From the IMG/VR virus record IMGVR_UViG_3300037189_030782: a DNA stretch of 64,000 nucleotides; one strand, given 5' to 3'. Position numbers and translations under genes: made by a program. Source of the DNA: a virus. Its lineage: Duplodnaviria > Caudoviricetes. Positions 1-64,000 of this stretch are shown one piece after another. Positions within the stretch are counted from its first letter, which is position 1. Each line of letters begins with the position of its first letter. Below the pieces are notes generated by a model, which saw only the letters and a list, made by a program, of their open reading frames with translations, searched no databases and had not been told where the DNA came from.

Positions 1-156
1 GTCCCTTCGCCAGCGGTTAATTTTGGCTTACATTGGCTGGATCAGTATATTGCAAGATGGCTTGGCGCAACACGCGAAGGTTTATTCATTGTTTGGAATT
101 TGAACTCCGGTAAGTTTAAGTACGACATTTTTACACACACATTGACCCGAGTATAA
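1..156 (+). CDS. Hypothetical protein, C-terminal fragment (5' truncated by window)
   Basis: Open frame from base 1 (VPSPAVNFGLHWLDQ...THTLTRV) to TAA 154-156; next ATG at 158. Confidence 0.55.
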   Translation, partial: VPSPAVNFGLHWLDQYIARWLGATREGLFIVWNLNSGKFKYDIFTHTLTRV

Positions 157-157
157 T

Positions 158-472
158 ATGCAACAGGCCGCACTGCCACATTTGGCTCATTATTCGGATT
201 TGCGTCGGTACATACCCGCTTATGGCGACTATTTAATCTGGTCAAAATGGTTCACTACGTGGCACGGGTTTATAGTAGATTTCGATGCTAAGACTCTCGA
301 AGTGAGCGTGATTTTCGCTGGTCTACCAATTTTGTTGGTAACTATGTCAGAACTAGAACAGAAAAAAGAAACTCGAAAAATTCCATTAGGAGAATTAAAC
401 AATGCGACCAAGGGTAAATACGCAGTTCTCCGCCACGACACAGCCAACAACGCAAACATCTGGTACGTTTAA
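158..472 (+). CDS. Hypothetical protein (104 aa)
   Basis: ATG start, tight packing with neighbours; no motif recognised. Confidence 0.7.
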   Translation: MQQAALPHLAHYSDLRRYIPAYGDYLIWSKWFTTWHGFIVDFDAKTLEVSVIFAGLPILLVTMSELEQKKETRKIPLGELNNATKGKYAVLRHDTANNANIWYV

Positions 473-1028
473 GCTTGCTAAGCTGTTATCGCACCCAAAG
501 CCGCTTCCATTTAATTATTTAGACACACTGAAAAACGTATTATGCTATGTCATCAGGAAATATGCAGATGATGGTCTATCGGTTCTTATAAGCAGAAAAA
601 ATGAAGATGTTGCGGTTTTATTCGGTGATTGGAATGGGAACTTATGTGATATACGGGAGGATGGTCCTGCTCCGGCGGCAGCTAAGCTGTTTATGGAGCA
701 GCACTTGAATGATGTCTATGCTTTAATGAAGTACATTAAAATTGACATGTTACAAATGTTCATTGACACTAGCGCAGGATTCAGACTTGTTGATATACAA
801 TTAAGCCTCAATAAATACACTGGCCCAGGCATGCTGCGTGATGTGTTTAATCCTATAATAGACACGCAGGAGGTGTTGGTCATTGAACCTTTGGCTGATC
901 GAGCCTTGGAGGCGATTAGGCACGGCACCGGAACATATGAAGGCAATCTGATCATTAAGCCCAGCAAATTTAGGCTATATGAGGACGGTGGTGCTTATTT
1001 TCCACATTATGTGAGTGTAACACGATAA
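402..1028 (+). CDS. Hypothetical protein, possibly a degenerate ligase/nucleotidyltransferase fold; true start uncertain (probably near 470)
   Basis: Stop overlaps next ATG (TAATG). FRLVDI and YEGNLIIKP loosely resemble ligase motifs IIIa and IV. Confidence 0.6.
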   Translation: MRPRVNTQFSATTQPTTQTSGTFKLAKLLSHPKPLPFNYLDTLKNVLCYVIRKYADDGLSVLISRKNEDVAVLFGDWNGNLCDIREDGPAPAAAKLFMEQHLNDVYALMKYIKIDMLQMFIDTSAGFRLVDIQLSLNKYTGPGMLRDVFNPIIDTQEVLVIEPLADRALEAIRHGTGTYEGNLIIKPSKFRLYEDGGAYFPHYVSVTR

Positions 1029-2956
1029 TGCCTACTTTTATCAATCGTAATACCTATGCTGTTCACTTAAATGGTCCCGACGGCCAAACGGTACTGGTTA
1101 ACAGTAAACAGGTGATCGAACTTCCAGATTTTTATCATAAATACGTGCAGCGTGGTTATATTACTCAGGTTAATGGTAATGTTTTATCTCCTGAAACTAG
1201 GATGGCTAGTATCAGGAAGAGCGTCACACAAAAAGTGATTCGCCAAGGTAAGAGCATTGTAAAGCCTGTGCAAGATGTCGTCAGGGAAGCCGTCGACGTC
1301 ATGCCTAATGCAGCGAAAGTCTTGCGAAGACAGCAATCAGATGTGCTAAGAAAACCAGCTGTGAACATTACCGACAGCGCCACTAGGCCACGAGTAGGCA
1401 CTGCAGTGAATGCGAACTACCTAGAGGTTTATAGATCATTTGCAGCGAGGTATCAATATGCTGTCAGTAATGACATTGGTATCGGAATTTTAACATATAA
1501 CAGGCCAGGCTCTCTTAAAAGATTATTGCAGTCCATAGAGTCATTTACGGATCTAGACAAAACAGTTGTGTTCATTAGCGATGATAACAGTGATGATCCG
1601 GAGCAGATCAGCCTGTTAGATTCGTTAGTCGACTCAAAATATGTCGTGCTTCGCAATAGGACCAGAGCTGGCGTGGCTGGTAACAGCAACAGATTATTGA
1701 AGTGCCTTAGTCGATTTCGTTACGGGCTGCTTTTAAATGATGATGTGGAAGTGTTAAAGCTGGGCTGGGATTCGTTCTACCCTGATAATTTAAATGCGTC
1801 GGGCTTAAAGCATTTCATTTATCGGGAGATTGGAGTCTACGGAGCATCAGCTGCTACGGCATATCGGATGATTCAAGGGAATAGCAAAACCAGCCATATT
1901 AAGGAAGTCGAAGTATCTAAGGTCGATTCAAAACCACATGGCGCTGTCTTAGCTTTTGATAACTCAGTCGATGTCGGCTATTTCGATGAGGGATTTGGCG
2001 TCTATGGGATGGAGCATATAGAGTGGAGTGACCGTTTTCACAAAGATGGCCATCAAGAAGCCGGGTATTTCGACGTGGCTCATAGCAACGAGTATTTCAG
2101 AATTCACGCAGAGGCTTCGGCAGTCGCAGATCGCGTAATGCATTTGCAGCATAGCAAAAAATACTTGGCTGTCGGTAAATTTGCTAGAAGCAGCAGTTAT
2201 GTGGAAGAGCTACCAAGCTTGAGTATTGTGGTACCAATCCGCGTTTTCGGTCGTCAAAACGCTATTGACTTGATCATTAGAAATATTAAAGCATTAAAGT
2301 TCCCGCACGTGGACATTATAATCTCTGAACATGACGTTAGCCAGAATTTCGATAATAAGCATGTCGGAATTAGGCATATATTTACAGCTGCAGATGGTGC
2401 ACAAACGTTATTTAACAAATCAAGGGCATTCAACGTGGGTGTTAATGCAGCCGCTTGCAATGATATCATTTTGCATGACGCAGACCTGATGGTACACCGT
2501 AGCTATGCAAGCCAGATCAAATCAATCCTAATGGCCAATGAATCATGCCATATCGGTAAATTTGTGATCTATTTGGACCAAGGTGAAACTGAAAGGGTCA
2601 GTATAGATGGTCTCTCATCAGAGCCTTCGTTCGAACGAATGGTTGGCTACTACGAAGGAGGCAGCCTAGGTGTGAGGCGGAGAGATTATTGGCGTTGCGG
2701 AGGCTTTAACGAAGCTTTTTACGGCTACGGCAACGAAGATACTGAATTTTTCGGTAGATTGTCTCAGACCACTAAATTTTGCAACGAACGTACGGAAGCG
2801 TTCATACATCTTTGGCATCCAAGAGTGGAAAACTGGATCGATCATCATCAAGAAAACAAGATGTTGGAAAGGAAATTGGTCTCTAATGCGATGGATAAAC
2901 GTTTAAAGGACTTGAATGCTCAAAACGTCGAAAGAGGCTATAAATGCGAGTGTTGA
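1028..2956 (+). CDS. Two-domain glycosyltransferase (GT2 domain plus GT2/GT7-like domain)
   Basis: GILTYNRPGSL, ISDDNS, LLLNDD in the first domain; SIVVPIR, ILHDAD, GGFNEAFYGYGNEDTEF in the second. Confidence 0.85.
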   Translation: MPTFINRNTYAVHLNGPDGQTVLVNSKQVIELPDFYHKYVQRGYITQVNGNVLSPETRMASIRKSVTQKVIRQGKSIVKPVQDVVREAVDVMPNAAKVLRRQQSDVLRKPAVNITDSATRPRVGTAVNANYLEVYRSFAARYQYAVSNDIGIGILTYNRPGSLKRLLQSIESFTDLDKTVVFISDDNSDDPEQISLLDSLVDSKYVVLRNRTRAGVAGNSNRLLKCLSRFRYGLLLNDDVEVLKLGWDSFYPDNLNASGLKHFIYREIGVYGASAATAYRMIQGNSKTSHIKEVEVSKVDSKPHGAVLAFDNSVDVGYFDEGFGVYGMEHIEWSDRFHKDGHQEAGYFDVAHSNEYFRIHAEASAVADRVMHLQHSKKYLAVGKFARSSSYVEELPSLSIVVPIRVFGRQNAIDLIIRNIKALKFPHVDIIISEHDVSQNFDNKHVGIRHIFTAADGAQTLFNKSRAFNVGVNAAACNDIILHDADLMVHRSYASQIKSILMANESCHIGKFVIYLDQGETERVSIDGLSSEPSFERMVGYYEGGSLGVRRRDYWRCGGFNEAFYGYGNEDTEFFGRLSQTTKFCNERTEAFIHLWHPRVENWIDHHQENKMLERKLVSNAMDKRLKDLNAQNVERGYKCEC

Positions 2957-3921
2957 TTGTAAAACGTGTAGCTGCTGCATATGGTTATGTGACAGATGGT
3001 TTCATCAATGCGTTAAGGACTGTGGGTTGCGTTGTACAGAGATGGGATGGCGCAGCTGACACATGGTGGCAATTTAATCCAGACCTATATATAGGATGTG
3101 CTGCTCATCCGCAGGAGCCACCGAAGGGGCATCGAGCGGCAATTGCGTTACATGTAAATCCTCTTGGCCCAATCACTATTCCAGACATTATGGAGACACC
3201 TAAGAATGTTTCCTGGGTTACCAAAATTAATCCGACAGTGGTTTACGGATACGGATTTGATGACGATGTGATTTATTGGGCGCATTGGCAGGAGAAGCAT
3301 GGGTTCAAATGGACAGCTCAATCCACAGCTTGTGACGCTACGATATTTAAAGACCTTAATGCAGTCAAGACCAATGATGTCATTTACCTTGGCGGATATT
3401 GGCCATACAAAGCTAAGAATATCGAACCATATCTATTTCCTGTGTTAGACCACCCTAGAATCAAATCAAAAGTCATGGGTTGGGGCCATTGGCCAGAAAA
3501 ATATAACGTCGAACCATGCCCAGAAGCCGATGGTAATTCATTCCTAAACACTGGTGTAATTGCGCCTTGTATCAGTGAGCCGCACACGCACCAATGGGGT
3601 ATCGACGTTCCGGAGCGGGTGTTTAAAGCTGCTGCGGTAGGGTTATTGCCGATCATAGATTCAGTCCCGACGTTGAAGAGGAAGCTGCCTGGTATCCCGA
3701 TGGCGTGTGAAGGGCCTGATATGTTAGAGCTGGTGTTGCATTATCTTGCCAATCCGGTAGAACAGCAGGCTTTAGCCAAGCAATTGCAAGTGCATGTCTT
3801 GCAGAATCATACTTATCACCATCGAATGGCTAAATTGCTTACTGATATTGCTTTAGTCGATAACAGATACACTAAATTCTTGCAGGTAGCTGAAAAGTTA
3901 AATGGCTATTGCCACCAGTAA
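2944..3921 (+). CDS. Glycosyltransferase, CgeB / Glyco_trans_1_2-like (GT-B)
   Basis: YLGGYW, ERVFKAAAVG, C-terminal NHTYHHRMAKLL signature. Confidence 0.7.
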   Translation: MRVLIVKRVAAAYGYVTDGFINALRTVGCVVQRWDGAADTWWQFNPDLYIGCAAHPQEPPKGHRAAIALHVNPLGPITIPDIMETPKNVSWVTKINPTVVYGYGFDDDVIYWAHWQEKHGFKWTAQSTACDATIFKDLNAVKTNDVIYLGGYWPYKAKNIEPYLFPVLDHPRIKSKVMGWGHWPEKYNVEPCPEADGNSFLNTGVIAPCISEPHTHQWGIDVPERVFKAAAVGLLPIIDSVPTLKRKLPGIPMACEGPDMLELVLHYLANPVEQQALAKQLQVHVLQNHTYHHRMAKLLTDIALVDNRYTKFLQVAEKLNGYCHQ

Positions 3922-4507
3922 ATGCTTGTTCCTGCACATTCCTAAGACAGCCGGGACTTTCGTCAGGGCTGTGTTGGAGTCTATCGACAAAGTGTCGATA
4001 GTTGGGGCTGATATACACGCCCATTTCCCAGATATCAATGACCATCTTAATAGACCTATCTTTTGCTTTGTAAGACACCCTTTAACTTGGTATCTAAGCA
4101 GGTTTTCGCACAGGTTGCGTAATGGCTGGGTGGCTTCACATCCACTGGATTCTAAGTGCGCTAGCAATGACTTCGATCAATTCGTAGAGAATGTTTGCCA
4201 AGAATACCCCGATGGCTGGTTAACAAATGAATACAATACGTTCATCGACTCAGCACCAACGAAGCCGACAATCGGTCGCCTAGAGAATCTGTATGACGAT
4301 TTACATCTTATTCTAACGAGCTTTAAATATCGGATTTCACGTTCAAGAATCACCAAGTTAGGATACATCAATGCCAGTCATTTCGGTAAATTAAAGCCTG
4401 TTGATGTAATTAAATACAGTGAAGAAACGGCCCAAAAAATATTAAGATTAGAAAGACAAGTGGTTCACCGTTTTTATGAAAATCACGATAGCATGCTTGT
4501 ACAATAA
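3902..4507 (+). CDS. Sulfotransferase family protein
   Basis: 5'-PSB motif FLHIPKTAGT and 3'-PB motif FVRHPLTWYLS. Confidence 0.8.
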   Translation: MAIATSKCLFLHIPKTAGTFVRAVLESIDKVSIVGADIHAHFPDINDHLNRPIFCFVRHPLTWYLSRFSHRLRNGWVASHPLDSKCASNDFDQFVENVCQEYPDGWLTNEYNTFIDSAPTKPTIGRLENLYDDLHLILTSFKYRISRSRITKLGYINASHFGKLKPVDVIKYSEETAQKILRLERQVVHRFYENHDSMLVQ

Positions 4508-5261
4508 GCCTAACGTGTTCGAGGAATGTATACTTAATTCATATTATACATTGCCGGATGAGGACGTAAGGATATTTCCTATTTTTAATGATAATAACGT
4601 TTATTCTGCCAGTGCTGCGTTTAATATCGTCTGCGAAGTGAGCAAGAGTGATGTGATTGTCTTTGCACATCAAGATATTGTTTTTACTAGTGACTTAGTA
4701 CAGAAGATTAAAGAAACGATATCTAAGCTGGGTAAAAACTGGGCTGTTATTGGCGTGGCTGGTAGAAAGGCCCAGATAAAGGGAAAGATCTCAAATGTAA
4801 GCAAAGGCAATAATAATCTGTGTGGTATAGTTATGGATGAAACTGGTATTGCGTGGCCTGGCGCTAGTGGAATACATCGTGTAGACGTAGTAGATGAATG
4901 TTTTTTCATCATTAATAGGAAGTTGAATTTTACGTTCGATTATTCTTTTAATCGATTTCATTTTTATGGTGCAGATTTGTGTTTGCAAGCAAGAGCTGCA
5001 CAATTTGATGTCGTAGTTGCAGAAATGCCAATCAAGCATATAGGTAAGTACAGTCACTCTATGACTGACAAAACGTATTTTCGGCATTTGAGGCTGTTAA
5101 ATGACAAGTGGTTCGGTTTATTTCCAGAGGTGAATGGGACTCATTTTTCTTGGAGGGATCGCAAGATAAGCAGCCACATTCCTTATATGATAGAATCGAA
5201 GAATCATCATAACATTCAAGTGTTGAACAGTAGGTGTGAATATACGGAGAAAAGATGGTAG
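4476..5261 (+). CDS. Glycosyltransferase-like protein (Glyco_tranf_2_5-like)
   Basis: FAHQD, VDECFFI, FHFYGADLCLQA motifs. Confidence 0.75.
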   Translation: MKITIACLYNKPNVFEECILNSYYTLPDEDVRIFPIFNDNNVYSASAAFNIVCEVSKSDVIVFAHQDIVFTSDLVQKIKETISKLGKNWAVIGVAGRKAQIKGKISNVSKGNNNLCGIVMDETGIAWPGASGIHRVDVVDECFFIINRKLNFTFDYSFNRFHFYGADLCLQARAAQFDVVVAEMPIKHIGKYSHSMTDKTYFRHLRLLNDKWFGLFPEVNGTHFSWRDRKISSHIPYMIESKNHHNIQVLNSRCEYTEKRW

Positions 5262-6079
5262 ACGTAATATTATTGCATCATCCGCAGAGTCCTGACCTGC
5301 TTGGCAACCAGATCGAAAATGACGAAGACGTCACAGTGCATAGAATAGCATGTGGCACGTCGAAGGTAGTGGCTGGAGCGTATAGCGAATCAGGTGATTT
5401 TAACCCAAATTTTGCTAGTTTGAATTCATGTCTATTCGAGAGTAGTGTGATCTTAACTGCTTGGGAGCATATTGACGAGTTGGCTAAGTCTGACGTAGTG
5501 GCTATACTGCACACGGATGTCGATAAAAATTATGCTGGTGTTGATTTATGGCGCAAGATAGCTGCGTTCACGAAGACGCATAATGTAGGGCTAACTATGT
5601 CGCCAGATCATCTATTTAAATTTAAGGATCATGTGTTAGTGGATAATGCACGATTAAGATTTAAAAATGATCCTTATCGCGTGCATAGCTTTGATCACGG
5701 TATAGATGTGTGGGGTATCGTGCAGAAGGTAGACAAAGAACTGTACGAATGGGCGTCTAATGAAAATCCAGTTATGATTTATAGCCATCAGTTCGCTTGT
5801 TCTAAGCGTGTGTTTAAGAAGCTTGGAGTAAATTTGTATAAGGCACTAAGTAGGATTAATTTGGCGGACGTAGGTTTATGGATACCGCATATTTTCGAAA
5901 GGTTAATCGCACTTAATTTAGCTAAGCTTGGTTACGTTAAGATCACTGACTATTTTAGACATTATGGGAGCTCGGGTATCAAAGGGCAAGCGGATTTGAA
6001 GCTTTATGGACCTAGAGAGTATAAATTTTTTAGATTGAGAGATGTGCAAAAGCTAAGATCGCAAGCTGAGCGTCTTTAA
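5255..6079 (+). CDS. Hypothetical protein, possibly polysaccharide-biosynthesis/GT-like
   Basis: LHTD (DxD-like) and HIFERL motifs; lies inside the glycan cluster. Confidence 0.55.
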   Translation: MVDVILLHHPQSPDLLGNQIENDEDVTVHRIACGTSKVVAGAYSESGDFNPNFASLNSCLFESSVILTAWEHIDELAKSDVVAILHTDVDKNYAGVDLWRKIAAFTKTHNVGLTMSPDHLFKFKDHVLVDNARLRFKNDPYRVHSFDHGIDVWGIVQKVDKELYEWASNENPVMIYSHQFACSKRVFKKLGVNLYKALSRINLADVGLWIPHIFERLIALNLAKLGYVKITDYFRHYGSSGIKGQADLKLYGPREYKFFRLRDVQKLRSQAERL

Positions 6080-6263
6080 GCCAGTCGAATTCAGGCTCTT
6101 TTTTAAACTGTCCTTCAATATATCCACTTAAGCTGTCGAAATGGATATTGTAGTGTATCGGTTTCTCGTCGACAAATGATCTGAGTTCTAACGATAATTT
6201 CATAGGAAATGCGTGAGGTAGTGTTTTAATCAATGACCTTGTTATGCGTTTTTTGATTCTCAT
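6030..6263 (-). CDS. Small hypothetical protein (77 aa)
   Basis: ATG with AAGGA upstream; fills the gap between + strand genes, divergent from gmd. Confidence 0.5.
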   Translation of the reverse strand: MRIKKRITRSLIKTLPHAFPMKLSLELRSFVDEKPIHYNIHFDSLSGYIEGQFKKEPEFDWLKDAQLAILAFAHLSI

Positions 6264-6304
6264 TGCGTGATCCTTGGTAATTAATATATACTGTAGAGAA
6301 CAGC

Positions 6305-7264
6305 ATGATGAAAAGAGCTTTGATTACTGGTATCACTGGAATGGCGGGATCATATTTAGCTCGGCACTTGCTTAGTCTTGGTTATGAAGTGCATGGCGTG
6401 GTTCGTAGGATATCTACACCTAACTTGTCTAGAATAGTAGACATTTTAGACCAATTGCATCTACATGATGGTGATCTTACGGATCTATCATCGCTATTAA
6501 GAATTGTTATGGCGCGGTCTTATCAAGAGGTTTATAATTTAGCTGCGCAAAGTTTTGTGGGCACCAGCTGGGATCAGCCTTGGCTAACCGCTCAGGTCAC
6601 AGCTATTGGTGCTCTTAATCTCTTAGAAGCGTTGAGATTGACTAAATCTGATGCTCGCATATATCAAGCATCGAGTAGTGAGATGTTCGGCAAGGTCCAG
6701 GAAATACCTCAGAAGGAATCTACTCCATTTTATCCACGTAGCCCTTATGGAGTCGCTAAAGTATTCGCTCACCAGATGGCCATCAATTACCGTGAAAGTT
6801 ATGGCATGTTTTGTAGCACAGGGATCTGCTTTAACCATGAGGGTCCTGGTCGAGGTTTGGAGTTTGTCACTAGGAAGATATCCAACACGGTGGCCAAGAT
6901 TAAAAAAGGAAAAGCTACGGAACTGAGATTAGGTAACCTCGACGCCAAAAGAGACTGGGGATTTGTTGGCGATTATGTCAAGGCTATGCATCTTATATTG
7001 CAGCACGATACACCTTTGGATGTGGTGATCGCTACGGGAGAGACGCATTGCGTAATGGAATTCGTTCAATTAGCATTCGAAAGAGCGGGTTTAGATTATC
7101 GTCAATATCTAGTAGTTGATCCTCATTTTTACAGGCCTGCTGAGGTCGATCTTTTGTTAGGAGATCCTACGTTGGCTAGTGATGTATTGGGTTGGACGCC
7201 GTCAGTTACTTTCAATGAATTAGTAAATATGATGGTTGATGATGATTTACAATTAGAAGCATAG
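6305..7264 (+). CDS. gmd: GDP-mannose 4,6-dehydratase
   Basis: ALITGITG, YNLAAQSFV, QASSSEMFG, FYPRSPYGVAK (YxxxK), GNLDAKRDWG, FYRPAEVDLL. Confidence 0.95.
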   Translation: MMKRALITGITGMAGSYLARHLLSLGYEVHGVVRRISTPNLSRIVDILDQLHLHDGDLTDLSSLLRIVMARSYQEVYNLAAQSFVGTSWDQPWLTAQVTAIGALNLLEALRLTKSDARIYQASSSEMFGKVQEIPQKESTPFYPRSPYGVAKVFAHQMAINYRESYGMFCSTGICFNHEGPGRGLEFVTRKISNTVAKIKKGKATELRLGNLDAKRDWGFVGDYVKAMHLILQHDTPLDVVIATGETHCVMEFVQLAFERAGLDYRQYLVVDPHFYRPAEVDLLLGDPTLASDVLGWTPSVTFNELVNMMVDDDLQLEA

Positions 7265-7272
7265 GAGATTCA

Positions 7273-7530
7273 ATGCTTACTTCTTTGATTATGTTGGTGG
7301 CTGCTCAGGCTCCGGAACTTAAAGGACAAGCTCCAAAGGCCCAAGCGCCTAAAGTGGAAGTAAAAAAGGCTCAAGCGCCCAAAGCTCAAGCGCCAAAGGC
7401 CCAGGCCCCCAAAGCCCAAGCACCGACCAAAGGTCAGGCTGCTACCGCTCCTGTAACTGCTGGGATTAGGGAGCGTTTGAAAGAGCGCGCTGAAAAATTG
7501 CGAGATCGTGTAGCTAATCTTCGTGGTTAA
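7273..7530 (+). CDS. Small secreted/membrane-anchored low-complexity protein with KAQAP repeats
   Basis: SD AGGAG; hydrophobic N-terminus MLTSLIMLVAAQA; six K[AG]QAP units; basic amphipathic C-terminal helix. Confidence 0.8.
   Translation: MLTSLIMLVAAQAPELKGQAPKAQAPKVEVKKAQAPKAQAPKAQAPKAQAPTKGQAATAPVTAGIRERLKERAEKLRDRVANLRG
7321..7443 (+). repeat. Coding tandem repeat (K[AG]QAP)n, 15-nt units
   Basis: Units such as aaagctcaagcgcca, aaggcccaggccccc, aaagcccaagcaccg, with synonymous variation. Confidence 0.85.
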
Positions 7531-7543
7531 TCTTATTTAAATA

Positions 7544-7572
7544 ATGGCACCGCTTCTGGCGGTGTCATTTTT
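7544..7572 (+). terminator. Rho-independent terminator
   Basis: ATGGCACCGC-ttctg-GCGGTGTCAT followed by a T run, just after the 7273 ORF. Confidence 0.8.
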
Positions 7573-7587
7573 GTATTCGGAATCAAT

Positions 7588-7854
7588 ATGTTCGCCAAAT
7601 TCGACCTTGTACTCCTTAAAACGACGAAGAACGTTAAATACATCAGCGTTGATCCAGCTGAAATAAGCCCAAAGGGCTACTGGACAGTAAGTAATATCGT
7701 TGAAGATGACTTGCTAATAACAAAGGGTATGGCTGTGGTAAGGATACCGCAGGCTGATGTATTGAAGGCTGTAGACATTAATCAGTCGATGCATAAGATC
7801 CACGGGCTACTTGGGAGGTTATCAGAATATGGCGAAGGCAGAGAAGACAGCTAA
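7588..7854 (+). CDS. Hypothetical protein (88 aa)
   Basis: ATG start; overlaps recA start. Confidence 0.7.
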   Translation: MFAKFDLVLLKTTKNVKYISVDPAEISPKGYWTVSNIVEDDLLITKGMAVVRIPQADVLKAVDINQSMHKIHGLLGRLSEYGEGREDS

Positions 7855-8941
7855 ACCTAAAAACCTAGATGAGCTGTTTGCGAGAATCGATAAATCTATC
7901 GGAAGTGGGTCGATCAAAAGAGGCAAGAATGCTATCAGTCCGGTGCAGGTTTTCAGCTCTGGGGTAGCTAGCATTGATTTTGCAATTGGCTGCGGTGGCA
8001 TTCCGATCGGTAGGATTATTGAGATCTGGGGTCCAGAGAGCAGTGGTAAAACTACGACCTGCCTGCAATTGGCTAAAGCATGCCAAAAGCATTATTTTGC
8101 TACCAAGAAAGCCTATGGATCTGTGGTTTACATAGACGTCGAACATTCTTTAGATCGCTCGTGGGCTATCAAGATTGGCGTTGATGTCGATGTTATGGCG
8201 ATTAGTCAGCCAGATTCAGGTGAAGATGCATTTAGCATAATAGATCAATGTATAGATTCAGGTTTAGTCGATTTGATTATAGTCGACTCGGTTGCAGCGC
8301 TGGTGCCTCAGAAGGTGTTAGATGGAGATATAGGTGATCAACAGATGGCAGCATTAGCGCAATTGATGAGCAAGGGTCTCAGCAAGATAAAGGGGAAATG
8401 TAATAACACAGGTACAACGATTATCTTCGTGAATCAGATCCGTGAGAAAGTGGGCCAAATGTTTGGCAATCCCGAGACAACGCCAGGCGGCAAAGCGCTC
8501 AAGTTCTATGCATCAGTGAGGGCTGAAGTAAAGCGAAAGGAAGCTGTCAAAGTAGGACAAGAAATAGTAGGCAATGTTGCACATCTTACTATGCGTAAAA
8601 ACAAAGTGGCGCCACCATTTGAAGTAGCTGAGTATGATATTTGTTTCGGTCGGAAGGAACGACCAGTTCACGGTATCGATTGGGTCACTAGTTTAGTGCG
8701 AACTGCAGAAAAGAAGGGCGTATTGATCACTAAAGGCTCGCATTATAAGTTCGATAATCAGACTATAGGCAATGGCGAGGCTGCAGTGGTTAAAGCATTC
8801 AGAGATGATGATAAGCTAATAGAACGTGTTAGAGCTAAGTTGTATGAATTGATCGTCGATGGAGGCATAGAGCCAACTGAAGATACAGAGGAAGATCGAT
8901 TGGAAGACGGGGGTTTTGTCGATGAGCAATCCGCTGTATGA
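7829..8941 (+). CDS. recA: RecA recombinase
   Basis: GRIIEIWGPESSGKTT, SQPDSGE, IIVDSVAALVP, FVNQIREKVG, NPETTPGGKALKFYASVR, KNKVAPPF; start moved to the ATG after GGGAGG. Confidence 0.97.
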   Translation: MAKAEKTAKPKNLDELFARIDKSIGSGSIKRGKNAISPVQVFSSGVASIDFAIGCGGIPIGRIIEIWGPESSGKTTTCLQLAKACQKHYFATKKAYGSVVYIDVEHSLDRSWAIKIGVDVDVMAISQPDSGEDAFSIIDQCIDSGLVDLIIVDSVAALVPQKVLDGDIGDQQMAALAQLMSKGLSKIKGKCNNTGTTIIFVNQIREKVGQMFGNPETTPGGKALKFYASVRAEVKRKEAVKVGQEIVGNVAHLTMRKNKVAPPFEVAEYDICFGRKERPVHGIDWVTSLVRTAEKKGVLITKGSHYKFDNQTIGNGEAAVVKAFRDDDKLIERVRAKLYELIVDGGIEPTEDTEEDRLEDGGFVDEQSAV

Positions 8942-9245
8942 AGTCGGCCAGACAGTATACCACAGGTCTAGTGCTACTTCTGGTTTCCTAGATCCTATCA
9001 TTATCAGTGGAGTGCGATCTTCTGGTATCAATTGGATCTATAAGATCAATAGCACTCGCACAGCCAGTCAATCATTGGGGACTTATTCGGACAAAAACAG
9101 CTTAATTACTGGCGACGTGTTATGGTTTAGAGAGGATGAATTCATATTATATTGCGAAGCGTTGACACTGGCCAAGCAATTTCTGCAGAAGCAGCTATTA
9201 AGCATCGACCATGCGCTGGCGGCGCAGTGTGGAGAGACATTCTAA
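8922..9245 (+). CDS. Hypothetical protein
   Basis: ATG at 8922; abuts helicase start. Confidence 0.65.
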   Translation: MSNPLYEVGQTVYHRSSATSGFLDPIIISGVRSSGINWIYKINSTRTASQSLGTYSDKNSLITGDVLWFREDEFILYCEALTLAKQFLQKQLLSIDHALAAQCGETF

Positions 9246-10583
9246 ATGGAAGACAGTATTCAGGAAATTCTGGACGACAAGACGGAGATTAATCCTGAAT
9301 TTACTCAGTATTACGAAGAAGGCATCATCAGTCTTAGTCTTGATTATCCAGAATTTTTCGGCACTATTGCAAGATTTCTTAAGCCTGATATGTTTGCCCG
9401 CAGCGAATGTCAGATAGTGGTAGCGCTAATACTGAATTACTATGAAAAATATAATACTGTGCCGACGAGGAGGTTAGTGCGTGAGTTAGCGTATGAGCAG
9501 GTGTCTGTTGATGACAACTTTGAGCCTATCTTAGCGCTTATAGAGCGGGAATCTGACCACCGAGAAATCCCTTTTCTTAAAGAAAAAATGCTGTCGTGGG
9601 CCAGGAAGAAAGCCTTTTCCATGATCTACAGCCCTGAAGCGATCCAGTGCTTTGAAGATGGAGACTATGATGCATTGGAAAAGATAGTAGACGAAGCGCA
9701 TAAGATAACTGATGTGGGCGAAGGTGGGATGTTTTTGTTAGAGAACGTGGACCTATTATTCGAGGAATCTGCCAACCTTCATGTTACAACTGGTTTCAAG
9801 CAGTTAGATAAGTGCTTGAATGATGGTGGTCCATCGCCAAAAGAAGTAGTCTGCTATTTGGCGCCCACGAATGTAGGCAAAAGTATCGTGCTGTGCCAGA
9901 CGGCCATTCATAGCCTTGAGGCTGCTTCTGTGGACGGCACTATTGGCCAGAATGTTTTATTCGTTTCCTTTGAGCTAGATATTAAAAAGACTGCAGCACG
10001 TATGCTTTCGTCAATGTCACAAGTACCAATTAGTCAAATCAAGAATCATAAAGAACGTTGTGTCAATAAAGTTGATACAGTGAAGAATTACTTTAAGAAG
10101 GACGTGGCTATATTTGAATATGCTCCGGATGAGCATAGTGTAGACACCATCTATACCTTAATAGATAATCTTAAGAGGACTAAAAGCTTTAAGCCCGATA
10201 TTGTCATTTTAGATTATATGGATCTCATGGTCAGTCGTCACAAGGCCTATAATAAAGATGATTATGTGCGTCAAAAGCATGTGGCTACTGAAATTCGTGC
10301 TTTAGCTAAGAACACTAATACTGTGGTTTTTACAGCTACTCAGACAAATCGGGCAGGTGCGACGGATAGCGCTGAGAATATTGACATGACAAAGGCGGCA
10401 GATAGCTTTGCTAAACAATTTGCGCTTGACTACGTAATTAGTTTGAACCAATCTTATCAGGATCGAGTAGCTACTCCACCGCGACTTAGGATGTTCATTG
10501 CCAAAAATCGGAACGGTGAGCGTAACAAAACGATTGATTGTGAGATTTTGTACGACCTAATGAGAGTGAAGGAATCTTTATGA
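9246..10583 (+). CDS. Replicative DNA helicase (DnaB / T4 gp41-like)
   Basis: Walker A LAPTNVGKS, Walker B VILDYMDL, ATQTNR, IAKNRNG. Confidence 0.9.
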   Translation: MEDSIQEILDDKTEINPEFTQYYEEGIISLSLDYPEFFGTIARFLKPDMFARSECQIVVALILNYYEKYNTVPTRRLVRELAYEQVSVDDNFEPILALIERESDHREIPFLKEKMLSWARKKAFSMIYSPEAIQCFEDGDYDALEKIVDEAHKITDVGEGGMFLLENVDLLFEESANLHVTTGFKQLDKCLNDGGPSPKEVVCYLAPTNVGKSIVLCQTAIHSLEAASVDGTIGQNVLFVSFELDIKKTAARMLSSMSQVPISQIKNHKERCVNKVDTVKNYFKKDVAIFEYAPDEHSVDTIYTLIDNLKRTKSFKPDIVILDYMDLMVSRHKAYNKDDYVRQKHVATEIRALAKNTNTVVFTATQTNRAGATDSAENIDMTKAADSFAKQFALDYVISLNQSYQDRVATPPRLRMFIAKNRNGERNKTIDCEILYDLMRVKESL

Positions 10584-10765
10584 AAATGAAAGTTTTAATC
10601 GAACTTGATGTGAGTAGGACGTTGGCGGATACAATAGAAAGAACTGGTTTTACGCTTAGTGCTGATGGCAGTAAGTTTAAAGTGCAAGTTCCGAATGCTC
10701 CAGCTATCACTCAACGTAAGGTGAAAGTGTCATTTGATCGAGTCCAGCCAGAGGAGACTAAGTAG
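10580..10765 (+). CDS. Small hypothetical protein (61 aa)
   Basis: ATGA-type overlap with helicase stop. Confidence 0.6.
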   Translation: MKMKVLIELDVSRTLADTIERTGFTLSADGSKFKVQVPNAPAITQRKVKVSFDRVQPEETK

Positions 10766-11184
10766 TGTCTATTCCAAAATCGCTTAAATTACAGAGTGAA
10801 GAAGTAGCGTCTGCGCCGGAGCAGATCGATAGCAATGGGCCGCTTAAAAATTTCTCTACTTGCGACACTAAGCCAGTGAAGTGCTGTAGCCCAGATGACA
10901 GAGCCGAGAAAGTATCGAATTTGCTTAAATGGAAGCCGTTAAACGGTTTGGTCATAGTTAAGTGTGAACCGGTAGAAGAATCTATCATCATCACCAATGT
11001 TAACAATGCACCTGCTTTTAAACTCGAAGGCGTAGTGTTGAGTATAGCTAGTGATGTGTTGAATGTAGAGCCAGGTGAATATGTTAAATTTGGCAAGTCT
11101 GGAATAGTGTCAGACTCTGTAGATCCGACAGATTCGTCAGTCATTTTGCTTAATCATAAAAGCATCTTGTGCAGCAGGGTATAA
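10765..11184 (+). CDS. groES: GroES/Cpn10-like co-chaperonin with N-terminal extension
   Basis: WKPLNGLVIVK...EGVVLSI...VEPGEYVKF...ILLNHKSIL follows the Cpn10 pattern. Confidence 0.7.
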   Translation: MSIPKSLKLQSEEVASAPEQIDSNGPLKNFSTCDTKPVKCCSPDDRAEKVSNLLKWKPLNGLVIVKCEPVEESIIITNVNNAPAFKLEGVVLSIASDVLNVEPGEYVKFGKSGIVSDSVDPTDSSVILLNHKSILCSRV

Positions 11185-11573
11185 TGAATTACATATACAT
11201 ATGCCTGGATTGTGAGCAGAAGGCGATCCAGGCAGGGATTGGCGAAAAATCAGAATCATATCCAGAATTAGTGTTGTATGAGACGAGTCATCCGATGGTG
11301 CCGTCAGATCAAGAATTGCTTGATGCGGTTGTGTGTCCACGCTGTGGTTCGACCAAAGGTGAAAAATCTTTCCACGACTACAATATACAGTGCTATATCC
11401 GAGGCAACGGCTTCTTAGATAGAGCTGGAACTAGGAGAGATATGGACATTCACACAATCACCAAGAACGACCCATTTGCTGAGCATCGCGTGTCAGGGGA
11501 AGTAGACCAAGTGGTGTCTGATATGCGTAAAGCTGATAAGCATAATCCTAAACCAATTCATTTCGTAGTTTAG
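11184..11573 (+). CDS. FmdB-like zinc-ribbon protein
   Basis: YIYICLDC and VCPRCGS Cys pairs; ATG overlaps previous TAA. Confidence 0.65.
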   Translation: MNYIYICLDCEQKAIQAGIGEKSESYPELVLYETSHPMVPSDQELLDAVVCPRCGSTKGEKSFHDYNIQCYIRGNGFLDRAGTRRDMDIHTITKNDPFAEHRVSGEVDQVVSDMRKADKHNPKPIHFVV

Positions 11574-11588
11574 TGTATTGATGGCGGC

Positions 11589-12758
11589 ATGGAATCTATT
11601 TTCGTTCATGCCGCCTACAATCGCAGTGGTAGGCCTGAGTTCGTAGAGATCAGCACCAAAGCTGTGATCAAAAGGATAGGTCTTTTCTTAGCAGGATCCA
11701 AAGCGAAATTAAAAGAAGTATTTGACAAGATCGATAAGTTAAAGGGTTTTATCGATTCAGCTTTAGCTAAAAACATCCGGGTCGGTTATGATGATGTAAG
11801 GACGGCTAGGCTGTTCCAGATTTCCAATGTACAAATGTGTTATTACTTCGAAGGTGGCTGTAAGCCTGATGGTGACGCTGATTTTAACAGATACAGGCAT
11901 TTAATGGCTAGGTGTATCAATGCCTATGAGACCATAAATCAACGTGGTATATTTATTAATCATAAGCGTATGTCGCCGGTTTTTTCTTTAGAGACTTTTA
12001 CGAGCCGCACTAAATGCTCTGTGTTCGACCTTCAGAATTATCCGCATCACGATTGTGTATCACATGATAGGAATGACGAATCATCTGTCTATTTGCAGTT
12101 AGACTGGATTTCAGCTGATGTGCGCATGGCTGGATTACTGTCCGGAGACGAAGGGCTTATAAATTGCTTTTCGGATTCTGACCCATACCAGTATATGGCA
12201 GATAGAGCTAATGAATTCGATGAAGTGTTAACCAGAGAACAATGTAAAATTAGGCTTTTAAAATCTATCAATAGTTTAAACGGGCATGACGTAATTGTGA
12301 AGTCATGCTTTCCTGGGTTATCAAACTGGATTTTGGATGTGAGTCACAGATTGATGTTACCCGACAGTGTGTTTTACACGATTTTAGGTCGGGCTTATAA
12401 GCAGATAGCTGATCGATCCAAGAACGCTATTATGAATGCAATGCTGCAGGGTAGTGTAGCTCATGGCATGCACAATGTAATAGCGAAGGTACAGCATGAT
12501 TTCCCGACTTATTTCATCTGTGACATGCATGATTCTGTCGTGTTAAGTGTTCCTAATCATGTAGGGGTGTTGAATGAAGTGATAGATAAAGTGGCAAGAA
12601 TAATGGTAAACCCGTTTAATGGTATTTTACCAGATGATCCATCATTTCCTGTCAGAGTCAATGTGGGCAAGAAGTGGAAAAAATGGAAGCCGTATAAGAT
12701 CATAAGGGGATATGCAGATGATTTCGCGCAGGATCCAGATGAAGCGCCAGAAGCGTAA
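11589..12758 (+). CDS. Family A DNA polymerase, minimal divergent polymerase domain
   Basis: TSRT...DLQNYP, motif A LDWISADVRMAGLLSGD, motif B REQCK, NAMLQGSVA, motif C DMHDSVV, VNVGKKW. Confidence 0.8.
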   Translation: MESIFVHAAYNRSGRPEFVEISTKAVIKRIGLFLAGSKAKLKEVFDKIDKLKGFIDSALAKNIRVGYDDVRTARLFQISNVQMCYYFEGGCKPDGDADFNRYRHLMARCINAYETINQRGIFINHKRMSPVFSLETFTSRTKCSVFDLQNYPHHDCVSHDRNDESSVYLQLDWISADVRMAGLLSGDEGLINCFSDSDPYQYMADRANEFDEVLTREQCKIRLLKSINSLNGHDVIVKSCFPGLSNWILDVSHRLMLPDSVFYTILGRAYKQIADRSKNAIMNAMLQGSVAHGMHNVIAKVQHDFPTYFICDMHDSVVLSVPNHVGVLNEVIDKVARIMVNPFNGILPDDPSFPVRVNVGKKWKKWKPYKIIRGYADDFAQDPDEAPEA

Positions 12759-12885
12759 ACTGTTGCAGAAGGCGAGGAAGGCGTCCGGAGTCAGTAAGAA
12801 GACTTTTGGATCCAATAAGCCTATTCCAGCCTCAGACTTTAATCGAGTGGCTTTTAAGGCCAAAGAAGACGCAGGAGAGGAATAA
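12712..12885 (+). CDS. Small very basic protein (57 aa), absent from the ORF track
   Basis: MQMISRRIQMKRQKRKLLQKARKASGVSKKTFGSNKPIPASDFNRVAFKAKEDAGEE; its TAA overlaps the next ATG. Confidence 0.6.
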   Translation: MQMISRRIQMKRQKRKLLQKARKASGVSKKTFGSNKPIPASDFNRVAFKAKEDAGEE

Positions 12886-13394
12886 TGGCAGACGGACAAG
12901 CGGAATGGTTCATTGACAATGTGCCTCCAGAGATTCTCGAAAGCACATTGTGTAGATTTAAGATAGGCTTCGTAGACGACAATAGCAAAGCTAAGCATTT
13001 GCATTCGGTCGACATTCCGACTTTCGTAGAGATTGATGTTGATAATATTGAACGACACTTGCGTGACACGCCAGCTCAGTATGCGTTCATATCGGAAGTT
13101 TATGCAGAAGCCAAAAAGCAATTATCTGTCATCGAACGTAGTATTAAACTACGTAGGAGCCAGATTTTTAAAGAATGTTACGAGAAGGGAGGTTCAGAAA
13201 AGGTAAGATTAACTGTGGAGCAGATAAAAGCGATCGTCGAATTAGACGAGGAAGTCACTCGGCTTGAAGATTTAGGCTTCAATGCTGATTCACGGGTAAG
13301 CAAGCTATTCGGCTTGTTAAAATCTGTGGAATTAAAAAACAATAACATTGCCCAATTAGCTAAGATGAAAGTCCAAGAGCGCTTCAACACTTAA
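12885..13394 (+). CDS. UvsY-like recombination mediator
   Basis: Coiled-coil pattern (PAQYAFISEVYAEAK...LFGLLKSVELKNNNI) and position directly before the SSB. Confidence 0.65.
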   Translation: MADGQAEWFIDNVPPEILESTLCRFKIGFVDDNSKAKHLHSVDIPTFVEIDVDNIERHLRDTPAQYAFISEVYAEAKKQLSVIERSIKLRRSQIFKECYEKGGSEKVRLTVEQIKAIVELDEEVTRLEDLGFNADSRVSKLFGLLKSVELKNNNIAQLAKMKVQERFNT

Positions 13395-13403
13395 AAGGAG
13401 ACT

Positions 13404-14393
13404 ATGATGAGCTACGATATAAACGATATTCGCAAAAAGCTGCAATCAGCTGGCGACGGAAAGAGGCAGGACCCTGATGAGTTTCGCCCAGAGAAGGTAA
13501 AGAATCCTGGCGACAATTTTAAATACAGGTTCTATATTTTGCCACCTGTAGGAGCAGGTCAGATTATCAAAGGTGGACAAGCACCTAAATCAATGGACCA
13601 GTTCTTTGTGAAGCACGGCAATCACTGGATCGAGAATCGACCTCATCCTTGCCCGCGAGTCTGGGATAATTCGCATTGCGATGTATGTGATTTCGGCTTT
13701 GCGCTATTAAAAGATTGCCATAAGGACGATAAGACTAAGAGGACTCAAATAGTTAAGGACTGGATGCCTAACCAGAACTATATGGTTAACATCTTTTTCC
13801 CTAACGTGAAGCAGAATCCTGAGGCACTACGTAATACGGTTAAGTGGTATAATGCCTCGAAAACGTGTTTCGAAATTTGGACCAAGTGCCTGATGAGTGA
13901 CAACGCAGGAGATCCAGATGAGCCATTGGCCCATGGGATTTTCTTCGATGAGTATAAATCTTGGCTATTCGAACTCGACATCACCGAGCAGGGTCGCCAG
14001 AATAGCTATAAAACCAGTAGATTTTTAGCGAGCGGAGGAGTACCAATTCCGATTGCTAAAAACGCAGACGGTTCAGCTAATGAAGCAGCCATCAAGGGCA
14101 TCTTGAAGTTACGCCACGACCTGCATTCTAAGGTAGAGACGCCTGATCCAAGCAAGATCAAGCAATTGGCAGATAAAATCATCAAAGGCGACGATAGCCT
14201 TGATGAACGTAATAACAAAGTAGGCTTCCATGATGAGGAAGAGGAGCAGCCGAAGCCCACACCGAAGTCTAAGGCTCCTGTCAATGATGACGAGGAGTTA
14301 CCACCGATTGCGGAGACAAAGAAATCAAAAGCTCCTGTCACCACAAACGATGAAGATGATTCGCTTGATTCGTTATTAGCTACGCTTGACTAG
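13404..14393 (+). CDS. Single-stranded DNA-binding protein (T4 gp32-like)
   Basis: YRFYILPP, HGNH, CPR...CDVC zinc ligands, acidic tail ending EDDSLDSLLATLD. Confidence 0.85.
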   Translation: MMSYDINDIRKKLQSAGDGKRQDPDEFRPEKVKNPGDNFKYRFYILPPVGAGQIIKGGQAPKSMDQFFVKHGNHWIENRPHPCPRVWDNSHCDVCDFGFALLKDCHKDDKTKRTQIVKDWMPNQNYMVNIFFPNVKQNPEALRNTVKWYNASKTCFEIWTKCLMSDNAGDPDEPLAHGIFFDEYKSWLFELDITEQGRQNSYKTSRFLASGGVPIPIAKNADGSANEAAIKGILKLRHDLHSKVETPDPSKIKQLADKIIKGDDSLDERNNKVGFHDEEEEQPKPTPKSKAPVNDDEELPPIAETKKSKAPVTTNDEDDSLDSLLATLD

Positions 14394-14403
14394 TAAGATT
14401 GTG

Positions 14404-14431
14404 CAATGGCCCTGGTATCCCGGGGCCATTG
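14404..14431 (+). terminator. Strong hairpin after the SSB gene (terminator or mRNA stabiliser)
   Basis: CAATGGCCCTGG-tatc-CCGGGGCCATTG, 12-bp stem with one GU pair; weak U tract. Confidence 0.6.
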
Positions 14432-14448
14432 TCGTATTTAGAGTAACC

Positions 14449-15288
14449 ATGTACAAACACGCTCTTATCGATGGCAAAAACCTGCTATACCGCTGCTTAT
14501 ATGCTAACGCAGATAACGAAATAGGCATGATCGATAAAGCAGTACACATGTTCGTGACACATCTCATAGAATATAAGAAGACTGCAGAATCCAATCATGT
14601 CCACGTGTTCTGGGATGAAGACCGCAATAAGGTATGGAGGCGTTATCTGTACCCTGGATATAAAGACCGTGATGATTCAGATTATGTAAATGGTTTTCGC
14701 AGTAGTCTGCAACGATGCATCGACATTCTTAGAAAAGTACTTACGAAATTGCCAGTTAGACAATATTGGGCAGAGAGGCAGGAAGCTGATGATTTGATTT
14801 TTGCTGCATCAATTATCCTAGAGCCGGATCCTGTTGTTATATTTAGCACAGATGGAGATATGACGCAGATTTCATTTAAGTACAAGCATGTTAAGATTTA
14901 TCATCACAAGAAAGGTATGCTTGCCACTCCAAAAGCCAGCCCCATATTGGTCAAGTGTTTAATGGGAGATAGTAGTGACAGCATCAATGGATATAAAGGC
15001 ATTGGTCCTGTGAAAGCCGAGAAGCTTGTGTTAGAGGATGCAATTGGTGGTTTCCTAGCTAAAGCGGGCAATGAGCAATTCGAATTTAATAGAAAACTAA
15101 TCGATTTAAGCCTGAATCCTGAAATTGTAAAAAATAAAATCTACGTGGCCAATGTACTACTTGAGCCAGCGGCCACGAACATTTCTGAATTTAATGCTGA
15201 GCTCATCAAGTATAAACTCAGCACCATGTATCAAAATTCAGCATTAATAAAGCGAGAATTCATTAACCTTCCGACGCAATTGTCTTAG
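14449..15288 (+). CDS. 5'-3' exonuclease / RNase H (T4 rnh / FEN-like)
   Basis: LIDGKNLLYR, EADDLI, STDGDMTQ, LMGDSSDSINGYKGIGPVKA (H3TH motif). Confidence 0.92.
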   Translation: MYKHALIDGKNLLYRCLYANADNEIGMIDKAVHMFVTHLIEYKKTAESNHVHVFWDEDRNKVWRRYLYPGYKDRDDSDYVNGFRSSLQRCIDILRKVLTKLPVRQYWAERQEADDLIFAASIILEPDPVVIFSTDGDMTQISFKYKHVKIYHHKKGMLATPKASPILVKCLMGDSSDSINGYKGIGPVKAEKLVLEDAIGGFLAKAGNEQFEFNRKLIDLSLNPEIVKNKIYVANVLLEPAATNISEFNAELIKYKLSTMYQNSALIKREFINLPTQLS

Positions 15289-15781
15289 TATGTGGCGTTG
15301 ATTTGATGTCGGTAAACGTGTGTATTGCGGAGCGTGGTACGATTTTGTCAGTATGTCCGGTTCTTGTGTCTTTGAACATTAGAGCGCAGATGTTTGCGTC
15401 ATGGCTTAGCATCAAGCCATCTGATGACGTCCATACGAACTGACTTAACTCTGGACCGATTAGGTTCTTTATACCTAGCTCTTCCCAGTATTCTTTGTAT
15501 ATGATACGGCCATGTTGGTAGATGATATCTTTTTCGAGTACTAGTCGTTCAAATTTCGCATATTTTTCGTTCTTTAATTCTTTCTTTTCGAGAGTTACCA
15601 CTCGCAGATTCCATTGATTAAGTACAATCACTTGGCCGTCGGCCATGAATGCAAAGGTCATCTCTTTGGCAATCATTGGTATGTTGTAGATGTCGTAGTC
15701 TTGTCGTTCTAGGATTTCTATGTTGCGAAACGACTGCCCAGATGATAAGCTAACGTGATCTGCGATGATCATTTGGATCAA
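15263..15781 (-). CDS. Hypothetical protein
   Basis: 172-aa ORF with protein-like composition; convergent with the exonuclease. Confidence 0.65.
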   Translation of the reverse strand: MIQMIIADHVSLSSGQSFRNIEILERQDYDIYNIPMIAKEMTFAFMADGQVIVLNQWNLRVVTLEKKELKNEKYAKFERLVLEKDIIYQHGRIIYKEYWEELGIKNLIGPELSQFVWTSSDGLMLSHDANICALMFKDTRTGHTDKIVPRSAIHTFTDIKSTPHTKTIASEG

Positions 15782-15974
15782 CCCTCGTGTCTTTAATATC
15801 TTTGTAGGGGCAATGGCGGCAGTGTCGGTATAATAGGTTCAGGTGCGATCGATGCCTTCTTCGAATGATCGGGTCATGGGATGCACTTTTAACAAAGAGA
15901 TTTAGCAAGGAATTATATTAAACGAATATTCTAATTTCCAGATAACTTATAATAACTGTTCTAGGGGATCTGAA

Positions 15975-16739
15975 ATGGGTAGAAAGAAATCGTGGAAAGA
16001 CCAGTTAAAGGTCGAAGATGACTCTAAACCCGATTGGAAAGCCGTTAGAGACGCAATTGAACCTGTAAAACATCGGAGTTCGGCTTCACATGAGGAACCC
16101 AAGAAGGAATTAAAGACCAAAACGTTAGAGGCTAAGACTGAAAATCAAAAGCATTATATGAAAATTGTGCGCGAGTGCACTGTGACATTTTGCTCTGGTG
16201 TAGCTGGCACTGGCAAAACGTATATTGCATGTGGAATTGGCGCTCAGATGTTAATGGACAATAAGATCAATCGTATTATCATAAGCAGGCCAATCGTTGA
16301 ATGTGGACATCGCCTAGGTTTCTTACCTGGCGATTTGCATGAAAAAACTGATCCTTATATGAACCCGATGTTTGAGTCGTTGGGTGACTTTATAGACCCT
16401 GTAAGTTTAAAGAAGCTATTAACAGATAAAGTGATAGAGAGCGTTCCACTTGAGACCATGCGTGGTCGCACGTTCCATAACTCTTTAATGATTTTAGATG
16501 AGGCGCAGAACGTCACCAAGACGCAAATGAAAATGTTCCTGACTCGCATGGGCAAGGATAGTAAAGTGGTGATTTGTGGAGACACTAATCAAAGCGACTT
16601 AACTCATCAGGACATAAACCCGTTACGATGGGCGATGGCTTTACTAGATCATGATCAAATTGGTAAGGTAGTATTGACAGAGGCAGATATACAAAGGCAT
16701 GGTCTGATCAGTTACATTTTAACTGCATTGGGGAATTAA
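15975..16739 (+). CDS. phoH: PhoH family ATPase
   Basis: GVAGTGKT, SRPIVE, LGFLPG, MRGRT, ILDEAQN, GDTNQSD. Confidence 0.95.
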   Translation: MGRKKSWKDQLKVEDDSKPDWKAVRDAIEPVKHRSSASHEEPKKELKTKTLEAKTENQKHYMKIVRECTVTFCSGVAGTGKTYIACGIGAQMLMDNKINRIIISRPIVECGHRLGFLPGDLHEKTDPYMNPMFESLGDFIDPVSLKKLLTDKVIESVPLETMRGRTFHNSLMILDEAQNVTKTQMKMFLTRMGKDSKVVICGDTNQSDLTHQDINPLRWAMALLDHDQIGKVVLTEADIQRHGLISYILTALGN

Positions 16740-17287
16740 TGGTAGAACTTGTGCTGGAGCGTTTGGAGAACAATTTTTATGACTTGCCAGTCAAGCAGAC
16801 AGTCGGCGCTGCATCCTTAGACTTTCATGCATGTTTAGACAGGGACTTATTTGCTATTGATGAAAATGGCAAACGCCACTGGTTTAAATGCGTAGGAGAA
16901 TTTCGTAATTACGATAAGCTTAGCGTAGCTAGGCTATCGGCGCTTCGCTGCGGGCCGACCAAAATCGGCGTAAAGCCTGGCGAAACTATCATGATTCCTC
17001 TCGGCTTTAAGACTAAATTCTCGTCAGACTACGTTCTTTTGCTTGCTATTCGCAGTGGCGCAAGTTTGCGAGGGTTAAGATTATCGAATAGTGTGGGTAT
17101 AATCGACAGTGATTATCGCGGAGAATTGATGGCAGTTATCACTAACCACAATGAAAATATTCAATATATTGAAAACGGCGAAAGAATAGTGCAGGGGCTA
17201 TTGACTCATGCGCTAAAAATCAACGTGCTTGAGGGAAAAGTTGATGAAACCGCCAGGGGAGTTGGCGGTTTCGGCAGCACGAATTAA
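16739..17287 (+). CDS. dut: Trimeric dUTPase with insertion
   Basis: ASLDFHA, IRSG, GIIDSDYRGE, ERIVQ, RGVGGFGST motifs. Confidence 0.93.
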   Translation: MVELVLERLENNFYDLPVKQTVGAASLDFHACLDRDLFAIDENGKRHWFKCVGEFRNYDKLSVARLSALRCGPTKIGVKPGETIMIPLGFKTKFSSDYVLLLAIRSGASLRGLRLSNSVGIIDSDYRGELMAVITNHNENIQYIENGERIVQGLLTHALKINVLEGKVDETARGVGGFGSTN

Positions 17288-18129
17288 GTGGGTAATGCTG
17301 CTACTTGAGCACTAAACACTCCGTCATCGCTGCGTGACATGGAAAATTCTAGCCACCATCCGCCAATGGGCCGCGCTGCGCGGCCCTTCTCGATGTGATA
17401 ACCGCTATCTTCGTGCTTGTAGCTGCTGCAGCGCAGAAACATCTGGTTTATGCTTCGAATTTTGCCTTTGCTACTGCAGCGTAGCAATATGTTTTCGTCC
17501 ATGTTCCTTCTGTGGATATGGCCGGAAACATATATGTCAGCTTGGTATTGGCCTCTGGTTCGGCTGTGATCAATAAGACCTCTGGTTACTTCACCACCAC
17601 CGCCGTAGCCATGATGGTAATGCAGAATCTTGCTGTCTCTATGTGTTGAATACTGGATGATGAATTGGACGAAACCCCAATATTGGCCTGTTGCTACTTT
17701 GCTACCATCCTTACGTAAGATACCTACGAGTCGTTGGATAAGATCGACTTCGTGGCGTTTGATGATAGCTGTTTCGTGGTTGCCGTAGCCGATTAGAGCT
17801 AACTGGTCTTTGTAAGGTAGCAAATAGTCGCTTGCAGTGTTGACTAACAGGTCTAAGTAATTTGGGCCGTGGTGTTCTGGCCTAAGTTGCTCGGATGATT
17901 TTCTTGGGTCCCACTTACCTTGCATTACGTCAAAGAAATCACCGAAAATGAAGATAGGACTATCGGCAGCTTTTGCCTCATCAAGGTGTTTAGTGAGTAT
18001 CTTGCGGTCACACCAGGCGCTATCCCAGTGAACGTCACTAAGGATTAAGCATTTGTGTTTAGACGACGCAGTTAGTAAATTCAGAGTGGCTTTGTGGACG
18101 TTATTGTCCGTTCGCAGTAGCGAGAACAT
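17284..18129 (-). CDS. Calcineurin-like metallophosphoesterase
   Basis: SDVHWD, GDFFD, GNHE, HHG, GHIH; start at the ATG after AAGGAGG. Confidence 0.85.
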   Translation of the reverse strand: MFSLLRTDNNVHKATLNLLTASSKHKCLILSDVHWDSAWCDRKILTKHLDEAKAADSPIFIFGDFFDVMQGKWDPRKSSEQLRPEHHGPNYLDLLVNTASDYLLPYKDQLALIGYGNHETAIIKRHEVDLIQRLVGILRKDGSKVATGQYWGFVQFIIQYSTHRDSKILHYHHGYGGGGEVTRGLIDHSRTRGQYQADIYVSGHIHRRNMDENILLRCSSKGKIRSINQMFLRCSSYKHEDSGYHIEKGRAARPIGGWWLEFSMSRSDDGVFSAQVAALPT

Positions 18130-18202
18130 TATCAACCTCCTTGAGTTCACCTTATGTTTTCCAAGGAGGTGTTAAGTTACGTAAATTAACGGTTCGTATA
18201 TA

Positions 18203-19210
18203 TTAATCCCACTTAGCACTTGAACATTTCGTGCAGATGTCGTTGAAGGCTTGGTCGATCATGCTAGCGTGTTGATCTGAGCCCCAGAAATCACGAAGGG
18301 AATGTGTTGACAAATCGCCGATCTCATGCGACATTGAATAATCATTGCAGCATAGGAATACTTTCCCTACAGCATTGACATGTATCCAGCTGAAAGGTCT
18401 GCCTTTGTCACCCATGCCGTTTGTACATCCCGTGACTCTGGTTTTGCCTTGTCGTGCTTTGTCGATTAATTTGGTGTTAGTTAACACGTTCAATGGCATC
18501 AGGCCAGCTCGATCACTCAAAGATGGTTGCATATATATTGGTATCCATGGAAAGTATTTTTCTCCTAGCTGTTTGTTCTGTTGCAGTGTGCCTGTATCTG
18601 ACAGATCGAATGGAGGCGCTGCTGGCCCCAGTGTGCCGACATGGTTTGCGAAATCAGTGTTCACACCATTTACTTGTATTGTGATCCTTTGTGTTTCCAT
18701 CAATGGTTTTAATGTTCGCACCGCATAATTGATGTTTTCTAACAGTAAGTCGAATTTATCTTCGTGAAACCCTGTAAATGCTGACCATTCAGATCTCTTG
18801 AAGGAAGGAATGTTTAGGCAGATGCCAGCGACATGTGTCGAGTATTGCAGAATAGTGTCAACGCGATCTTTGGTTAGAGTCGTGCCGTTGCTTAGGATCA
18901 TATGATGTAGATCGTACTTCACTGCCAGCTGGCATAATTCTTCGAAATGCTTGTATAATAGCACTTCATTGTAGTGCGCTGTGTAAAAATATCGAAATGC
19001 TGGGCTAACCAGTCCAGATCTCTCAGACACTAAATTCTGCAGGATCTTCTCTAGCAACTCCGGCGACATCTGTTTTTTGCCGGATTCTGGATTGCCTTCG
19101 TATCTGACTGGGCAAAACCAGCATTTGGCATTGCAATAGCCAAATGGGTCTATTTGCGCTGCCGATATTTTTGTTTCTCTGAGTGTTGATTTTATGTCGT
19201 CTAGCGTCAT
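18203..19210 (-). CDS. Radical SAM protein with SPASM/twitch domain
   Basis: CNAKCWFC (CxxxCxxC), YNEVLL, ILSNG, C-terminal C...GKVFLCCND...IGDL...CTKC; ATG overlaps upstream TAA. Confidence 0.9.
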   Translation of the reverse strand: MTLDDIKSTLRETKISAAQIDPFGYCNAKCWFCPVRYEGNPESGKKQMSPELLEKILQNLVSERSGLVSPAFRYFYTAHYNEVLLYKHFEELCQLAVKYDLHHMILSNGTTLTKDRVDTILQYSTHVAGICLNIPSFKRSEWSAFTGFHEDKFDLLLENINYAVRTLKPLMETQRITIQVNGVNTDFANHVGTLGPAAPPFDLSDTGTLQQNKQLGEKYFPWIPIYMQPSLSDRAGLMPLNVLTNTKLIDKARQGKTRVTGCTNGMGDKGRPFSWIHVNAVGKVFLCCNDYSMSHEIGDLSTHSLRDFWGSDQHASMIDQAFNDICTKCSSAKWD

Positions 19211-19812
19211 TACAGTCCCCAAGTTGGTGTTTTGCGCCCTTGCCAATTTACGAACGGTGGACCTAAATGTTCTACAGATGAGTTCTGCAGCAGCACATAG
19301 TTTCCTTTCCACAAAGATCTGAAGCCTATGTCGCAATATCCGCAGTCCATAGACCAATGATCATATATATAGTGTTTTTGGTAGTAGAGCTGGAAATAGC
19401 CGTGGCCATGGTGATAATATTTATATGAGCGATCGGATGTATAGTCTCTATATGTAGGATAGTTCAATCTAGTCACGCCGTACAATTTAGTGTTATCATT
19501 TACTTCCTCTGCATCTAGATAGATGATGCAGTCACTGTCATGGATGAGCATCCAATTGTCACTGTGGTTGGTATGTGCCATGATCTGCATTTGATGTATG
19601 ATGCCTGACTTATTAAATGTAGCACCGTCAGCCTTTACTGCATTATCGAAAAAGATCACTGTTGCGTCGTGTTGATTAGCGAGTTCTATCGTAGCTGTGT
19701 CTTTTGAGGTCGTGCCAATATAATATCTGTCAAATAGACTTCTGTTGTGTTTTATAGTGCAAGCTAGATAATCGCTGTAGTCTATTGATATAGTTAAGCC
19801 AATTGTTTTCAT
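19210..19812 (-). CDS. Glycosyltransferase-like protein (GT-A fold)
   Basis: FNKSG, LIHDSDC (DxD), GYFQL, DIGF, VEHLG motifs. Confidence 0.6.
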   Translation of the reverse strand: MKTIGLTISIDYSDYLACTIKHNRSLFDRYYIGTTSKDTATIELANQHDATVIFFDNAVKADGATFNKSGIIHQMQIMAHTNHSDNWMLIHDSDCIIYLDAEEVNDNTKLYGVTRLNYPTYRDYTSDRSYKYYHHGHGYFQLYYQKHYIYDHWSMDCGYCDIGFRSLWKGNYVLLQNSSVEHLGPPFVNWQGRKTPTWGL

Positions 19813-19887
19813 GCATCATCCAAGCAAATATAATTTGTATATGATAGCGTGTGACTATCTAAAATTACTTACTTGGAGGAATAGTCT

Positions 19888-20292
19888 ATGAGCGGTCAAC
19901 CAGCTCAGACTGACATCTCGGTTTACCGGGCTTTGCGTTCTCAGCGTAATCCCCGCCGTAATGCGAGCGTTGCGGCCCTCACCAAGGACTTGACCTCCTT
20001 GGTGATGGTAATCCCAGGAAAAGAAACAGGCGTTGTCTACGGTCATCGTAACTCGTCCGTTTCTGACCTTAGTTCTTACATGGGTCCCCCGACCAATTCT
20101 GGCCGTGGTTTCCCTGTTACCATCGATCTCCGTCCTTGCGTGAGCTACGCATATGCTCAAACGCATCTTTCGGACGTGGACTTTGGATTTACCATCGGAC
20201 GCGATCGGTTCATCACCAACACAGCAGCTGGTCTCGATGGCGACCTTTTTGGCGCCGCCGGTGCTCTTTCTGATGCTTCCTGCTGCGAATAA
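19888..20292 (+). CDS. Hypothetical protein (possible virion protein)
   Basis: SD GGAGG, ATG, followed by a terminator; codon choice looks like a highly expressed gene. Confidence 0.75.
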   Translation: MSGQPAQTDISVYRALRSQRNPRRNASVAALTKDLTSLVMVIPGKETGVVYGHRNSSVSDLSSYMGPPTNSGRGFPVTIDLRPCVSYAYAQTHLSDVDFGFTIGRDRFITNTAAGLDGDLFGAAGALSDASCCE

Positions 20293-20312
20293 TTAGTTAG
20301 CACAACTAAACA

Positions 20313-20344
20313 AAAGAGCAGGTCAGTTTTCTGACCTGCTCTTT
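20313..20344. terminator. Bidirectional rho-independent terminator
   Basis: Perfect 14-bp inverted repeat AAAGAGCAGGTCAG-tttt-CTGACCTGCTCTTT. Confidence 0.85.
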
Positions 20345-20372
20345 CTGTATATATGTATAAAGGAGTACTCAG

Positions 20373-21122
20373 ATGAATATCTCGTTGATAGTATTAGCCG
20401 CTCTGGTGTGTGGTCAATCCTTGCAGCCTGGGCCAAAGGTCGGCATCGCTAATAATAATGCACCGATACAGGCTCCACCACAAGCACAGATGTCGGTTGA
20501 GCAAGGCCGAATTCTGCAGATCGCAGTGCAAGATAAGGCATACGACTCGGTGAACTGGATCAGGACCTCTACCGATTACGACCTTATTCCGTCAGAATCA
20601 AGCAAATCAGCTTATTTCTCAGCACCGAAGACAGGCAGTTACGTAGTTCTTTGCTTCTCTGCATTGACTAAGGATGGCAAGGCGCTTCCGACAGAACCAA
20701 CCAGAGTGGTCATCGTCGTTACTGAAGGCGGCAAATTGCCGGAAAAGCCAGATGATGTGCTGCCTGGGCCTGATGATAAGCCAGCAGTAGATGCTTTCGC
20801 AAATGAGCTTGCAGCTGCATTCAATACCATTGAAGAGATCAATAAGACAGAAAATAGAGTTAAATTGGCTAAAGCTTATAATGAGTGTGCTATTGCAGCA
20901 GAAAAATTCACTGGCACAGCCGATGCGCTTTACAGTGAATTGGGCAAATTGATGGATGGTAATCTGCAACGTATTGCGTTGAAGCCTTTGCGTGAAAAGG
21001 TAGGTGAAGAATTAAATAAAATCTTACCAAGGGACGGGTCTCAGGAAGTTACTGCTGATACCGCCAAAAAGGCCTCTTCTCTTTTTAAGCGTGCGTCGAA
21101 GGCTCTTTCTTCCACAAAGTGA
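20373..21122 (+). CDS. Secreted/exported hypothetical protein
   Basis: Signal-peptide-like MNISLIVLAALVCGQ, beta-rich domain, Pro/Asp linker, helical C-terminus; SD AAGGAG. Confidence 0.75.
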   Translation: MNISLIVLAALVCGQSLQPGPKVGIANNNAPIQAPPQAQMSVEQGRILQIAVQDKAYDSVNWIRTSTDYDLIPSESSKSAYFSAPKTGSYVVLCFSALTKDGKALPTEPTRVVIVVTEGGKLPEKPDDVLPGPDDKPAVDAFANELAAAFNTIEEINKTENRVKLAKAYNECAIAAEKFTGTADALYSELGKLMDGNLQRIALKPLREKVGEELNKILPRDGSQEVTADTAKKASSLFKRASKALSSTK

Positions 21123-21130
21123 GGTGTATC

Positions 21131-22045
21131 ATGGCAGACGAATTAGATTTTGTGGGTTACACAGGCTGGGTTGATGACAAGGAAGCGGTTGATAATGTGG
21201 TAGCTCAGCTACCATTTAAGTCATTTGCGGAAACGCCAGCTGCAACTGTTAGTCTAGACGCCATTCCACAGAGAGTGGCTCTGTGGGAAATAGCTGCCAA
21301 AGTCTTAGGTCAGCCGTTACCTGCGCGTAGCCAAGGAGATGTTGGCTCATGTGTTTCGTTCGGGACTGCCTCTGCGGTAGAAGCAACTATGCTTGCCGAA
21401 ATCTATCTGGGGCAACTCGAAGAATATAAGGATATCGTGCAGGAAGCGATTTACGGCGGCTCTCGTGTAGAGGTCGGTAAGGGGAAGCTAGGCCGTCAGG
21501 ACGGATCAGTGGGCGCTTGGGCAGCGAAGTGGGTCAGAGAATGGGGCATTTTGCCGCGTGGTATTGTGGCTGGATTCGATTTAACCAATTACAGCATTCC
21601 TCTTTGTCGCACATGGGGTGCTAAAGGTGTGCCTCTTGACTTGGAAACTGAGAGTAAAAAACACCCAGTAATGGAGACTACTCCAGTCACGTCGTGGGTG
21701 CAAGCTAAGAAATGCTTGGCTCAAGGTTACGGGATTTCGATTTGCAGTAGTCGTGGTTTTTCTACTAAGCGCGATTCCGAAGGCGTTTGTGCTCCACGAG
21801 GCGTGTGGGAGCATTGTATGTGCCTTCTCGGTTACAAAACAGTAGGCAAGAAAGAATACGGTTGGATTAAAAACAGTTGGGGTAAGTATCTGACCGGTCC
21901 TATTGCCGATGGTGACCCATCTGATGATGGATTTTGGGCTGCAGCCGATGTCATTGACGAAGATATCTTACGTTTGGGCGACAGTTTTGCTTTTAGCGGT
22001 GTGAAGGGATTCGTTGCTCGACAAATTGATTGGCGTACTCTTTAA
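21131..22045 (+). CDS. Papain-like (C1) cysteine protease
   Basis: QGDVGSCVSFG (catalytic Cys), HCMCLLGY (His), IKNSWG (Asn). Confidence 0.9.
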   Translation: MADELDFVGYTGWVDDKEAVDNVVAQLPFKSFAETPAATVSLDAIPQRVALWEIAAKVLGQPLPARSQGDVGSCVSFGTASAVEATMLAEIYLGQLEEYKDIVQEAIYGGSRVEVGKGKLGRQDGSVGAWAAKWVREWGILPRGIVAGFDLTNYSIPLCRTWGAKGVPLDLETESKKHPVMETTPVTSWVQAKKCLAQGYGISICSSRGFSTKRDSEGVCAPRGVWEHCMCLLGYKTVGKKEYGWIKNSWGKYLTGPIADGDPSDDGFWAAADVIDEDILRLGDSFAFSGVKGFVARQIDWRTL

Positions 22046-22051
22046 TAACTG

Positions 22052-22083
22052 CGATGGCCACGCTTTGATTAGTGTGGCCATCG
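22052..22083 (+). terminator. Hairpin after the protease gene
   Basis: CGATGGCCACGCT-ttgatt-AGTGTGGCCATCG, 13-bp stem with one GU pair. Confidence 0.65.
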
Positions 22084-22088
22084 GTGTA

Positions 22089-22111
22089 TTTGTAGGGAAT
22101 TTCCCTACAAA
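22089..22111. promoter_or_regulatory. Operator-like palindrome upstream of the neck/tail operon
   Basis: TTTGTAGGGA-att-TCCCTACAAA, perfect 10-bp arms. Confidence 0.4.
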
Positions 22112-22134
22112 AGTAAAATAAGGAGTACTATGCC

Positions 22135-22668
22135 ATGTTAAAAGTTCCATTTCAGGCTTATATAAGCTTACTGGCACCTCGTCCAGGCACAAGGTGGGAA
22201 TATTTACGGGATTTTCAAAAGATAGCAGTGTACATCTACGATGCTTTAAGCGCTGAAGCTACTATACAGATGCCCGCACCGGAAGGTAGCCAATTCTTAA
22301 ACGGCTCTGGCGATAACAATGGCTCGTTTAGCACATCATATGGTGGCCTCGGGATAAAGCCAAGATTCGGAGATTTTCCAGATACGTTGTCAGTTAGTGG
22401 TTGGTACTTGGTAGATCGTCCAAATACACCCGTTGCTACATTGGACAACACGATTTTTGCGCAAAATCAGGTATGGAATCTGCAATATCCGAATGTCTTT
22501 AGAACTAACATAGAATCTTTCGTTTACACTGAAGTATCCGCTTTAAAAACGCTACTGCTTAATAGTTGCCAGACAGCTTATCCAGTTGCAAATTCGACTT
22601 ACAAGATGTTTCAGATGGATTATTCAGGGTTAGTGTTCGGTTATAAAGGCCAAGGTTTTCCATCTTAA
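22135..22668 (+). CDS. Hypothetical virion-associated protein
   Basis: SD AAGGAG; first gene of the structural operon. Confidence 0.7.
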   Translation: MLKVPFQAYISLLAPRPGTRWEYLRDFQKIAVYIYDALSAEATIQMPAPEGSQFLNGSGDNNGSFSTSYGGLGIKPRFGDFPDTLSVSGWYLVDRPNTPVATLDNTIFAQNQVWNLQYPNVFRTNIESFVYTEVSALKTLLLNSCQTAYPVANSTYKMFQMDYSGLVFGYKGQGFPS

Positions 22669-22677
22669 GGAGGCGCA

Positions 22678-23514
22678 ATGGCTATTATAGCTCCAAATGA
22701 CCTGCCCAGTATCATCAAGATTAACTCTGGACCTATGAAAAAATACGTCCTGAGTAAGTTAGGCTATCCAAATGTAACTGTAGAAATAAGTGAAGACCAA
22801 TTTGAAATCATTTGGAAAGTCGTCGGGGATTTCATTTCTGGATATTTCCCGAGAGAGCAAAAATTGGCTGTGTTCTACACACAGCCATTGCAGGCCACAT
22901 ATCCGCTGCCAAATGACGCTTATTGGATTCAAAGCTGTCACTGGAATGCGGTGTCCTCGTTTTTGAATGATATATTCGGAGCTGAAAGTTTTTTGTTTAA
23001 CATAGGTAATATTTCCGGAATCCAGAATATATTAACTGACTATCATCTGTTGCAGTCATATCGTAAATTTTCGCAGAAAGTGCTGGCCACCGAGGGGCAT
23101 TGGGAAGTCCTAAATGAGGGTGGCTCGGCTGGTGTAACTGGTGATCAGATTAACGCTGCCAATCAGCTGATCAGGTTATATCCTACACCTAAAGGTGTTT
23201 TTCCGGTAGTCGTGCTATATATTCCAGTAGTAACACATTTTAGAAGTCCACAGGCTCGAAAGTTAGCTTATGATTACATGGAAGCCGAAGCGAAGATCGC
23301 AGTCGGCAGTGCAAGACGCAAAGTGACCAACATGCCCAGTCCCGAAGGCGGCTCATTAGGTTGGGACGGTGGTGAGTTGGTCGGCGAGGGTATCAAAGCA
23401 AAGGAAGAAATAATAAAAATGGCCATCGAGCTTGGTGAACCGATGCTACCTGCAATGTGGAGTATCATCCCATTGCTCATTAGCGTTTTACACTTGACCA
23501 GTCATTTTGCATGA
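22678..23514 (+). CDS. Neck protein (T4 gp13-like)
   Basis: KKYVLSKLGYPNVTVEISEDQ N-terminal signature; LIRLYPTP; GGELVGEG. Confidence 0.8.
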   Translation: MAIIAPNDLPSIIKINSGPMKKYVLSKLGYPNVTVEISEDQFEIIWKVVGDFISGYFPREQKLAVFYTQPLQATYPLPNDAYWIQSCHWNAVSSFLNDIFGAESFLFNIGNISGIQNILTDYHLLQSYRKFSQKVLATEGHWEVLNEGGSAGVTGDQINAANQLIRLYPTPKGVFPVVVLYIPVVTHFRSPQARKLAYDYMEAEAKIAVGSARRKVTNMPSPEGGSLGWDGGELVGEGIKAKEEIIKMAIELGEPMLPAMWSIIPLLISVLHLTSHFA

Positions 23515-23535
23515 TCTATTAGATCAAGGTAACCA

Positions 23536-24024
23536 ATGGACGAATTTCCTTACCCTTTTGATGTAGATCTAAAATTGGCTGTAATTGGCCAAGATAAGAT
23601 CGTACCTCCCGGATGCGAACCAAGCAGTGGCTTAAGTAGCCTTATGCTTGGTTATAGTATGCGGAAAGATGGTTGCACAGGTGGCCTAGTGCCTTTGAAA
23701 AAAGCGTTGGCGGCCATTCCCGGTAGTTGGGTGCAGTTTGGTGTAAATTATAACACTGGCGTGCGTCAAAAGTGGTTCGTATTGCCACCACGACCGTGGG
23801 GTTGTCCTTGCACGTCGTATCCTGACTGGTATCGGATCTTAAGATCATTGGCGGAAATGAGTGAGCCAGATGCTCCGAAAGATGAGTGTGGTGTGAACAG
23901 TCATGATCTGAGCTGTGGATTTAATTTCGAGCCGAAAGATTCACCACCCAGCACATACTTTCAGGAAGGGTCTGGAAACGCGCCTGGCGTTTTGCCTTTA
24001 ATTCCACCTTGGGCGATAAAGTAA
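23536..24024 (+). CDS. Hypothetical Cys/Pro-rich protein
   Basis: ORF between the neck genes; stop overlaps next ATG. Confidence 0.65.
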   Translation: MDEFPYPFDVDLKLAVIGQDKIVPPGCEPSSGLSSLMLGYSMRKDGCTGGLVPLKKALAAIPGSWVQFGVNYNTGVRQKWFVLPPRPWGCPCTSYPDWYRILRSLAEMSEPDAPKDECGVNSHDLSCGFNFEPKDSPPSTYFQEGSGNAPGVLPLIPPWAIK

Positions 24025-24641
24025 TGGCTATTTACGATTTCACAGTGGCCGATTACTTATTGGAAGGTCCAGACGCTGGATCTCAGCAGGTCAGTACAGA
24101 TTCTAAATTAGCTATCTTCAATGCTGAAAGCCCAGAACATTCTCTTGCAAGGAAGTTGGCCGAAGAAGCTATAAACATTTCAGGCGCTCCGATTATTGTT
24201 TATACTCGCACTGAGAATGGTGATTATGATGCGGTTTGGGACGAAGACCCTGACCCCACCTACTGGGCTCCTTTTGATCTGAAAGCATTTTTTAAGCCAA
24301 AGCCCATAGAGCTTGAATTAAAGAAGTGGGGCTTAGAATCAGAAAATAAGATTGAAGTGGTGTTTAGCCATAAGATGCTGTTAGAAAAAATCGGCACACG
24401 ATTATTGCGCGCTGGCGATGTGTTGGTTATCCCTTATAACAGCATCTTAGATAATGTAAGTCCGCATAATTATAGGATTACCAATACTACACCGTCCGGG
24501 TATTACCGTTATGAGTGGCTATATCTCACATGCATGGCAACGGTGATCAGTCAAGATATTACTGTGGCGCCTGATATCAAGGATGACCAAACACAATTGC
24601 AGACTGGGGATGATGCTGGTTTCTTCTTGGAGAGCTTATGA
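24024..24641 (+). CDS. Neck / head-closure protein (T4 gp14-like)
   Basis: EEAINISGAPIIVYTR, ELKKWGLESE, LLRAGDVLVIPY. Confidence 0.7.
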   Translation: MAIYDFTVADYLLEGPDAGSQQVSTDSKLAIFNAESPEHSLARKLAEEAINISGAPIIVYTRTENGDYDAVWDEDPDPTYWAPFDLKAFFKPKPIELELKKWGLESENKIEVVFSHKMLLEKIGTRLLRAGDVLVIPYNSILDNVSPHNYRITNTTPSGYYRYEWLYLTCMATVISQDITVAPDIKDDQTQLQTGDDAGFFLESL

Positions 24642-24889
24642 AATTCGACACTGATAAGTTTACGACTGAAGCAGTGTTGCAGGCGTACAGATATGTTAGT
24701 GCTAACGTCGATGAATTGAAGCTTGAATTAGTATCTAAGAACTTCGTAGTAGATGAAAATGCTGCTGACTTGCGCGCCATGCCGATTACCATTGATCTGA
24801 ATATCTCTAAGCCACTTGCGGCACCAGAGGATAAAGCTACTGTAGAGCAGGCGTTGATCAAATTCAAGGTTAAAATCCAGGGGGCATGA
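24638..24889 (+). CDS. Hypothetical protein (83 aa)
   Basis: ATGA overlap within the structural operon. Confidence 0.65.
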   Translation: MKFDTDKFTTEAVLQAYRYVSANVDELKLELVSKNFVVDENAADLRAMPITIDLNISKPLAAPEDKATVEQALIKFKVKIQGA

Positions 24890-24890
24890 C

Positions 24891-25697
24891 ATGATTCACG
24901 ACTTTGACATGGATATCGGCATGTCGGGCGTCGGATTGGATGGCTTGCCATCGAGGCCCGGCGCTAGGCAGTTGGCGGATATCCAAGGAGGCCGTAAGCG
25001 GCCAGGATTTCAGAACAGCCAGACCAAACCTGAATATCTAAATGAGTTCCTAGTGCCTGGCCTAAGGTCACTAGATGAAGCGATAAAAAACTACTTTTCT
25101 GGCGTCAGAGTGCCGACTAAAGACTCCTATAGATTGCTGCGGACAAAGATAGCTGGCGGTGACAAGTCTCTATTGATTTGGAATGATGAGCTTAAGGAAG
25201 GACGTGTTAAGCTGCCTGTGGCGAGCATTAATCGTACTTCACATGAGTTAAATCGTAATAAATTTAGTCCGCCTTATTTGCCAATAACCGGCCGCTATCT
25301 GAGTAGTCGAAGAGACCTGATGGCCTTGTCGTATCGTCCCATGCCGTTGTACATCGATTATGAAATGGTGGTATGGAGTGAGCATAAAAGAGATAGCGAA
25401 TATATCGCATATCAAGTGATGACTAAATTCATGCCTGTAGTACAATTTAATATCACTATTGCTAATATCAATGCACCGATTATAATGGAATTCAACGGCA
25501 TGACGGATGCCTCCGACAAAGAAGTATCATCCGACACGCAGCAAAAATTCCGTTATGAATATAAATTCAAAGTGGAAGGTTGGTTGCCACTGCCAGAGAA
25601 GGTGCAAAAGACAGTGTTAGGTCGTGTGTCCACGATAGAATTATCTACGGAAATCGATTTTAGCACTGAAGCGTCGTCTTACGGTGTTTTTGCATAA
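24891..25697 (+). CDS. Tail terminator / sheath stabiliser (T4 gp15-like)
   Basis: VKLPVASINR, PMPLYIDYEM, YEYKFKVEGWL; position before the sheath gene. Confidence 0.65.
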   Translation: MIHDFDMDIGMSGVGLDGLPSRPGARQLADIQGGRKRPGFQNSQTKPEYLNEFLVPGLRSLDEAIKNYFSGVRVPTKDSYRLLRTKIAGGDKSLLIWNDELKEGRVKLPVASINRTSHELNRNKFSPPYLPITGRYLSSRRDLMALSYRPMPLYIDYEMVVWSEHKRDSEYIAYQVMTKFMPVVQFNITIANINAPIIMEFNGMTDASDKEVSSDTQQKFRYEYKFKVEGWLPLPEKVQKTVLGRVSTIELSTEIDFSTEASSYGVFA

Positions 25698-25716
25698 ATA
25701 AACTATTTACCGGAGG

Positions 25717-25944
25717 TTGATTATGGCTAGTGTAGATCGTCGTAACGTAGAGACTGTTCGTGTGCATAATGTTAGCAAGATGGTTTTATCACTGCAAGTT
25801 AAACAGCCTGGAACTAATTTCTACACTCATGAGCAGCAGATTAGGTTAGCCCCTGGCGAGCACCATTTGGTGCCCAAAGCTTATCTTCTTAGCGAGCAAA
25901 TTGCTAACTTAAAAGCCAAGGGTATGCTGGTCGTTATCGGTTAA
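25717..25944 (+). CDS. Small hypothetical protein
   Basis: SD CGGAGG; lies between gp15-like and sheath genes. Confidence 0.7.
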   Translation: MIMASVDRRNVETVRVHNVSKMVLSLQVKQPGTNFYTHEQQIRLAPGEHHLVPKAYLLSEQIANLKAKGMLVVIG

Positions 25945-26001
25945 TCACATTTTGGGCATTGACAGGGCAAAGATAATCCAGAGTATAATTTGGAGAATCA
26001 A

Positions 26002-28845
26002 ATGGCCGTGTACCTTAGCCCTGGTGTATTTACAAAAGAAGTCGACCTAAGTGCGCTGCCTGAAGGCAATGGTGGTGTGATCCCAGCGTTCGTCGGTGCA
26101 TGCAGCAGGGGACCTATTGGAGTCCCGACTTTAGTAACTAGCGCAGCACAAGCGATTGACACGTTCGGCGATCCGATCAGCTACTTGATGCAATCCGTAC
26201 TAGCCTTCTTCGAGCAAGGCACTTCCTGTTACATCCAGCGCGTAGCAGTTGAATACAGTGATATTCTCCCAGATCCAGTGAAGCAGATAGCTGTTGATTC
26301 AACTACCAAGACTAACGGGTGGGGCAGGATTCCACTATTCCAGGGTCCAGATGTTGCTCGTTTACCGTTTAAATTGATTGATTCAAGCAATCCAGTAACG
26401 TTTTCTGCTGCAGTCGTCTCGACCCCAACATTTTACCAATATCACGTAGCCACTTACGGCACCACCACTGCTGCAATGACGGTTACTGGCACATACACTT
26501 ACACTGCTCAACGTACTTTTTCGGTTAAAATAGTTGGCGCTCCAAGCGAACCAACTGCTGGCGCCAGAATCGGCGGAGCGCTCTACGAAGTGTACGATGG
26601 AGTGCAGTCTTCTCCTGTACTGTCTGGTGCATTTTCAACTAATAATCACGGTAATGGCCCTTCGGCGGCGATAGCTTTAACCTACACCACTGAGGCTGGT
26701 GAAGATGTTGTTACAGGCTTATCGTTCACAGTAACTGTGTCGAGTGGTGAACTCCATGAGGATGACCTGTTCGTCTTCACCGCTGCGCCTGATAATCGCA
26801 AATTCTACGTGGCTGTCGAGCACGTGACTGGCGCCATGATCACTGTTCCAGCCGGTACGTACACTTCAGCTAGCGCATTAGCGACTGCGATTAACAATCT
26901 ATTGGGCGCTGAAGATTACATCTGCACTACCAGTGACACAACGCCAGCTGTGGCGGTCCTTCAAAGTGTTGATTCAGGTGCTTTGATCCAATTGGTTGAC
27001 AGCATTGCTTTCGGCAACACTGTTGGTGTTCCTAACTTTACACTCGACCAGGTGCGTGGCCATTTCACAGCTACGAATGCTGGCCCTTACATCATAGGGG
27101 CAGCCAATAACAACGTAAGACTTGATGTGATTTCAAGCACCGTTAAGTCATTTAACTTTACGTTGCCTTCTGGCACTTACACTGCAGCCGATCTGGCATC
27201 GCAATTGAATAACCATGCAACAATCGACGGCGTGAGCTATTTCAACGCTATTGCAGTCGAATTGCCTGGTAGTGATGTCAATGGTGACACTTACGTGCTA
27301 ATCAGCACGACCACTAACAATAACACCGCCACGATCAAGCTTTACGCAGATTACACTTTCCTTTCTACATTGCAGTTCGCTGCAGAATTAGGCATCAACA
27401 GTCCATTTGTTAGAAGCTATCGTGGATTCAATGATACACGGACAGTTCTACCAACGCCAAGCTTGCTTGATCCAAGCATTCCTAATAGCTGTGCAACTGA
27501 TCCAACTGGCGATCAATGTGCAAAAGATACTAACTACTATTCTGAGATAGTCGGATTCTTTATAGCGCCATCCGCTGGCACTTGGTCGTCGGGTTACAAG
27601 ATTAATCTGACCAGTAATTCGACTAGCCCAGGGTCGCCGGTAGGCAGATACTCATTGCAGATCAGCCAAAGCAGCGGGCAAGTCGTAGAGTCTTATGATG
27701 AAGTCTACTTTGATCCTACTGCTGACCGCTACATTGCTAATGTGATCAATCCAGGAAGCAAGTACGGCGGGGTTACTGGCAGTACTTACATCAACTGGGA
27801 AGCTCGGCCTTCGACGGTCGGACCAGGCGAAACTAGGTTACCATCGCCCAAGTACAATGCTGCGTTTAAGGGTGGCCAGAATGGCATTCCTACTGGTGCC
27901 TATTCTAACTACTTGGATGCTGCGATTGTGGGCAATCCAGCTTTAGCATCTGGCCTTTACGCTTTCCAGAATCCGGAATCGATTGATATTAGTGTGTTGG
28001 CTGTGCCAGGGATCACATCTGGTGCAGTAATCGGCACAGCAATTGCAGTTTGCGAAAGCCGTGGCGATGTGCTAATGTTAGTTGATCCCCCATTCGGGTT
28101 ACGTCCGCAGCAAGTTGTGGATTGGAGCAATGGCGTTCTGCCAGATGGTTCGACCAGCAATGCTTTAAACACTTCGTACGGCGCGCTTTACTGGAGCTGG
28201 ATTAAGCGATTTAATCAATTCACCAGTGAATACGAATGGGTGCCGCCGAGTGGTTACGTTGCAGCGGTGATCGCTAGGACTGCCAGGGATTACGAACCAT
28301 GGTATGCTCCTGCTGGAATAACTCGTGGCAGGTTAAATTCTGCTCTGGCGGTCGAGTACAGTCCTACCGAGGGCGAACGTGATTTGCTTTACGGCAACGG
28401 AAACGTTGTAAACCCGATCGTCGACTTCCCTCAAGACGGTATTATCGTTTTCGGTCAACGTACCTTACAACGTGTGCCTACTGCTCTTGATAGGGTTAGT
28501 GTGAGACTGTTGATGACGTTCCTGAAGAAACTGCTGACACGCACTTTACGTCAGTTCATCTTCGAACCTAACGACACTATTCTGCGTGCGCAGGTCACAA
28601 ATGTACTTGATCCTTTGCTCGGTGATGTGCTGAATCGCAGGGGAGTGACAGCTTACAAGATTGTTTGTAACAACACTAATAACACCCCTGAAAGAATCGA
28701 TCGTCAAGAGTTATGGGTGTCGATCTTTGTTAAACCTACCAAGGCTGTCGAGTTCATCGCTCTGAATTTGGTCGTTCTTCGCACAGGTGCGTCATTTACC
28801 GCCGAGGAAATCTTGGCGGCTGGTGGCGTAGTTTCCACTAACTAA
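26002..28845 (+). CDS. Contractile tail sheath protein (gp18-like)
   Basis: YLSPGVFTKEVDLS, AFVGACSRGP, APAGITRG, FGQRTL, FIFEPND, FVKPTKAVEFI. Confidence 0.95.
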   Translation: MAVYLSPGVFTKEVDLSALPEGNGGVIPAFVGACSRGPIGVPTLVTSAAQAIDTFGDPISYLMQSVLAFFEQGTSCYIQRVAVEYSDILPDPVKQIAVDSTTKTNGWGRIPLFQGPDVARLPFKLIDSSNPVTFSAAVVSTPTFYQYHVATYGTTTAAMTVTGTYTYTAQRTFSVKIVGAPSEPTAGARIGGALYEVYDGVQSSPVLSGAFSTNNHGNGPSAAIALTYTTEAGEDVVTGLSFTVTVSSGELHEDDLFVFTAAPDNRKFYVAVEHVTGAMITVPAGTYTSASALATAINNLLGAEDYICTTSDTTPAVAVLQSVDSGALIQLVDSIAFGNTVGVPNFTLDQVRGHFTATNAGPYIIGAANNNVRLDVISSTVKSFNFTLPSGTYTAADLASQLNNHATIDGVSYFNAIAVELPGSDVNGDTYVLISTTTNNNTATIKLYADYTFLSTLQFAAELGINSPFVRSYRGFNDTRTVLPTPSLLDPSIPNSCATDPTGDQCAKDTNYYSEIVGFFIAPSAGTWSSGYKINLTSNSTSPGSPVGRYSLQISQSSGQVVESYDEVYFDPTADRYIANVINPGSKYGGVTGSTYINWEARPSTVGPGETRLPSPKYNAAFKGGQNGIPTGAYSNYLDAAIVGNPALASGLYAFQNPESIDISVLAVPGITSGAVIGTAIAVCESRGDVLMLVDPPFGLRPQQVVDWSNGVLPDGSTSNALNTSYGALYWSWIKRFNQFTSEYEWVPPSGYVAAVIARTARDYEPWYAPAGITRGRLNSALAVEYSPTEGERDLLYGNGNVVNPIVDFPQDGIIVFGQRTLQRVPTALDRVSVRLLMTFLKKLLTRTLRQFIFEPNDTILRAQVTNVLDPLLGDVLNRRGVTAYKIVCNNTNNTPERIDRQELWVSIFVKPTKAVEFIALNLVVLRTGASFTAEEILAAGGVVSTN

Positions 28846-28860
28846 CAAAGGAGTCTAGTA

Positions 28861-29385
28861 ATGCCAGGATTTAACGTAGCTGGATTAGGTGGCGGTGGGC
28901 CCAACAATCTCGGTGAGATGAAACGGGTCTACCGTTGGCAGATGTCTTTCTTGGGTCGCGGTGCTGGTAATTTTCCGACCAACTGCCTGTTACTACTTAA
29001 GAAGGCCACTCGTCCTTCGTGGAACTCCGAAGCTGTGACGATGCATCATCAGCAGGAAGAGATCTACTATGCTGGTAAGCAAAAATGGGATGCTGTCGGC
29101 ATTGAGTGGTACGATTCTGAACAATCTCCTAACGTAAGCCAGGAAGTGTGGACCTGGTGTACGTCAATTGTAAATATGTCGACGATCGCTGTATCTTCGC
29201 CAGCTGACCACAAGAAGAATTCCACCTTAGAAATGTTAAATGGAATTGGTTCGCCAACGGAAAGATGGACGATGTACGGATGCTGGCCGAAGAAAATAGC
29301 ATTCAACGACGTTAATTATGAAACGAACCAGATTATTTCGGTAAATGCCGAAATGTCTTACGATAGGGCTAACCGAGTGCTCTAA
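28861..29385 (+). CDS. Tail tube protein 1 (gp19-like)
   Basis: YRWQM, KKATRP, YYAGKQKWD, WTMYGCWPKKI, MSYD. Confidence 0.85.
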   Translation: MPGFNVAGLGGGGPNNLGEMKRVYRWQMSFLGRGAGNFPTNCLLLLKKATRPSWNSEAVTMHHQQEEIYYAGKQKWDAVGIEWYDSEQSPNVSQEVWTWCTSIVNMSTIAVSSPADHKKNSTLEMLNGIGSPTERWTMYGCWPKKIAFNDVNYETNQIISVNAEMSYDRANRVL

Positions 29386-29948
29386 TGCCAGGTTTTCAGA
29401 TTCCTGAAGAAGGTGCAGTAGGGCCACCAGCCGATGGTGGCCCTGCTAATACCGCTGAGATGATGAGGAAATACAGGTGGACTTTACGAATATCTGTTCC
29501 TGGTTTTATACCTTTTGTAAATAATTTTGTAGATCTTAGCGTTGCGTCTTGTGATCGGCCTAAGGTCGAATTTAAGGAAATGGAAATACATAATGGGGCC
29601 GATGTAATTTACAGGCCTGGCAAAGTGACTTATAAACCAATCAGCATTAAGTATTATGAGGCTGCCACGACAGCCGGTAACGTAAACGCCACAGCCTTTA
29701 GATTTTCGACGTGGTGGTCACAATTCGTTTTCCAGCAAGCAGACTCTAGATATGGAAAACGTGAAGCCTATGCTGCTAAGTGCGATATTAAGATGTCAGA
29801 CGGTAGTGGAAATACCATGTGGCATTACACATTGTACAATTGCTGGCCGTCAACTTTAGATCCCGATGGGTTGGACTACAGCTCTAATGAAATTTCTACA
29901 TACTCATTGACTTTACGGTACGATAGATTTGTGGAGAAATTTGAATAA
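29385..29948 (+). CDS. Tail tube protein 2 (gp19-like)
   Basis: KYRWTL, CDRPKV, YRPGKVTY, YTLYNCWPSTL, LTLRYD. Confidence 0.8.
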   Translation: MPGFQIPEEGAVGPPADGGPANTAEMMRKYRWTLRISVPGFIPFVNNFVDLSVASCDRPKVEFKEMEIHNGADVIYRPGKVTYKPISIKYYEAATTAGNVNATAFRFSTWWSQFVFQQADSRYGKREAYAAKCDIKMSDGSGNTMWHYTLYNCWPSTLDPDGLDYSSNEISTYSLTLRYDRFVEKFE

Positions 29949-29957
29949 GAGGTGCAT

Positions 29958-30488
29958 ATGCCTGGTTTCCGAATTGAAGGCATAGGTGGCAATAGCAGAT
30001 TTGCGGATTCTAATGCCAGTTATTACACTAAGTTCTATTGGGAAATACAACAATTACTCGGCTTAGCTTTCGCTCCTGGGTCGGTATTGGTATCATTAAA
30101 GTCATGTAGTTTACCGACGTTTAAAGTTGATGTGGAAACGATAGTCGGCGCTTCTCATAAGTATAAGCATGCTAAAAGCATAGATTGGGAAAATATCAAA
30201 GTGACTTGGTATGATACAGTGGGGTTACTGCCGATAATGAAGCAATGGCGAGAATCTGTGTGGTCGTTCAGTGGCGGTTTGAAAACTCCTGATACTTATA
30301 AGAAGAACAGCAGCATCTTGGTCAAAACTCCCGATGAGGTAGGATCGCAAAAATGGAATCTATACCAAAGCTGGCCAGCATCAATCACCCATGGCGATTT
30401 AAGCTACACTGAGTCAGAGGTGAAGTTGATCGATGTAGATATTGTGTATGATTGGGCTGAAGAGTCATCCGAAGCAACTGAAACGTAG
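29958..30488 (+). CDS. Tail tube protein 3 (gp19-like)
   Basis: KSCSLPTF, YKHAKSIDW, WNLYQSWPASI, IVYDWA. Confidence 0.8.
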   Translation: MPGFRIEGIGGNSRFADSNASYYTKFYWEIQQLLGLAFAPGSVLVSLKSCSLPTFKVDVETIVGASHKYKHAKSIDWENIKVTWYDTVGLLPIMKQWRESVWSFSGGLKTPDTYKKNSSILVKTPDEVGSQKWNLYQSWPASITHGDLSYTESEVKLIDVDIVYDWAEESSEATET

Positions 30489-30495
30489 GAACCAC

Positions 30496-31464
30496 ATGTC
30501 AGAAGAAAATCTATTGGATTCGACACGAATGCCATCGCATCAGTCGGATGCGACGATGAACGATGGCGTAGTGTATGGACAATTGGAAGACATATCTGGG
30601 CCCAATTCGTCAAATGAAGAATTTGTAAAAAGTCTATTGGCGACTCCTAAAGAGAAGCTAATCCCTTGGGAAGACTGCTCGTTACCGAGTAAAGGTCTGT
30701 ATTATGGATGGGGTCATGGGATCATCCAAGTACGGGCCATGAGCCAGACTGCAGAAAAGGTGCTGGCTACGCAACGGTTAGCCCAATCAGGCCAAAGCAT
30801 CGATTATCTTTTTAGGGAATGCTGTAAGTTCCCAGATGGTTTTGATCCTTCGATGCTGTTAGTGGGTGACAGGATCTTTTTGCTGTACTACTTACGTGGT
30901 ATCACACATGGTAATCTGTACGAGTTCCAACTGACATGCCCTAATACGGCATGCAGTAGCATTAGTACTCACACATACGATTTAAATGAGTTAGCTGGGA
31001 CTGTGACCTACGCTAACGATGAATTGGGATCTGAACCATTTAAAGTCATCTTGCCATATTTGACAAAGGCGACTGGCCGAGAGGTCTATGTTAATTTGAG
31101 GTTTATCAGATCAGTAGACACTACCGGAATGTTAGCTAAGAGAAAGATCGCTAAAAATTCAGCGGCACATTCATCAAAACAGCCAAGATTCAAATCCACC
31201 ATCACATCTGACGACTTAGATAACACGTTGAATGAGAATCTTGAGAAGGTGATTGTTGACATCATGGGGGTGTCAGACGAATATGCCATCAAGCAGTTCG
31301 TCGATAAACTGCACGCTCAGGATACTTCTGCGATTAGGGAATGGTTAAAGGACAACACTCCGGGGATTGATACTACGATTAAGGTGGCTTGCCCTGATTG
31401 CGAAAACGAGTATTCGGCACAGTTGCCAATAAGTGAAGGCTTCTTTCGCCCAGCAAAGCGCTGA
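30496..31464 (+). CDS. Baseplate hub / tail assembly chaperone (T4 gp26-like)
   Basis: LPSKGLYY, VRAMS, GDRIFLL, CPNTAC, CPDC...GFF C-terminus. Confidence 0.8.
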   Translation: MSEENLLDSTRMPSHQSDATMNDGVVYGQLEDISGPNSSNEEFVKSLLATPKEKLIPWEDCSLPSKGLYYGWGHGIIQVRAMSQTAEKVLATQRLAQSGQSIDYLFRECCKFPDGFDPSMLLVGDRIFLLYYLRGITHGNLYEFQLTCPNTACSSISTHTYDLNELAGTVTYANDELGSEPFKVILPYLTKATGREVYVNLRFIRSVDTTGMLAKRKIAKNSAAHSSKQPRFKSTITSDDLDNTLNENLEKVIVDIMGVSDEYAIKQFVDKLHAQDTSAIREWLKDNTPGIDTTIKVACPDCENEYSAQLPISEGFFRPAKR

Positions 31465-31702
31465 TAGTTTAGAAAAACAGTACGATTCATTGCTTGAGCA
31501 GCAATTTTTGCTCAAGCAACATGGCGGTCTTACGTTATTTGAACAAGATAACATGACTGCGGAAGATCGTAAATGGTGGATCAAAAGACTAGAAAAAGAG
31601 AATCGAGATCGCGAAGAGCGTGAAAAGGGCTATTCGTCGTCAATGCCTTCTATGCCTTCCATGCCTTCCGTGCCTTCTATGCCTTCTATGCCTAGGCGAT
31701 AG
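31433..31702 (+). CDS. Small gp51-like assembly factor with (SMP)n tail; start uncertain (GTG 31433 or TTG 31490)
   Basis: FLLKQHGGLTLFEQDNMTAEDRKWW resembles the gp51 pattern; follows the gp26-like gene. Confidence 0.6.
   Translation: MKASFAQQSADSLEKQYDSLLEQQFLLKQHGGLTLFEQDNMTAEDRKWWIKRLEKENRDREEREKGYSSSMPSMPSMPSVPSMPSMPRR
31640..31693 (+). repeat. 9-bp coding tandem repeat x6 (Ser-Met/Val-Pro)
   Basis: tcaatgcct tctatgcct tccatgcct tccgtgcct tctatgcct tctatgcct. Confidence 0.9.
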
Positions 31703-31729
31703 GTAAAAATACCATAAAGGGGTTTACCT

Positions 31730-32590
31730 ATGGCATGCAATGTACCTGCTGTTTTTTTTCCGCGTATCTCAGCTCGCCGTGGCGAAATAGTGGACTTGAA
31801 TAATGAATTTTTTCTCGGCGGTAGGCCAACCAATCCATATGCAATTCGTAAAGTCGAGATCTATAAAACAAGTGTCATTCCAGGAAATTTAATCGCAGCC
31901 ATTCCGGTAGTGGATCCATGTGACCCATTATATCCGGCTCCATTGTGCCAGCCTGATACTATCACTCCTGTCTCACCATGCGATGTTACAGCAACACCGA
32001 GCGGTCCGTTAGAGGGACAGTATCATCTCTACTTTCATATACCGAATGACTTTGCATGCCCAGAAGTCTATATTGACCTGTGGTATTATTATGCTACTGA
32101 CCCTTGTGATTACGGCACAGGTTGCCCTACGTGTCCATTAGATGATCCAGCCAATGAAGCAAAGCTGCTTAAGTGTTGTCACCAGTTTTGGGTCTACCCA
32201 AATAACTGGTTCTGCGACGATGGGTTAGAGACTGTAAGATTCGGATTCGAACCTTTAGACCAAAAATTCTACAGTCCGGAATTTCGGCCACTCGAAGTTG
32301 GGCTGATGCCTTTGCCATTATATGACTACAATTATAATCTGGTCGACCCCATGATACCGTTTCTTCAACCTTACATCACCATTACTACGCAAAATTGCGA
32401 GACGATAATAAAAGACGCTCCTTGCACCATAGGGTTAAGACAAGGGTCATTCAGGGCTAATCCGTATGTGATTCAATATCCATTAAATACTACCGATTTT
32501 CTGAAGGGCACCTATAACTATCAGATTAAATTAGTATTACCAAATGGTCAATCACGTGTGTCAAAACGCTACGTGTTGAGCATCCAATAG
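31730..32590 (+). CDS. Cys/Pro-rich hypothetical virion protein
   Basis: Many Cys (DPCDP, CPTCP, KCCH); beta-rich C-terminus. Confidence 0.75.
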   Translation: MACNVPAVFFPRISARRGEIVDLNNEFFLGGRPTNPYAIRKVEIYKTSVIPGNLIAAIPVVDPCDPLYPAPLCQPDTITPVSPCDVTATPSGPLEGQYHLYFHIPNDFACPEVYIDLWYYYATDPCDYGTGCPTCPLDDPANEAKLLKCCHQFWVYPNNWFCDDGLETVRFGFEPLDQKFYSPEFRPLEVGLMPLPLYDYNYNLVDPMIPFLQPYITITTQNCETIIKDAPCTIGLRQGSFRANPYVIQYPLNTTDFLKGTYNYQIKLVLPNGQSRVSKRYVLSIQ

Positions 32591-32603
32591 TATTGAACTA
32601 GCT

Positions 32604-33650
32604 ATGGGAAAATCGAACATACCAGCTGGTAAGATAAAAGCATGGGTAGCTAAGCGGTTTCAGTTCAAGGAAAGGAAAGATGGCGTAGAATTAGTATTAA
32701 ACAATCCCTTAACGTATGATGACGGTGAGCATTTTAGCATAAACATCGAGAAAGGTGTCTGCGGTGATTGGCGCGGTAACGAGTGGGCAGGCCCAATCAC
32801 TCATACTGGAAAACGCAATACTAGTTTCCTGAATTTCGTATCGAAAGTCCTAAAGTGCAGTATCAGAGAGGCGTTGAAGTCAGTATTAGGAGACCATGCT
32901 GACTTGTATGCGGTCAGCAAAGAGCAAATTAGCAAGCCGGATCCTAGAATCATAGCAATACCTGCGGAGTTCAAGCCGATCAGTGGAGATACAGAAGACC
33001 AGCAGTCATTGATCTCTTTAATGTACTTGTTAAAAAGAGGATACTCGGATGTTGAGATAACGAAAGGAAATCTGCATGTCAATGGCGTCACGGTTCTTTG
33101 GCCATACTACGAGTTCGGTGAATTGGTCTATTGGCAAAGCCGAAGTGTGATTAATAAAGCATTTAATTTTCCTACTAATGTAGTCGATGTGGACGGTAGT
33201 AAGATTGGTAAGAGTGATTTTTTATATGGCTTCGATGATTGTGAGCCAAACCGGTATCTAATTTTGGTAGAGGCGATTTTCGATAAAATGACGTTGGGTG
33301 ATCAATGCTGTGCCATCGGCGGTGCGATGCTAACTGAGAAGCAAGCTCGTAAAGTCTGTTTTCTTAAGCCTAAGTCTGGCATCATTCTTGCGGTCGATAA
33401 TGATTTAGCTGGGCTTAGGAGCATCATATCCAATCATGGCATCTTAAAACCCCATGGCTTTAAGTTGTTCTATGCGATACCACCATCGGGGGCTAAAGAT
33501 TGGAACGAGTGTATCACTGAGCGCGGTTTAGATAAACCAAGTATCAGAAGGGCGATGGCTGATAGCATACAGCTTTTAGATATGCAAGCATTAATTAAAA
33601 TAACAAGACAGATAGCTGCAGCTGAAAAAGACAAAAAAAAGAGATCATAG
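32604..33650 (+). CDS. DNA primase (DnaG / TOPRIM)
   Basis: LVYWQSR, FLYGFD, LVEAIFD, AVDNDLAG (DxD), KDWNE. Confidence 0.85.
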   Translation: MGKSNIPAGKIKAWVAKRFQFKERKDGVELVLNNPLTYDDGEHFSINIEKGVCGDWRGNEWAGPITHTGKRNTSFLNFVSKVLKCSIREALKSVLGDHADLYAVSKEQISKPDPRIIAIPAEFKPISGDTEDQQSLISLMYLLKRGYSDVEITKGNLHVNGVTVLWPYYEFGELVYWQSRSVINKAFNFPTNVVDVDGSKIGKSDFLYGFDDCEPNRYLILVEAIFDKMTLGDQCCAIGGAMLTEKQARKVCFLKPKSGIILAVDNDLAGLRSIISNHGILKPHGFKLFYAIPPSGAKDWNECITERGLDKPSIRRAMADSIQLLDMQALIKITRQIAAAEKDKKKRS

Positions 33651-33920
33651 GACGTGTTTTTTAATGATATTTGCGTATTCCATTTTGTATTCACGGTAAT
33701 TAGCATTTACATCAATCATGTTTTTCAGTGTATGATATCGCATTTTACCCGAGTAGTTTTTCCATTCTGCTGCTAAAGCTTTCAGCGCAGCGACTTCTTC
33801 ACTACCGAACGCTGTGGATAACACTCCGCAATATTTGTTATTCTTGTTACCTAAATATAATATAAGCACTTCACTAGGTGACTTTCCTGGTAATACGTAA
33901 GAAAGGTTCCAAATTTCCAT
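33645..33920 (-). CDS. Hypothetical protein (91 aa)
   Basis: Fills the gap between primase and hub gene; protein-like composition. Confidence 0.6.
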   Translation of the reverse strand: MEIWNLSYVLPGKSPSEVLILYLGNKNNKYCGVLSTAFGSEEVAALKALAAEWKNYSGKMRYHTLKNMIDVNANYREYKMEYANIIKKHVL

Positions 33921-35262
33921 GGCTGGATCACCACCGACATCTAAAGCATCATATTTTTATGTATCATTTCAAGTGGGACACTTCGGTACGCCGACTGATG
34001 ATTACGGCTCAAAGGTGTTTTCAGCGGAATTCACCGGAATGGTCAATAATGGTTACAGTGTCACATTTCGTGTAAATGATGCATTCTTGCTTTTGCTTAA
34101 CGATTTAATAGCTAGAGATTATCTTAAGACAGCAAAAAAGGAACCATTGTATATCGAATTTCAGTACCGTAATGCAAGTGGCGATGTGACCATACCGGAT
34201 AATGCCACGCCGCTACGCACTGCTATCGTGACCACTATGGAGTTTTGTCAAGGTCCATTTGAGAAGGGCCAAGCCGAGATTACCGCTGTGGACCCTGCGA
34301 CCTATTTCCTCAGTACATCTTTTGCTGACGGTGGTGTGTTGGTAGGCAGCCTTGACCAAGCATTAACCAAATTATTTAATAATGTGCTCTTATATGTCAC
34401 CACTACGGTTACAAAATTCCGTGGATCGGATACAATGAGATGGTATTTGCTCAGAATGGATTATAAGACGTTCTTAATGAATTTGCTCGAATATGGTGCA
34501 GCGTTAACATATGATCAGACTGGTATTATTATCGAGACGGATGGTTTCACTCTTAATATAGGAACGCAGGGACAGATACCTAGCAGACAGAGGAGATTTT
34601 ATAGCGCAGGTCAGGGTCTGCCCAATACCCTTCTTACTGGCCGAATAATTTCTAACAATAGCCAATTCGTAGTAGCTGGCGCCATTTCTAGCGCAGGGAC
34701 ACCGAGCACATATAATGCGTATTTCAGTAATGATAACCAGTCAGTATTTAATAATTACCCTGTTTATTCATACTGCGTAGTGGGAGAAAATTACACTGCC
34801 ACTAAACAAATCCCCAAAGTATCGCCTGCGGGTAGCTTTGAAGGTCCGGACCCTGGCTCAGTAGTCGATGTTGTCACTAACCCACAAACGCAGATTGCAC
34901 TTGGTATCGGGATGACGAATTTCAATTCAATGCCAGAAATGTACTCTGGGGGTGAGATAGGTGTGCCATATCAAGATTATCTCGATGGGAAGGCCAGAGC
35001 TTATTATTTCGGTCTTCTAAACAATGAATTGAAAGGCGTAATAACTGTTCCAGGTGACGGTGAATTTGCAGACACCAAAGGCCTTGGTGTCGATACAGTG
35101 TACATTAGATGGGCTTTAGCAAACGAGCAGGGACCATATTGGGCAAATGGTAATTGGTGTGTATATGGTTTTCGTCATACGTTTAAGATAACGACAGGAT
35201 GGCTGACTGACATTTATGTAAGCCGGTGGGATTCTAACGGGACCGGAGTTCAAGTGCCGTAG
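33919..35262 (+). CDS. Tail/baseplate hub protein (gp27 / late-control-D-like)
   Basis: Beta-rich; position before tape measure; C-terminal NWCVYGFRHTF...TDIYV pattern. Confidence 0.5.
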   Translation: MAGSPPTSKASYFYVSFQVGHFGTPTDDYGSKVFSAEFTGMVNNGYSVTFRVNDAFLLLLNDLIARDYLKTAKKEPLYIEFQYRNASGDVTIPDNATPLRTAIVTTMEFCQGPFEKGQAEITAVDPATYFLSTSFADGGVLVGSLDQALTKLFNNVLLYVTTTVTKFRGSDTMRWYLLRMDYKTFLMNLLEYGAALTYDQTGIIIETDGFTLNIGTQGQIPSRQRRFYSAGQGLPNTLLTGRIISNNSQFVVAGAISSAGTPSTYNAYFSNDNQSVFNNYPVYSYCVVGENYTATKQIPKVSPAGSFEGPDPGSVVDVVTNPQTQIALGIGMTNFNSMPEMYSGGEIGVPYQDYLDGKARAYYFGLLNNELKGVITVPGDGEFADTKGLGVDTVYIRWALANEQGPYWANGNWCVYGFRHTFKITTGWLTDIYVSRWDSNGTGVQVP

Positions 35263-35295
35263 CGGTAACCCAAATATAAATTTGGAGGCCGCATA

Positions 35296-38200
35296 ATGGC
35301 AGATATCAACAAATACGCACTTCAGCTGCAGATTCAATTAGATCAAGAGATCCTTCGTACTGCGATCGACGATGTCTCAGAGCAGTTTGCGCAGCTTGAG
35401 CAGCAAATTGAAAGTCAAATAAATGCAGCATTCATGGAAGTGGTTGGCACCGTTGGCGTCATGTCTGTAGAGCTTAATAAATTCAAGGACATCACTACCA
35501 ATAATTTAACTATGCCGTTACAGTTCTATAATAGGCTTCTTTTACAGAGTGTGGCACATAGCACAGCATATGCGGACACGCTAGAACGAGCCAAAGGTTC
35601 TACAGATAATTTGGTAGTTAGCAGCACTGCTTTGGTTACACATAGTACAGCTTACGCCAAAGAGCTAGCGGAAGCAACAGGACGAGTCGGTGAACTGATA
35701 GACGGCACGAAGGCCATCGGAGATATTAGCAATACTTATTTAGCTACGGTTGAACAAACCACTAAGGCGGTTGCAGGCTATACTGATAATATAACAAATA
35801 GCGTCACAGCAAGCAAGGAACACTTCGATGTACTAAAAGCCACGAATAAGGTTGTCGCTAATTTGACGGTGCCTCAAAGTGTAAACACGGCATTGACAAT
35901 GATGCGCAGTCAGTTTGGTAGTCTAGGAGAGATGTCCAAGCTGTCTAACGAGCAATTTGCAGCGTTGAGCACTAATTTAGACGCAGAATTCATGGCTACC
36001 AGCCTAGAAGGCATTGGCGAAATATGGGCAAGCTTGAGTGTTGACCAGCAGAAGTATTTTGCTCAGTATGCAAAATTAGCAGCAGTGCAATTAAATGGCA
36101 TTCAAAAAGAAGGTGGTAGTTTAAACGAGCATCAAAAATCACTGGTAAAAATAACCGACACCATTAAGACTAAAAACAAGAATCACGAGACTGAACTTGA
36201 TATGGTCATGAAGGAAAGTGGGCAATTCCTTCTGCTAAATAAGCTTTCGGAAGGCTTTGGTACAAAGTTAGCCACGGCTGTAAAGGTTGGCACACAGCTT
36301 TATAGCGTCGCTTCTTCGGTCGTAGGCGAATTAAGGAAATGGGATGCTCCGGATGATTTCATAGAAGCGAATTACAGAATGATAGCTGGACAGTACGATT
36401 TGGCTTCGGCAATGGAGACCACCGCTGGCGCATATGGCATTACATCTCAAGCTGCTACTGAGGCCACCAAGGCTTTGATAAGCAATGGCGTCGCCACTAA
36501 AGGTAATTTCGCTGAGACTATGAAATTAGTTGGCACATTCGGGCAGCTAGCAAGGGTAACTGGTGTTAGCATACAAACGCAAGCCACGCTTGCGCGTAAC
36601 TTAAAATCAGTTGGGATGTCCCTGGAAGATACGTCCCGCATCATGGGTACTACCGCAGTGGCGATGCGTACGATGGGCCTATCTGCGGACGATGCGAGGA
36701 ATCATATCGATGCGTTGAATTCGTTGATAGAAGAATCTGGAGTCATCCTAGGTAAGGAAGGGGTCGAATCTGCAAATAAGTTGGGGCTTGCATTCGCAAA
36801 AACAGCACGCGAGATCGGTATTGCCACCAAAGAAACTAGCAAGCTAGTGAGAGAGCTGTCCGACGTGACTAGTAACTTATCCCTCATGGCTAATATCAAT
36901 GAGACGGATAGCTTAACCGACAAAATGCGTAAAGCTGGGAACGTGATAGGCCCCATGGTAAATGGGATGGGACAATTAGGTGAAAAGATAAAAGCTGGTA
37001 CAGCTTTAAGTGCGTACGAAGGCTTAGCCTTGAAGCAGATGGCCGATTCAGTCGGCATGAACGTCAATCAGTTCAAGTTGCTATATATCCAATCTTCGAA
37101 GACTGGCGCTGAGCTAGCCAAGATGGAAGCAGAAATTAACGATGCAGCTGAGCAAGCGAAAAGCGCAGCTAAGATAAACGACATGTACACTGAAAGTATG
37201 GAAAACTTCAGCAAGCAAGTAGAAGGAATCTGGAACGAAATAAAAACGATCGTCTTGCCGGTGGTTTACACTTTCATGCATGCTTTAACAGCTGTATTGT
37301 GGGTCTTCCGTGCTATCACGTATACCTTAGCCGCCATCATTGGTCCATTTATGTCATTTGCAAGTGCTACCAATGAATCGGCTTTCGGATTAGAGATTTT
37401 TACAGGGATAGCCACGCCGTTAATTGATCTTTTTAGAATGTTAGGCTCTGGCCTATCTTATCTTGCCTCAATGTTTAACTTTTTCGGTGATAATCTGAAT
37501 AAAGCTTGGAACGAATTAACCTGGGTCGAAGCGGCTGCTAAACTCGTTTTAAGCGCTTTCAAAATGGTAGCGCAAGTCATTATGTTAGTACTTGGCGCTG
37601 TTGTGATATGGTTAGTTGTCGGTGGTCAATTAATCACATTCTTTAATGTGTTAGCTAGTACGATAGGTTTTTCAGGTGGTTCAATAGCCACGACTGGTGC
37701 GACGATGCTTTCTAGACTAGCCACGAGCTTCACGTCATTTGTGACAAATGTGTCTGGTTCGTTAAGTACGTTCTTTACGAGAGTAGCGCAAGGTATTGGC
37801 ACATTCCTAACTAGCATAGCAAATGCAATGTTATCGGCGTCAAGGGTCTTAGGACGCATAGCTACGAATTTAGCACCTGCGGTGCCGGTTCTATTGGCTA
37901 TTGGCGTGGCATTAATTTTGGCGGCGGCTGGCGTGTATATCTTTGCTATGAGCTTGCAGATGCTAGCCGCAAATGCAGTGACTGCATTGGTGGCGGTAGT
38001 GGTATTGGGCTTGTTCATTTGGGCTTTGGTGGCTATAGCTGCTGGCGCTACTGCCGCTTTACCTGTGTTATTGCCCTTAGCGGCTGTGCTACTGGCAGTG
38101 GCAGTGGTTGCCGCAGCAGTTGGTCTGGCGGTAATGATGGTAGGATTAGGATTTCAGTATGCTGCTCAGGGGGTGGCTATCCTTGCTGAGCATCTTACTG

Positions 38201-39909
38201 CTGAATTAGCATTTAACATGCTACTGGCAGCGTCTGCTATGTATGTGCTTGCTCTTAGTATTGCGGTTCTGGCTATAGCTGCGTGGTATGGTGCGCCAGG
38301 GATTTTTTTCTTGGCTTTTAGTTTAATGATAGTGGCTGCAGCTGTGCTGTTGGCTGCATACGGCATGGAGTGGCTAGGCTCAGGCATGGTTGCTTTGGGT
38401 GATGGAGTAGCTAATCTTGCTAGCTCATTTTCAGCCGGACTGATTGGCAACCTGTTTATGCTCGGAGCTGCAATAGCGTGGCTTTTTTGGTCTGCGACAG
38501 GATTAGGTTGGTTATCTGAAGCATTCTTGAAGCTAGGCACTGGGATGCAGATGTTTGCAGATGGCGTGACAGCGTTAAGCGCCGGAGCCTTGATACAGTT
38601 TGCAACAGATATCAAGCAGGCAGCGGAGCTATTGGGTCCCGCCATGGAAGCGTTGGAACCAGCTATCGAAGCTGTTAAGGCTTCGGTTAATGGGCTGATA
38701 ATGGCTGGAATCCAGTTGTCTATTGGAGCCAGTTTCCTTGCGTACGGCGCTTTGATGATATATGTTTCAGCAGTTGCGTTATATAACGCTGGCGACATGA
38801 TGTATGAGGGCGCGATTGCTCTTCAGTATAATGCGATATTGCTATCGGAGTCAGCGCCCTTACTGCTTGAAGCAGCTACTATATTGTTAATGGCTGCTGT
38901 GCCTCTATTATTAGCCAGCATTGGCTTGCTCTTTGCAGCATATTTTCTATTAATAGCGGCGATAATATTAGTGCCTGGGTCTATCATCTTGTCATACGCA
39001 TCAGTCATCTTGTTATTTGCATCTACTGTCTTATACCTATCATCGCTGTTTATGTACCCTGCTAGCGAATGGCTGTTGATATCTTCAGCCCTGTTAATTG
39101 AAGCTGCTATTCAGATTTTAATCGGAGCTCTCATTTTGCTACATGCAGCAGTTGTCTTAGCTTTCGCTGTGACCTTTTTATACTATGGAGCTTGGTCACT
39201 GTTAAGTTTAGCTGCTATTTTCTACGTTGCTAGCGTTGCGTTAATATTCCCAGTACTATTATTTAACCTGGTCGCTGAGGGTATTTTAGTCGGTTCTAAA
39301 AATTTGGGTACTGCTGCCGACTTGCTGAATGAAGCTGGTAAAGCGTTCACTGGGGCGTCCGCTGCGTTTCAGGCTGCATCGCTGGCTATGAATCAGACAG
39401 TAGACCCCTTGGTCTTTGTAATACGGAAGTTAACCAACAGCGGCATCGTTGAAAATCTTACTGCTTTCGCTGTGAGTATTACTGATCCGATTACTAAGAT
39501 AGCTAGCGCCTTTGGAGAGTTGGCAGATAGCATTAACAAATATGTGACTGCCATGTTGGAATTAAGCCGATATGACGCTGAAATTGGTGGTGCGATGGCT
39601 AGGCAGCAGGAGCAGCTTACTAGTCTTTCAGACTACGCAAGTAGCACAGAAACATTGACGTCGCCGGTGATTGGTGGTAATGTGATGCCCGATGATGTGA
39701 TGGCGCAGCCGCTAGCGTCAAATCGTCGTGCCACAGTAACGTATGGGTCTCAGCAGAGAGCTGCTGCGACTGGTTTCAATACGACTAGCTACGACAAGAC
39801 AGATATCACTCCGATGGTTGAAAAACTGGAAGAAGTGCGGTTATTATTGGAAAATATGCTACCAGATCTTGCTAGGCGTCAGCGCAGCCAATTAGGAGAG
39901 TGGATTTAA
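35296..39909 (+). CDS. Tape measure protein (1537 aa)
   Basis: Long Ala/Leu-rich helical protein with an extended hydrophobic region, between tube/chaperone and baseplate genes. Confidence 0.88.
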   Translation: MADINKYALQLQIQLDQEILRTAIDDVSEQFAQLEQQIESQINAAFMEVVGTVGVMSVELNKFKDITTNNLTMPLQFYNRLLLQSVAHSTAYADTLERAKGSTDNLVVSSTALVTHSTAYAKELAEATGRVGELIDGTKAIGDISNTYLATVEQTTKAVAGYTDNITNSVTASKEHFDVLKATNKVVANLTVPQSVNTALTMMRSQFGSLGEMSKLSNEQFAALSTNLDAEFMATSLEGIGEIWASLSVDQQKYFAQYAKLAAVQLNGIQKEGGSLNEHQKSLVKITDTIKTKNKNHETELDMVMKESGQFLLLNKLSEGFGTKLATAVKVGTQLYSVASSVVGELRKWDAPDDFIEANYRMIAGQYDLASAMETTAGAYGITSQAATEATKALISNGVATKGNFAETMKLVGTFGQLARVTGVSIQTQATLARNLKSVGMSLEDTSRIMGTTAVAMRTMGLSADDARNHIDALNSLIEESGVILGKEGVESANKLGLAFAKTAREIGIATKETSKLVRELSDVTSNLSLMANINETDSLTDKMRKAGNVIGPMVNGMGQLGEKIKAGTALSAYEGLALKQMADSVGMNVNQFKLLYIQSSKTGAELAKMEAEINDAAEQAKSAAKINDMYTESMENFSKQVEGIWNEIKTIVLPVVYTFMHALTAVLWVFRAITYTLAAIIGPFMSFASATNESAFGLEIFTGIATPLIDLFRMLGSGLSYLASMFNFFGDNLNKAWNELTWVEAAAKLVLSAFKMVAQVIMLVLGAVVIWLVVGGQLITFFNVLASTIGFSGGSIATTGATMLSRLATSFTSFVTNVSGSLSTFFTRVAQGIGTFLTSIANAMLSASRVLGRIATNLAPAVPVLLAIGVALILAAAGVYIFAMSLQMLAANAVTALVAVVVLGLFIWALVAIAAGATAALPVLLPLAAVLLAVAVVAAAVGLAVMMVGLGFQYAAQGVAILAEHLTAELAFNMLLAASAMYVLALSIAVLAIAAWYGAPGIFFLAFSLMIVAAAVLLAAYGMEWLGSGMVALGDGVANLASSFSAGLIGNLFMLGAAIAWLFWSATGLGWLSEAFLKLGTGMQMFADGVTALSAGALIQFATDIKQAAELLGPAMEALEPAIEAVKASVNGLIMAGIQLSIGASFLAYGALMIYVSAVALYNAGDMMYEGAIALQYNAILLSESAPLLLEAATILLMAAVPLLLASIGLLFAAYFLLIAAIILVPGSIILSYASVILLFASTVLYLSSLFMYPASEWLLISSALLIEAAIQILIGALILLHAAVVLAFAVTFLYYGAWSLLSLAAIFYVASVALIFPVLLFNLVAEGILVGSKNLGTAADLLNEAGKAFTGASAAFQAASLAMNQTVDPLVFVIRKLTNSGIVENLTAFAVSITDPITKIASAFGELADSINKYVTAMLELSRYDAEIGGAMARQQEQLTSLSDYASSTETLTSPVIGGNVMPDDVMAQPLASNRRATVTYGSQQRAAATGFNTTSYDKTDITPMVEKLEEVRLLLENMLPDLARRQRSQLGEWI

Positions 39910-40523
39910 TGGCGACCCTTACAAGCTATGACAAAGCAGCTGCGGAAACTTGCGTGTTACTCTATGCCGATGGAATTCAGCAGGAGTTCCAGTTCCCTCC
40001 AAAAGTTACGAGCGACGACGCCAATTTGGAATGGAATAGTACCGCAGGATCTGCATATACTGGCGAAATACTTTTTCCAAAATCAATTAAAAATCGTACG
40101 TTAAAGTTAGAATGGACGTACCTACCAGGCTTCGATGGCTGGAGCATAGCGGATGTCCAAATTCAAGTTCGCAATTTCAGAGGTTTTATCTATGCTGGTG
40201 TGCTGGCGGACAAAGAAGCATCTACTTATGCATTTGCAATAGATTTCAAATACCCAGGAATTACGGGCGATAGCACGCAGACAGTGGCGATGAGTGACAT
40301 GTCAGTAAAATACTCTGACACGATGTACACTAGTCCGATTGTGTATCCGACTAAGGTAGATCTCTCATGTACGCTAAAGCTATGGTATAATGTTGCCGCT
40401 GGCAAAAAGGCTGGTGAAGATGCGAAAAGCGCAAAGCCAGACCCCAAAAATCCTAATCCTCAACCGAAGGTAGATGATGATGGTGGTTTAAATCTTAAAA
40501 ATGTAAGTTATGCGTGGTACTAA
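39909..40523 (+). CDS. Tail tube initiator / baseplate protein (gp48/gp54-like)
   Basis: FQFPPKVTSD, RTLKLEW, YPTKVDLSCTL; directly after the tape measure gene. Confidence 0.6.
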   Translation: MATLTSYDKAAAETCVLLYADGIQQEFQFPPKVTSDDANLEWNSTAGSAYTGEILFPKSIKNRTLKLEWTYLPGFDGWSIADVQIQVRNFRGFIYAGVLADKEASTYAFAIDFKYPGITGDSTQTVAMSDMSVKYSDTMYTSPIVYPTKVDLSCTLKLWYNVAAGKKAGEDAKSAKPDPKNPNPQPKVDDDGGLNLKNVSYAWY

Positions 40524-40524
40524 T

Positions 40525-40830
40525 ATGGCAAGCAATGTTTCTAGATATAATAAAACCAAAATGCTGACCTACCAGCAGCAATCTACCTATGGCGTGTGGG
40601 TTGTGCCAATTGATTTAGCCAGTATCCCAGAAGATCGTATATCAACATACGTTGTGACCACAGGGTTAGCCGGGCGGGCCGATATTATCGCTGGCTATTT
40701 ATACGGTAACCCACAGTACGATTGGGTTTTGTACACATACAATAATGTTGTCGATACAATAAATTGGCCACCAGTTGGATTGGTTATAAAATATCCAATT
40801 GCATCTTACCTGCTACCACGGATTTCGTAA
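40525..40830 (+). CDS. Baseplate wedge protein (T4 gp53 / LysM-like)
   Basis: GRADIIAGYLYGNPQYDWVLYTYNN. Confidence 0.8.
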   Translation: MASNVSRYNKTKMLTYQQQSTYGVWVVPIDLASIPEDRISTYVVTTGLAGRADIIAGYLYGNPQYDWVLYTYNNVVDTINWPPVGLVIKYPIASYLLPRIS

Positions 40831-43265
40831 TGGATACGCCTGGGCTATACTACAATAAATTAATACGTGAGCGGTCTACCCCAATAGCCGAACGCTTTCC
40901 TGGTTTCTATCGTGCCATGGTTGTTGACACAAATGATCCATTAAACATGGGGCGTATTCGATTCCTATGCCCAGAAATGCACAATAGTAATATGTCGGTA
41001 GCTGATGCGCCGTTCGCTGTCCCAGCACCGGGTTTTGGTGGTCCGCGGAGCGGAATATTCAGCAACCCTTGTGTCGGGGATGGCGTTTGGATCTCGCTAG
41101 AAAAGCAACATCCATTCGGCCCAATTTGGTTTGCAGGCGCTGATCCTACTAGACAGCGTTATTACACGCGCTTCCAAGTCACCAATCCGAGCCCAGTAAG
41201 TTTGAGTTTTAATGCTGAGCCGCAGGGTCCACCTGAGGATTATGATCCCGATTATCTGCCAAAAGACGGCAGACCTATGAATTTCGGTTACACCGACCGC
41301 TATGGCACGACTGTAATCAGTAGTGCAGTGGGGTTTTTCCCGGTTACTCACACTCTTGCAGACCCTCCTGCGGAGTATGACCCGTACGCTTCTGCTGCAT
41401 ATAATAACGCAAAAGCTAAACCTGAAGTTAATTCTCCTGATAGAAAATATCATGCTGAAATTACTAAATATGGCAATATTTTTCAGTTAAGTGATGTAGG
41501 TTACTACTGGCATAAAAGCGATGATACTTCGTCATTCGGTGAATTTGTTGGCGATCCTGCTGTAGATGAGCCGTTTGAAGATCTAAGATTTAAGTATATT
41601 CAAAGACTTTTAAATGAAGGCCAAGCCAGCACTGCTTCTGGCGGCATGGAGGTGCCTGGTGCCGATCAAAGAAAGATTTCGCTCCTCTCACGCTATGGTC
41701 ATAAATGGGAACAACGTGATGTCGGATATGCTCAACCTGGACCTATGTTAAATTCTGCTAGGCAGAATGAATATGGGCAGGGCCAATTCTTGAGTTTAGA
41801 ATCGCAGAACGACATGCGGTGGCTGAAGTGGCGTAGCAAAGCAGGCAATCTTTATCAAGCTTCTGATGTGGGATACGATCCAGCTTTTAATATTAATATT
41901 AGGAAGACTAATTTAGAAGACGCAGGATATGGTTCTGAAAAAGAAGACCAATATTTTGCTAATAAAGATATGCGCATGACCAGAATCGTCACCCCAGGTG
42001 GGCTGAAATTTGTATTGGATGATCGTGGCGCAGATGTTGCTGATCCTATTGGTAATCCATGGCCGTGTAGCAATGGATTCATGTTAAAAGGCCGTAGACC
42101 AGCTGGATCGTTTGGCATAAAACCTGCATCCGGAGAGAGAGCAACTGCCGTAGCAACGATATCGGAAGGGCGAATTACCGCCATAGAGATCATTAATCCT
42201 GGCAGTATGTACGAGGACCCACCGAAGGTCAGCATTACTGATCCTAACCGCAGCGGCAAGGGGGCGGTTGCTAGAGCTGTGGTTGTTGATGGTTTTACAG
42301 TAAGCATCATCTTAATTGCTTCGGGTGCTTCATATGAAGAAGCAGTTGTCGAGATTGAACCACCGCCGTATGCTCGTGGTTTCTATGTTGAAGCGAACGA
42401 AAATGATTTGAGTAACCATCTGACTATTGGTTCGCCACTTGGATCAGTCTTTGAGCTTAATGATAGGTATCAATATAGTATCATTACTAACGGCCTAGGT
42501 AAGAAATATACCATGCCGTGGCAAGGCATACAGGAGAATGAATTCCTGCGATCGCCTACGATGGTTAATAGCCCAGAATCAACATCATATCACTTAAAGC
42601 TCGATTTACAGAACGAATATTTAAGGCTTAAAACAAGGGGCGGTCAGGGGCCAGGTCCAGAGATTGATAGGGGTGGACCAGTTAACCCTACTGGTGTGAC
42701 TGACGGTATTCAAGCTGGGCTAGAAGCTCACGACGGCCAAAAAGGTGATGGCCCTTGGGTAGAGCTGGTGGACAGCGAAGCTCGTGGGTTTTGGTTTAGT
42801 AAAAAACATAACATAGGCGTGTGGCGTGGGAAAAAAGGCAAAAGGACTTATTTTATTATTGACGATTCTAATGACACGATAAGCATCGTTAATGGAGCTC
42901 CCACTGGAACTATTGAAATATACAGCGCTGGCAATATTAACATGAGAGCTGAGAAGCGTATAAACATGTACGCAGGTCAAGGCATCAGCATGTCTACACC
43001 TCAGAGCATGGTTTTGTCAGGCGGAGCAGCTAAGATTGGAATGGAAGGAATCGGGGTGCATGTCACTGGGTTACCGTCAATCGGTCTAATAAGTGCACCG
43101 ATCATACCGCCTCCAGTACCAAATATACCTGGTAAGCTAGAGCCGACTGACCGTGGCGCTACTTATAATGGGCCGTTCGAATCATGCCCGGATGCAGAGA
43201 TTGAGCATCAGCTTGATTCGTTATTCAGTCAAGTAGACGGCTGGCTCCCTGGCTTTGCGAGGTAA
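40830..43265 (+). CDS. Baseplate central spike (gp5 / VgrG-like)
   Basis: OB-fold YRAMVVDTNDPLNMGRIRF, PCVGDGVWI; beta-helix-like C-terminus. Confidence 0.85.
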   Translation: MDTPGLYYNKLIRERSTPIAERFPGFYRAMVVDTNDPLNMGRIRFLCPEMHNSNMSVADAPFAVPAPGFGGPRSGIFSNPCVGDGVWISLEKQHPFGPIWFAGADPTRQRYYTRFQVTNPSPVSLSFNAEPQGPPEDYDPDYLPKDGRPMNFGYTDRYGTTVISSAVGFFPVTHTLADPPAEYDPYASAAYNNAKAKPEVNSPDRKYHAEITKYGNIFQLSDVGYYWHKSDDTSSFGEFVGDPAVDEPFEDLRFKYIQRLLNEGQASTASGGMEVPGADQRKISLLSRYGHKWEQRDVGYAQPGPMLNSARQNEYGQGQFLSLESQNDMRWLKWRSKAGNLYQASDVGYDPAFNINIRKTNLEDAGYGSEKEDQYFANKDMRMTRIVTPGGLKFVLDDRGADVADPIGNPWPCSNGFMLKGRRPAGSFGIKPASGERATAVATISEGRITAIEIINPGSMYEDPPKVSITDPNRSGKGAVARAVVVDGFTVSIILIASGASYEEAVVEIEPPPYARGFYVEANENDLSNHLTIGSPLGSVFELNDRYQYSIITNGLGKKYTMPWQGIQENEFLRSPTMVNSPESTSYHLKLDLQNEYLRLKTRGGQGPGPEIDRGGPVNPTGVTDGIQAGLEAHDGQKGDGPWVELVDSEARGFWFSKKHNIGVWRGKKGKRTYFIIDDSNDTISIVNGAPTGTIEIYSAGNINMRAEKRINMYAGQGISMSTPQSMVLSGGAAKIGMEGIGVHVTGLPSIGLISAPIIPPPVPNIPGKLEPTDRGATYNGPFESCPDAEIEHQLDSLFSQVDGWLPGFAR

Positions 43266-43266
43266 A

Positions 43267-43986
43267 ATGATAATTAAATTCCCCACTGGATTCTATTCTC
43301 GAAGCCAGTTTACGCAGAATATCACATTTACTGTTAGTTCAGCTATGCCGTTCTTCGGAAGTAGCAATATAGCTAAGGTCCCAGAGGGCATCATTGCTCA
43401 AAACCCTAGAGCTCAACAGGGCACTATCATTTCTAGTAGGCCTCAATTCGGCCAACAAATCGCAACTGTCACAAAGGCAAATGCTGCCGCTACAGGGTCG
43501 ACCACAAAAAAATATGCGTATGGTCAAGCCATTGAACTAACGCCTCCGGTACCAGTTGCTAGCGTTGAACAGATGTACGTCTCAACTGGCGTTGAATATC
43601 TACATGACCAAAATGTGTTAGACCTGCAAAGCTTTGGTCTAACTTTTGTAGAGTCTAATTCTCTGACATTTAGTGGGCTTGAAGCGTTTGAGCAGCTGCG
43701 GGTGCAGTTAAGCCAAGCTATTGCTGCAAGGAAGGACGCTGAACTTGGCATAGGACTAGCTAAGACTAACCTTGGCGATTGCGAAAAAACGTTGGCGGCG
43801 GCGAAAGTCATTGGCAGTACACTGATAGGGCCCACGCAATATGACGAAATCATCAAGACCTTAGAAGCTAAAAAGCAACAGTTGCTGGCAGAAATCACTG
43901 CCCAAACTATCATCGCTAATGAGACTGCGCTAAATGCATCGAAGTTGCGTAATGATCTATTAACCGTAGCCACTCTGGTGAACTAA
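43267..43986 (+). CDS. Hypothetical baseplate-region protein with coiled coil
   Basis: In operon; heptad-rich C-terminal half. Confidence 0.7.
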   Translation: MIIKFPTGFYSRSQFTQNITFTVSSAMPFFGSSNIAKVPEGIIAQNPRAQQGTIISSRPQFGQQIATVTKANAAATGSTTKKYAYGQAIELTPPVPVASVEQMYVSTGVEYLHDQNVLDLQSFGLTFVESNSLTFSGLEAFEQLRVQLSQAIAARKDAELGIGLAKTNLGDCEKTLAAAKVIGSTLIGPTQYDEIIKTLEAKKQQLLAEITAQTIIANETALNASKLRNDLLTVATLVN

Positions 43987-44363
43987 TGGCAAGTGTATAT
44001 GGTTACAATCCTCCGTTCTATGACGGCAAGTATTCGATCTTGCCTAGGCAGGAAGATGAACGCCTGATAAAGAATGACATTTTGCAATTGCTGCTAACGG
44101 TGCCCGGCGAGAGGTACTACAAGCCTGCTTTTGGCGTTGGCATCAGGAATTATTTGTTTGAGCCATTAGACAACGTGCTCTTAAACAGACTCAGATTATC
44201 GATTATTGATCAGATCAGTAAGAATGAACCTAGAGTCATTAACGTCCGAGTGACACTTACGCCTGATGAAGCGCGTAATGGATTAAATATTCAGATTTTT
44301 TCGAATATGAGAAATCAGCCGAACACGTTCATAAATATCGAACAATTCTTCACGAGGGGATGA
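43986..44363 (+). CDS. Baseplate wedge / sheath initiator (gp25 / GPW-like)
   Basis: LLLTVPGERYYKPAFGVGIRNYLFEP, NEPRV. Confidence 0.92.
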   Translation: MASVYGYNPPFYDGKYSILPRQEDERLIKNDILQLLLTVPGERYYKPAFGVGIRNYLFEPLDNVLLNRLRLSIIDQISKNEPRVINVRVTLTPDEARNGLNIQIFSNMRNQPNTFINIEQFFTRG

Positions 44364-44364
44364 C

Positions 44365-46050
44365 ATGGCTGACGCAATAATCACCTTGCCTAACAATTCT
44401 GTTAACGATCAGTTGGTGAAACAGTATGGCGCAGGATCCATCTATTTTCAATTACCACCGGATCCACAACAGATAGGATTATTAACACCAGACAGCAGCT
44501 TACGTTCGCTCGATTTCAGTGGGCTAGACTTTGATACTGCGCGACAGGTGTTATTAGAATACATTAAGACGTACTTTCCAGATAAATTTAATGACTTTGT
44601 AGCTGCAAATGGAATCGTAATGATGACAGAGTTGGTGGCCAGTGCGGTCGCCAAGCTAAGCTTAAGATCTGATCTACTGGCGCAAGAAGCGACGCTAGCC
44701 ACAGCCACGCAAGAGGAATCGGTTTTAAATCATTTAAGTCTGATTAACCAAAAAATTCTACGGCAAACAGCCGCCACCGTAGATTTTGAATGTGTGGTCA
44801 GCAGAATCGCTAGCAGTGACATCAGGATAAATGCTGGAACGAGCTTTAATATCGCTGGAGCTGATGGCAAGAGATTGATTTATGAAGTTTACAAGGCGCC
44901 TGATGATTGGACCAGTCAAATTATCATACCAAGTGGTAAAAAGGGCACTATTGCATTCGGTATCGAAGGTCAATTCACGCAACCAGTAAGCTATTCTTCA
45001 GATGGGACAGCTAACCAATCATTTACTATAAGAGACAATAACATTTTATCTTATCCCGTGTTCATTAAAGTTTCTAATGGGCGCGATATCATAGATTACA
45101 CCGCAATAGATTATCCAATTCAAAAAGCCGGACCCAATGATACGGTCGCTGAGACCATATTCTATGGTGACCGTATGGTGGTAAATTTTGGTGATAATCG
45201 GACTGGCAAAATACCGGCGAGCGGAAGCAGCATTTTAATAAGGTATAGAGTTGGCGGAGGATTAAGGGGTAGGATATCCGCTAACACCATCAGTCAAACC
45301 AACCAGTATGTGTCTGACCCACCGCAATCTTTGCTGGTCAATGTGACTTTCAGTAATGTCACATCGAGTCAGGGCGGTACAGACAAAGAATCTATCGAGG
45401 ACGCAAAGCGACGAGCGCCTAAAGATTTCTCATTGCACGACAGGATCGTTACGATCAGCGATTATAGTCAATTCGCTAAGACGTTTGCTAGTCCTGTATA
45501 TGGAGCTGTGGCAAAAGCAACAGCTATCTGCAGGACTGACATAAATGCTAACTTAGTTGAAGTATATATCTTAGCATTTGGTAAGGATGCACTGGAGCTA
45601 CCAAGTTTGGGTCTTAGAGACGGCTTGAGCAGCAAGATAAGGTTATACAATAATGCTACTGATACTGTTGAGGTTCTGGGCGGCAGGTTAAAGGCGGTAG
45701 ACATCAAAGCTAGCATCATTATTAGTCGCACTGCCGATGGCACTATTGTAAGGCAGGAAGTAGAACGGACTATCAATGAATTCTTTAATTATAATAACTG
45801 GGAACTTGGTGAGGGCTTGTTTTTAAGCAACTTTATTAACACATTAGAGGGTATCGATGGCATTCAGTATGTAGACATGTATGCGCCAAATAGAAATATT
45901 CTTGCCACTAATGAAGTGTTTAACGAAGGCACCGGAACCGCCGGGCATGATCCTTATTTAGTTGGTTTAAACGAATTGATATCTCTAGGCAATAGCCAGA
46001 TTAGTTATTTCTACGAGAAAGTGAGCAATCAACCAACCGTTAGGAGTTAA
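44365..46050 (+). CDS. Baseplate wedge protein (gp6 / baseplate J-like)
   Basis: DFSGLDFD, FNDF, YRVGGG, GGTDKESIE, RIVTISDY. Confidence 0.9.
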   Translation: MADAIITLPNNSVNDQLVKQYGAGSIYFQLPPDPQQIGLLTPDSSLRSLDFSGLDFDTARQVLLEYIKTYFPDKFNDFVAANGIVMMTELVASAVAKLSLRSDLLAQEATLATATQEESVLNHLSLINQKILRQTAATVDFECVVSRIASSDIRINAGTSFNIAGADGKRLIYEVYKAPDDWTSQIIIPSGKKGTIAFGIEGQFTQPVSYSSDGTANQSFTIRDNNILSYPVFIKVSNGRDIIDYTAIDYPIQKAGPNDTVAETIFYGDRMVVNFGDNRTGKIPASGSSILIRYRVGGGLRGRISANTISQTNQYVSDPPQSLLVNVTFSNVTSSQGGTDKESIEDAKRRAPKDFSLHDRIVTISDYSQFAKTFASPVYGAVAKATAICRTDINANLVEVYILAFGKDALELPSLGLRDGLSSKIRLYNNATDTVEVLGGRLKAVDIKASIIISRTADGTIVRQEVERTINEFFNYNNWELGEGLFLSNFINTLEGIDGIQYVDMYAPNRNILATNEVFNEGTGTAGHDPYLVGLNELISLGNSQISYFYEKVSNQPTVRS

Positions 46051-46051
46051 G

Positions 46052-46444
46052 ATGCATAAAATTTGGGGCACGACTGAGCAGGTCTATCATAGCCCAACGG
46101 TGTCACGTCACAGCATTTCTATTAATGCAAATCATCATTGCAGTATACATTACCACAAGTATAAGACTAATATATTTGCAATCGACTCTGGCGAGCTAGC
46201 TGTAATAAATTATGAGGGTCTAAACTCTAGTTTTGTACTCTTAACGGCTGGCGATTATTACAGTGTTCCACCATTGCTGGTACACTCATTCTACGCTATC
46301 TCGAACGTCACTGCACACGAGATCTATTGTGCTCAATTTGGACATCAAGTTGATGAGCAAGATATTGTCAGATTTAATGAGGGTGGAGTGTGTTTAGACT
46401 TGGAGCAGTTTGTTAGGAATATAAGACATCATAAGAACAGATGA
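46052..46444 (+). CDS. Cupin-domain protein
   Basis: KIWGTTE, CSIHYHKYKTNIF, VPPLLVHSF cupin motifs. Confidence 0.8.
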   Translation: MHKIWGTTEQVYHSPTVSRHSISINANHHCSIHYHKYKTNIFAIDSGELAVINYEGLNSSFVLLTAGDYYSVPPLLVHSFYAISNVTAHEIYCAQFGHQVDEQDIVRFNEGGVCLDLEQFVRNIRHHKNR

Positions 46445-46466
46445 CCAAATGGACGTCATCGTTTTA

Positions 46467-47574
46467 TTACGGTGTATTTGGGGCTTTATAGACTATGGCG
46501 CTGCCGCCGATCTTCTCAGCGGCCTTTTGTAAGGCGAGGTCAAGTATATGCTTGGCCTTTCCAAAAACAATGGACTTGTGCTCTGGCGGAATCATATCAC
46601 CATACTTATCTTGTAGAGTCGAGTCTATTTTCGAATTGATCATGCGGCGCATATTGCCAAGATGCTTAGTAAGGTCTGCACGATATGCTTGTTCCTTATG
46701 TGCAACTAGGCTGGGATTAGCAGCTGGTGTTAAGCGTAGCAGAAAATCATAAAAGTAATGTTGGCGTTGCTCTAACGGTAATCGTGTGTTGAATAGCTTT
46801 TGATTTAAGAAATCTCTAACAGACGGCGCCTTACCAGCCATTGCTGCCTTGATCTGCGTGGCGAAGGCTGTAGCTAGCGGCGTGTCCAAACGTTCTATGG
46901 ATTCAAGTGCATTATGTATGCCACCATGACGGATCTTGTTATCTAAAGAAACTAGATAGGGTAACAATTGTTTTACGTCCGCTCGACCTGTGGTCGACAT
47001 AGTCGCTTGTTGGGCCGCTTGTAGGGCCGCTTGTTTGGCCGCTTCTTGGCTGCCTTTTTTATATCGATAGTAGTTGTTAACGAAATAAGCTGCTGATCTT
47101 TGTCCTACTTCTAAATCGTAGATGATTGATATATAGTATAATGCGACATAGGGCTCCTCCCATTCGTCCATCTCTTTTCGCACTAATGGTTCTTCGATGG
47201 CTTGCCTAGAAGGATCGCTGCCTCGTAACACAGAGTCTGCTCTAACTACATTGGCAAGAATCGCCGCTAAAACTGGCGGTAAATTTTTAATTATTTGATT
47301 CGCAGTAGCTGTAGCGGCTGATTTACCTGTTAGATTTTTCTCGACTTCAGCCATCGCAGCTTGGACCGCAGCGCTATTGCCAAGGGCCACTTTGTAATGG
47401 GAAAATGACTTTACTGGTATGTCGGTATCAAAGCGATTACCATCCCGAGAGGCCGAGCGGTCATACATTAATCCCTTTTGTGCTTTCTTATAAGCACCAC
47501 TGGTCTCATAGGCCAGTTTTCCAATCCTGAGGCATAGCTTGTTGATTCGCTGTAGTATCAAAGAGCCATAGCTA
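46467..47574 (-). CDS. Hypothetical protein of segment A (C-terminal half of the apparently fused 811-aa ORF)
   Basis: Open frame with segment-A codon style (GCG, CGC); no motif recognised. Confidence 0.6.
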
Positions 47575-47621
47575 TCATCCTCATCCTCATCCTCATCCTC
47601 ATCCTCATCCTCATCCTCATC
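47575..47621. repeat. (TCATCC)7+ microsatellite encoding poly-(Asp-Glu); composition boundary
   Basis: Seven perfect hexamers 47575-47616 plus TCATC. Confidence 0.95.
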
Positions 47622-48902
47622 TACAATTACAATTTCTTGCTCTACAACAGCACTATGGGCATCAACAGCTTCTGGAAATTCTTCCCGCCACTGATCCAGA
47701 GTATCCTTTAGACTATCAGAATCTTTGAGCGCATGGTTTTCTAAAACAAGCTTCAATAATTCCAAGTAAACTGGATCAAGCTGAAAAGAGACGTCTTCAC
47801 CAAGAATATCAACAACACCATCCTTATCGATAATTGACTGGATAGTGGCCAAAACTTTCTTAATACTCTTGATACCGGCTCTGGCGTTTGAATTTTCTTC
47901 AACACCAACTTCGGCCATAGCTTGCTTCAAATTTTTGGAAGAAGCGATTGGCTTTGTCTTCGATTTCTTATTCTGAATCTCTTTTTCTCGTTCTTCAGTC
48001 CTGTCAATGACCTTCTTTGACTGTCGAAGCAAGGTTTCATCGTTATTACTTTCTGCAATAACTTTTTTTGTCTCAGCCCTACCTCTTTTATTTTTAATTG
48101 CGTCTAGCTGTTTGTCCAACTTTGAGGTTTTAGCCTTATGGCTTTCCTGTGCATTGACAATAGCAGCACTTAAAACTTCCGATCTCTTTTCAAGATCGTC
48201 AATCTTTAAAAGTTGGGAGGCTACGCTTCTCTTGATTTTGTCTTCACAAAGCTGAGACAACGTATCTTCGTCAATTTTTTCAAGAAGTTCATCTGTTTCA
48301 TGAAGCCATTTTGAATCTCTTTGCAGGATTTCAAGAATCTGATCGTCACTGGCTCCATACAAACGGAATTCCCGCACAGCAGCCACTTCATGACCGTCCG
48401 TCAGGTTGATGCGATTCTTATTTTCTGCCCATGCGAGCGTTGCAGCTTCAAGATCGCTTGCACAGCTAAATATCTGGCAGACAACGTATTCGTATGCAAT
48501 GTCAGCAGAAACCATTTCTCTTTCAGAAGTAGTTTCTCCAAATTTGCTTTCTCTTGGATCAATTACCATCTCTTTTTTAGAGATGAGATAGTCCAAGGCT
48601 CTATACCTACGATCACCACCAACAAGCTGGGGGTGTGCATTTTCACTATCGCCAACCCAACGGCAAATCAAGGGATTCAAAAGCGTTCTGTGCTTAATGT
48701 TTTCCCTTAGGTCCGCAGACAAAGACCTATCTGTAAGGGTTTCGGTGCCGTTCTGCGTTAAAAGTCTTGGGTTAGAAAATACATAATCCGAAGATTCTTC
48801 CACTTTGTCGGTGGTTATAATTTTTGAAAATTTAACTTTGAAGAGGGAACCGTGGAGATGTTCAATACCGTCAATTAAACCGAAAGAATTTGCCTTTTTC
48901 AT
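47575..48902 (-). CDS. ParB/Srx-like N-terminal domain protein with coiled coil and acidic tail (segment B half of the fused ORF)
   Basis: LRENIKHRTLLNPLICR...LVGGDRRYRAL (ParB GxRR box), AWAENKNRINL. Confidence 0.75.
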
Positions 48903-48944
48903 CGAAAAGTCCTTTTTTCTGTAAAGGTTGAAGAAATCAAAAAA

Positions 48945-49580
48945 TCAAAATTCGTATCCCTTGGTTTTTGAAAAGGGTTTGCGGCAGCGTATCAAGTTGG
49001 TTGTTTCATACTCCTTTTCACCCAAACTCTCAATACCGACATTCTTTTTTCTTAACAATAATCCTTCTAGCTGTGGGTTGTCTAAAGATTCATCAAATCT
49101 AGAAGAAAAGTTGTCATAGAAAGTTTCAGCCATCCAGTGAGATGGCGATATCTCTAATGCGATTCCTGACCTACTCTTTTTTGTGGGGCTTCCACAAATT
49201 GAATTCAAAATTTCAAGTCGCTCAACTTGCGTTGGCTTAAAAAACAAGTATCTGCCAGCTTGCAACACATCAAAGAAAATTATTTCATTGGTGGCATTAA
49301 TGTCTTTGTTCATTAATTCACCATCAAGCCAATATTCTTTGTTTTGCTCAAGATTCAAGCTATCTAATAGCTCATCCCGCCTTTTGCTTTCAAACTGGAA
49401 TTTTGAAAAAGCAGTGCCGTGTCTAGTCCCAACAGTAACTTCTTTATTGCAAGAAATATGCAGAACTATTCTGCTGCCCCTAAACTTTCTTTGTGCTACC
49501 CAATCTCCAGTTTCTTCATAGTAACGAAGATCCGTAGGAAGCATTTTGCCTTTGGGTCTGGGCGGGAAAATAATCTTCAT
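48945..49580 (-). CDS. ATP-dependent ligase adenylation domain only
   Basis: WVAQRKFRG (motif I), LDGEL (III), FFDV (IIIa), EGLLLR (IV), RCRK (V); no OB domain. Confidence 0.75.
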   Translation of the reverse strand: MKIIFPPRPKGKMLPTDLRYYEETGDWVAQRKFRGSRIVLHISCNKEVTVGTRHGTAFSKFQFESKRRDELLDSLNLEQNKEYWLDGELMNKDINATNEIIFFDVLQAGRYLFFKPTQVERLEILNSICGSPTKKSRSGIALEISPSHWMAETFYDNFSSRFDESLDNPQLEGLLLRKKNVGIESLGEKEYETTNLIRCRKPFSKTKGYEF

Positions 49581-49651
49581 AGTGATTTAACCCTCCCTCC
49601 CCAGTTTAAGGTAGCCTACCACCTTGAAATCCTTTGGTTGGCTGGGGGAAT

Positions 49652-49680
49652 ATGATAGCACAGATTTTTAGCTTGTTAAG
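49652..49680 (-). promoter_or_regulatory. Sigma70-like promoter TTAACA-N16-TATCAT with extended -10
   Basis: Minus strand CTTAACAAGCTAAAAATCTGTGCTATCAT; same architecture as four other segment-B sites. Confidence 0.6.
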
Positions 49681-49751
49681 TCCATTTTTCCCGAAAAATA
49701 CTGAGATTTTTTGCCTCTAATCTGCCGCATAAACCCCAAACAGCCCAGATT

Positions 49752-50387
49752 CTAATTGCTATCGCAAATTTTAAAAATGCTCCCACAGACCAAGCATTTA
49801 GCACGGAGAGGATTAGAACTTTTAATGCCCCTTCCACATCTAACCGAGTTGTAGGGACTTGGGCAATCACATTCGTATTTTAGAAAAAATGCTTTTTTAT
49901 TTTTTGAATTTGAGACTAAGGTGCCTCTGTCTATTTTTTCCCATTGAAAAGCATTTAATTCACAAAGAATTTTAGAATTATTTTCTGTGAATGGAATTCT
50001 GATAAACTGCGGGAGTAAGGCGTTCCTAGGAACTTCTGTGCTGAGAACAGACCATCCTTGTGCCTTGTGTTTAACAACAATGAAGCCGATACTCAAAGCA
50101 CAGTCAGCAAAAGCGTTTTTATGATAAAAATTTCTTCCAACATCAACGATTCTTTGTTGATGGTTAAAAATATGAATCATTTCATGGCACATACTAATAA
50201 AAAAATCTTCTTTAGTAGTGTACCTTGCACCAGAACCTAGCCTTAAATGATTATCTTTCCAAGAAAATAAAAAATTTTCTTGTGGAAGAATACAAAGAGG
50301 AACCTTTTGGATTCTTCCTGAGAAAAAAGATTTATTGATTGAAGAAAATAAGTTTTCTATTTGAACCAATAAATCAGGTTCTTTCAT
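49752..50387 (-). CDS. SprT-like zinc metalloprotease with C-terminal zinc ribbon
   Basis: CHEMIH (HExxH), YHKNAF, KYECDC...KCLVCG. Confidence 0.8.
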
Positions 50388-50565
50388 AGCTCTTTTTTCT
50401 TTCAGCTTCCTTTATTGCTTCATAAACTTCGCTCCTATGCACTGGTATGCGATCTGGAGCTTCTATGCCTAATCTAACGGTGTCACCCCTAATGTCTACG
50501 ATAAAAATTCTGACATTGTCGCCAATAACAACACTTTCATCCTTTTTCCTGCTTAAAACTAACAT
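50374..50565 (-). CDS. csrA: Carbon storage regulator CsrA
   Basis: [48 protein letters not shown]. Confidence 0.95.
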
Positions 50566-50605
50566 CAGAAATTCCTTTTTCGATGGAAAAAAACAAACCC
50601 AAGGA

Positions 50606-50634
50606 ATGATAACACATTCACAAGAAAAATCAAG
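50606..50634 (-). promoter_or_regulatory. Promoter upstream of csrA, TTGATT-N16-TATCAT
   Basis: Minus strand CTTGATTTTTCTTGTGAATGTGTTATCAT. Confidence 0.6.
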
Positions 50635-50636
50635 AC

Positions 50637-50669
50637 AAAAAAACCACTGAGGTTTCCCCCAGTGGTTTT
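50637..50669 (-). terminator. Rho-independent terminator
   Basis: Minus strand AAAACCACTGGGG-GAAA-CCTCAGTGGTTTT followed by further T residues. Confidence 0.85.
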
Positions 50670-50693
50670 ATTTACGAATAGTTTTATTTCAAC

Positions 50694-50849
50694 TTAGAAT
50701 AATCTTTGGCCACAGACTGTTACAGCTGCGACCCAAGCTCCGGCCTTGCCGTTGCAAATTCCAAGAGCCTGAGCAATTCTGCTGCAACGTGGATAAAAGT
50801 ATTTCCAAGAAGCAGTTGTGTAGGTTCCATTTGGTTTTAAGCATCTCAT
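50694..50849 (-). CDS. 51-aa Cys-containing peptide, absent from the ORF track
   Basis: AAGGAGG SD, MRCLKPNGTYTTASWKYFYPRCSRIAQALGICNGKAGAWVAAVTVCGQRLF, own terminator. Confidence 0.7.
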   Translation of the reverse strand: MRCLKPNGTYTTASWKYFYPRCSRIAQALGICNGKAGAWVAAVTVCGQRLF

Positions 50850-50894
50850 GAGATATCCTCCTTAATAAATGTTTGAAGCTATACTCCAACATAA

Positions 50895-51695
50895 TTATAT
50901 ATTAGTTTTCTGCATATCTTTGTCATGTTGTTCTCTAGCTTTTCGCAATATTTCCTTGACTTTTCTATTCTTATCAAATTGTTGTAGTGTGCCTCTGCCG
51001 ATGTGAGAAACCCAGCTAGAACCACAAACTCCTTGCTTAAAACCTTTAGAATTCATTCTCTTGGCAAACTCTTCTGCTTCGCAACCAGCATAAGGGTATT
51101 CTTTAAATAAACCAACATGTTTAAATAGATCTCTGTGAGCAAGTGCACAGTAAAGAGGCAAAAACTCATTTTTTAAAATGTAATTTTCTCCACTAAAAGA
51201 CCTTTTGCTTTTTAAGACATCGAAATCTACTACTGGATTATCTGTTTTTGGGGAAACCATTTTCACATTATCTTTTTTGAACGACTCCAAAAAATTGCCT
51301 AAATTTAAAAGCCAATCTTTGCTATCCAGCGAAACGTCAGAGTGCATTAATAAAACATATGGTATTTCTTTTGTTGAATTATTTTCAAATATCCAAGGAT
51401 TTGACAAAGCAAAGTTTATTGAGGATCCAAAACCTTTATTTTGTCTTTGTCTTAAGCACCGTAAGCCAGGAACCTTAGATTTTTGTATTTGTGTGTGAAA
51501 TTCGTTGTTGGAAGAACCGTCATCAACCAAAGTAACAAGGTACCTATTAGAATAAACGGTATTAAAAATGTCCTGAACTAAATTGCTTACAAACGAGTGC
51601 TTTCCATAAAAAGGAATTATTATTTCGACCTCTTTTTTGGCGAATAACTCGGTCCTTATTGTCCTATTGATCATTATTTTGTTTTCTTCCGCCAT
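50895..51695 (-). CDS. Glycosyltransferase family 2
   Basis: IIIPFYG, LVDDGS, NKGFGSSIN, LMHSDV, WVSHIG. Confidence 0.88.
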   Translation of the reverse strand: MAEENKIMINRTIRTELFAKKEVEIIIPFYGKHSFVSNLVQDIFNTVYSNRYLVTLVDDGSSNNEFHTQIQKSKVPGLRCLRQRQNKGFGSSINFALSNPWIFENNSTKEIPYVLLMHSDVSLDSKDWLLNLGNFLESFKKDNVKMVSPKTDNPVVDFDVLKSKRSFSGENYILKNEFLPLYCALAHRDLFKHVGLFKEYPYAGCEAEEFAKRMNSKGFKQGVCGSSWVSHIGRGTLQQFDKNRKVKEILRKAREQHDKDMQKTNI

Positions 51696-51759
51696 CAAGG
51701 CTCCTACTAAATTTAAAAGAAAATGACTGTTATATATTAGAGTTATATGGGAAAGAAAA

Positions 51760-52677
51760 ATGAATCAAAAAAGCATTAAAGAGTACATAAGAGCATTAGA
51801 TCACATTAGTAGTTTTCTGAAAACTCTTCTAGAAGAAGAGAATAAAATTGTACCTTTTCAAAAAGGTGAAAGGGACAGGCTATCAGAAATAACAGAACTA
51901 AGGATGTTGGCTAAATCAGATGTTTGGCCTGAGGCGGTGCCGCCAGAACTAATATGCAACGATATAGAAGAAGAAAAAATGTCAAGAGCCGCTGGCATTG
52001 TTCAAGACTTCATAGCAATGGATCTAAAAGAAAAATCATTCTTGGACTTTGGATGTGGAGAAGGCCACGTTCCATACGTTGCTGCCACTCTATATGAATC
52101 TAAAAATGTTGTTGGATATGATATAAAAAACCAAGACTGGGCAGCTCTTGACCCACACGATGAATTAAAATTCACGACAGAATGGGAAGATGTTAGAAGA
52201 AAAGGACCATATGATATTATTTTAATAAACGATGTGCTTGATCACTGCAAAGATCCAGCTTCTACACTACAAATGATCCAAGAAGTCAAAAAGCCTATCG
52301 ATGGGCAAGTTTTTCTAAGAATACACCCTTGGACAAGTCGCCATGGATCACATCTTTATAAACAATTAAATAAAGCCTATCTACATTTAGTTTTTACAAA
52401 AGATGAGCTGTATGCAATGGGGCTAGAACCTCCAGAAATTTTAAGAATAATAAACCCAATCAAAACATATAAAAGATTCATCAAAGATGCAGGGTTTACA
52501 ATACTCAAAGAAAGTGTGGTAACTCAACCAGTAGAGTTGTTCTTCACCCACACCCCAGAAGTACTTCGAAGAATAAAATCCAATTGGAGAAATAGCGACG
52601 AACCAAAATTAGCTTCTGGTGAGTTGTTTCCAAGAGAAATATTAGAAATACAGTTTATAGACTTTACTTTGATCTAA
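51760..52677 (+). CDS. Class I SAM-dependent methyltransferase
   Basis: FLDFGCGEG, VVGYDI, YDIILINDVLDH. Confidence 0.88.
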   Translation: MNQKSIKEYIRALDHISSFLKTLLEEENKIVPFQKGERDRLSEITELRMLAKSDVWPEAVPPELICNDIEEEKMSRAAGIVQDFIAMDLKEKSFLDFGCGEGHVPYVAATLYESKNVVGYDIKNQDWAALDPHDELKFTTEWEDVRRKGPYDIILINDVLDHCKDPASTLQMIQEVKKPIDGQVFLRIHPWTSRHGSHLYKQLNKAYLHLVFTKDELYAMGLEPPEILRIINPIKTYKRFIKDAGFTILKESVVTQPVELFFTHTPEVLRRIKSNWRNSDEPKLASGELFPREILEIQFIDFTLI

Positions 52678-53842
52678 GATGATTTATTGCGTGATTCCAA
52701 TCATCCTGTGCACCTCCTTGTATACTTAGTTCTTGTCTTTCTTTAAACCTTTCAAATGCAGCAAATTCTATATCCGAGTGACTGAAGTTTTTCTCTAATC
52801 TAGCTATTGCCTCTTCGAAGTCATTACCTTGTTCAAAATACTCTTTGAGTCTAAAGATTTGATCTAGATTCAAGCCATCAGATTTTTCCGCCCAGTCTTG
52901 AACTAAAATCTTTTTTCTTATAGATAAATTTGGGTTTGAAAAGCACCTTGTGTACTTAAATCTGGAAGGTCTGTTTCTCAAGGCTGAATCTACTTTTGAA
53001 ATGTCGTTTACAGTCATTATAAAAACTACGTTTTCATAAGTGGTATAAACTCCATCTAATCCGTTCAAGATTATGTCATAAGTAAATTTGATTGTACGGT
53101 TTCCTTCACCACCCATTATACATTTTCTTCCATGAAAATAATTATCAAAGTCTTCAAATAAAACTATGCACTTTTTTGGAATCTGCGAAAACATAAGAAG
53201 CAAATCCTGATTGTTCCAATCAGGATCTAGCGTAAAGATCATTATGGGCAATTTGTGCTTTGTAGAAAGATACTTTATAAATGAAGTTTTCCCGTTTCCA
53301 GGTGGCCCATAAAAAAGGGCACTAGTGGTTGATCTTTTAAGTTGAGATACCTCTTCAACCTCTCTATCAAAATCAACCCAAAGAGAATCATCAACAATAG
53401 GAGCTGGAAAAGTCTTCTTTAAAGAACCGATTTTATCAGCACCGTAGGGTAGCATAAGTTCTACAGGAACTCCCAAAGTATAAAACTGCATTTCTTTTAT
53501 TCTGCCATGTAGATACTTTTTTAATTTAGAATATTGCCAACGAAAACAAAAAATAAAAGTCAAATGGTCTTTGCCGTGATATCCTGCTTGCATCAATCTT
53601 TCTGTTCGATCTATGTAAAACCAAGGAGAACCATTAAAAAAACAAAAAGCAGAAAAAATAACGGGATGACGGTTTTCAGTTACAAATTCTTCGTGAATAA
53701 TTATCTTTTTCTCTTCTTTACAAAGCTCGTACAGAGTTTTAAAAGTATTAGTGTCTATTCGGGTTTCTATCAATAGAACATACTTAAAAACAGCCCAAAT
53801 CCCTACAAAAGATGCAAGAAGAGTAAAAACCGTTGACCACAT
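52664..53842 (-). CDS. Membrane-anchored AAA+ ATPase (BCS1-like) with DUF2934-like C-terminal motif
   Basis: N-terminal TM helix, YGPPGNGKTS, LFEDFD, DSALRNRPSRF; tail IEFAAFERFKER...DDWNHA. Confidence 0.85.
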   Translation of the reverse strand: MWSTVFTLLASFVGIWAVFKYVLLIETRIDTNTFKTLYELCKEEKKIIIHEEFVTENRHPVIFSAFCFFNGSPWFYIDRTERLMQAGYHGKDHLTFIFCFRWQYSKLKKYLHGRIKEMQFYTLGVPVELMLPYGADKIGSLKKTFPAPIVDDSLWVDFDREVEEVSQLKRSTTSALFYGPPGNGKTSFIKYLSTKHKLPIMIFTLDPDWNNQDLLLMFSQIPKKCIVLFEDFDNYFHGRKCIMGGEGNRTIKFTYDIILNGLDGVYTTYENVVFIMTVNDISKVDSALRNRPSRFKYTRCFSNPNLSIRKKILVQDWAEKSDGLNLDQIFRLKEYFEQGNDFEEAIARLEKNFSHSDIEFAAFERFKERQELSIQGGAQDDWNHAINHLRSK

Positions 53843-53956
53843 AAAATCTTCTTATTGAGGGGTCACCAAAAAAAGCAATTTAGTTCTGGGGTTCGATTTA
53901 GTCAATACCGAAAAGAAATTACATATATATTTAGAAATAGTTTAAATGGAAGCAAT

Positions 53957-54688
53957 ATGATTAAATTTAAAGAATGGTTTCAAATATCTGAGAGTAAAGG
54001 TATACGGTTAACCGATGAAATCGTGTCCCAAATTAAATCGTCTATCGACAAAATTTATCAAACAGCAAAAGCTATTAAAAAAGAGCCCGAGGGAGAGGTT
54101 TTTGATGTAGCAATAATAAAGTATAACGATCCATACTTTAAAGATAGGCAACGTGAAATAAACATACACGTTGTAAACAATAGCTATGAAAACAATAATG
54201 GGTCATTTAGAATAGGATACGGCATACAAATCAATGTTGCTCATGTTGAAGAAGAAGAACTAACTCCTAGGTGGATTGAAAGAGTAGTAGCCCATGAATT
54301 AATACACTCTATGGACCCAAAAATGAGTAACTTTAATACTTTTAAAAACGTCAAAAACTACGATAACAAAGGTGGAATCGATTACTACACTCATCCATTC
54401 GAATTCGATGCATATACAGGACAGCTAGCCTACTCAATAACAACTGCTGCGGATAGACTAAAAGGTACTGATAAAGAACCGATATTAAAAAAACAGTTAG
54501 ATGACACATTAAGATTTATATCTAATCCTGAGAAATCTAAAGCCGAAAAAATTTACGGAGTTATTGGTGATCCCGAGTACTGGAAGTATTATCACATATA
54601 CTTCGCACACGGATCATCGCAACAAAAGCGTAAAATGTATCAAAGAATATATAAAGCTGTGATAGATGCTAAGGCAAATTTGGGCTAA
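53957..54688 (+). CDS. Zincin-like HExxH protein
   Basis: VAHELIHSMD...PFEFDAY; N-terminus MIKFKEWF. Confidence 0.7.
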   Translation: MIKFKEWFQISESKGIRLTDEIVSQIKSSIDKIYQTAKAIKKEPEGEVFDVAIIKYNDPYFKDRQREINIHVVNNSYENNNGSFRIGYGIQINVAHVEEEELTPRWIERVVAHELIHSMDPKMSNFNTFKNVKNYDNKGGIDYYTHPFEFDAYTGQLAYSITTAADRLKGTDKEPILKKQLDDTLRFISNPEKSKAEKIYGVIGDPEYWKYYHIYFAHGSSQQKRKMYQRIYKAVIDAKANLG

Positions 54689-54691
54689 TTA

Positions 54692-54931
54692 TCAGTGATC
54701 AAAAGATCTGATTGCGTCCCTATTCTTTTTAGATCTTGAACCTTTATAAATATTTGAATCTGAGCTTCCAGAACGTCCATATGTTTTTGAATCACCTTGA
54801 CCGGCCATGTCGTGTATACGTGATTTACTTGTTCTTAAGGCAAGCTCTTGGTTACTCTTAATTCTTGGTTGTTTAGTTGCTGATTTTTGATTTCTTTTTT
54901 CTCTTCTTTCCAACCATAATGAAAACTTCAT
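54692..54931 (-). CDS. Small basic protein
   Basis: MKFSLWLE N-terminus; Arg/Lys-rich. Confidence 0.7.
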   Translation of the reverse strand: MKFSLWLERREKRNQKSATKQPRIKSNQELALRTSKSRIHDMAGQGDSKTYGRSGSSDSNIYKGSRSKKNRDAIRSFDH

Positions 54932-54933
54932 AT

Positions 54934-55185
54934 TTATCCTTCCAAAAGCTCTAGAATCTTTGGGCTTTTTCCAATGTATATATTGTACACATGTTCCGCT
55001 TTTTTTCCGTTTAATGTGAAAATATCGCCATTTTTTAAAGGCTTATTTATATAAGGAACATAAACAGCCTGATTGTTTAAATTTAAGATTACATTTTCTA
55101 TGTTCTCCGTCATAGGCCTAGAATATATTTCTGTGTAATCAATGTTATTAACTACAAAAGTATAAATTGGAGGAGTTAGAGGCAT
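54934..55185 (-). CDS. Hypothetical protein (83 aa)
   Basis: Tightly packed in the minus-strand run. Confidence 0.65.
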   Translation of the reverse strand: MPLTPPIYTFVVNNIDYTEIYSRPMTENIENVILNLNNQAVYVPYINKPLKNGDIFTLNGKKAEHVYNIYIGKSPKILELLEG

Positions 55186-55851
55186 TTATTCTTCTTTCTT
55201 CCAAGATACAGGTTTTGAACTTTTTTTCCTCCTTTTACCAGTGGCATTGCAGGCCGAAAAAGTTGGCCTACAAGCAGGATACTTTCTTTCTGCTCCTTTT
55301 CCTGCTTTACTTCTACCACATGGAACCTTTTTAGTCTTAGTGCTAGCCTTGCAATCGATCCATCCTTTGCCTTTATTTCTAGAAAACCAACCATGAAGGC
55401 CTTTTTCTTTTTCAAGATCAAATGTTCCTTCCCGAAAATCTTTTTTGTCCACACTGCCACTTGCGACAGCCTTTATCCTTCCAGCAAATGTGCTGGGTTT
55501 CACGCCTTCTGGTGGATATTTTCTCATGGCAGCTAAAGCATTGATGATCTCTGGGCCTGACATATTGGCTACGTCCATGTCTTGATACATTAAAGCATTA
55601 AGGGCACTTGCTGCATCGTCGTATTGCTGCTTATTTGCTAGAACTTCGTCTATTTGCACACCCTCTTCTTGCATGTGTTTTTTCTTTTTATGTTTTTTCT
55701 TTTTGGAGTTACCATAATTTTTGGCACCTTTTTTCCTACATTGGACAACCCGTCCGCTAGCATAGGCAGAGGGCCACACAGATGCTGTAGCTTTTACTTT
55801 ATAATAACAAGCATCTTTTTCTTCGTTCATTAACCATTCACTAAAATTCAT
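55186..55851 (-). CDS. Basic Cys-containing hypothetical protein
   Basis: GGAGG SD; MNFSEWLMNEE start; KDACYYKVK...PSAYASG and GLHGWF...PCGR blocks. Confidence 0.75.
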   Translation of the reverse strand: MNFSEWLMNEEKDACYYKVKATASVWPSAYASGRVVQCRKKGAKNYGNSKKKKHKKKKHMQEEGVQIDEVLANKQQYDDAASALNALMYQDMDVANMSGPEIINALAAMRKYPPEGVKPSTFAGRIKAVASGSVDKKDFREGTFDLEKEKGLHGWFSRNKGKGWIDCKASTKTKKVPCGRSKAGKGAERKYPACRPTFSACNATGKRRKKSSKPVSWKKEE

Positions 55852-55891
55852 ATATTCCTCCCAAACTTTAATTATATATTAACGATACTAA

Positions 55892-56491
55892 TTATTTGTC
55901 GTGCTCTAGCTCTGTTAGCCAGTAAGCTTCTCCTATAAATTGGCTCCAAGACCTGACCCTCTGATCCCCAATAAAAAAATTACATTTAGGCTTAACAGGC
56001 TTTTTAAGAAGTTTCATTCCAGCTTGTTGTGGGGTTCTTCCAGCCTTTTTTAGGTTGCATTTTACACAAGCTACTACAACATTTTCCCAATTTGTTAACC
56101 CGCCTTGGCACCTTGGGAGAACATGATCTAATGATAAATCTTCTTTAGACATACAGTATTGGCACTGGTTTTCGTCCCTCAAAAATATCGTTCTTCTATT
56201 ATAATGAATTTCTTTTTGTGGAACTTTATCATAACGAGTAAACTGAATTACTTCTGGTATCCTTAGTATAGAATTTACGGTTCTTATGCCCTCTTCGTCA
56301 TGAGAAGGTTGCATTTTTGTCCAATCAGACCAATCGAAAGACTTAAAATCATTTAAACAATCAACGATTTTTGCTTTTGGAAATCCATCTTTGTAAGGAG
56401 ATGTTAGTTTTATTATTGCATTTTCTAAAGTAGTTGTGCCTATTGCAAGCCAAGATTTATTTAATACTAAAACTCTCCTGTTTTGTATCAT
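55892..56491 (-). CDS. HNH endonuclease (McrA-like)
   Basis: RVLVLN, CQYC, LDHVLPRCQGG, NWENVVVACVKCNLKK; ATG 56491 overlaps upstream TGA. Confidence 0.92.
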   Translation of the reverse strand: MIQNRRVLVLNKSWLAIGTTTLENAIIKLTSPYKDGFPKAKIVDCLNDFKSFDWSDWTKMQPSHDEEGIRTVNSILRIPEVIQFTRYDKVPQKEIHYNRRTIFLRDENQCQYCMSKEDLSLDHVLPRCQGGLTNWENVVVACVKCNLKKAGRTPQQAGMKLLKKPVKPKCNFFIGDQRVRSWSQFIGEAYWLTELEHDK

Positions 56492-56850
56492 CCTGCTCCT
56501 TGGAGATCCTGCGTCTTTATCAGAAGCTCCCCTACTACCTCTATTCTCCCCAATAACTTTTGAAACTCTATCTGATTTACTTTTTCTATCGAGTTCATTT
56601 TTGAGTGTAGACGTGTACATAATTCTTGATATTCCTTTTTCATTTCTACTCTATCAAATTTACCTTCTTTTGCCTTTTCATAATATGGCAATTTTACAGA
56701 AAAATGATCTCTAGTTAAAAGGGCTGGGCCACCTTTTTTGTCAGCCATATTTACTATCTTTTCTGCTCCTTGATATCTCTTGCCTGCAAATGTTACGAAA
56801 TCAGATTCTATGGATTCATTTATTCCAGATAATTTAAGCCATTCATTCAT
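56488..56850 (-). CDS. Hypothetical protein
   Basis: AAGGA SD; MNEWLKLSGINES start. Confidence 0.75.
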   Translation of the reverse strand: MNEWLKLSGINESIESDFVTFAGKRYQGAEKIVNMADKKGGPALLTRDHFSVKLPYYEKAKEGKFDRVEMKKEYQELCTRLHSKMNSIEKVNQIEFQKLLGRIEVVGELLIKTQDLQGAG

Positions 56851-56897
56851 AATTTTCCTTTCTTTTAATTATATATACATTAAAGTGAGTCAAAACA

Positions 56898-57332
56898 ATG
56901 TTAAACTTTAAAAACTGGTTATTAAATGAAGGAAGCAATCCTGGATCTAAAACTGGTCTATATCCTCTTAGTTATGGGGGTATAGGTCTGTACCCACCTC
57001 AGTGGTACACCACAAGAAGTGCAGACGCAATCTTTTACTTATCAATTGACGACCGAATCTACAAAGGAAAAGATGGTGGTCAATTTGACATTACACACAT
57101 TCCTGGTGAAAGCAACGAAAAGATGAACAGTGGAGATGGTGGACTATGGGATATAACACACATAAAAGGAAAACCAAGCCACCTAAAAAAGAACAGCAAT
57201 TTTGCAGCAAATAATGGAGAAGGAGCACCATGGAAAATTACACACATCCCCGGCAAACCAACTTATACAAAGCATAAAGATTTTGTGCCGGATGAAGGTG
57301 AAGGCGGCATTTGGAATATAAAGAATGTATAG
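56898..57332 (+). CDS. Hypothetical protein with four GxGGxWxITHIxG-type repeats
   Basis: DGGQFDITHIPG, DGGLWDITHIKG, EGAPWKITHIPG, EGGIWNIKNV. Confidence 0.8.
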   Translation: MLNFKNWLLNEGSNPGSKTGLYPLSYGGIGLYPPQWYTTRSADAIFYLSIDDRIYKGKDGGQFDITHIPGESNEKMNSGDGGLWDITHIKGKPSHLKKNSNFAANNGEGAPWKITHIPGKPTYTKHKDFVPDEGEGGIWNIKNV

Positions 57333-57341
57333 GAAAAATAA

Positions 57342-57626
57342 ATGAAAAAAATCTACCCAATATTGTGCTTATTAAGTTTACTACTAAACATATATTTTTT
57401 ATATGAATTTGGAGAAAATAGAACCAGTCATAATATGAATTATAAAAAAGCTAATATTGAATTAATTAAAAATAATAGAGAGGTTAATAGAAAAGATGCT
57501 ATAAGTGATGATACCACATTATTCGTATTAAACTTTTCATCTCATATTAGCGAATGTGAAAAGTTTTTATGGACATTCAGCGAAAATAAAGACGAAATAA
57601 AATATACAATATGGTTTGCCAAGTAA
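57342..57626 (+). CDS. Membrane-anchored hypothetical protein
   Basis: N-terminal hydrophobic helix ILCLLSLLLNIYFLY. Confidence 0.65.
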   Translation: MKKIYPILCLLSLLLNIYFLYEFGENRTSHNMNYKKANIELIKNNREVNRKDAISDDTTLFVLNFSSHISECEKFLWTFSENKDEIKYTIWFAK

Positions 57627-57630
57627 ACTC

Positions 57631-58038
57631 TTAAACCATTCTTCCATTTTCCAAAACCGATTCCGCATACTCTTTTGGAACTAAAATATAATATTCTTTA
57701 TTATGAGGACAAGAAATTAAAATCTGATTTTGTGATTGCTTTTTTTTAGCTTGCTCTACACCCATAACTTGTTCACATCCCTTTTCTTTTAGTAAATCTT
57801 GCCAAACCCACTCATAGCCATCTTCTGCTTTTTCACAAAACAAACTTAAAAGCCATCCTTCGAACAAGTCCATATATCTTTCATCGAAAATACTATAAAG
57901 TAACTTAGGCTTACATCCATCACAGGCTTTAACGTCAACATTCTTGGGGTCTTTATACCAGCTAGATACTAGTCCACTGCCGCATCCACATTGCCGAATT
58001 AACTTGTAGTATCTACCCATTGGCCCAAGATCAGACAT
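57631..58038 (-). CDS. Hypothetical zinc-binding protein (SEC-C-like CGCGSG)
   Basis: CGCGSG and CDGC. Confidence 0.65.
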   Translation of the reverse strand: MSDLGPMGRYYKLIRQCGCGSGLVSSWYKDPKNVDVKACDGCKPKLLYSIFDERYMDLFEGWLLSLFCEKAEDGYEWVWQDLLKEKGCEQVMGVEQAKKKQSQNQILISCPHNKEYYILVPKEYAESVLENGRMV

Positions 58039-59120
58039 TAATTATTCTTTCTAAACATCTTGCCAACCAAGGCTCTCTTTAGTGGCTTATGGATTTTTCT
58101 ACAGATTTTGCTTAAAACCTTGCATTCTTCTTTTTTAGTAGGTTCCTTTTCTTTAACCATTGCACCTTCATACAGAACACTTTTAGGCAAGGATGGTTTT
58201 GTTTCCTCAATATTGTTCTGTGGTTTAACAGAACCAAACATAGCTGCATATGGGCACTTCTTGATGGCCTCTTGTTGTGCTGCATCTTGGCCTTCAACAA
58301 TTTTTCTTATAGATTCATCTGCATCATTAAACATTGAATTTCGCCCTATACCTAAAGCTTTAGACCGTTCCTTGAAGAAAGTAGTAGAATCTTTCATGTA
58401 AGAACCATCTGGCGTTAGTAGTTGTTTGCCACCGCTTTCAAACTTCTTCTTATTATAATCTATCCAATAGGTAAAAACCTCATCGGCTTCCTTTGAATCT
58501 CTATTAATCATCTCTGGGCAGATCGTCCAGTTATCTTCTATTAAAGCTCGATCTACTAGTGTTAAATGTGCCAGAGGAACATCTTTTTTAACAACAACTT
58601 TTTTGTTTTCTGCGTCAACAATAATGTTAACCCAAATATCATATTGCATCCAATCTGTTTCCAAAAGACCTTCCATAACATGAAAATCACGTCTTGGAAA
58701 ATTAATTGGTTCTCTTATGTGTAAACAAATATTTTTTGGAGTCTGGAATATTAATCCTGTCCATATTTGTATTACGTTGGGTTCTACGGTTCCCCATGTA
58801 AACTTAGTCCTACCATCGGCACACCAAAAAAGCTTATCTGTTTCGTGTCTGAGATTTTCTTTTCCGGGTTGACTCATTAAGTCAACAACTCTTTTGCCGT
58901 CTTCACCGCTGTAATCTTCTAAGACTTTGTATTCAATCTTACCGTTAGAATAAGTAAATTCAAAACTGACGGGAGGGTAAAGCCAAAACCCCAACTTATT
59001 TACAGAGGAATACGGGCCACACCATTTAACACCGTCTTTGTTGGCGAGGCCAAGGCAAGTTTTCTCTGCTTTTTCTATTCTTGCACAATTTGAGTGCATC
59101 TGCCAGACTTTAAGTTCCAT
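58038..59120 (-). CDS. DUF6065-like protein with acidic/basic tail
   Basis: GFWLYPP, WTGLIFQTP, EPINFP, GLLETDW resemble the DUF6065 pattern as I recall it. Confidence 0.55.
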   Translation of the reverse strand: MELKVWQMHSNCARIEKAEKTCLGLANKDGVKWCGPYSSVNKLGFWLYPPVSFEFTYSNGKIEYKVLEDYSGEDGKRVVDLMSQPGKENLRHETDKLFWCADGRTKFTWGTVEPNVIQIWTGLIFQTPKNICLHIREPINFPRRDFHVMEGLLETDWMQYDIWVNIIVDAENKKVVVKKDVPLAHLTLVDRALIEDNWTICPEMINRDSKEADEVFTYWIDYNKKKFESGGKQLLTPDGSYMKDSTTFFKERSKALGIGRNSMFNDADESIRKIVEGQDAAQQEAIKKCPYAAMFGSVKPQNNIEETKPSLPKSVLYEGAMVKEKEPTKKEECKVLSKICRKIHKPLKRALVGKMFRKNN

Positions 59121-59131
59121 TTTATTTGCTC

Positions 59132-60259
59132 CTAAAATCCTATTTTTTTCTTATCAATTTCTTTCTTATAATTGTCTTCTGCATTATAAATATCTGCAAG
59201 CGTTAAGGGAATATCAGTTTTTCTATCCGAATTTATTTTTTCAAATATTTTATTACAATTATCTGCTGGCAGTTCCTTGAATTCGTGTTCTAGCATTAAA
59301 CGACCTTTTCTAAGCAAAGCAGAATCTATTTTATCTCTAGATGTATTAAAGGTTGCTATAACGAATATATTAAGACAATCGCCCAACAAACCATCTGTGA
59401 TATTTAATATGTTTGAAATTGCTGAATTTTCTTGTTCTTCTCTGCTTTTTAAAACTTTCTCTGCGTCTTCCAAAAGAAATATAGAATCTTTATAGTCTGT
59501 CATAAAGCTTAGAAAAGAAGGGCTGGTTATTTCTTCAGTGAATGCAGAAGGAAGATAAATAATCTTTCTGTCTACCTTAGAAGAAAGATATTTAATAAAT
59601 GTGCTTTTTCCTGTTCCAGGCTTTCCAGAAAATAAAATCAAACCAGATTTCTTTTTTTCTAATATGTCTATTATTTTTGCTTCCTTGCCTGCAAGCTCCT
59701 CGCCATAATTAAGTTCTATGTCTAAATCATCTTCAGTTGGCAAGACAATATCAAACCTTTGGACATCTAGCACACCTTCCACCTTACACATAAGGTGAAT
59801 GCTTTTAGTGTTTTTTTCTTTTACGTAATCAAATAGAGACTTTATTTTAAAAAGAGTTTCTTCTTGTGAATAAAAAACTCTGCAATAGTTGCCATCATCA
59901 GGACAATCCTGATATGTTTCCCCATAAGCACGAGAAAAACTAGACAGTCTTGGTTGCTTTAAAACACAAATTACTGCATCCTCAAACTCAAAAGCTACCT
60001 CTGAATCGTTTGCTTCTGTTCCAAAGGAAAGCTCACCCTTATCAAGTTTATCAGAAGTGTATTTAAATATTTGTTTTGCACCAATGCCTATAAGTTTATC
60101 AAGGATAGAAGTACTTATTAAAGATGTATTTGAATAATAATTAGGTTGTTGAGAGAATTTATATAAATAATAATAGAAGTAATTAAAATAAGTTGTATGA
60201 TCAGCAGTTTTGGCAGCGTAGGGTCTAAACGACGAATCTACTCTAGGAGAAAAATCCAT
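59132..60259 (-). CDS. AAA+ ATPase (BCS1-like)
   Basis: FSGKPGTGKST, LLEDAE, LNITDGLLGD, IDSALLRKGRL, KKKIGF tail. Confidence 0.9.
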   Translation of the reverse strand: MDFSPRVDSSFRPYAAKTADHTTYFNYFYYYLYKFSQQPNYYSNTSLISTSILDKLIGIGAKQIFKYTSDKLDKGELSFGTEANDSEVAFEFEDAVICVLKQPRLSSFSRAYGETYQDCPDDGNYCRVFYSQEETLFKIKSLFDYVKEKNTKSIHLMCKVEGVLDVQRFDIVLPTEDDLDIELNYGEELAGKEAKIIDILEKKKSGLILFSGKPGTGKSTFIKYLSSKVDRKIIYLPSAFTEEITSPSFLSFMTDYKDSIFLLEDAEKVLKSREEQENSAISNILNITDGLLGDCLNIFVIATFNTSRDKIDSALLRKGRLMLEHEFKELPADNCNKIFEKINSDRKTDIPLTLADIYNAEDNYKKEIDKKKIGF

Positions 60260-60472
60260 ATGGAGCCTTTAAGTAAAAAATTTCTTATCGAAAGAGGAGT
60301 TTGTTGTGGATGCAAATGCACAAACTGCCCCTATTGGCCTAAACATAAAAAAGGCCAGACTCTTCTATACGAAAAGAGTCTGGCCTTTTTAAATCAAGAA
60401 AATTGTTTTTCAGCTTCTATCCAAAAAGAAGATCCATCACAGTCGGGACGACCTGCTTCTTCCCAAAGATAA
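60260..60472 (+). CDS. Small Cys-rich protein (DUF5522-like)
   Basis: AGGAG SD; FLIERGVCCGCKCTNCPY motif. Confidence 0.55.
   Translation: MEPLSKKFLIERGVCCGCKCTNCPYWPKHKKGQTLLYEKSLAFLNQENCFSASIQKEDPSQSGRPASSQR
60348..60390. terminator. Bidirectional terminator
   Basis: Perfect 17-bp stem AAAAAGGCCAGACTCTT / AAGAGTCTGGCCTTTTT. Confidence 0.85.
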
Positions 60473-60654
60473 TAAGCAAGTTCTCTAATTTTTTCTTCTT
60501 GGTTCTTTTCACAAATATTTTCTTCAATATTTCTAATTCCACCACAAGATGTTGGCATTTCTAAAGAAACAGTCTGATTATTCATTGTTGAACTTTCCTT
60601 GTTGTTATTAAAAGACCATTGGAAGGGATTCAGTTTACCAAAAAAACTTTCCAT
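60394..60654 (-). CDS. DUF2934 domain protein
   Basis: KIRELAYYLWEEAGRPDCDGSSFWIEAEKQ. Confidence 0.85.
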   Translation of the reverse strand: MESFFGKLNPFQWSFNNNKESSTMNNQTVSLEMPTSCGGIRNIEENICEKNQEEKIRELAYYLWEEAGRPDCDGSSFWIEAEKQFS

Positions 60655-60660
60655 TGTCAA

Positions 60661-60870
60661 CTAAAGCCTCGCAATTCTAGAGAATAAAAAAACAAAAATT
60701 TCAAAACCAACCATCTGCCAATAAGATAGGCTGGGTAGGTTGAATACGGGGACTAAAAGTTTTTTCCATAAGTAAGAATTAGGAAAAGCTAAAACTAAAA
60801 CAACAATCAAAACAGACAAAAGATTTGTAGAAACTTTAACGACTTCATCTGGTTGTGTTTTTTGGTTCAT
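60661..60870 (-). CDS. Small membrane protein
   Basis: Hydrophobic helices; LVPVFNLPSLSYWQ. Confidence 0.65.
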   Translation of the reverse strand: MNQKTQPDEVVKVSTNLLSVLIVVLVLAFPNSYLWKKLLVPVFNLPSLSYWQMVGFEIFVFLFSRIARL

Positions 60871-61132
60871 TTCCAAAAAATTTATTGGCGGCATTTTTTG
60901 CTATTTCCAACAGTGATTGTTTTAACAAAAAGTTGCATTGAGAACAAATGGAATTTGTCTCGACCAGAGGCTTCTCAGGAAAGGCCTCTGTCGGGATTCC
61001 ACAATGGACACAATAAACATAAAAAGAATTACCAGCGTGTAAGCCCTTTGAATCAAAATTTTTTATAGAGTTTCCATAGGCAACTCTACGAATGTATTGA
61101 TCCAGCAATTCTTTTGATGAGTCGCAGTTCAT
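60845..61132 (-). CDS. Hypothetical zinc-finger protein
   Basis: CVHCG and CSQC pairs. Confidence 0.65.
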   Translation of the reverse strand: MNCDSSKELLDQYIRRVAYGNSIKNFDSKGLHAGNSFYVYCVHCGIPTEAFPEKPLVETNSICSQCNFLLKQSLLEIAKNAANKFFGNEPKNTTR

Positions 61133-61167
61133 GGTCTCGCTTAACTCTATTCGCCCTATTTTTTATT

Positions 61168-61380
61168 TAGGCTATTTGTTAAGTCCCCAATCACGGTATC
61201 TACTTACCGAAGCCAAGAAACCATCCATTATTTCTGAACCCTTTCGGTAGCCAGAATATAAAAGAAGATTCACCCTCATACACAAATGGCAGGTACATTC
61301 GCAAAAGGGTCCGCTTGACTCAAACGGGGTTTTGGAAACACTACAACTTATTCTAAAGTTCTCAGAGTAATGCCAGCCCA
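61168..61380 (-). ncRNA. Candidate structured non-coding RNA (~210 nt)
   Basis: TATAAT just upstream; nested long-range stems plus four internal stems; only a weak TTG ORF competes. Confidence 0.4.
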
Positions 61381-61440
61381 AGATATTATAATTAACCCGC
61401 TAAAGTCTTTTGCTCAAGGCCAAGACATAATTATCTCCTG

Positions 61441-61692
61441 TTATTTTTGTTCAGAATAAACCGCAGGTTCAATTAAGTCAATATCTAAACCAGAATTTTT
61501 GAATCTCTCAAGATGTCTTTGCTGTCTAGCTAGTTTTTTCCAGTTTTCTTCTTTTGGAAATCCACATGATAATTCCAGTTCTCCATTCATACGTTTGCGA
61601 AAAACTTCTCTAGCTTCTTGTACGGTATCTGCTGCTGCTCCAAAACTACCGAATCCGTATTCAAAAACAAAAAAGTATCTCGACGCTTGCAT
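61441..61692 (-). CDS. Hypothetical protein (83 aa)
   Basis: GGAGG SD before ATG 61692 (MQASRYFF). Confidence 0.7.
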   Translation of the reverse strand: MQASRYFFVFEYGFGSFGAAADTVQEAREVFRKRMNGELELSCGFPKEENWKKLARQQRHLERFKNSGLDIDLIEPAVYSEQK

Positions 61693-61710
61693 GTTTGTGC
61701 CTCCAAAATA

Positions 61711-61739
61711 ATTGTACCACAACAAAACAGTTTGTAAAG
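61711..61739 (-). promoter_or_regulatory. Promoter TTTACA-N16-TACAAT with extended -10
   Basis: Minus strand CTTTACAAACTGTTTTGTTGTGGTACAAT. Confidence 0.65.
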
Positions 61740-61753
61740 TGTAGTTGATTTTT

Positions 61754-62062
61754 TTACAAAGTAACAGTGTTTTTTTTGTAATTTTCGTTAAGCTTTTGAT
61801 ATTCTTCTGCCGATAAATCTGTTTCACTTAAATGACACCTTAACCAGTCAGTAGCTTTTGCTTCATAAGCTTTCATACTCCAAATCATAAACCCTGCAAT
61901 AGTTCTGGGTAGCCAATACTTTGTACTCGGGGACAACATTTCTTTTGCTATCTCAATTTGTTCTTCTTGTGTTCTAGCGTTTTGACGAAAACATAAAACT
62001 AGCCAGGCATCAAACCAACAATTTTCGCACAACTGTTTTTTTAAATTTTCTAGTTCAAACAT
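61754..62062 (-). CDS. Hypothetical protein (102 aa)
   Basis: ATG ORF with protein-like composition. Confidence 0.65.
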   Translation of the reverse strand: MFELENLKKQLCENCWFDAWLVLCFRQNARTQEEQIEIAKEMLSPSTKYWLPRTIAGFMIWSMKAYEAKATDWLRCHLSETDLSAEEYQKLNENYKKNTVTL

Positions 62063-62151
62063 TTTTATGGTTCACTCGGTGGTGATGTTAAATCTTTGCT
62101 TTTGGTTCACTCGGTACTTCTGTTGATATCTTGTTAGCGTCATATGGTTTT

Positions 62152-62188
62152 ATAAACCGGGAGAGTTGGTTGTCCTCTCCCGGTTTAT
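62152..62188. terminator. Terminator hairpin
   Basis: ATAAACCGGGAGAG-N9-CTCTCCCGGTTTAT, 14-bp stem. Confidence 0.8.
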
Positions 62189-62200
62189 CATCTTTTTATC

Positions 62201-62407
62201 TTACTCTTTTAAGACAATTCTTTCTCCATTGGAACCGCCTAATGCAGCACCTCCTTTCAAGAAAGACAAAGTCATATTTATTTCCCAATCAGCAGAGCCT
62301 TGCCTTTTCATAGAAGCAATTAGCTCTTCTTTGGTTACCTCTACAATCTTAGGGTTCTTATTCCTAAGATCGTTGAGTCCTTGTAAAACAGCAGCACTAA
62401 AAAACAT
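62201..62407 (-). CDS. Small hypothetical protein (68 aa)
   Basis: Between the structured leader and a terminator. Confidence 0.65.
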   Translation of the reverse strand: MFFSAAVLQGLNDLRNKNPKIVEVTKEELIASMKRQGSADWEINMTLSFLKGGAALGGSNGERIVLKE

Positions 62408-62440
62408 GGTTACTCTCTCTCTGTTAAAGGGAGATCAAGA

Positions 62441-62546
62441 AGGCGGATAATCCGCTTTTTCACAGGAAACACTCCTGTGCGTATCCCAGCAAAGATAGCT
62501 GGTGGCACCGTGGCTTTTGCTCGGTTGCCAGTGCCTTTCGGCACCT
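62441..62546 (-). ncRNA. Candidate structured leader / sRNA of five consecutive hairpins
   Basis: GTGCC-GAAA-GGCAC, TGGCA..TGCCA, CCAGC..GCTGG, CACAGGA..TCCTGTG, GCGGA..TCCGC directly after a promoter. Confidence 0.5.
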
Positions 62547-62569
62547 TCTTAATACTTCCTACAAAAATT

Positions 62570-62598
62570 AGTATAGCACTAGGTTTTGACTTGTAAAG
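62570..62598 (-). promoter_or_regulatory. Promoter TTTACA-N16-TATACT with extended -10
   Basis: Minus strand CTTTACAAGTCAAAACCTAGTGCTATACT. Confidence 0.65.
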
Positions 62599-62632
62599 AG
62601 ACCTAAAAAGATTTTGCTAATTTCAAATTTTG

Positions 62633-62878
62633 CTATCTGGGTACTAATCCTGCGTCTATGCCATTTAACCCGACTTGTAGCCACAAAAGCCTATCATACT
62701 CGTCCCAGACTATATTAAGAAGCATATCATTGGTATAAAGTGGATGAGACCATAAATCCTCTAGTATTTTAAACTCAAGAAGCTCTTCATCTTGACAGTA
62801 ATAGTCTAGATTAAAATATTTATACTGTAACTCTTTTGCGATCTTTCTTGCGCGACCAAATTTAAGCCAAACGTTCAT
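62633..62878 (-). CDS. Hypothetical protein (81 aa)
   Basis: ATG ORF between hairpin and promoter. Confidence 0.6.
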   Translation of the reverse strand: MNVWLKFGRARKIAKELQYKYFNLDYYCQDEELLEFKILEDLWSHPLYTNDMLLNIVWDEYDRLLWLQVGLNGIDAGLVPR

Positions 62879-62896
62879 TTTTATACACCAAAGACC

Positions 62897-62943
62897 AAGA
62901 ATCGGCCACCAAACTTATTTATTTTATTTGGTGGCCGATTCTT
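62897..62943 (-). terminator. Terminator hairpin
   Basis: 17-bp perfect stem AAGAATCGGCCACCAAA / TTTGGTGGCCGATTCTT after the 62959 gene. Confidence 0.75.
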
Positions 62944-62958
62944 TTTGGTCTAAAAGTA

Positions 62959-63480
62959 TTAGCGATTCAAGAGACGCTTTCTGTACTTAACATCGATGTT
63001 GCCACTCTTTCTATTGGTGACAACAACCTCATACCGACCGTAGTCCTTGACAACTCTGTTGCCATCTCGGCTAACGGTGGTGGTGTCCTTGCAAGCGCAA
63101 GGAGGAACACAGATGGGAACATTAAGCTCCGTAGCGACCTTGCTGCAAGTGCAAGGGTCTCTCTTGCACACACATAGCGTTGCCGTATCCGGCACAGCGT
63201 TAGGTGCAATGTTTCTCTTGTGCCTATAGGTAACCTTGGGCTCGTTGCCGCAGCTATTGCAACCACAGTTGGGACCACTGCAAGTGGGTGAAACAATCGC
63301 AGCAGTCGAAGTAATCACGGCAGAGTCATAAGTCGAGGATGCTGGGGCCGTGGCCTGTGCTTCCTTAGAAGATAAGATACTGACCGTGTTATCAGCAAGA
63401 GTAGGTGACTGTTGATCTGCCCCAAAAACAAAAATGGGACAAACTGCAACAAAGAAAAAAACAACGTTTAAAAATCTCAT
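62959..63480 (-). CDS. Secreted Cys-rich protein
   Basis: AAAGGAG SD; signal peptide MRFLNVVFFFVAVCPIFVFGA; CSGPNCGCNSC, CVCKRDPCTC, CVPPCAC. Confidence 0.8.
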   Translation of the reverse strand: MRFLNVVFFFVAVCPIFVFGADQQSPTLADNTVSILSSKEAQATAPASSTYDSAVITSTAAIVSPTCSGPNCGCNSCGNEPKVTYRHKRNIAPNAVPDTATLCVCKRDPCTCSKVATELNVPICVPPCACKDTTTVSRDGNRVVKDYGRYEVVVTNRKSGNIDVKYRKRLLNR

Positions 63481-63551
63481 TTCTAAACTCCTTTCAAAAG
63501 GTAACAAACCGACCGACCGAAACAGCAACCAAACTTATGACTGCCGTTATT

Positions 63552-63580
63552 ATGATAGCACGATATTTTCAAAAATCAAT
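63552..63580 (-). promoter_or_regulatory. Promoter TTGATT-N16-TATCAT with extended -10
   Basis: Minus strand ATTGATTTTTGAAAATATCGTGCTATCAT. Confidence 0.6.
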
Positions 63581-63606
63581 AGCATCAAAATAAAAATTAC
63601 TAAAAT

Positions 63607-63870
63607 TTATCTGTGCCATCTTGCTATTTCTTTATCCAAATCACCTAACTTTTCTAAAGCAGCAACAATTTGTTTCACCCCAGAAGAACCCAAGTTCTCT
63701 ATTGAAGAAATCTGTTTCTCATTTAAAGAAACTAAGTCCTTTATATAAATTAAGTTGTGCTTAGAATCTTCCAAGGCATTAATTACCCTTAAAGGAAGAC
63801 CAAGATACTCTAATTCAGCTATAGGGATGTTTTCTTTAATCGCCTTTTTTGTCAAATCGTTGTTTATCAC
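63607..63870 (-). CDS. Stand-alone RNA polymerase alpha subunit C-terminal-domain-like protein
   Basis: IPIAELEYLGLPLRVINALE...YIKDLVSLNEKQISSIENLGSSGVKQIVAALEKLG matches the alpha-CTD helix-hairpin-helix pattern; GTG start with AAGGAG SD. Confidence 0.8.
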   Translation of the reverse strand: MINNDLTKKAIKENIPIAELEYLGLPLRVINALEDSKHNLIYIKDLVSLNEKQISSIENLGSSGVKQIVAALEKLGDLDKEIARWHR

Positions 63871-63871
63871 T

Positions 63872-64000
63872 TTATCTCCTTACTTTTGTGACTTTGTGTG
63901 GCCTCATAATAGTTCCAGTATTAGAAGCTACTTTTTCTGGGCCTATGTAGACATATTTGGGCGTTTCGTTTTTAAATTTTACATATATCGCCGTTCTATC
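63872..64000 (-). CDS. Hypothetical protein, C-terminal fragment (truncated by window)
   Basis: Open frame DRTAIYVKFK...KVTKVRR to TAA at 63872-63874. Confidence 0.5.
   Translation of the reverse strand, partial: DRTAIYVKFKNETPKYVYIGPEKVASNTGTIMRPHKVTKVRR

Follow-up and report, generated by a model that had tools for sequence, protein, structure and literature searches.

The closest described analogues of the polymerase analysed here are divPolA1 of phages and the CcPol-MP primases of mobile elements. divPolA1 is encoded by the Flavobacterium phage vB_FspM_immuto and its relatives (Yutin et al. 2024, Virol J, PMC11348598), whose genomes measure 155-190 kb. In this 441-aa protein, the palm is preceded by ~170 aa, the thumb is truncated and the exonuclease is dead; it is found in addition to the regular polymerase, in a conserved module of SSB, recombinase, FEN and DnaB genes; this context was taken by Yutin et al. 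(PMC11348598) as the sign of a direct role in replication. The CcPol-MP (or PolA-SSB) primases of SCCmec and other Bacillota mobile elements retain part of the exonuclease domain and have a shorter thumb, and a small partner from the same helicase operon, a downstream OB-fold protein, supplies the DNA binding that is absent from the truncated polymerase (Bebel 2020, PMC7581432; PMC10061031). Besides, Leu762 PolAs are known from virioplankton (Schmidt 2014; Nasko 2018, PMC6302109; Keown 2022, PMC9069017): the enzymes of all three 762 types synthesised by Keown 2022 are 564-760 aa long, and the Leu762 contigs mostly carry SNF2 or RecB/D-type helicases, with no gp4-type helicase. Finally, in the split T7-like PolAs of the S-SBP1 type (PMC10201439), a separate exonuclease gene lies beside the pol gene, and a deletion of the thumb tip in Klenow was reported to lower processivity and not catalysis (Minnick 1996, as cited in PMC10061031).

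The window, which is the whole 64,000-nucleotide stretch analysed here (Caudoviricetes, IMG/VR record IMGVR_UViG_3300037189_030782), encodes a minimal family-A DNA polymerase, hereafter mini-PolA. From the N- to the C-terminus, it is made of an exonuclease remnant, a palm helix, a hairpin replacing the thumb, and the palm with shortened fingers, with the following features:

11589..12758, + strand: mini family-A DNA polymerase, 389 aa (ORF, profile, model, fold match)
11589..11858, + strand: 3'-5' exonuclease-fold remnant, residues 1 to ~90 (model, structure alignment, column frequencies)
11946..11990, + strand: beta-hairpin replacing the ~100-aa Pol I thumb, residues 120-134, GIFINHKRMSPVFSL (hhalign, model)
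12000..12014, + strand: TSRTK, residues 138-142, equivalent of the TGR motif (hhalign; R140 invariant in 127 sequences)
12087..12125, + strand: motif A strand, residues 167-179, LQLDWISADVR (column frequencies, E. coli alignment)
12234..12275, + strand: motif B / O-helix, residues 216-229, REQCKIRLLKSINS (alignment to E. coli Pol I)
12513..12551, + strand: motif C hairpin, residues 309-321, with H314-D315-S316 (frequencies, alignment)

The reading frame is open over its whole length, and an identical (100%) protein is encoded by one IMG/VR record. An exhaustive profile search (E <= 1e-30) retrieved 179 clusters of relatives, nearly all of 365-430 aa and matching over their full length; a relative is encoded on 94 IMG/VR stretches. 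The 127 sequences that were aligned have a median of 387 aa (range 365-436), no internal stops were found in the reading frames, and no longer fused form occurs among the best 150 relatives. The shortness pointed out by the sequence-only reading is thus common to the family, and the frameshift or assembly gap that might have explained it is ruled out by the conserved length. With 30.6 bits, the window protein scores under the PF00476 cut-off of 34.3, which its relatives pass. In terms of distribution, all relatives come from uncultured phages, the largest contigs being 270-408 kb long. When the window protein and two other members were compared by tblastn with 50,697 GenBank phage records, only weak matches to ordinary PolAs came up, none of them a family member; the family was also absent from a scan of 185,579 species genomes, and sixteen of its proteins have no NCBI source or informative name. 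Mini-PolA is therefore a real, minimal family-A polymerase, short by family trait, which belongs to a conserved ~380-aa family known to date from uncultured phages alone, most of them huge.

The AlphaFold (AF2) model of mini-PolA (pLDDT 91.5, pTM 0.88) has the Pol I fold with a hairpin at the thumb site, and aligns with M. smegmatis Pol1, KlenTaq, Bst and Klenow at Z scores of 22-24 over 328-352 residues (VIA-align). Its first residue pairs with Klenow 349, Taq 302 and Bst 313, and the N-terminal part is composed of strands 3-10, 16-22 and 27-31, helix 41-60 and strand 64-67. The enzyme had been described as lacking the exonuclease: this holds for the active site, since no conserved catalytic acidic triad is found in the column frequencies (n=127), P16 being the sole nearly invariant residue, but not for the fold, of which a ~90-aa remnant persists. 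In the same line, the loss of "most of the thumb" is real and was understated, the entire subdomain (helices H and I) being gone. As residue 127 falls at E. coli R654 in the hhalign alignment and is directly preceded by GIFIN (residues 120-124), which probably equates with E. coli GVKID, there is no room for a ~100-aa thumb; the model places strands 121-123, 126-128 and 131-133 at this site. In addition, ~17 residues after the O-helix (the O1/O2 region) are deleted according to hhalign. When hhalign was forced to extend over the first 125 residues, the resulting alignment had zero confidence, so that a Pol I counterpart of helix 101-119 can be proposed only tentatively. These are architectural losses, and give no ground for excluding the protein from the PolA family.

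Residue equivalences were taken from an hhalign comparison of the family profile with E. coli Pol I (98% probability), and column frequencies from the 127 aligned mini-PolA sequences. R140 corresponds to R668, a primer-terminus contact, TSRTK standing for TGRLS and the family consensus at this place being S/T-G-R-S-K. In motif A, LDWISADVR stands for ADYSQIELR, with D172, D177 and R179 at D705, E710 and R712; the catalytic D172 is invariant together with W173, and D177, at the steric-gate position E710, is an aspartate in 126 of the 127 sequences. In the O-helix, R216, K220, L224, N228 and S229 occupy the positions of R754, K758, F762, Y766 and G767. The dNTP-binding arginine and lysine are kept (125/127 and 127/127, respectively), while position 224 holds L in 97 sequences, F in 15, I in 7, M in 4 and N in 4, and position 228 holds Y in 68 (54%) and N in 59, the asparagine being mostly confined to one clade. 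N283 and Q287, the equivalents of N845 and Q849, are near-invariant. In motif C, H314-D315-S316 corresponds to H881-D882-E883, with an invariant D315, a histidine at 314 in 119/127 and a serine at 316 in 114/127. The alignment thereby bears out that both catalytic aspartates are retained, aligned with D705 and D882, and that an aromatic residue at the 762 equivalent and the YG pair are both missing, L224 and N228-S229 standing in their place. It likewise agrees with an alteration of the residues that govern nucleotide selection, the changes at the nucleotide pocket being E710 to D, F762 to L, Y766 to N, G767 to S and E883 to S. With both catalytic aspartates in a palm of Pol I fold, we infer from the sequence that mini-PolA is probably a catalytically competent family-A polymerase.

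Bacterial Pol I (Klenow, KlenTaq, Bst) is by profile the nearest solved family and shares with mini-PolA the palm and fingers fold and the equivalents of D705, D882, R668, R754, K758, N845, Q849 and H881; like mini-PolA, Taq and Bst have an inactive exonuclease-like N-terminal part. Mini-PolA differs in being ~200 residues shorter than a Klenow-type fragment, in its ~90-aa exonuclease fold, in the absence of the thumb and of O1/O2, in having the 5' nuclease on a separate gene, and in the coupled gene for a Zn-ribbon protein. With divPolA1, it has in common a divergent phage PolA with kept palm residues and, in its relatives, a similar gene context, although its losses go further, the thumb being gone and the exonuclease reduced to a remnant. 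Profile-profile comparison (hhalign) of mini-PolA with divPolA1 gave 82% (E 1e-5), as compared to 81% for divPolA1 with Klenow, and the 98% match of the mini-PolA family to E. coli Pol I lies far above its match to divPolA1; moreover, three family members found no match in the immuto phage by tblastn. Mini-PolA thus has no specific sequence kinship to divPolA1, as judged on the immuto-type lineage, one of the two published representatives (the other being CAB4155247). The loci differ as well: the gene order around divPolA1 is unlike that of the mini-PolA module, no Zn-ribbon gene lies next to divPolA1, the immuto phage genes 2 and 3 being unrelated to the Zn-ribbon protein, and the genomes are smaller than the largest mini-PolA contigs. 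Mini-PolA is hence distinct from the divPolA1 lineage compared. The leucine of the virioplankton Leu762 PolAs is found in the window protein too, but position 224 varies between L, F, I, M and N inside the mini-PolA family. A split of the S-SBP1 type was considered and rejected, no PF01612 gene being found in eight related records and the neighbours being Zn-ribbon and UvsY-like genes.

Mini-PolA is part of a replication and recombination module whose order (UvsX, DnaB, Zn-ribbon protein, mini-PolA, UvsY, gp32, FEN) and strand are the same in nearly all of 80 loci. This fixed operon had been overlooked in the sequence-only reading. In the window, its other members and borders are:

7543..7569, + strand: terminator-like hairpin just before the module (consensus scan only, the regional number of sites not being above shuffle expectation)
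7811..8941, + strand: UvsX-like recombinase, first module gene (phrog_97 8e-82; 67/80 loci)
9246..10583, + strand: DnaB-like replicative helicase (PF03796 4e-19, phrog_19 1e-72; 76/80 loci)
11169..11573, + strand: Zn-ribbon protein, 134 aa, candidate partner subunit (upstream of the polymerase in 74/80 loci)
12885..13394, + strand: UvsY-like recombination mediator, a weak call (phrog_231 1.9e-4, phrog_1069 2.4e-7; 71/80 loci)
13404..14393, + strand: gp32-like single-strand DNA-binding protein (PF08804 1.5e-5, just under cut-off, phrog_1192; 79/80 loci)
14386..15288, + strand: flap endonuclease (FEN) / 5'-3' exonuclease (PF02739 1.3e-20, phrog_107 2.4e-28; 65/80 loci)
15321..15341, + strand: terminator-like hairpin just after the FEN gene (same scan and same reserve)

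The FEN gene, three genes downstream of mini-PolA, is the separately encoded counterpart of the 5' nuclease domain of Pol I. The gene directly upstream of mini-PolA, which had also escaped notice, encodes a protein with an FmdB-type CxxC...CPxC ribbon, in which C12, C15, C56 and C59 are invariant and 36 of 45 members match PF09723, followed by a conserved C-terminal half (YIRGxGYLD...RDM...DPY...R.PGEVD) and a basic tail. This half matches the YB-1 cold-shock domain weakly (E 0.013), and the ESM Atlas returned sub-threshold leads only. The Zn-ribbon gene is tightly coupled to that of mini-PolA: it often overlaps or abuts the polymerase start, the gap being -4 to about +60 nt in most loci, and DnaB, Zn-ribbon and mini-PolA genes are co-oriented in 74/80 loci. 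Three loci with upstream sequence have no Zn-ribbon gene at that place.

A further feature of the relatives that had been overlooked is a DnaE-type polymerase (PF07733), found in 8/10 related records, including the four complete genomes, where it lies 11-22 kb from mini-PolA; the mini-PolA of the relatives with such a gene is only 28-37% identical to the window protein. The 64-kb window and the nearest record, two fragments (the latter 75 kb long and 21% complete), showed no DnaE, and a second polymerase is for this reason deduced from the relatives. No PolB was found in relatives, and mini-PolA itself is the single PolA reading frame in five of them, four being complete. A TOPRIM primase occurs in all five relatives searched (four complete), with phrog_47 matches of E 5e-33 and 2e-35, ~55-80 kb from DnaB, and searches of relatives detected neither the DnaG N-domain (PF08275) nor the DnaG zinc ribbon (PF01807). 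No beta-clamp (PF02767) was detected in eight relatives, and a gene of the PurA/PurZ family (PF00709) is present in 10/10 related records. A search for a separate PolA-type exonuclease gene (PF01612) found none in eight related records (four complete, four partial), which, with the single PolA frame in the five relatives and the lack of longer fused forms among the best 150, speaks against the proposal that mini-PolA is one half of a split enzyme.

It is on balance somewhat probable that mini-PolA is a distributive equivalent of Pol I, working in gap filling and recombination synthesis with the Zn-ribbon protein as partner. The enzyme would originate from a bacterial-type Pol I that lost its 5' nuclease, the greater part of the 3'-5' exonuclease domain, all of the thumb and a portion of the fingers; such an ancestry is in line with the family profile, which matches Taq (1.5e-18), Klenow (4e-15) and Bst first, and Pol nu and Pol theta thereafter. 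In bacterial DnaE-based replication, primer removal depends on Pol I and a 5' nuclease. Bulk replication would similarly be ensured by the DnaE-type polymerase of the complete relatives, whose presence makes an auxiliary role of mini-PolA the most likely. Its synthesis would be short, distributive and non-proofread, filling primer gaps behind FEN on the lagging strand and/or extending UvsX/UvsY/gp32 recombination intermediates. Low processivity and a lower fidelity, the latter anticipated by the sequence-only reading, may reasonably be expected because both proofreading and the thumb are missing, in the light of the Klenow mutant work as cited in PMC10061031. To judge by the coupling of the two genes, the Zn-ribbon protein would bind mini-PolA and give the DNA contact or replisome tether of the missing thumb. 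Several observations count against this Pol I-equivalent role: no beta-clamp for DnaE in the eight relatives, mini-PolA and not DnaE adjoining helicase and SSB, and no DnaE in the window or the 75-kb nearest record. The three loci devoid of the Zn-ribbon gene count against the part assigned to the partner.

The absence of DnaE from the window and the 75-kb record, as well as the lack of a clamp in the eight relatives, would favour mini-PolA as the main phage replicase, with processivity given by the Zn-ribbon protein, DnaB and gp32, in a way comparable to the help of thioredoxin and gp4 for T7 gp5, and with DnaE-like genes otherwise used or dispensable. The position of the gene between helicase and SSB in a strictly conserved replication module fits such a role, and a similar context led Yutin 2024 (PMC11348598) to argue for the involvement of divPolA1 in replication. 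We nevertheless regard this as rather improbable: phages of 270-408 kb replicated without proofreading and a thumb would pay heavily in mutations and processivity, 4/4 complete relatives retain a DnaE-type polymerase 11-22 kb away, and the residues at positions 224 and 228 are free to differ from one family member to another, unlike in a high-fidelity replicase.

The likeness to CcPol-MP (PMC7581432, PMC10061031), namely a PolA cut down in exonuclease and thumb, whose operon includes a small partner, with a helicase gene close by, raises the question of a two-protein primase, in which the Zn-ribbon protein would hold the single-stranded template for a de novo start by mini-PolA beside the helicase. 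The weak cold-shock-like similarity of the C-terminal half of the partner (E 0.013) and the distance of ~55-80 kb between TOPRIM primase and DnaB would fit with it. Yet a conventional TOPRIM primase already exists in 5/5 relatives searched, so that mini-PolA, unlike CcPol-MP, does not replace it; the helicase is of DnaB type and the hosts are huge phages; the partner lies upstream and is known as a Zn ribbon rather than as an OB fold; the primer-terminus contacts R140, N283, Q287 and H314 are invariant or nearly so; and the sequence is not specifically related to that of CcPol. A primase is thus quite unlikely.

Just as unlikely is a polymerase for unusual substrates, be it 2-aminoadenine (Z) made by a PurZ-like enzyme, as for DpoZ, ribonucleotides, or damaged or modified templates (translesion). 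The residue changes do cluster at the nucleotide pocket, a PurA/PurZ-like gene is found in 10/10 related records, and HDS, the motif C of single-subunit RNA polymerases, is shared with these enzymes. However, since Y228 is present in half of the family and F224 in 15/127, the pocket changes are not a fixed family signature. The selectivity of phiVC8 DpoZ for Z over A reportedly rests on an active 3'-5' exonuclease and exonuclease-coupled backtracking, and mini-PolA has no active exonuclease. Among solved PolAs, bacterial Pol I comes nearest by profile, followed by Pol nu and theta, with neither DpoZ nor T7 in the best 60, and the co-occurrence of the PurA/PurZ-like gene in relatives reflects shared descent rather than a functional link. 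An identity with DpoZ itself was rejected on account of the ~90-aa exonuclease remnant devoid of conserved acidic residues. Finally, a frameshifted or assembly-truncated PolA, or the polymerase half of a split gene, can scarcely be credited and is refuted, for what speaks in its favour, the short length by itself and the Pfam score under the family cut-off, is outweighed by a length and an architecture kept in 127 aligned relatives and 80 loci, the lack of internal stops, a model forming one compact, confident folding unit, the lack of a PF01612 gene in eight related records and the single PolA reading frame per genome in five relatives.

Beyond a Pol I equivalent with a partner, the Zn-ribbon protein and the thumbless PolA could depend on each other as the two subunits of one polymerase, the zinc- and nucleic-acid-binding one taking the place of the thumb, an idea that we hold to be doubtful. 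If true, DNA would be gripped in a manner new to right-hand polymerases, and such an enzyme might gain a chain-starting (primase-like) ability or be tuned to the possibly Z-substituted DNA of the phage.

The mini-PolA family is near the smallest natural Pol I-type enzyme that retains every catalytic residue, and thereby shows which parts of the right-hand architecture are dispensable. Weighing 45 kDa, devoid of exonuclease and changed at the residues that select sugar and base, the polymerase may find use as an enzyme scaffold. Through its strict pairing with the Zn-ribbon protein, it also allows one to test whether a subunit encoded apart can stand in for a polymerase subdomain. At the level of the phages, these data indicate a bacterial-style division of labour in a widespread group of uncultured huge phages, with a DnaE-type replicase, DnaB, a TOPRIM primase, FEN and a Pol I equivalent.

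The gene at 11589-12758 (+) is an open frame of 389 aa, and one IMG/VR phage record encodes a protein 100% identical to its product, hereafter mini-PolA. PHROGs assigns this protein to DNA polymerase. The Pfam model DNA_pol_A covers its C-terminal third only, scoring 30.6 bits where the cut-off is 34.3, and the best PDB match in a single-sequence search is Taq Pol I, at an E-value of only about 0.1, in an alignment pairing TSR with TGR, LDWISADVR with LDYSQIELR and HDS with HDE. A word-index search yielded six relatives only (365-413 aa), and the profile built from them, scored against all 1.84 billion representatives, matched 179 clusters at E <= 1e-30, a number that rises to 210 at <= 1e-10 and to 1634 at <= 1e-3. 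Almost all of the best 150 matches are 365-430 aa long and matched end to end, and the median length in the aligned family (n=127) is 387 aa. Since lengths are conserved across this family, the short length is an inherited trait; a frameshift or an assembly gap, raised in the sequence-only reading as possible causes, is ruled out by the open frame and by the length of the 127 relatives. That reading had also envisaged one half of a split enzyme. However, a PolA-type exonuclease gene was found in none of the eight related records searched, and together with the conserved length and architecture this refutes an artefact or a split gene, which is now hardly conceivable, leaving the minimal PolA with altered motifs.

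AlphaFold performed poorly on mini-PolA with six sequences (pLDDT 68) and gave a confident model with 127 (pLDDT 91.5, pTM 0.88). In Foldseek and VIA-align comparisons, this model groups with Pol I-type enzymes, namely M. smegmatis Pol1 (Z 24.0), KlenTaq (Z 23-24; model residues 1-368 on Taq 302-832, 328 aligned) and Klenow (Z 22.4; 1-367 on 349-928, 352 aligned); in sequence too, bacterial Pol I enzymes are the closest among those with solved structures. In these alignments the first model residue falls on the opening strands of the exonuclease domain or of its vestigial form, which makes residues 1 to about 90, modelled as three strands, one long helix and more short strands, a remnant of that domain; no acidic triad is conserved in it among the 127 members. 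The exonuclease, described as lacking, is thus absent as an active site, but a fold remnant of about 90 aa is kept. After a linker, the model shows a helix (101-119) and strands 121-123, 126-128 and 131-133, followed by the TGR-type motif. In the profile alignment, residue 127 pairs with E. coli R654, beyond the thumb, and the model holds no long helix pair able to form one, so that the whole thumb, and not merely most of it, is gone. About 17 residues past the O-helix (O1/O2 region) are also deleted relative to E. coli Pol I. GIFIN is most economically equated with the E. coli GVKID strand, as previously assumed, although no confident sequence alignment supports it.

The profile alignment between the family and E. 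coli Pol I (98% probability) places R140 on R668, D172 on D705, D177 on E710, R179 on R712, R216 on R754, K220 on K758, L224 on F762, N228 on Y766, S229 on G767, Q287 on Q849, H314 on H881, D315 on D882 and S316 on E883. Across the 127 members, R140, D172, W173, D198, Y200, K220, G288 and D315 are invariant, and R216, N283, Q287 and H314 are among the near-invariant residues; D is found at position 177 in 126 and S at position 316 in 114. As the conserved residues are the ones that contact both metals, the triphosphate and the primer end, polymerase activity is predicted. The earlier motif description (catalytic Asp kept, no aromatic at 762, no YG) is correct for the window protein. Family-wide, the aromatic at 762 is mostly absent (L 97, F 15, I 7, M 4, N 4), whereas Y766 is retained in half of the members (Y 68, N 59). 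On a quick maximum-likelihood tree, position 224 changes about 19 times and position 228 seven times, N228 belonging mainly to one large clade that includes the window. Members of the window's clade also carry an acidic C-terminal tail (DDFAQDPDEAPEA, window 12720-12758), which more distant members lack; in T7 and T4, acidic tails mediate contacts among replisome proteins.

In the window, which stems from an uncultured phage, mini-PolA lies within a replication/recombination module:

7811-8941, UvsX
8916-9245, conserved 109-aa ORF (orf109), overlapping the UvsX end
9246-10583, DnaB, followed by small ORFs
11169-11573 (+), Zn-ribbon protein, 134 aa
11589-12758 (+), mini-PolA
then, in order, a UvsY-like gene, a gp32-like SSB and FEN

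Eighty IMG/VR loci carrying a mini-PolA relative were examined, many on contigs of 230-408 kb, and the one-strand order UvsX, orf109, DnaB, Zn-ribbon, PolA, UvsY, gp32, FEN is kept across them (DnaB 76/80, Zn-ribbon 74/80, UvsY 71/80, gp32 79/80, FEN 65/80), many misses being contig ends. Terminator-like hairpins, by pattern match only, flank the window's module (7543-7569 and 15321-15341). Conserved in 57 of the 80 loci, orf109 matches no Pfam or PHROG family; judging by its position, it may act in helicase loading or as an accessory to recombination. Elsewhere in the window, a radical SAM/SPASM-domain protein (18203-19357, -) is encoded on the opposite strand soon after the PhoH and dUTPase genes, and over about 46000-64000 the G+C content drops to about 0.35 from about 0.44, with a switch in the sign of the GC skew and mixed gene orientation.

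In most loci, only a few bases separate the Zn-ribbon stop from the start of the polymerase, or the two genes overlap by 1 or 4 bases; the Zn-ribbon gene is missing from its usual place in three of the 80 loci, where upstream sequence is available. Its products (110-185 aa) have four invariant cysteines (CxxC ... CPxC) and a conserved C-terminal half, YIRGxGYLDKxGxxRDMxLHxL...DPYAxxRxPGEVD, followed by a basic tail. Zn_ribbon_8 (Pfam, FmdB type) matches 36 of 45, PHROGs has no family for them, and a weak likeness of the C-terminal half to the RNP1 region of the YB-1 cold-shock domain (E 0.013) is a lead rather than a finding. Over the window and 74 related loci, the FmdB-type ribbon has a variable insert, the core G...D-P-[YF]...R is invariant and the basic tail ends in K-x-K-[HY]-[FY]. 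This is a conserved family previously undescribed, as is its putative role as partner gene. Having no thumb, mini-PolA should grip duplex poorly and show low processivity unless another protein supplies both, for which the tightly coupled Zn-ribbon protein, predicted from this coupling to bind it, is the obvious candidate.

The search for other replication genes covered five relatives, of which four are complete genomes (364-408 kb). Neither a family B polymerase nor any PolA other than the mini-PolA frame was found in them. In each, a DnaE-type Pol III alpha lies 11-22 kb away, and there is one TOPRIM protein of 334-421 aa matching phage DNA primase families (5e-33, 2e-35); three of five further records also encode a DnaE-type enzyme. 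DnaQ-type exonucleases occur in three of the eight related records, among which are these five, distant from the module. The beta sliding clamp (PF02767) was detected in none of these eight (four complete), all with a DnaE-type polymerase; it may be too divergent for detection or borrowed from the host. In the huge-phage relatives G005, G006, G009 and G010, the DnaE-type gene forms two adjacent frames of about 480 and about 910 aa (e.g. G006:C1:213455-215980), broken at position 98/99 of the PF07733 model, which could reflect a split gene, an intein or an inserted element. G002 and G005 each carry two separate PurA/PurZ-like genes. No DnaE was seen in the window or in its nearest record, a 75-kb IMG/VR fragment estimated as 21% complete; both being fragments, we only infer a second polymerase for the window phage.

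The simplest reading, which we hold to be somewhat the likelier, is a bacterial-style division of labour, in which the DnaE-type polymerase, DnaB and the TOPRIM primase of the relatives would be complemented by mini-PolA, filling short gaps once primers are removed and extending recombination intermediates of UvsX, UvsY and gp32. The 5' nuclease that is part of Pol I is here a gene of its own, three genes downstream. Family, synteny, fold and deletions are established; contact with the Zn-ribbon protein and this role in the cell are inferred. That mini-PolA would instead be the main replicase, as its position beside helicase and SSB might suggest, is unlikely: with no exonuclease site it has no proofreading, in genomes so large, and the relatives retain DnaE. 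A CcPol-MP-like primase formed with its partner has the same ingredients (PMC7581432, PMC10061031) and is nevertheless quite improbable, the relatives already having a conventional primase. Similarly low is the probability of a special-substrate polymerase, a reading favoured by the changed pocket residues and by the ten related records (G001-G010), each of which has one or more matches to the adenylosuccinate synthetase family (PurA/PurZ-like). The selectivity of DpoZ, however, depends on an exonuclease, absent from mini-PolA, and DpoZ is not among its nearest solved relatives.

Czernecki et al. 2023 (PMC10201439) distinguished 19 PolA subfamilies, with an exo/pol split in S-SBP1-type phages and an exonuclease-truncated CCPol; none of the PolA types listed there is described as thumbless. 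Leu762 PolAs have been reported from viromes (PMC6302109), and the PolAs assayed in PMC9069017, which represent all three 762 types, Leu762 included, have 564-760 aa, against 389 aa for mini-PolA. The papers searched mention neither a thumbless polymerase nor the module gene set in jumbo phages. Similar in design is divPolA1 (Yutin et al. 2024, PMC11348598), from a group of 14 phages, 155-190 kb in size, centred on Flavobacterium phage immuto, with a truncated thumb, a dead exonuclease and a conserved replication context; these phages also encode a regular polymerase, from family A, B or C. Downstream of immuto gene 1 (441 aa) come two unknown genes, then SSB, recombinase, FEN and DnaB. The divPolA1 profile matches the mini-PolA family at 82% probability (E 1e-5) and Klenow with the same score, whereas mini-PolA reaches 98% with E. 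coli Pol I; architecture and context are therefore analogous, a single lineage not being demonstrable from this comparison with the immuto type. Among the thumb-reduced auxiliary PolAs of phages, a class noticed only recently, the mini-PolA family is a widespread and more extreme variant.

Follow-up and report, generated by a model that had tools for sequence, protein, structure and literature searches.

The 64,000-nt stretch of viral DNA analysed here (hereafter the window; IMG/VR virus record IMGVR_UViG_3300037189_030782, Duplodnaviria, Caudoviricetes) is very probably an assembly chimera of two different large freshwater phages, and the 811-residue gene that spans the join on the minus strand (46467–48902) is almost certainly an assembly artefact. 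The segment left of the join (phage A, 1–47574) has a GC content of 0.44 and represents a myovirus region of the huge-phage type, and the segment to its right (phage B, 47622–64000) has a GC content of 0.36 and corresponds to an accessory or early region. Comparison with public sequences shows the two halves of the open reading frame (ORF) as separate genes everywhere else, and it places both the breakpoints and the composition change in a repeat between them. The join itself appears to have been made in software, not in a phage.

This repeat, at 47575–47621 on the minus strand, is delimited by TRF and by the end points of blastn alignments, and it encodes an Asp-Glu (DE) repeat found in both source genes. 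According to TRF it is a perfect (GATGAG)n tract with a period of 6, 7.8 copies and 100% matches; the period-6 run measures exactly 47 nt and encodes ORF residues 428–443 (DEDEDEDEDEDEDEDD), in agreement with the first-pass annotation, which had pointed to a 47-bp perfect hexamer repeat in the middle of the ORF. It is also the sole run of at least eight acidic codons in any frame of the whole window. Within the C-terminal half of the ORF, a 12-nt tandem repeat at 47004–47049 (3.8 copies, 85% matches) encodes a AAKQAALQAAQQA stretch; one 12-nt unit at 47012 is absent from sequencing run X3, and so the gene contains a second coding repeat that is length-polymorphic.

Homologue searches with the whole ORF recovered its halves one at a time. 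A collection of 5.8 billion proteins returned ten matches, all 454–493 aa long and each covering about half of the ORF: nine match the N-terminal half and one (P0003) the C-terminal half. Using phmmer against 1.84 billion representative proteins, 232 matches were obtained, of which the best 150 are all at most 474 aa long and again confined to a single half; 148 of these 150 are ParB-like, and the other two (466 and 474 aa) cover the other half only. The first-pass annotation had named full-length 811-aa homologues as what would overturn its reading. None exists in the 5.8-billion-protein collection or among the best 150 of the 232 matches to the 1.84 billion representatives, every listed match being at most 493 aa long and restricted to one half, and so the full-length two-module homologues that would mark a natural fusion were not found elsewhere. 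In PHROGs, neither the complete ORF nor either half alone had a match.

The N-terminal half (47622–48902, minus strand, 427 codons) is the 5′ part of a ParB/Noc-like gene of phage B and lacks most of the acidic C-terminal tail. At 91% identity it matches residues 1–419 of P0002, a protein for which the IMG/VR related-locus search returned no match. Nine close homologues match the ORF from residue 1 to about residue 430 and then continue into their own acidic tails of 60–80 residues. The half carries a ParB/Srx N-terminal domain with an arginine-rich GxxRxxA box, the GGDRRYRA version of which is invariant in 10 homologues; the Pfam match to ParB_N is weak (18.1 bits against a threshold of 26.3), and a sequence profile search of the PDB is marginal (Spo0J, E = 0.36). 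The ParB assignment is therefore owed to the fold search. For a model built from ten homologues (mean pLDDT 74), the top Foldseek matches are Noc, ParB, Spo0J and KorB, with a best E of 8e-6 and a probability of 1.0, and the alignment spans 190–235 columns, which suggests that the central domain of the predicted fold is covered.

Compared with the ParB/Noc/KorB family, whose members Spo0J (1vz0), Noc (7nfu), Myxococcus xanthus ParB (7bnk) and KorB (8qa8) are these top matches, the N-terminal half shares the ParB/Srx-type domain and the GGDRRYRA arginine patch followed by helical domains, yet it differs in scoring below the Pfam threshold, in its long coiled coil and in the 60–80-aa acidic tail of its native homologues. 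The ParB-like relatives are located on very large contigs of phage-like gene content. An earlier proposal that the poly-DE tract is a natural ParB tail thus holds, given the ParB/Noc-like fold and the 60–80 acidic residues at the end of all nine close homologues, with one addition: a native acidic tract, in the form of an internal linker, exists in the other gene as well, meaning that the repeat is common to both source genes.

That other gene is represented in the window by its 3′ part (46467–47574, minus strand, about 368 codons), the native gene being 466–478 aa long and of unassigned function; neither Pfam nor PHROGs gave a family assignment for this C-terminal half. ORF residues 437–811 match residues 92–466 of P0003 (466 aa) at 96% identity, and ahead of residue 92 P0003 has an N-terminal segment of its own (91 aa) and a short EDEDEDD tract. 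P0003 itself had no usable match in the ESM Atlas and only one partial match, at 30%, in the IMG/VR related-locus search. The more distant P0167 (474 aa; 29% identity) can be aligned with P0003 over the full length, the alignment taking in the N-terminal 91 aa and an acidic linker in the equivalent place. Judged from these alignments, the architecture of N-segment, acidic linker and C-domain is conserved, and the window's version of the gene has lost its native 91-aa N-terminal segment.

The complete native gene is present in five left-type contigs (L002, L003, L017, L018 and L021), which come from at least three metagenomes and are 97.7–99.4% identical to the left side of the window; L021 additionally encodes a baseplate J protein identical to that of the window, and its native gene is 473 aa long. 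All five cross their own acidic tract (21–69 nt, 7–23 residues) into one native sequence, which has no match within the window. Beyond the tract, these contigs hold the conserved 91-aa N-terminal segment and then upstream genes missing from the window, and their GC stays at 0.44–0.45 for 13 kb, versus 0.355 in the window. L017 (17.6 kb) and L018 (68.6 kb), both recovered by a left-flank search of JGI metagenome contigs, have a longer perfect tract of 63–69 nt. Among these strains, 97.7–99.4% identical in their flanks, the coding microsatellite that forms the acidic linker of phage A is polymorphic, giving EDEVEDD in L021, EDEDEDD in L002 and L003, and about 23 acidic residues in L017 and L018 (coordinates L002:2440–2470; L017:13232–13294; L018, minus strand, ~1977–2045; L021 ~3690–3712). 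In the distant homologue P0167, the acidic linker at this position is longer and non-repetitive.

The left side of the window comprises glycan genes, a DnaB helicase, tail sheath and baseplate genes, with tail sheath, baseplate wedge and DnaB recognized by PHROGs, and positions 1–46597 are 98.9% identical to the IMG/VR record G001, whose GC ranges from 0.41 to 0.46 across all 75 kb. A baseplate J relative at 88% amino acid identity sits on a 254.7-kb contig, where the baseplate module is followed by ribonucleotide reductase (RNR) and helicase genes and no ParB-like gene is found at that place. In the window, the baseplate module is closed by a 130-aa cupin-like protein (46052–46444, plus strand; PHROG ‘cysteine dioxygenase’), which is conserved in the 254-kb relative and whose orthologue in L016 has weak cupin Pfam matches. 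As a further observation, G001 ends at window position 46597, the Logan contig of run X5 breaks at 46555–46562 and from 46594 onward strain variants are clustered; this may be a second site, some 1 kb short of the repeat, at which phage A assemblies tend to break.

On the right side, the phage B segment holds a ligase-like gene, CsrA, GT2, a methyltransferase, AAA ATPases and HNH (PHROGs). The 185,736-bp scaffold L019 is 100% identical to window positions 59580–47575 over 12,006 nt, continues with further repeat units and ends in 60–61 nt of pure repeat, longer than the 47 nt of the window. The right side is also syntenic with L001 (89% nucleotide identity) and with the more distant L005–L010, among them a 444-kb contig. 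In these relatives, the ParB-like gene is followed by its acidic tail and conserved small genes, never by baseplate genes; for the exact native tail of phage B the sole source is the 89% relative L001, since the identical L019 does not extend past the repeat. Immediately upstream, the ParB-like gene is adjoined by a run of two 211-aa genes, one of them ligase-like, and a CsrA homologue (48945–50565, minus strand). This run is conserved from L001 (89%) to the distant relatives on 123-kb and 444-kb contigs (L005 and L008), each of which has a second CsrA a few genes further downstream.

Composition changes across the repeat, as the first-pass annotation had concluded from six hand counts of G+C in 60-nt lines, all of which are exact (37 and 30 on the left; 22, 23, 11 and 16 on the right). 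GC is 0.440 left of the repeat versus 0.359 to its right. Under a two-segment order-2 Markov model, the best change point falls at 47462–47572, within about 100 nt of the repeat, and moving it by 1 kb to either side lowers the log-likelihood by about 30 units. When codon-usage models trained on left-hand versus right-hand genes were scored along the single ORF, their log-ratio switched to left-like at about residue 450. Both composition and codon usage thus change abruptly at the breakpoint. Likewise, the claim that long A/T runs become common on the right proved accurate: homopolymer runs of at least 6 nt occur at 0.82/kb on the left and 5.01/kb on the right, where shuffled sequences give 0.74 and 1.75, i.e. 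they are six times commoner on the right and far above what composition leads one to expect. In raw sliding GC profiles the drop appears gradual because the ParB-like gene and its neighbour (GC3 ~0.36) are GC-richer than the rest of the right-hand genome, as they natively are in L001 and L019, too.

Two other features had been put forward in the same context. The flip in gene polarity exists (at ~46450), but it is 1.1 kb away from the repeat, on the left, and belongs to the native layout of phage A, with matching gene order in L018 and L021; it was therefore rejected as evidence of a join. A search for 11-mers repeated at least five times, as candidates for a promoter family, found none.

The position of the breakpoint is fixed independently by alignments to the two kinds of relatives. 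In blastn comparisons, the match to the right-type L001 runs as far as 47570 and that to the left-type L002 and L003 as far as 47598, both end points falling in or at the tract 47575–47621. The breakpoint hence falls on an exact repeat that both source genomes contain: the left-type contigs carry 21–69 nt of it and the right-type scaffold L019 at least 60 nt. Alternative contigs with the same repeat, which had been suggested as a check, do exist, and these independent assemblies of each side either continue differently past the breakpoint, as do the left-type contigs and the right-type relatives L001 and L005–L010, or stop in the repeat, as does L019.

No contig elsewhere was seen to bridge the two sides. 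Searched for as a gapped pattern (left flank, repeat, right flank), the junction had no match in JGI metagenome contigs or IMG/VR; as the window's own record may be excluded from these collections, zero matches means that the junction receives no independent support from them and leaves the source data untouched. The right-flank pattern and the left-flank pattern, searched singly, likewise had no match in IMG/VR. Among Logan contigs, an 8.2-kb contig from run X1 is identical to the right side, and contigs from X2 (15.5 kb), X3 (16.2 kb) and X5 (1.0 kb) match the left side; over 42000–54000, the contigs of all four runs break off some 30 nt inside the repeat without bridging it, these contigs being built with k = 31 and hence unable to cross a 47-nt perfect repeat. 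The parts that they leave uncovered (42000–47613 for X1; 47614–54000 for X2, X3 and X5) are not counted as evidence, although two separate genomes would produce such a pattern, and neither is the observation that the best run holds 0.54 of the words and that none holds both halves.

How such a join could arise is readily pictured. Phage A and phage B each carry a perfect (GATGAG)n tract that is read in the same codon phase as Asp-Glu repeats; it forms the internal acidic linker of the 466–478-aa protein in phage A and the start of the acidic C-terminal tail of the ParB/Noc-like protein in phage B. In both populations the tract exceeds common assembler word sizes, and the two assembly graphs would therefore merge there into a six-node cycle, which the assembler, or a later contig-joining step, could exit onto the wrong genome. 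Because the repeat preserves codon phase, the join would automatically be in frame and create a false 811-aa ORF. Any exit from the cycle keeps the frame; the open reading frame therefore says nothing about selection, and its intactness was rejected as a sign of it. With a word size of about 43–48, going round the cycle once would give the 47-nt tract, just as k = 55 would fit the 60–61 nt of L019 and k = 31 the 30 nt of the Logan contigs.

Metagenome assemblers are known to produce chimeric contigs where different genomes have words in common, and the merging of two assembly graphs is the classic condition for this (PMC7299287). As in the inter-genome chimeras described there, the breakpoint lies in exact shared sequence, composition changes abruptly and independent assemblies break at this point or continue differently (PMC7299287). 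In the window, by contrast, the shared sequence is neither a conserved gene nor a mobile element but a coding hexanucleotide microsatellite in two unrelated genes, and the resulting chimera yields a clean in-frame fusion ORF that resembles a real multidomain protein. Indeed, like natural domain fusions and mosaic phage genes, it combines two unrelated modules in one frame through a low-complexity linker, yet in contrast to natural fusions it stands alone in the databases searched and deprives both partners of conserved parts.

Phage A strains are present in two metagenomes that also contain a distant species of the phage B lineage, whose ParB-like protein is 56% identical (L022 and L008 in JGI 3300027747, L021 and L009 in JGI 3300010334), and such shared habitats make both co-assembly chimeras and real encounters plausible. 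It is nevertheless unlikely that the junction is real, i.e. that co-infecting phages recombined at the shared coding microsatellite to give a hybrid genome with an in-frame ParB fusion. Both populations carry perfect tracts of at least 47 nt and are found in the same lakes and studies, phage genomes are generally mosaic and the ORF is intact, but an intact frame comes automatically at a hexamer repeat of the same phase, and neither JGI metagenome contigs nor IMG/VR hold another contig with this junction. Moreover, the flanks are almost identical to the separately assembled parents (100% over 12 kb on the right, three differences in 5.6 kb on the left), so a real event would have to be very recent; it would also have removed conserved parts of both proteins and fused about 80 kb from one huge phage with a large portion of a second one, a combination for which completeness of the gene set finds no support. 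If two unrelated huge phages had in fact recombined in nature at an Asp-Glu coding microsatellite, producing a hybrid genome and a fused ParB-like protein, which we regard as quite improbable, coding microsatellites would be hot spots for illegitimate exchange between phages.

There is even less to recommend the contig as the correct sequence of a single genome that has one compositionally distinct side and a native 811-aa protein. Both lineages are huge phages (with relatives of 254 kb and 444 kb) in which regional differences in GC are conceivable, yet this reading is very improbable given that no 811-aa homologue was found, near-identical left-type contigs continue differently, the change point falls inside one ORF at the repeat, and G001 together with the native continuation holds GC near 0.44 over about 90 kb. 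That both genes belong to one genome, with the sequence between their two DE tracts deleted or collapsed, would account for the same repeat occurring in both in the same phase; it is nonetheless scarcely credible, as the native flanks of the two genes are dissimilar to each other and to the window, the two sides are 8 GC points apart over tens of kb each, and the neighbourhoods of the two genes are unrelated in the 254-kb and 444-kb relatives. Misassembly, which the first-pass annotation had considered most likely, remains the favoured explanation, supported by the missing fused homologue, the differing independent continuations and the lack of a spanning contig in other public collections.

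As a chimera of two phages, the window is of small biological value in itself, because neither the fusion protein nor the apparent gene neighbourhood exists. The contig from which it derives (0.2–1 Mb size class) mixes two phages, which makes inferences about genome size, host and lifestyle unsafe, and the same applies to functional links drawn across 47.6 kb; an initial warning against such links was correct, the two sides belonging to different phages. More generally, the case illustrates a failure mode missed by quality checks at the level of genes, in which a coding microsatellite present in the same phase in two genomes leaves an open and plausible multidomain ORF at the misjoin. Features left of 47575 and right of 47621 should accordingly be assigned to different phages.

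Follow-up and report, generated by a model that had tools for sequence, protein, structure and literature searches.

A likely SAM-I clan riboswitch ahead of a small phage gene

The window analyzed here is a 64-kb stretch (64,000 nt) of DNA from a myovirus, recognizable by its tail sheath and baseplate genes, and all coordinates refer to it unless another locus is named. Positions 1-46000 have a GC content of about 42-46% and a positive GC skew, with structural and replication genes on the plus strand, and positions 48000-64000 have 34-37% GC, a negative skew and small genes on the minus strand. Gene products in the latter region include an HNH endonuclease (55892-56620, minus; PF14279, PF01844), a weak match to an ATP-dependent DNA ligase domain (48945-49580, minus), a small DUF2934 protein (60394-60660, minus; 43 bits) and two AAA-type ATPases (52664-53842 and 59132-60259, both minus), both of which match phrog_7485 and phrog_14322, families of unknown function. 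At 63607-63870 (minus) lies a gene for a stand-alone 87-aa protein with an RNA polymerase alpha C-terminal domain (PF03118, 35 bits; cut-off, 23.8). A cysteine-rich ORF of 189 aa, hydrophobic at its N-terminus and matching no family (62959-63528, minus), is followed by a hairpin of its own (about 62940-62893) and sits directly upstream of the unit that concerns us, all of which is read on the minus strand:

62570-62597 (minus): sigma-70-like promoter, with -35 TTTACA at 62597-62592, a 16-nt spacer, TG at 62578-62577 and TATACT at 62575-62570
62405-62421 (minus): ribosome binding site, read from the sequence, with the purine run GAGAGAGAG at 62421-62413 and the AUG at 62407-62405
62201-62407 (minus): 68-aa ORF, the putatively regulated gene, from the ORF list
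62154-62186 (minus): 3′ hairpin closing the unit, read from the sequence as AAACCGGGAGAG, a loop and CUCUCCCGGUUU

The promoter scan matched this promoter to the consensus at 10/12 positions, with an extended -10 TG, and transcription is predicted to start at about 62563 (minus). An early promoter ahead of a hairpin cluster and a 68-aa ORF behind it had been proposed in a first-pass annotation of this DNA, and both were located on the minus strand. The hairpin that it had read as a terminator after the ORF is present too, at 62186-62154, a strong one whose GC-rich stem of 9 bp carries an A/U extension; the run of U residues behind it is weak, and the site was not called in the terminator scan. 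A second promoter-like site at 61711-61738 (minus; TTTACA, 16 nt, TG, TACAAT) precedes the next small genes, and the shared form of the two sites suggests a common early-promoter type. A coding reading of the leader was set aside, the 44-aa GTG ORF at 62410-62544 having no counterpart in the related metagenomic locus (L001) described below.

Between promoter and ORF, five consecutive hairpins cover 104 nt (62546-62443, minus). The first-pass annotation had seen all five, about 105 nt placed back to back with a GAAA tetraloop, but had missed a sixth helix, P1, which draws the first three hairpins together. The resulting fold reads as follows:

62555-62551 paired with 62485-62481 (minus): P1, GUAUU/GAUAC, the closing helix that makes the first three hairpins part of a four-way junction
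62550-62547 (minus): J1/2, AAGA
62546-62530 (minus): P2, a hairpin with its GAAA loop at 62539-62536
62529-62504 (minus): P3, GGCAACC...GGUGCC
62502-62486 (minus): P4, a hairpin within the junction
62479-62461 (minus): P5, CACAGGA, loop GUGUU, UCCUGUG, lying 3′ of P1 and aligning to the 3′ hairpin of RF01725
62455-62443 (minus): P6, a local hairpin, GCGGA, loop UUA, UCCGC

The four-way-junction core thus occupies 62481-62555 (minus). The folding energy of a 201-nt stretch is -69.3 kcal/mol, compared with -47.5 ± 4.4 kcal/mol for 200 dinucleotide shuffles (z = -5.0), none of which equaled it (0/200). An Rfam scan, a check that the first-pass annotation had proposed, matched 62560-62445 (minus) to RF01725, the SAM-I/IV riboswitch, at 52.2 bits (gathering score, 41.1; E = 1.2e-5). 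The alignment spans the full model, positions 1-99, and was the sole Rfam match at gathering threshold in the 64-kb window. The earlier suggestion of an "undescribed riboswitch-like leader" was therefore right about the riboswitch leader but not about its being undescribed, since the match lies above the gathering score. The helix order, P1-P2-P3-P4-P1′-P5, equals that of the env87 aptamer (PDB 4L81), whose sequence we took from PMC5393176. SAM-I/IV riboswitches are set apart by a P2 that has neither internal loop nor kink-turn and by the lack of PK-1 (Weinberg 2010, PMC2864571). In the window, P2 is a short closed hairpin of five stacked pairs plus an outer A-U, and its loop belongs to the GNRA type here and in L001 alike.

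The ligand core points the same way. In SAM-I, positions 6-8, 11-12, 44-47, 57-59 and 87 lie within 5 Å of SAM (PMC6890682), and their equivalents in the window read A-U-U, G-A, C-A-A-C, U-G-C and A. All match SAM-I save for a C-to-U change at position 8, where the U still pairs with G; the equivalent position in L001 is C. The features of a SAM-I-type core are thus all present, comprising the A-U and U-A pairs of P1, the G-A of J1/2 (62548-62547, minus), the C-A-A-C of P3 and the U-G-C. Given the family match, the helix order and the conserved ligand-contacting nucleotides, we consider it likely that the hairpin cluster is a SAM-sensing riboswitch aptamer of the SAM-I clan, closest to SAM-I/IV, carried by a self-contained phage transcription unit in its 5′ leader.

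Its periphery departs from that of the known structure. PK-2 of env87 arises by pairing between its P3 loop and its 3′ tail (4L81, PMC5393176). PK-2 was not found in the window: the best duplex between P3 loop and 3′ tail reaches -2.4 kcal/mol, a value that 78% of shuffles equal or beat, and the same duplex search recovered the env87 PK-2 as ACGGAC/GUCCGU at -9.8 kcal/mol. The L001 pairing between P3 loop and 3′ tail is discontinuous and not conserved. The site of the env87 PK-2 3′ strand is instead occupied by P6, in which GCGGA pairs locally with UCCGC; the P6 stem is the same in L001, with a different loop (AGAA). With PK-2 missing and a local P6 in its place, the aptamer is, as judged from sequence, a peripheral variant of the SAM-I clan closest to SAM-I/IV. 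As such it would serve as a natural experiment on how far binding depends on the SAM-I/IV periphery.

Two metagenomic loci with a homologue of the ORF, L001 and L002, were compared with the window; homologues P0003 and P0005-P0010 were left out. L002 is uninformative on the aptamer because just 173 nt precede its ORF homologue, all of them inside another ORF; it also carries a tRNA gene (L002 positions 1656-1731, plus; Rfam tRNA, 59 bits) 1.3 kb downstream of the homologue. L001 runs in the order promoter, aptamer, an extra 94-aa ORF, a 74-aa homologue of the 68-aa protein, and closing hairpin. Its promoter keeps the -35 element, the spacing and TGC-TAGAAT with a diverged spacer sequence, and the closing hairpin after the ORF is the same as in the window. 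The L001 aptamer (L001 positions 2497-2626) scores 39.4 bits with RF01725, slightly below the gathering score of 41.1. The 94-aa ORF (L001 positions 2669-2953, plus) is an orphan that Pfam does not match and that the window lacks, and its place between aptamer and homologue means that the L001 switch would head a two-gene operon. Flanking genes are unrelated between the two loci in both directions, so the cassette is the only part that they have in common. Differing sites between the window and L001 were distributed as follows:

Aptamer, P1 to P1′: 7/75 aligned sites, 3 of them outside the P3 loop
ORF third codon positions: 25/68
ORF fourfold-degenerate sites: 7/23
Promoter spacer and 5′ flank: 25/49

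The aptamer changes far less than the synonymous codon sites do, and we infer from this comparison that the RNA is under purifying selection. All 23/23 counted pairs of P1-P4 are kept in L001, and across the six helices 70/70 pair cells are standard in the two loci. P1 shows one change between C-G (L001) and U-G (window), the P2 loop is GAAA in the window and GCAA in L001, P3 differs in length by 12 nt, and the P4 and P6 loops vary. Covariation in relatives, another check raised by the first-pass annotation, was borne out insofar as structure is kept in L001 and two of the seven P5 pairs are compensatory (A-U to G-C twice), but it carries no statistical weight, since L001 is the single informative relative: with two sequences, the covariation score was reached by 127/500 shuffles. 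Wider searches returned no relative of the 68-aa protein in IMG/VR with either a single-sequence or an alignment query, and no DNA or protein match among GenBank phages. DNA-pattern matches in IMG/VR were rejected by eye and with Rfam as chance occurrences in coding DNA, and the one match in a GTDB genome scan, inside a gene, was likewise put down to chance. The overlap of the window with the nearest virus record is 100% identical but stops at about position 46600, so that this record is silent on the riboswitch locus.

How the aptamer might act on the gene is suggested by the strand that follows it:

62428-62442 (minus): putative switching strand, CUUCUUGAU at 62442-62434 and then UCUCCCU, directly 3′ of P6

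The stretch CUUCUUGAU has its complement in AUUAAGAAG (62553-62545), a segment made up of the 3′ part of the P1 5′ strand, J1/2 and the base with which P2 begins, and UCUC within UCUCCCU is able to pair with the Shine-Dalgarno (SD) sequence. The 9-bp alternative helix so formed excludes P1 and the ligand-binding J1/2, and it forms in the window's minimum-energy structure when no constraint is set. L001 has an equivalent, AGAAG/CUUCU plus GGUAU/AUGCC, likewise in its minimum-energy structure, with partly different sequence making up the helix; CCGCCUUCU does not vary between the two loci. When P1 was forced and J1/2 left unpaired in the window, the freed CUU..UCUC strand paired with GAGA..GAG of the ribosome site; when P1 was forced in L001, the hairpin holding the ribosome site grew longer. 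Opening energies were computed for positions -16 to +3 under 12 combinations of 5′ and 3′ ends, and forcing P1 raised the cost of opening the ribosome site in 12/12 settings, by a small +0.3 to +2.7 kcal/mol in the window and by +3.5 to +7.7 kcal/mol in L001. The unpaired probabilities of the window SD did not differ between the free and P1-forced states. In the window, the alternative fold is favored over the P1-forced one by about 9 kcal/mol, and SAM would thus need to take effect while the RNA is still being transcribed.

We propose that at low SAM, AUUAAGAAG would pair with CUUCUUGAU downstream of P6, tying up the pyrimidine-rich anti-SD strand and allowing the purine-rich ribosome site to open more easily. 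With SAM bound, P1 and J1/2 would be locked in the four-way junction, and the freed CUU..UCUC strand could then pair with GAGA..GAG, so that translation of the small protein would drop. Because forcing P1 raises the modeled opening cost of the ribosome site throughout, the riboswitch is probably a translational OFF switch, through which SAM would repress the 68-aa protein.

Control at the level of transcription is an alternative for the same SAM aptamer, with P6 and the U-rich run after it folding into an intrinsic terminator upon SAM binding. The terminator scan does rate GCGGA-UUA-UCCGC followed by CUUCUUGAU as terminator-like, and such an arrangement would agree with termination as the mode of many SAM-I clan switches in Firmicutes. 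However, the P6 stem has just 5 bp and the U-run is poor, only the window copy is rated terminator-like, and the L001 tail, CUUCUAAAUG, falls short in the same scan. P6 is moreover present whether P1 is forced or the RNA folds freely, so that nothing switches it, and the strand that competes with P1 falls after P6, not inside it. We therefore regard termination as improbable, and as less likely than translational control. A SAM-I-like fold that no longer senses SAM is another possibility, whether as an mRNA-stabilizing leader, as a sensor of some other ligand (e.g., SAH or an analogue) or as a decaying relic. The missing PK-2 and the atypical gene context would fit such a history, and ligand specificity cannot be read from sequence alone; yet two diverged copies retain every SAM-contacting position, change is far slower in the aptamer than at synonymous sites, and the conserved competing helix fits a working switch, which together make loss of SAM sensing very unlikely.

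The first-pass annotation had favored a different reading, in which GGA motifs in the leader bind a phage-encoded CsrA, the RNA acting as a sponge or CsrA repressing the 68-aa ORF, as parts of a phage Csr circuit. Its ingredients are real: the csrA at 50374-50565 (minus), 12 kb from the leader, is a genuine 63-aa homologue of this global RNA-binding regulator with a full-length PF02599 match (88 bits), and the four GGA sites that were pointed out (UAGGAA, UGGGAU, CAGGAG and GCGGAU) are present. Four sites are, however, not an enrichment over the 2.7 ± 1.2 expected (24% of shuffles reach four; p about 0.24), and ANGGA is absent from the leader. In the fold that matches the riboswitch model, 4/4 GGA sites lie in stems or flanks and none in loops. 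Refolding through CAC-AGGA-GUG had been suggested to expose AGGA in a loop; L001 reads CAC-AAGG-GUG there, two of the four GGA sites, this one included, are lost in that locus, and the competing 7-bp P5 is kept by the two compensatory changes. Neither ribosome binding site, in the window or in L001, contains GGA, and the Csr/Rsm sRNA families had no Rfam match anywhere in the 64-kb window. On this evidence a CsrA-binding role for the leader appears extremely unlikely.

The output gene of the proposed translational switch is an orphan. Nine homologues of the 68-aa protein were found, 72-93% identical and with 30 residues invariant, and an identical copy lies on a 381-kb contig. The protein has no match in Pfam or PHROG; a search for longer homologues found none. 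The AlphaFold2 model (pLDDT 76) arranges the chain as helix-strand-helix-helix-strand-strand and found no convincing fold match with Foldseek (best E-value, 1.8) or in a wide VIA search (best Z, 3.6). Winged-helix leads from a protein-atlas search were sub-threshold only and were dropped. Pfam and PHROG likewise gave no link to methionine or SAM metabolism downstream of either aptamer, where the genes are orphans of 68 aa in the window and of 94 aa and 74 aa in L001. Control by the switch would give this orphan protein a testable link to SAM biology.

SAM matters to the phage's own chemistry, since the window encodes two SAM-consuming enzymes: a radical SAM enzyme with a SPASM domain (18203-19357, minus; PF04055, PF13186) and a class I SAM-dependent methyltransferase (51760-52677, plus; PF13489 and others). 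A SAM sensor on a phage of about 380 kb would mean that the phage monitors the methyl-donor pool, which feeds DNA methylation and restriction evasion as well as the phage's radical-SAM and methyltransferase enzymes. A census of riboswitch classes came to the view that phages seldom use them and listed only c-di-GMP-I and glutamine examples (McCown 2017, PMC5473149), the former in C. difficile prophages and the latter in cyanophages (PMC5473149, PMC9004378); a later paper added glutamine riboswitches in marine phages, in Melnitz and pelagiphages (PMC9004378). In the open-access literature we found no description of a SAM-class riboswitch on a phage genome. The RNA class itself is already known (PMC2864571; 4L81 structure), and what is unusual here is the phage carrier, the orphan output gene and the altered periphery. 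We speculate that promoter, PK-2-less aptamer, small ORF and hairpin could make up a portable cassette by which huge phages sense host SAM and make an effector only when it is depleted, a possibility that we hold tentatively and consider doubtful. If it were true, SAM might run low through host defense, starvation or the activity of the phage enzymes that consume it; the 68-aa protein would be a new factor linked to SAM, and the SAM-I clan would gain a new peripheral subtype, defined by P6.

Among known systems, SAM-I/IV (RF01725; env87, 4L81) is closest, sharing the SAM-I-type core, a plain P2, the lack of PK-1, a P4 in the junction and a P5 after P1. The window RNA differs in having the local hairpin P6 instead of PK-2, and in being phage-borne ahead of an orphan 68-aa gene, whereas typical members precede genes for methionine, sulfur or SAM metabolism. 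SAM-I (S-box, RF00162) has the same four-way junction P1-P4, and the 3V7E sequence (PMC5393176) has UAU.AAGA, GGCAACC, GGUGCC and GAUA in common with the window, with the same ligand contacts save the change at position 8; in contrast to SAM-I, P2 is uninterrupted with a 4-nt loop, there is no kink-turn and no PK-1 partner for J3/4, and P5 and P6 are added 3′ of P1. SAM-IV (RF00634; cryo-EM, PMC6890682) is alike in its ligand core and in the P5 hairpin after P1, but it lacks P4 and has both PK-1 and PK-2, whereas the window RNA has P4 and neither pseudoknot was found in it. CsrB/RsmZ sponges are likewise multi-hairpin RNAs in genomes with csrA; unlike in those sponges, GGA in the window is not enriched, not in loops and not conserved, and there is no match to their families. 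The c-di-GMP-I and glutamine switches of phages differ in ligand class and resemble the window RNA in their arrangement, a metabolite-sensing leader placed before a phage gene.
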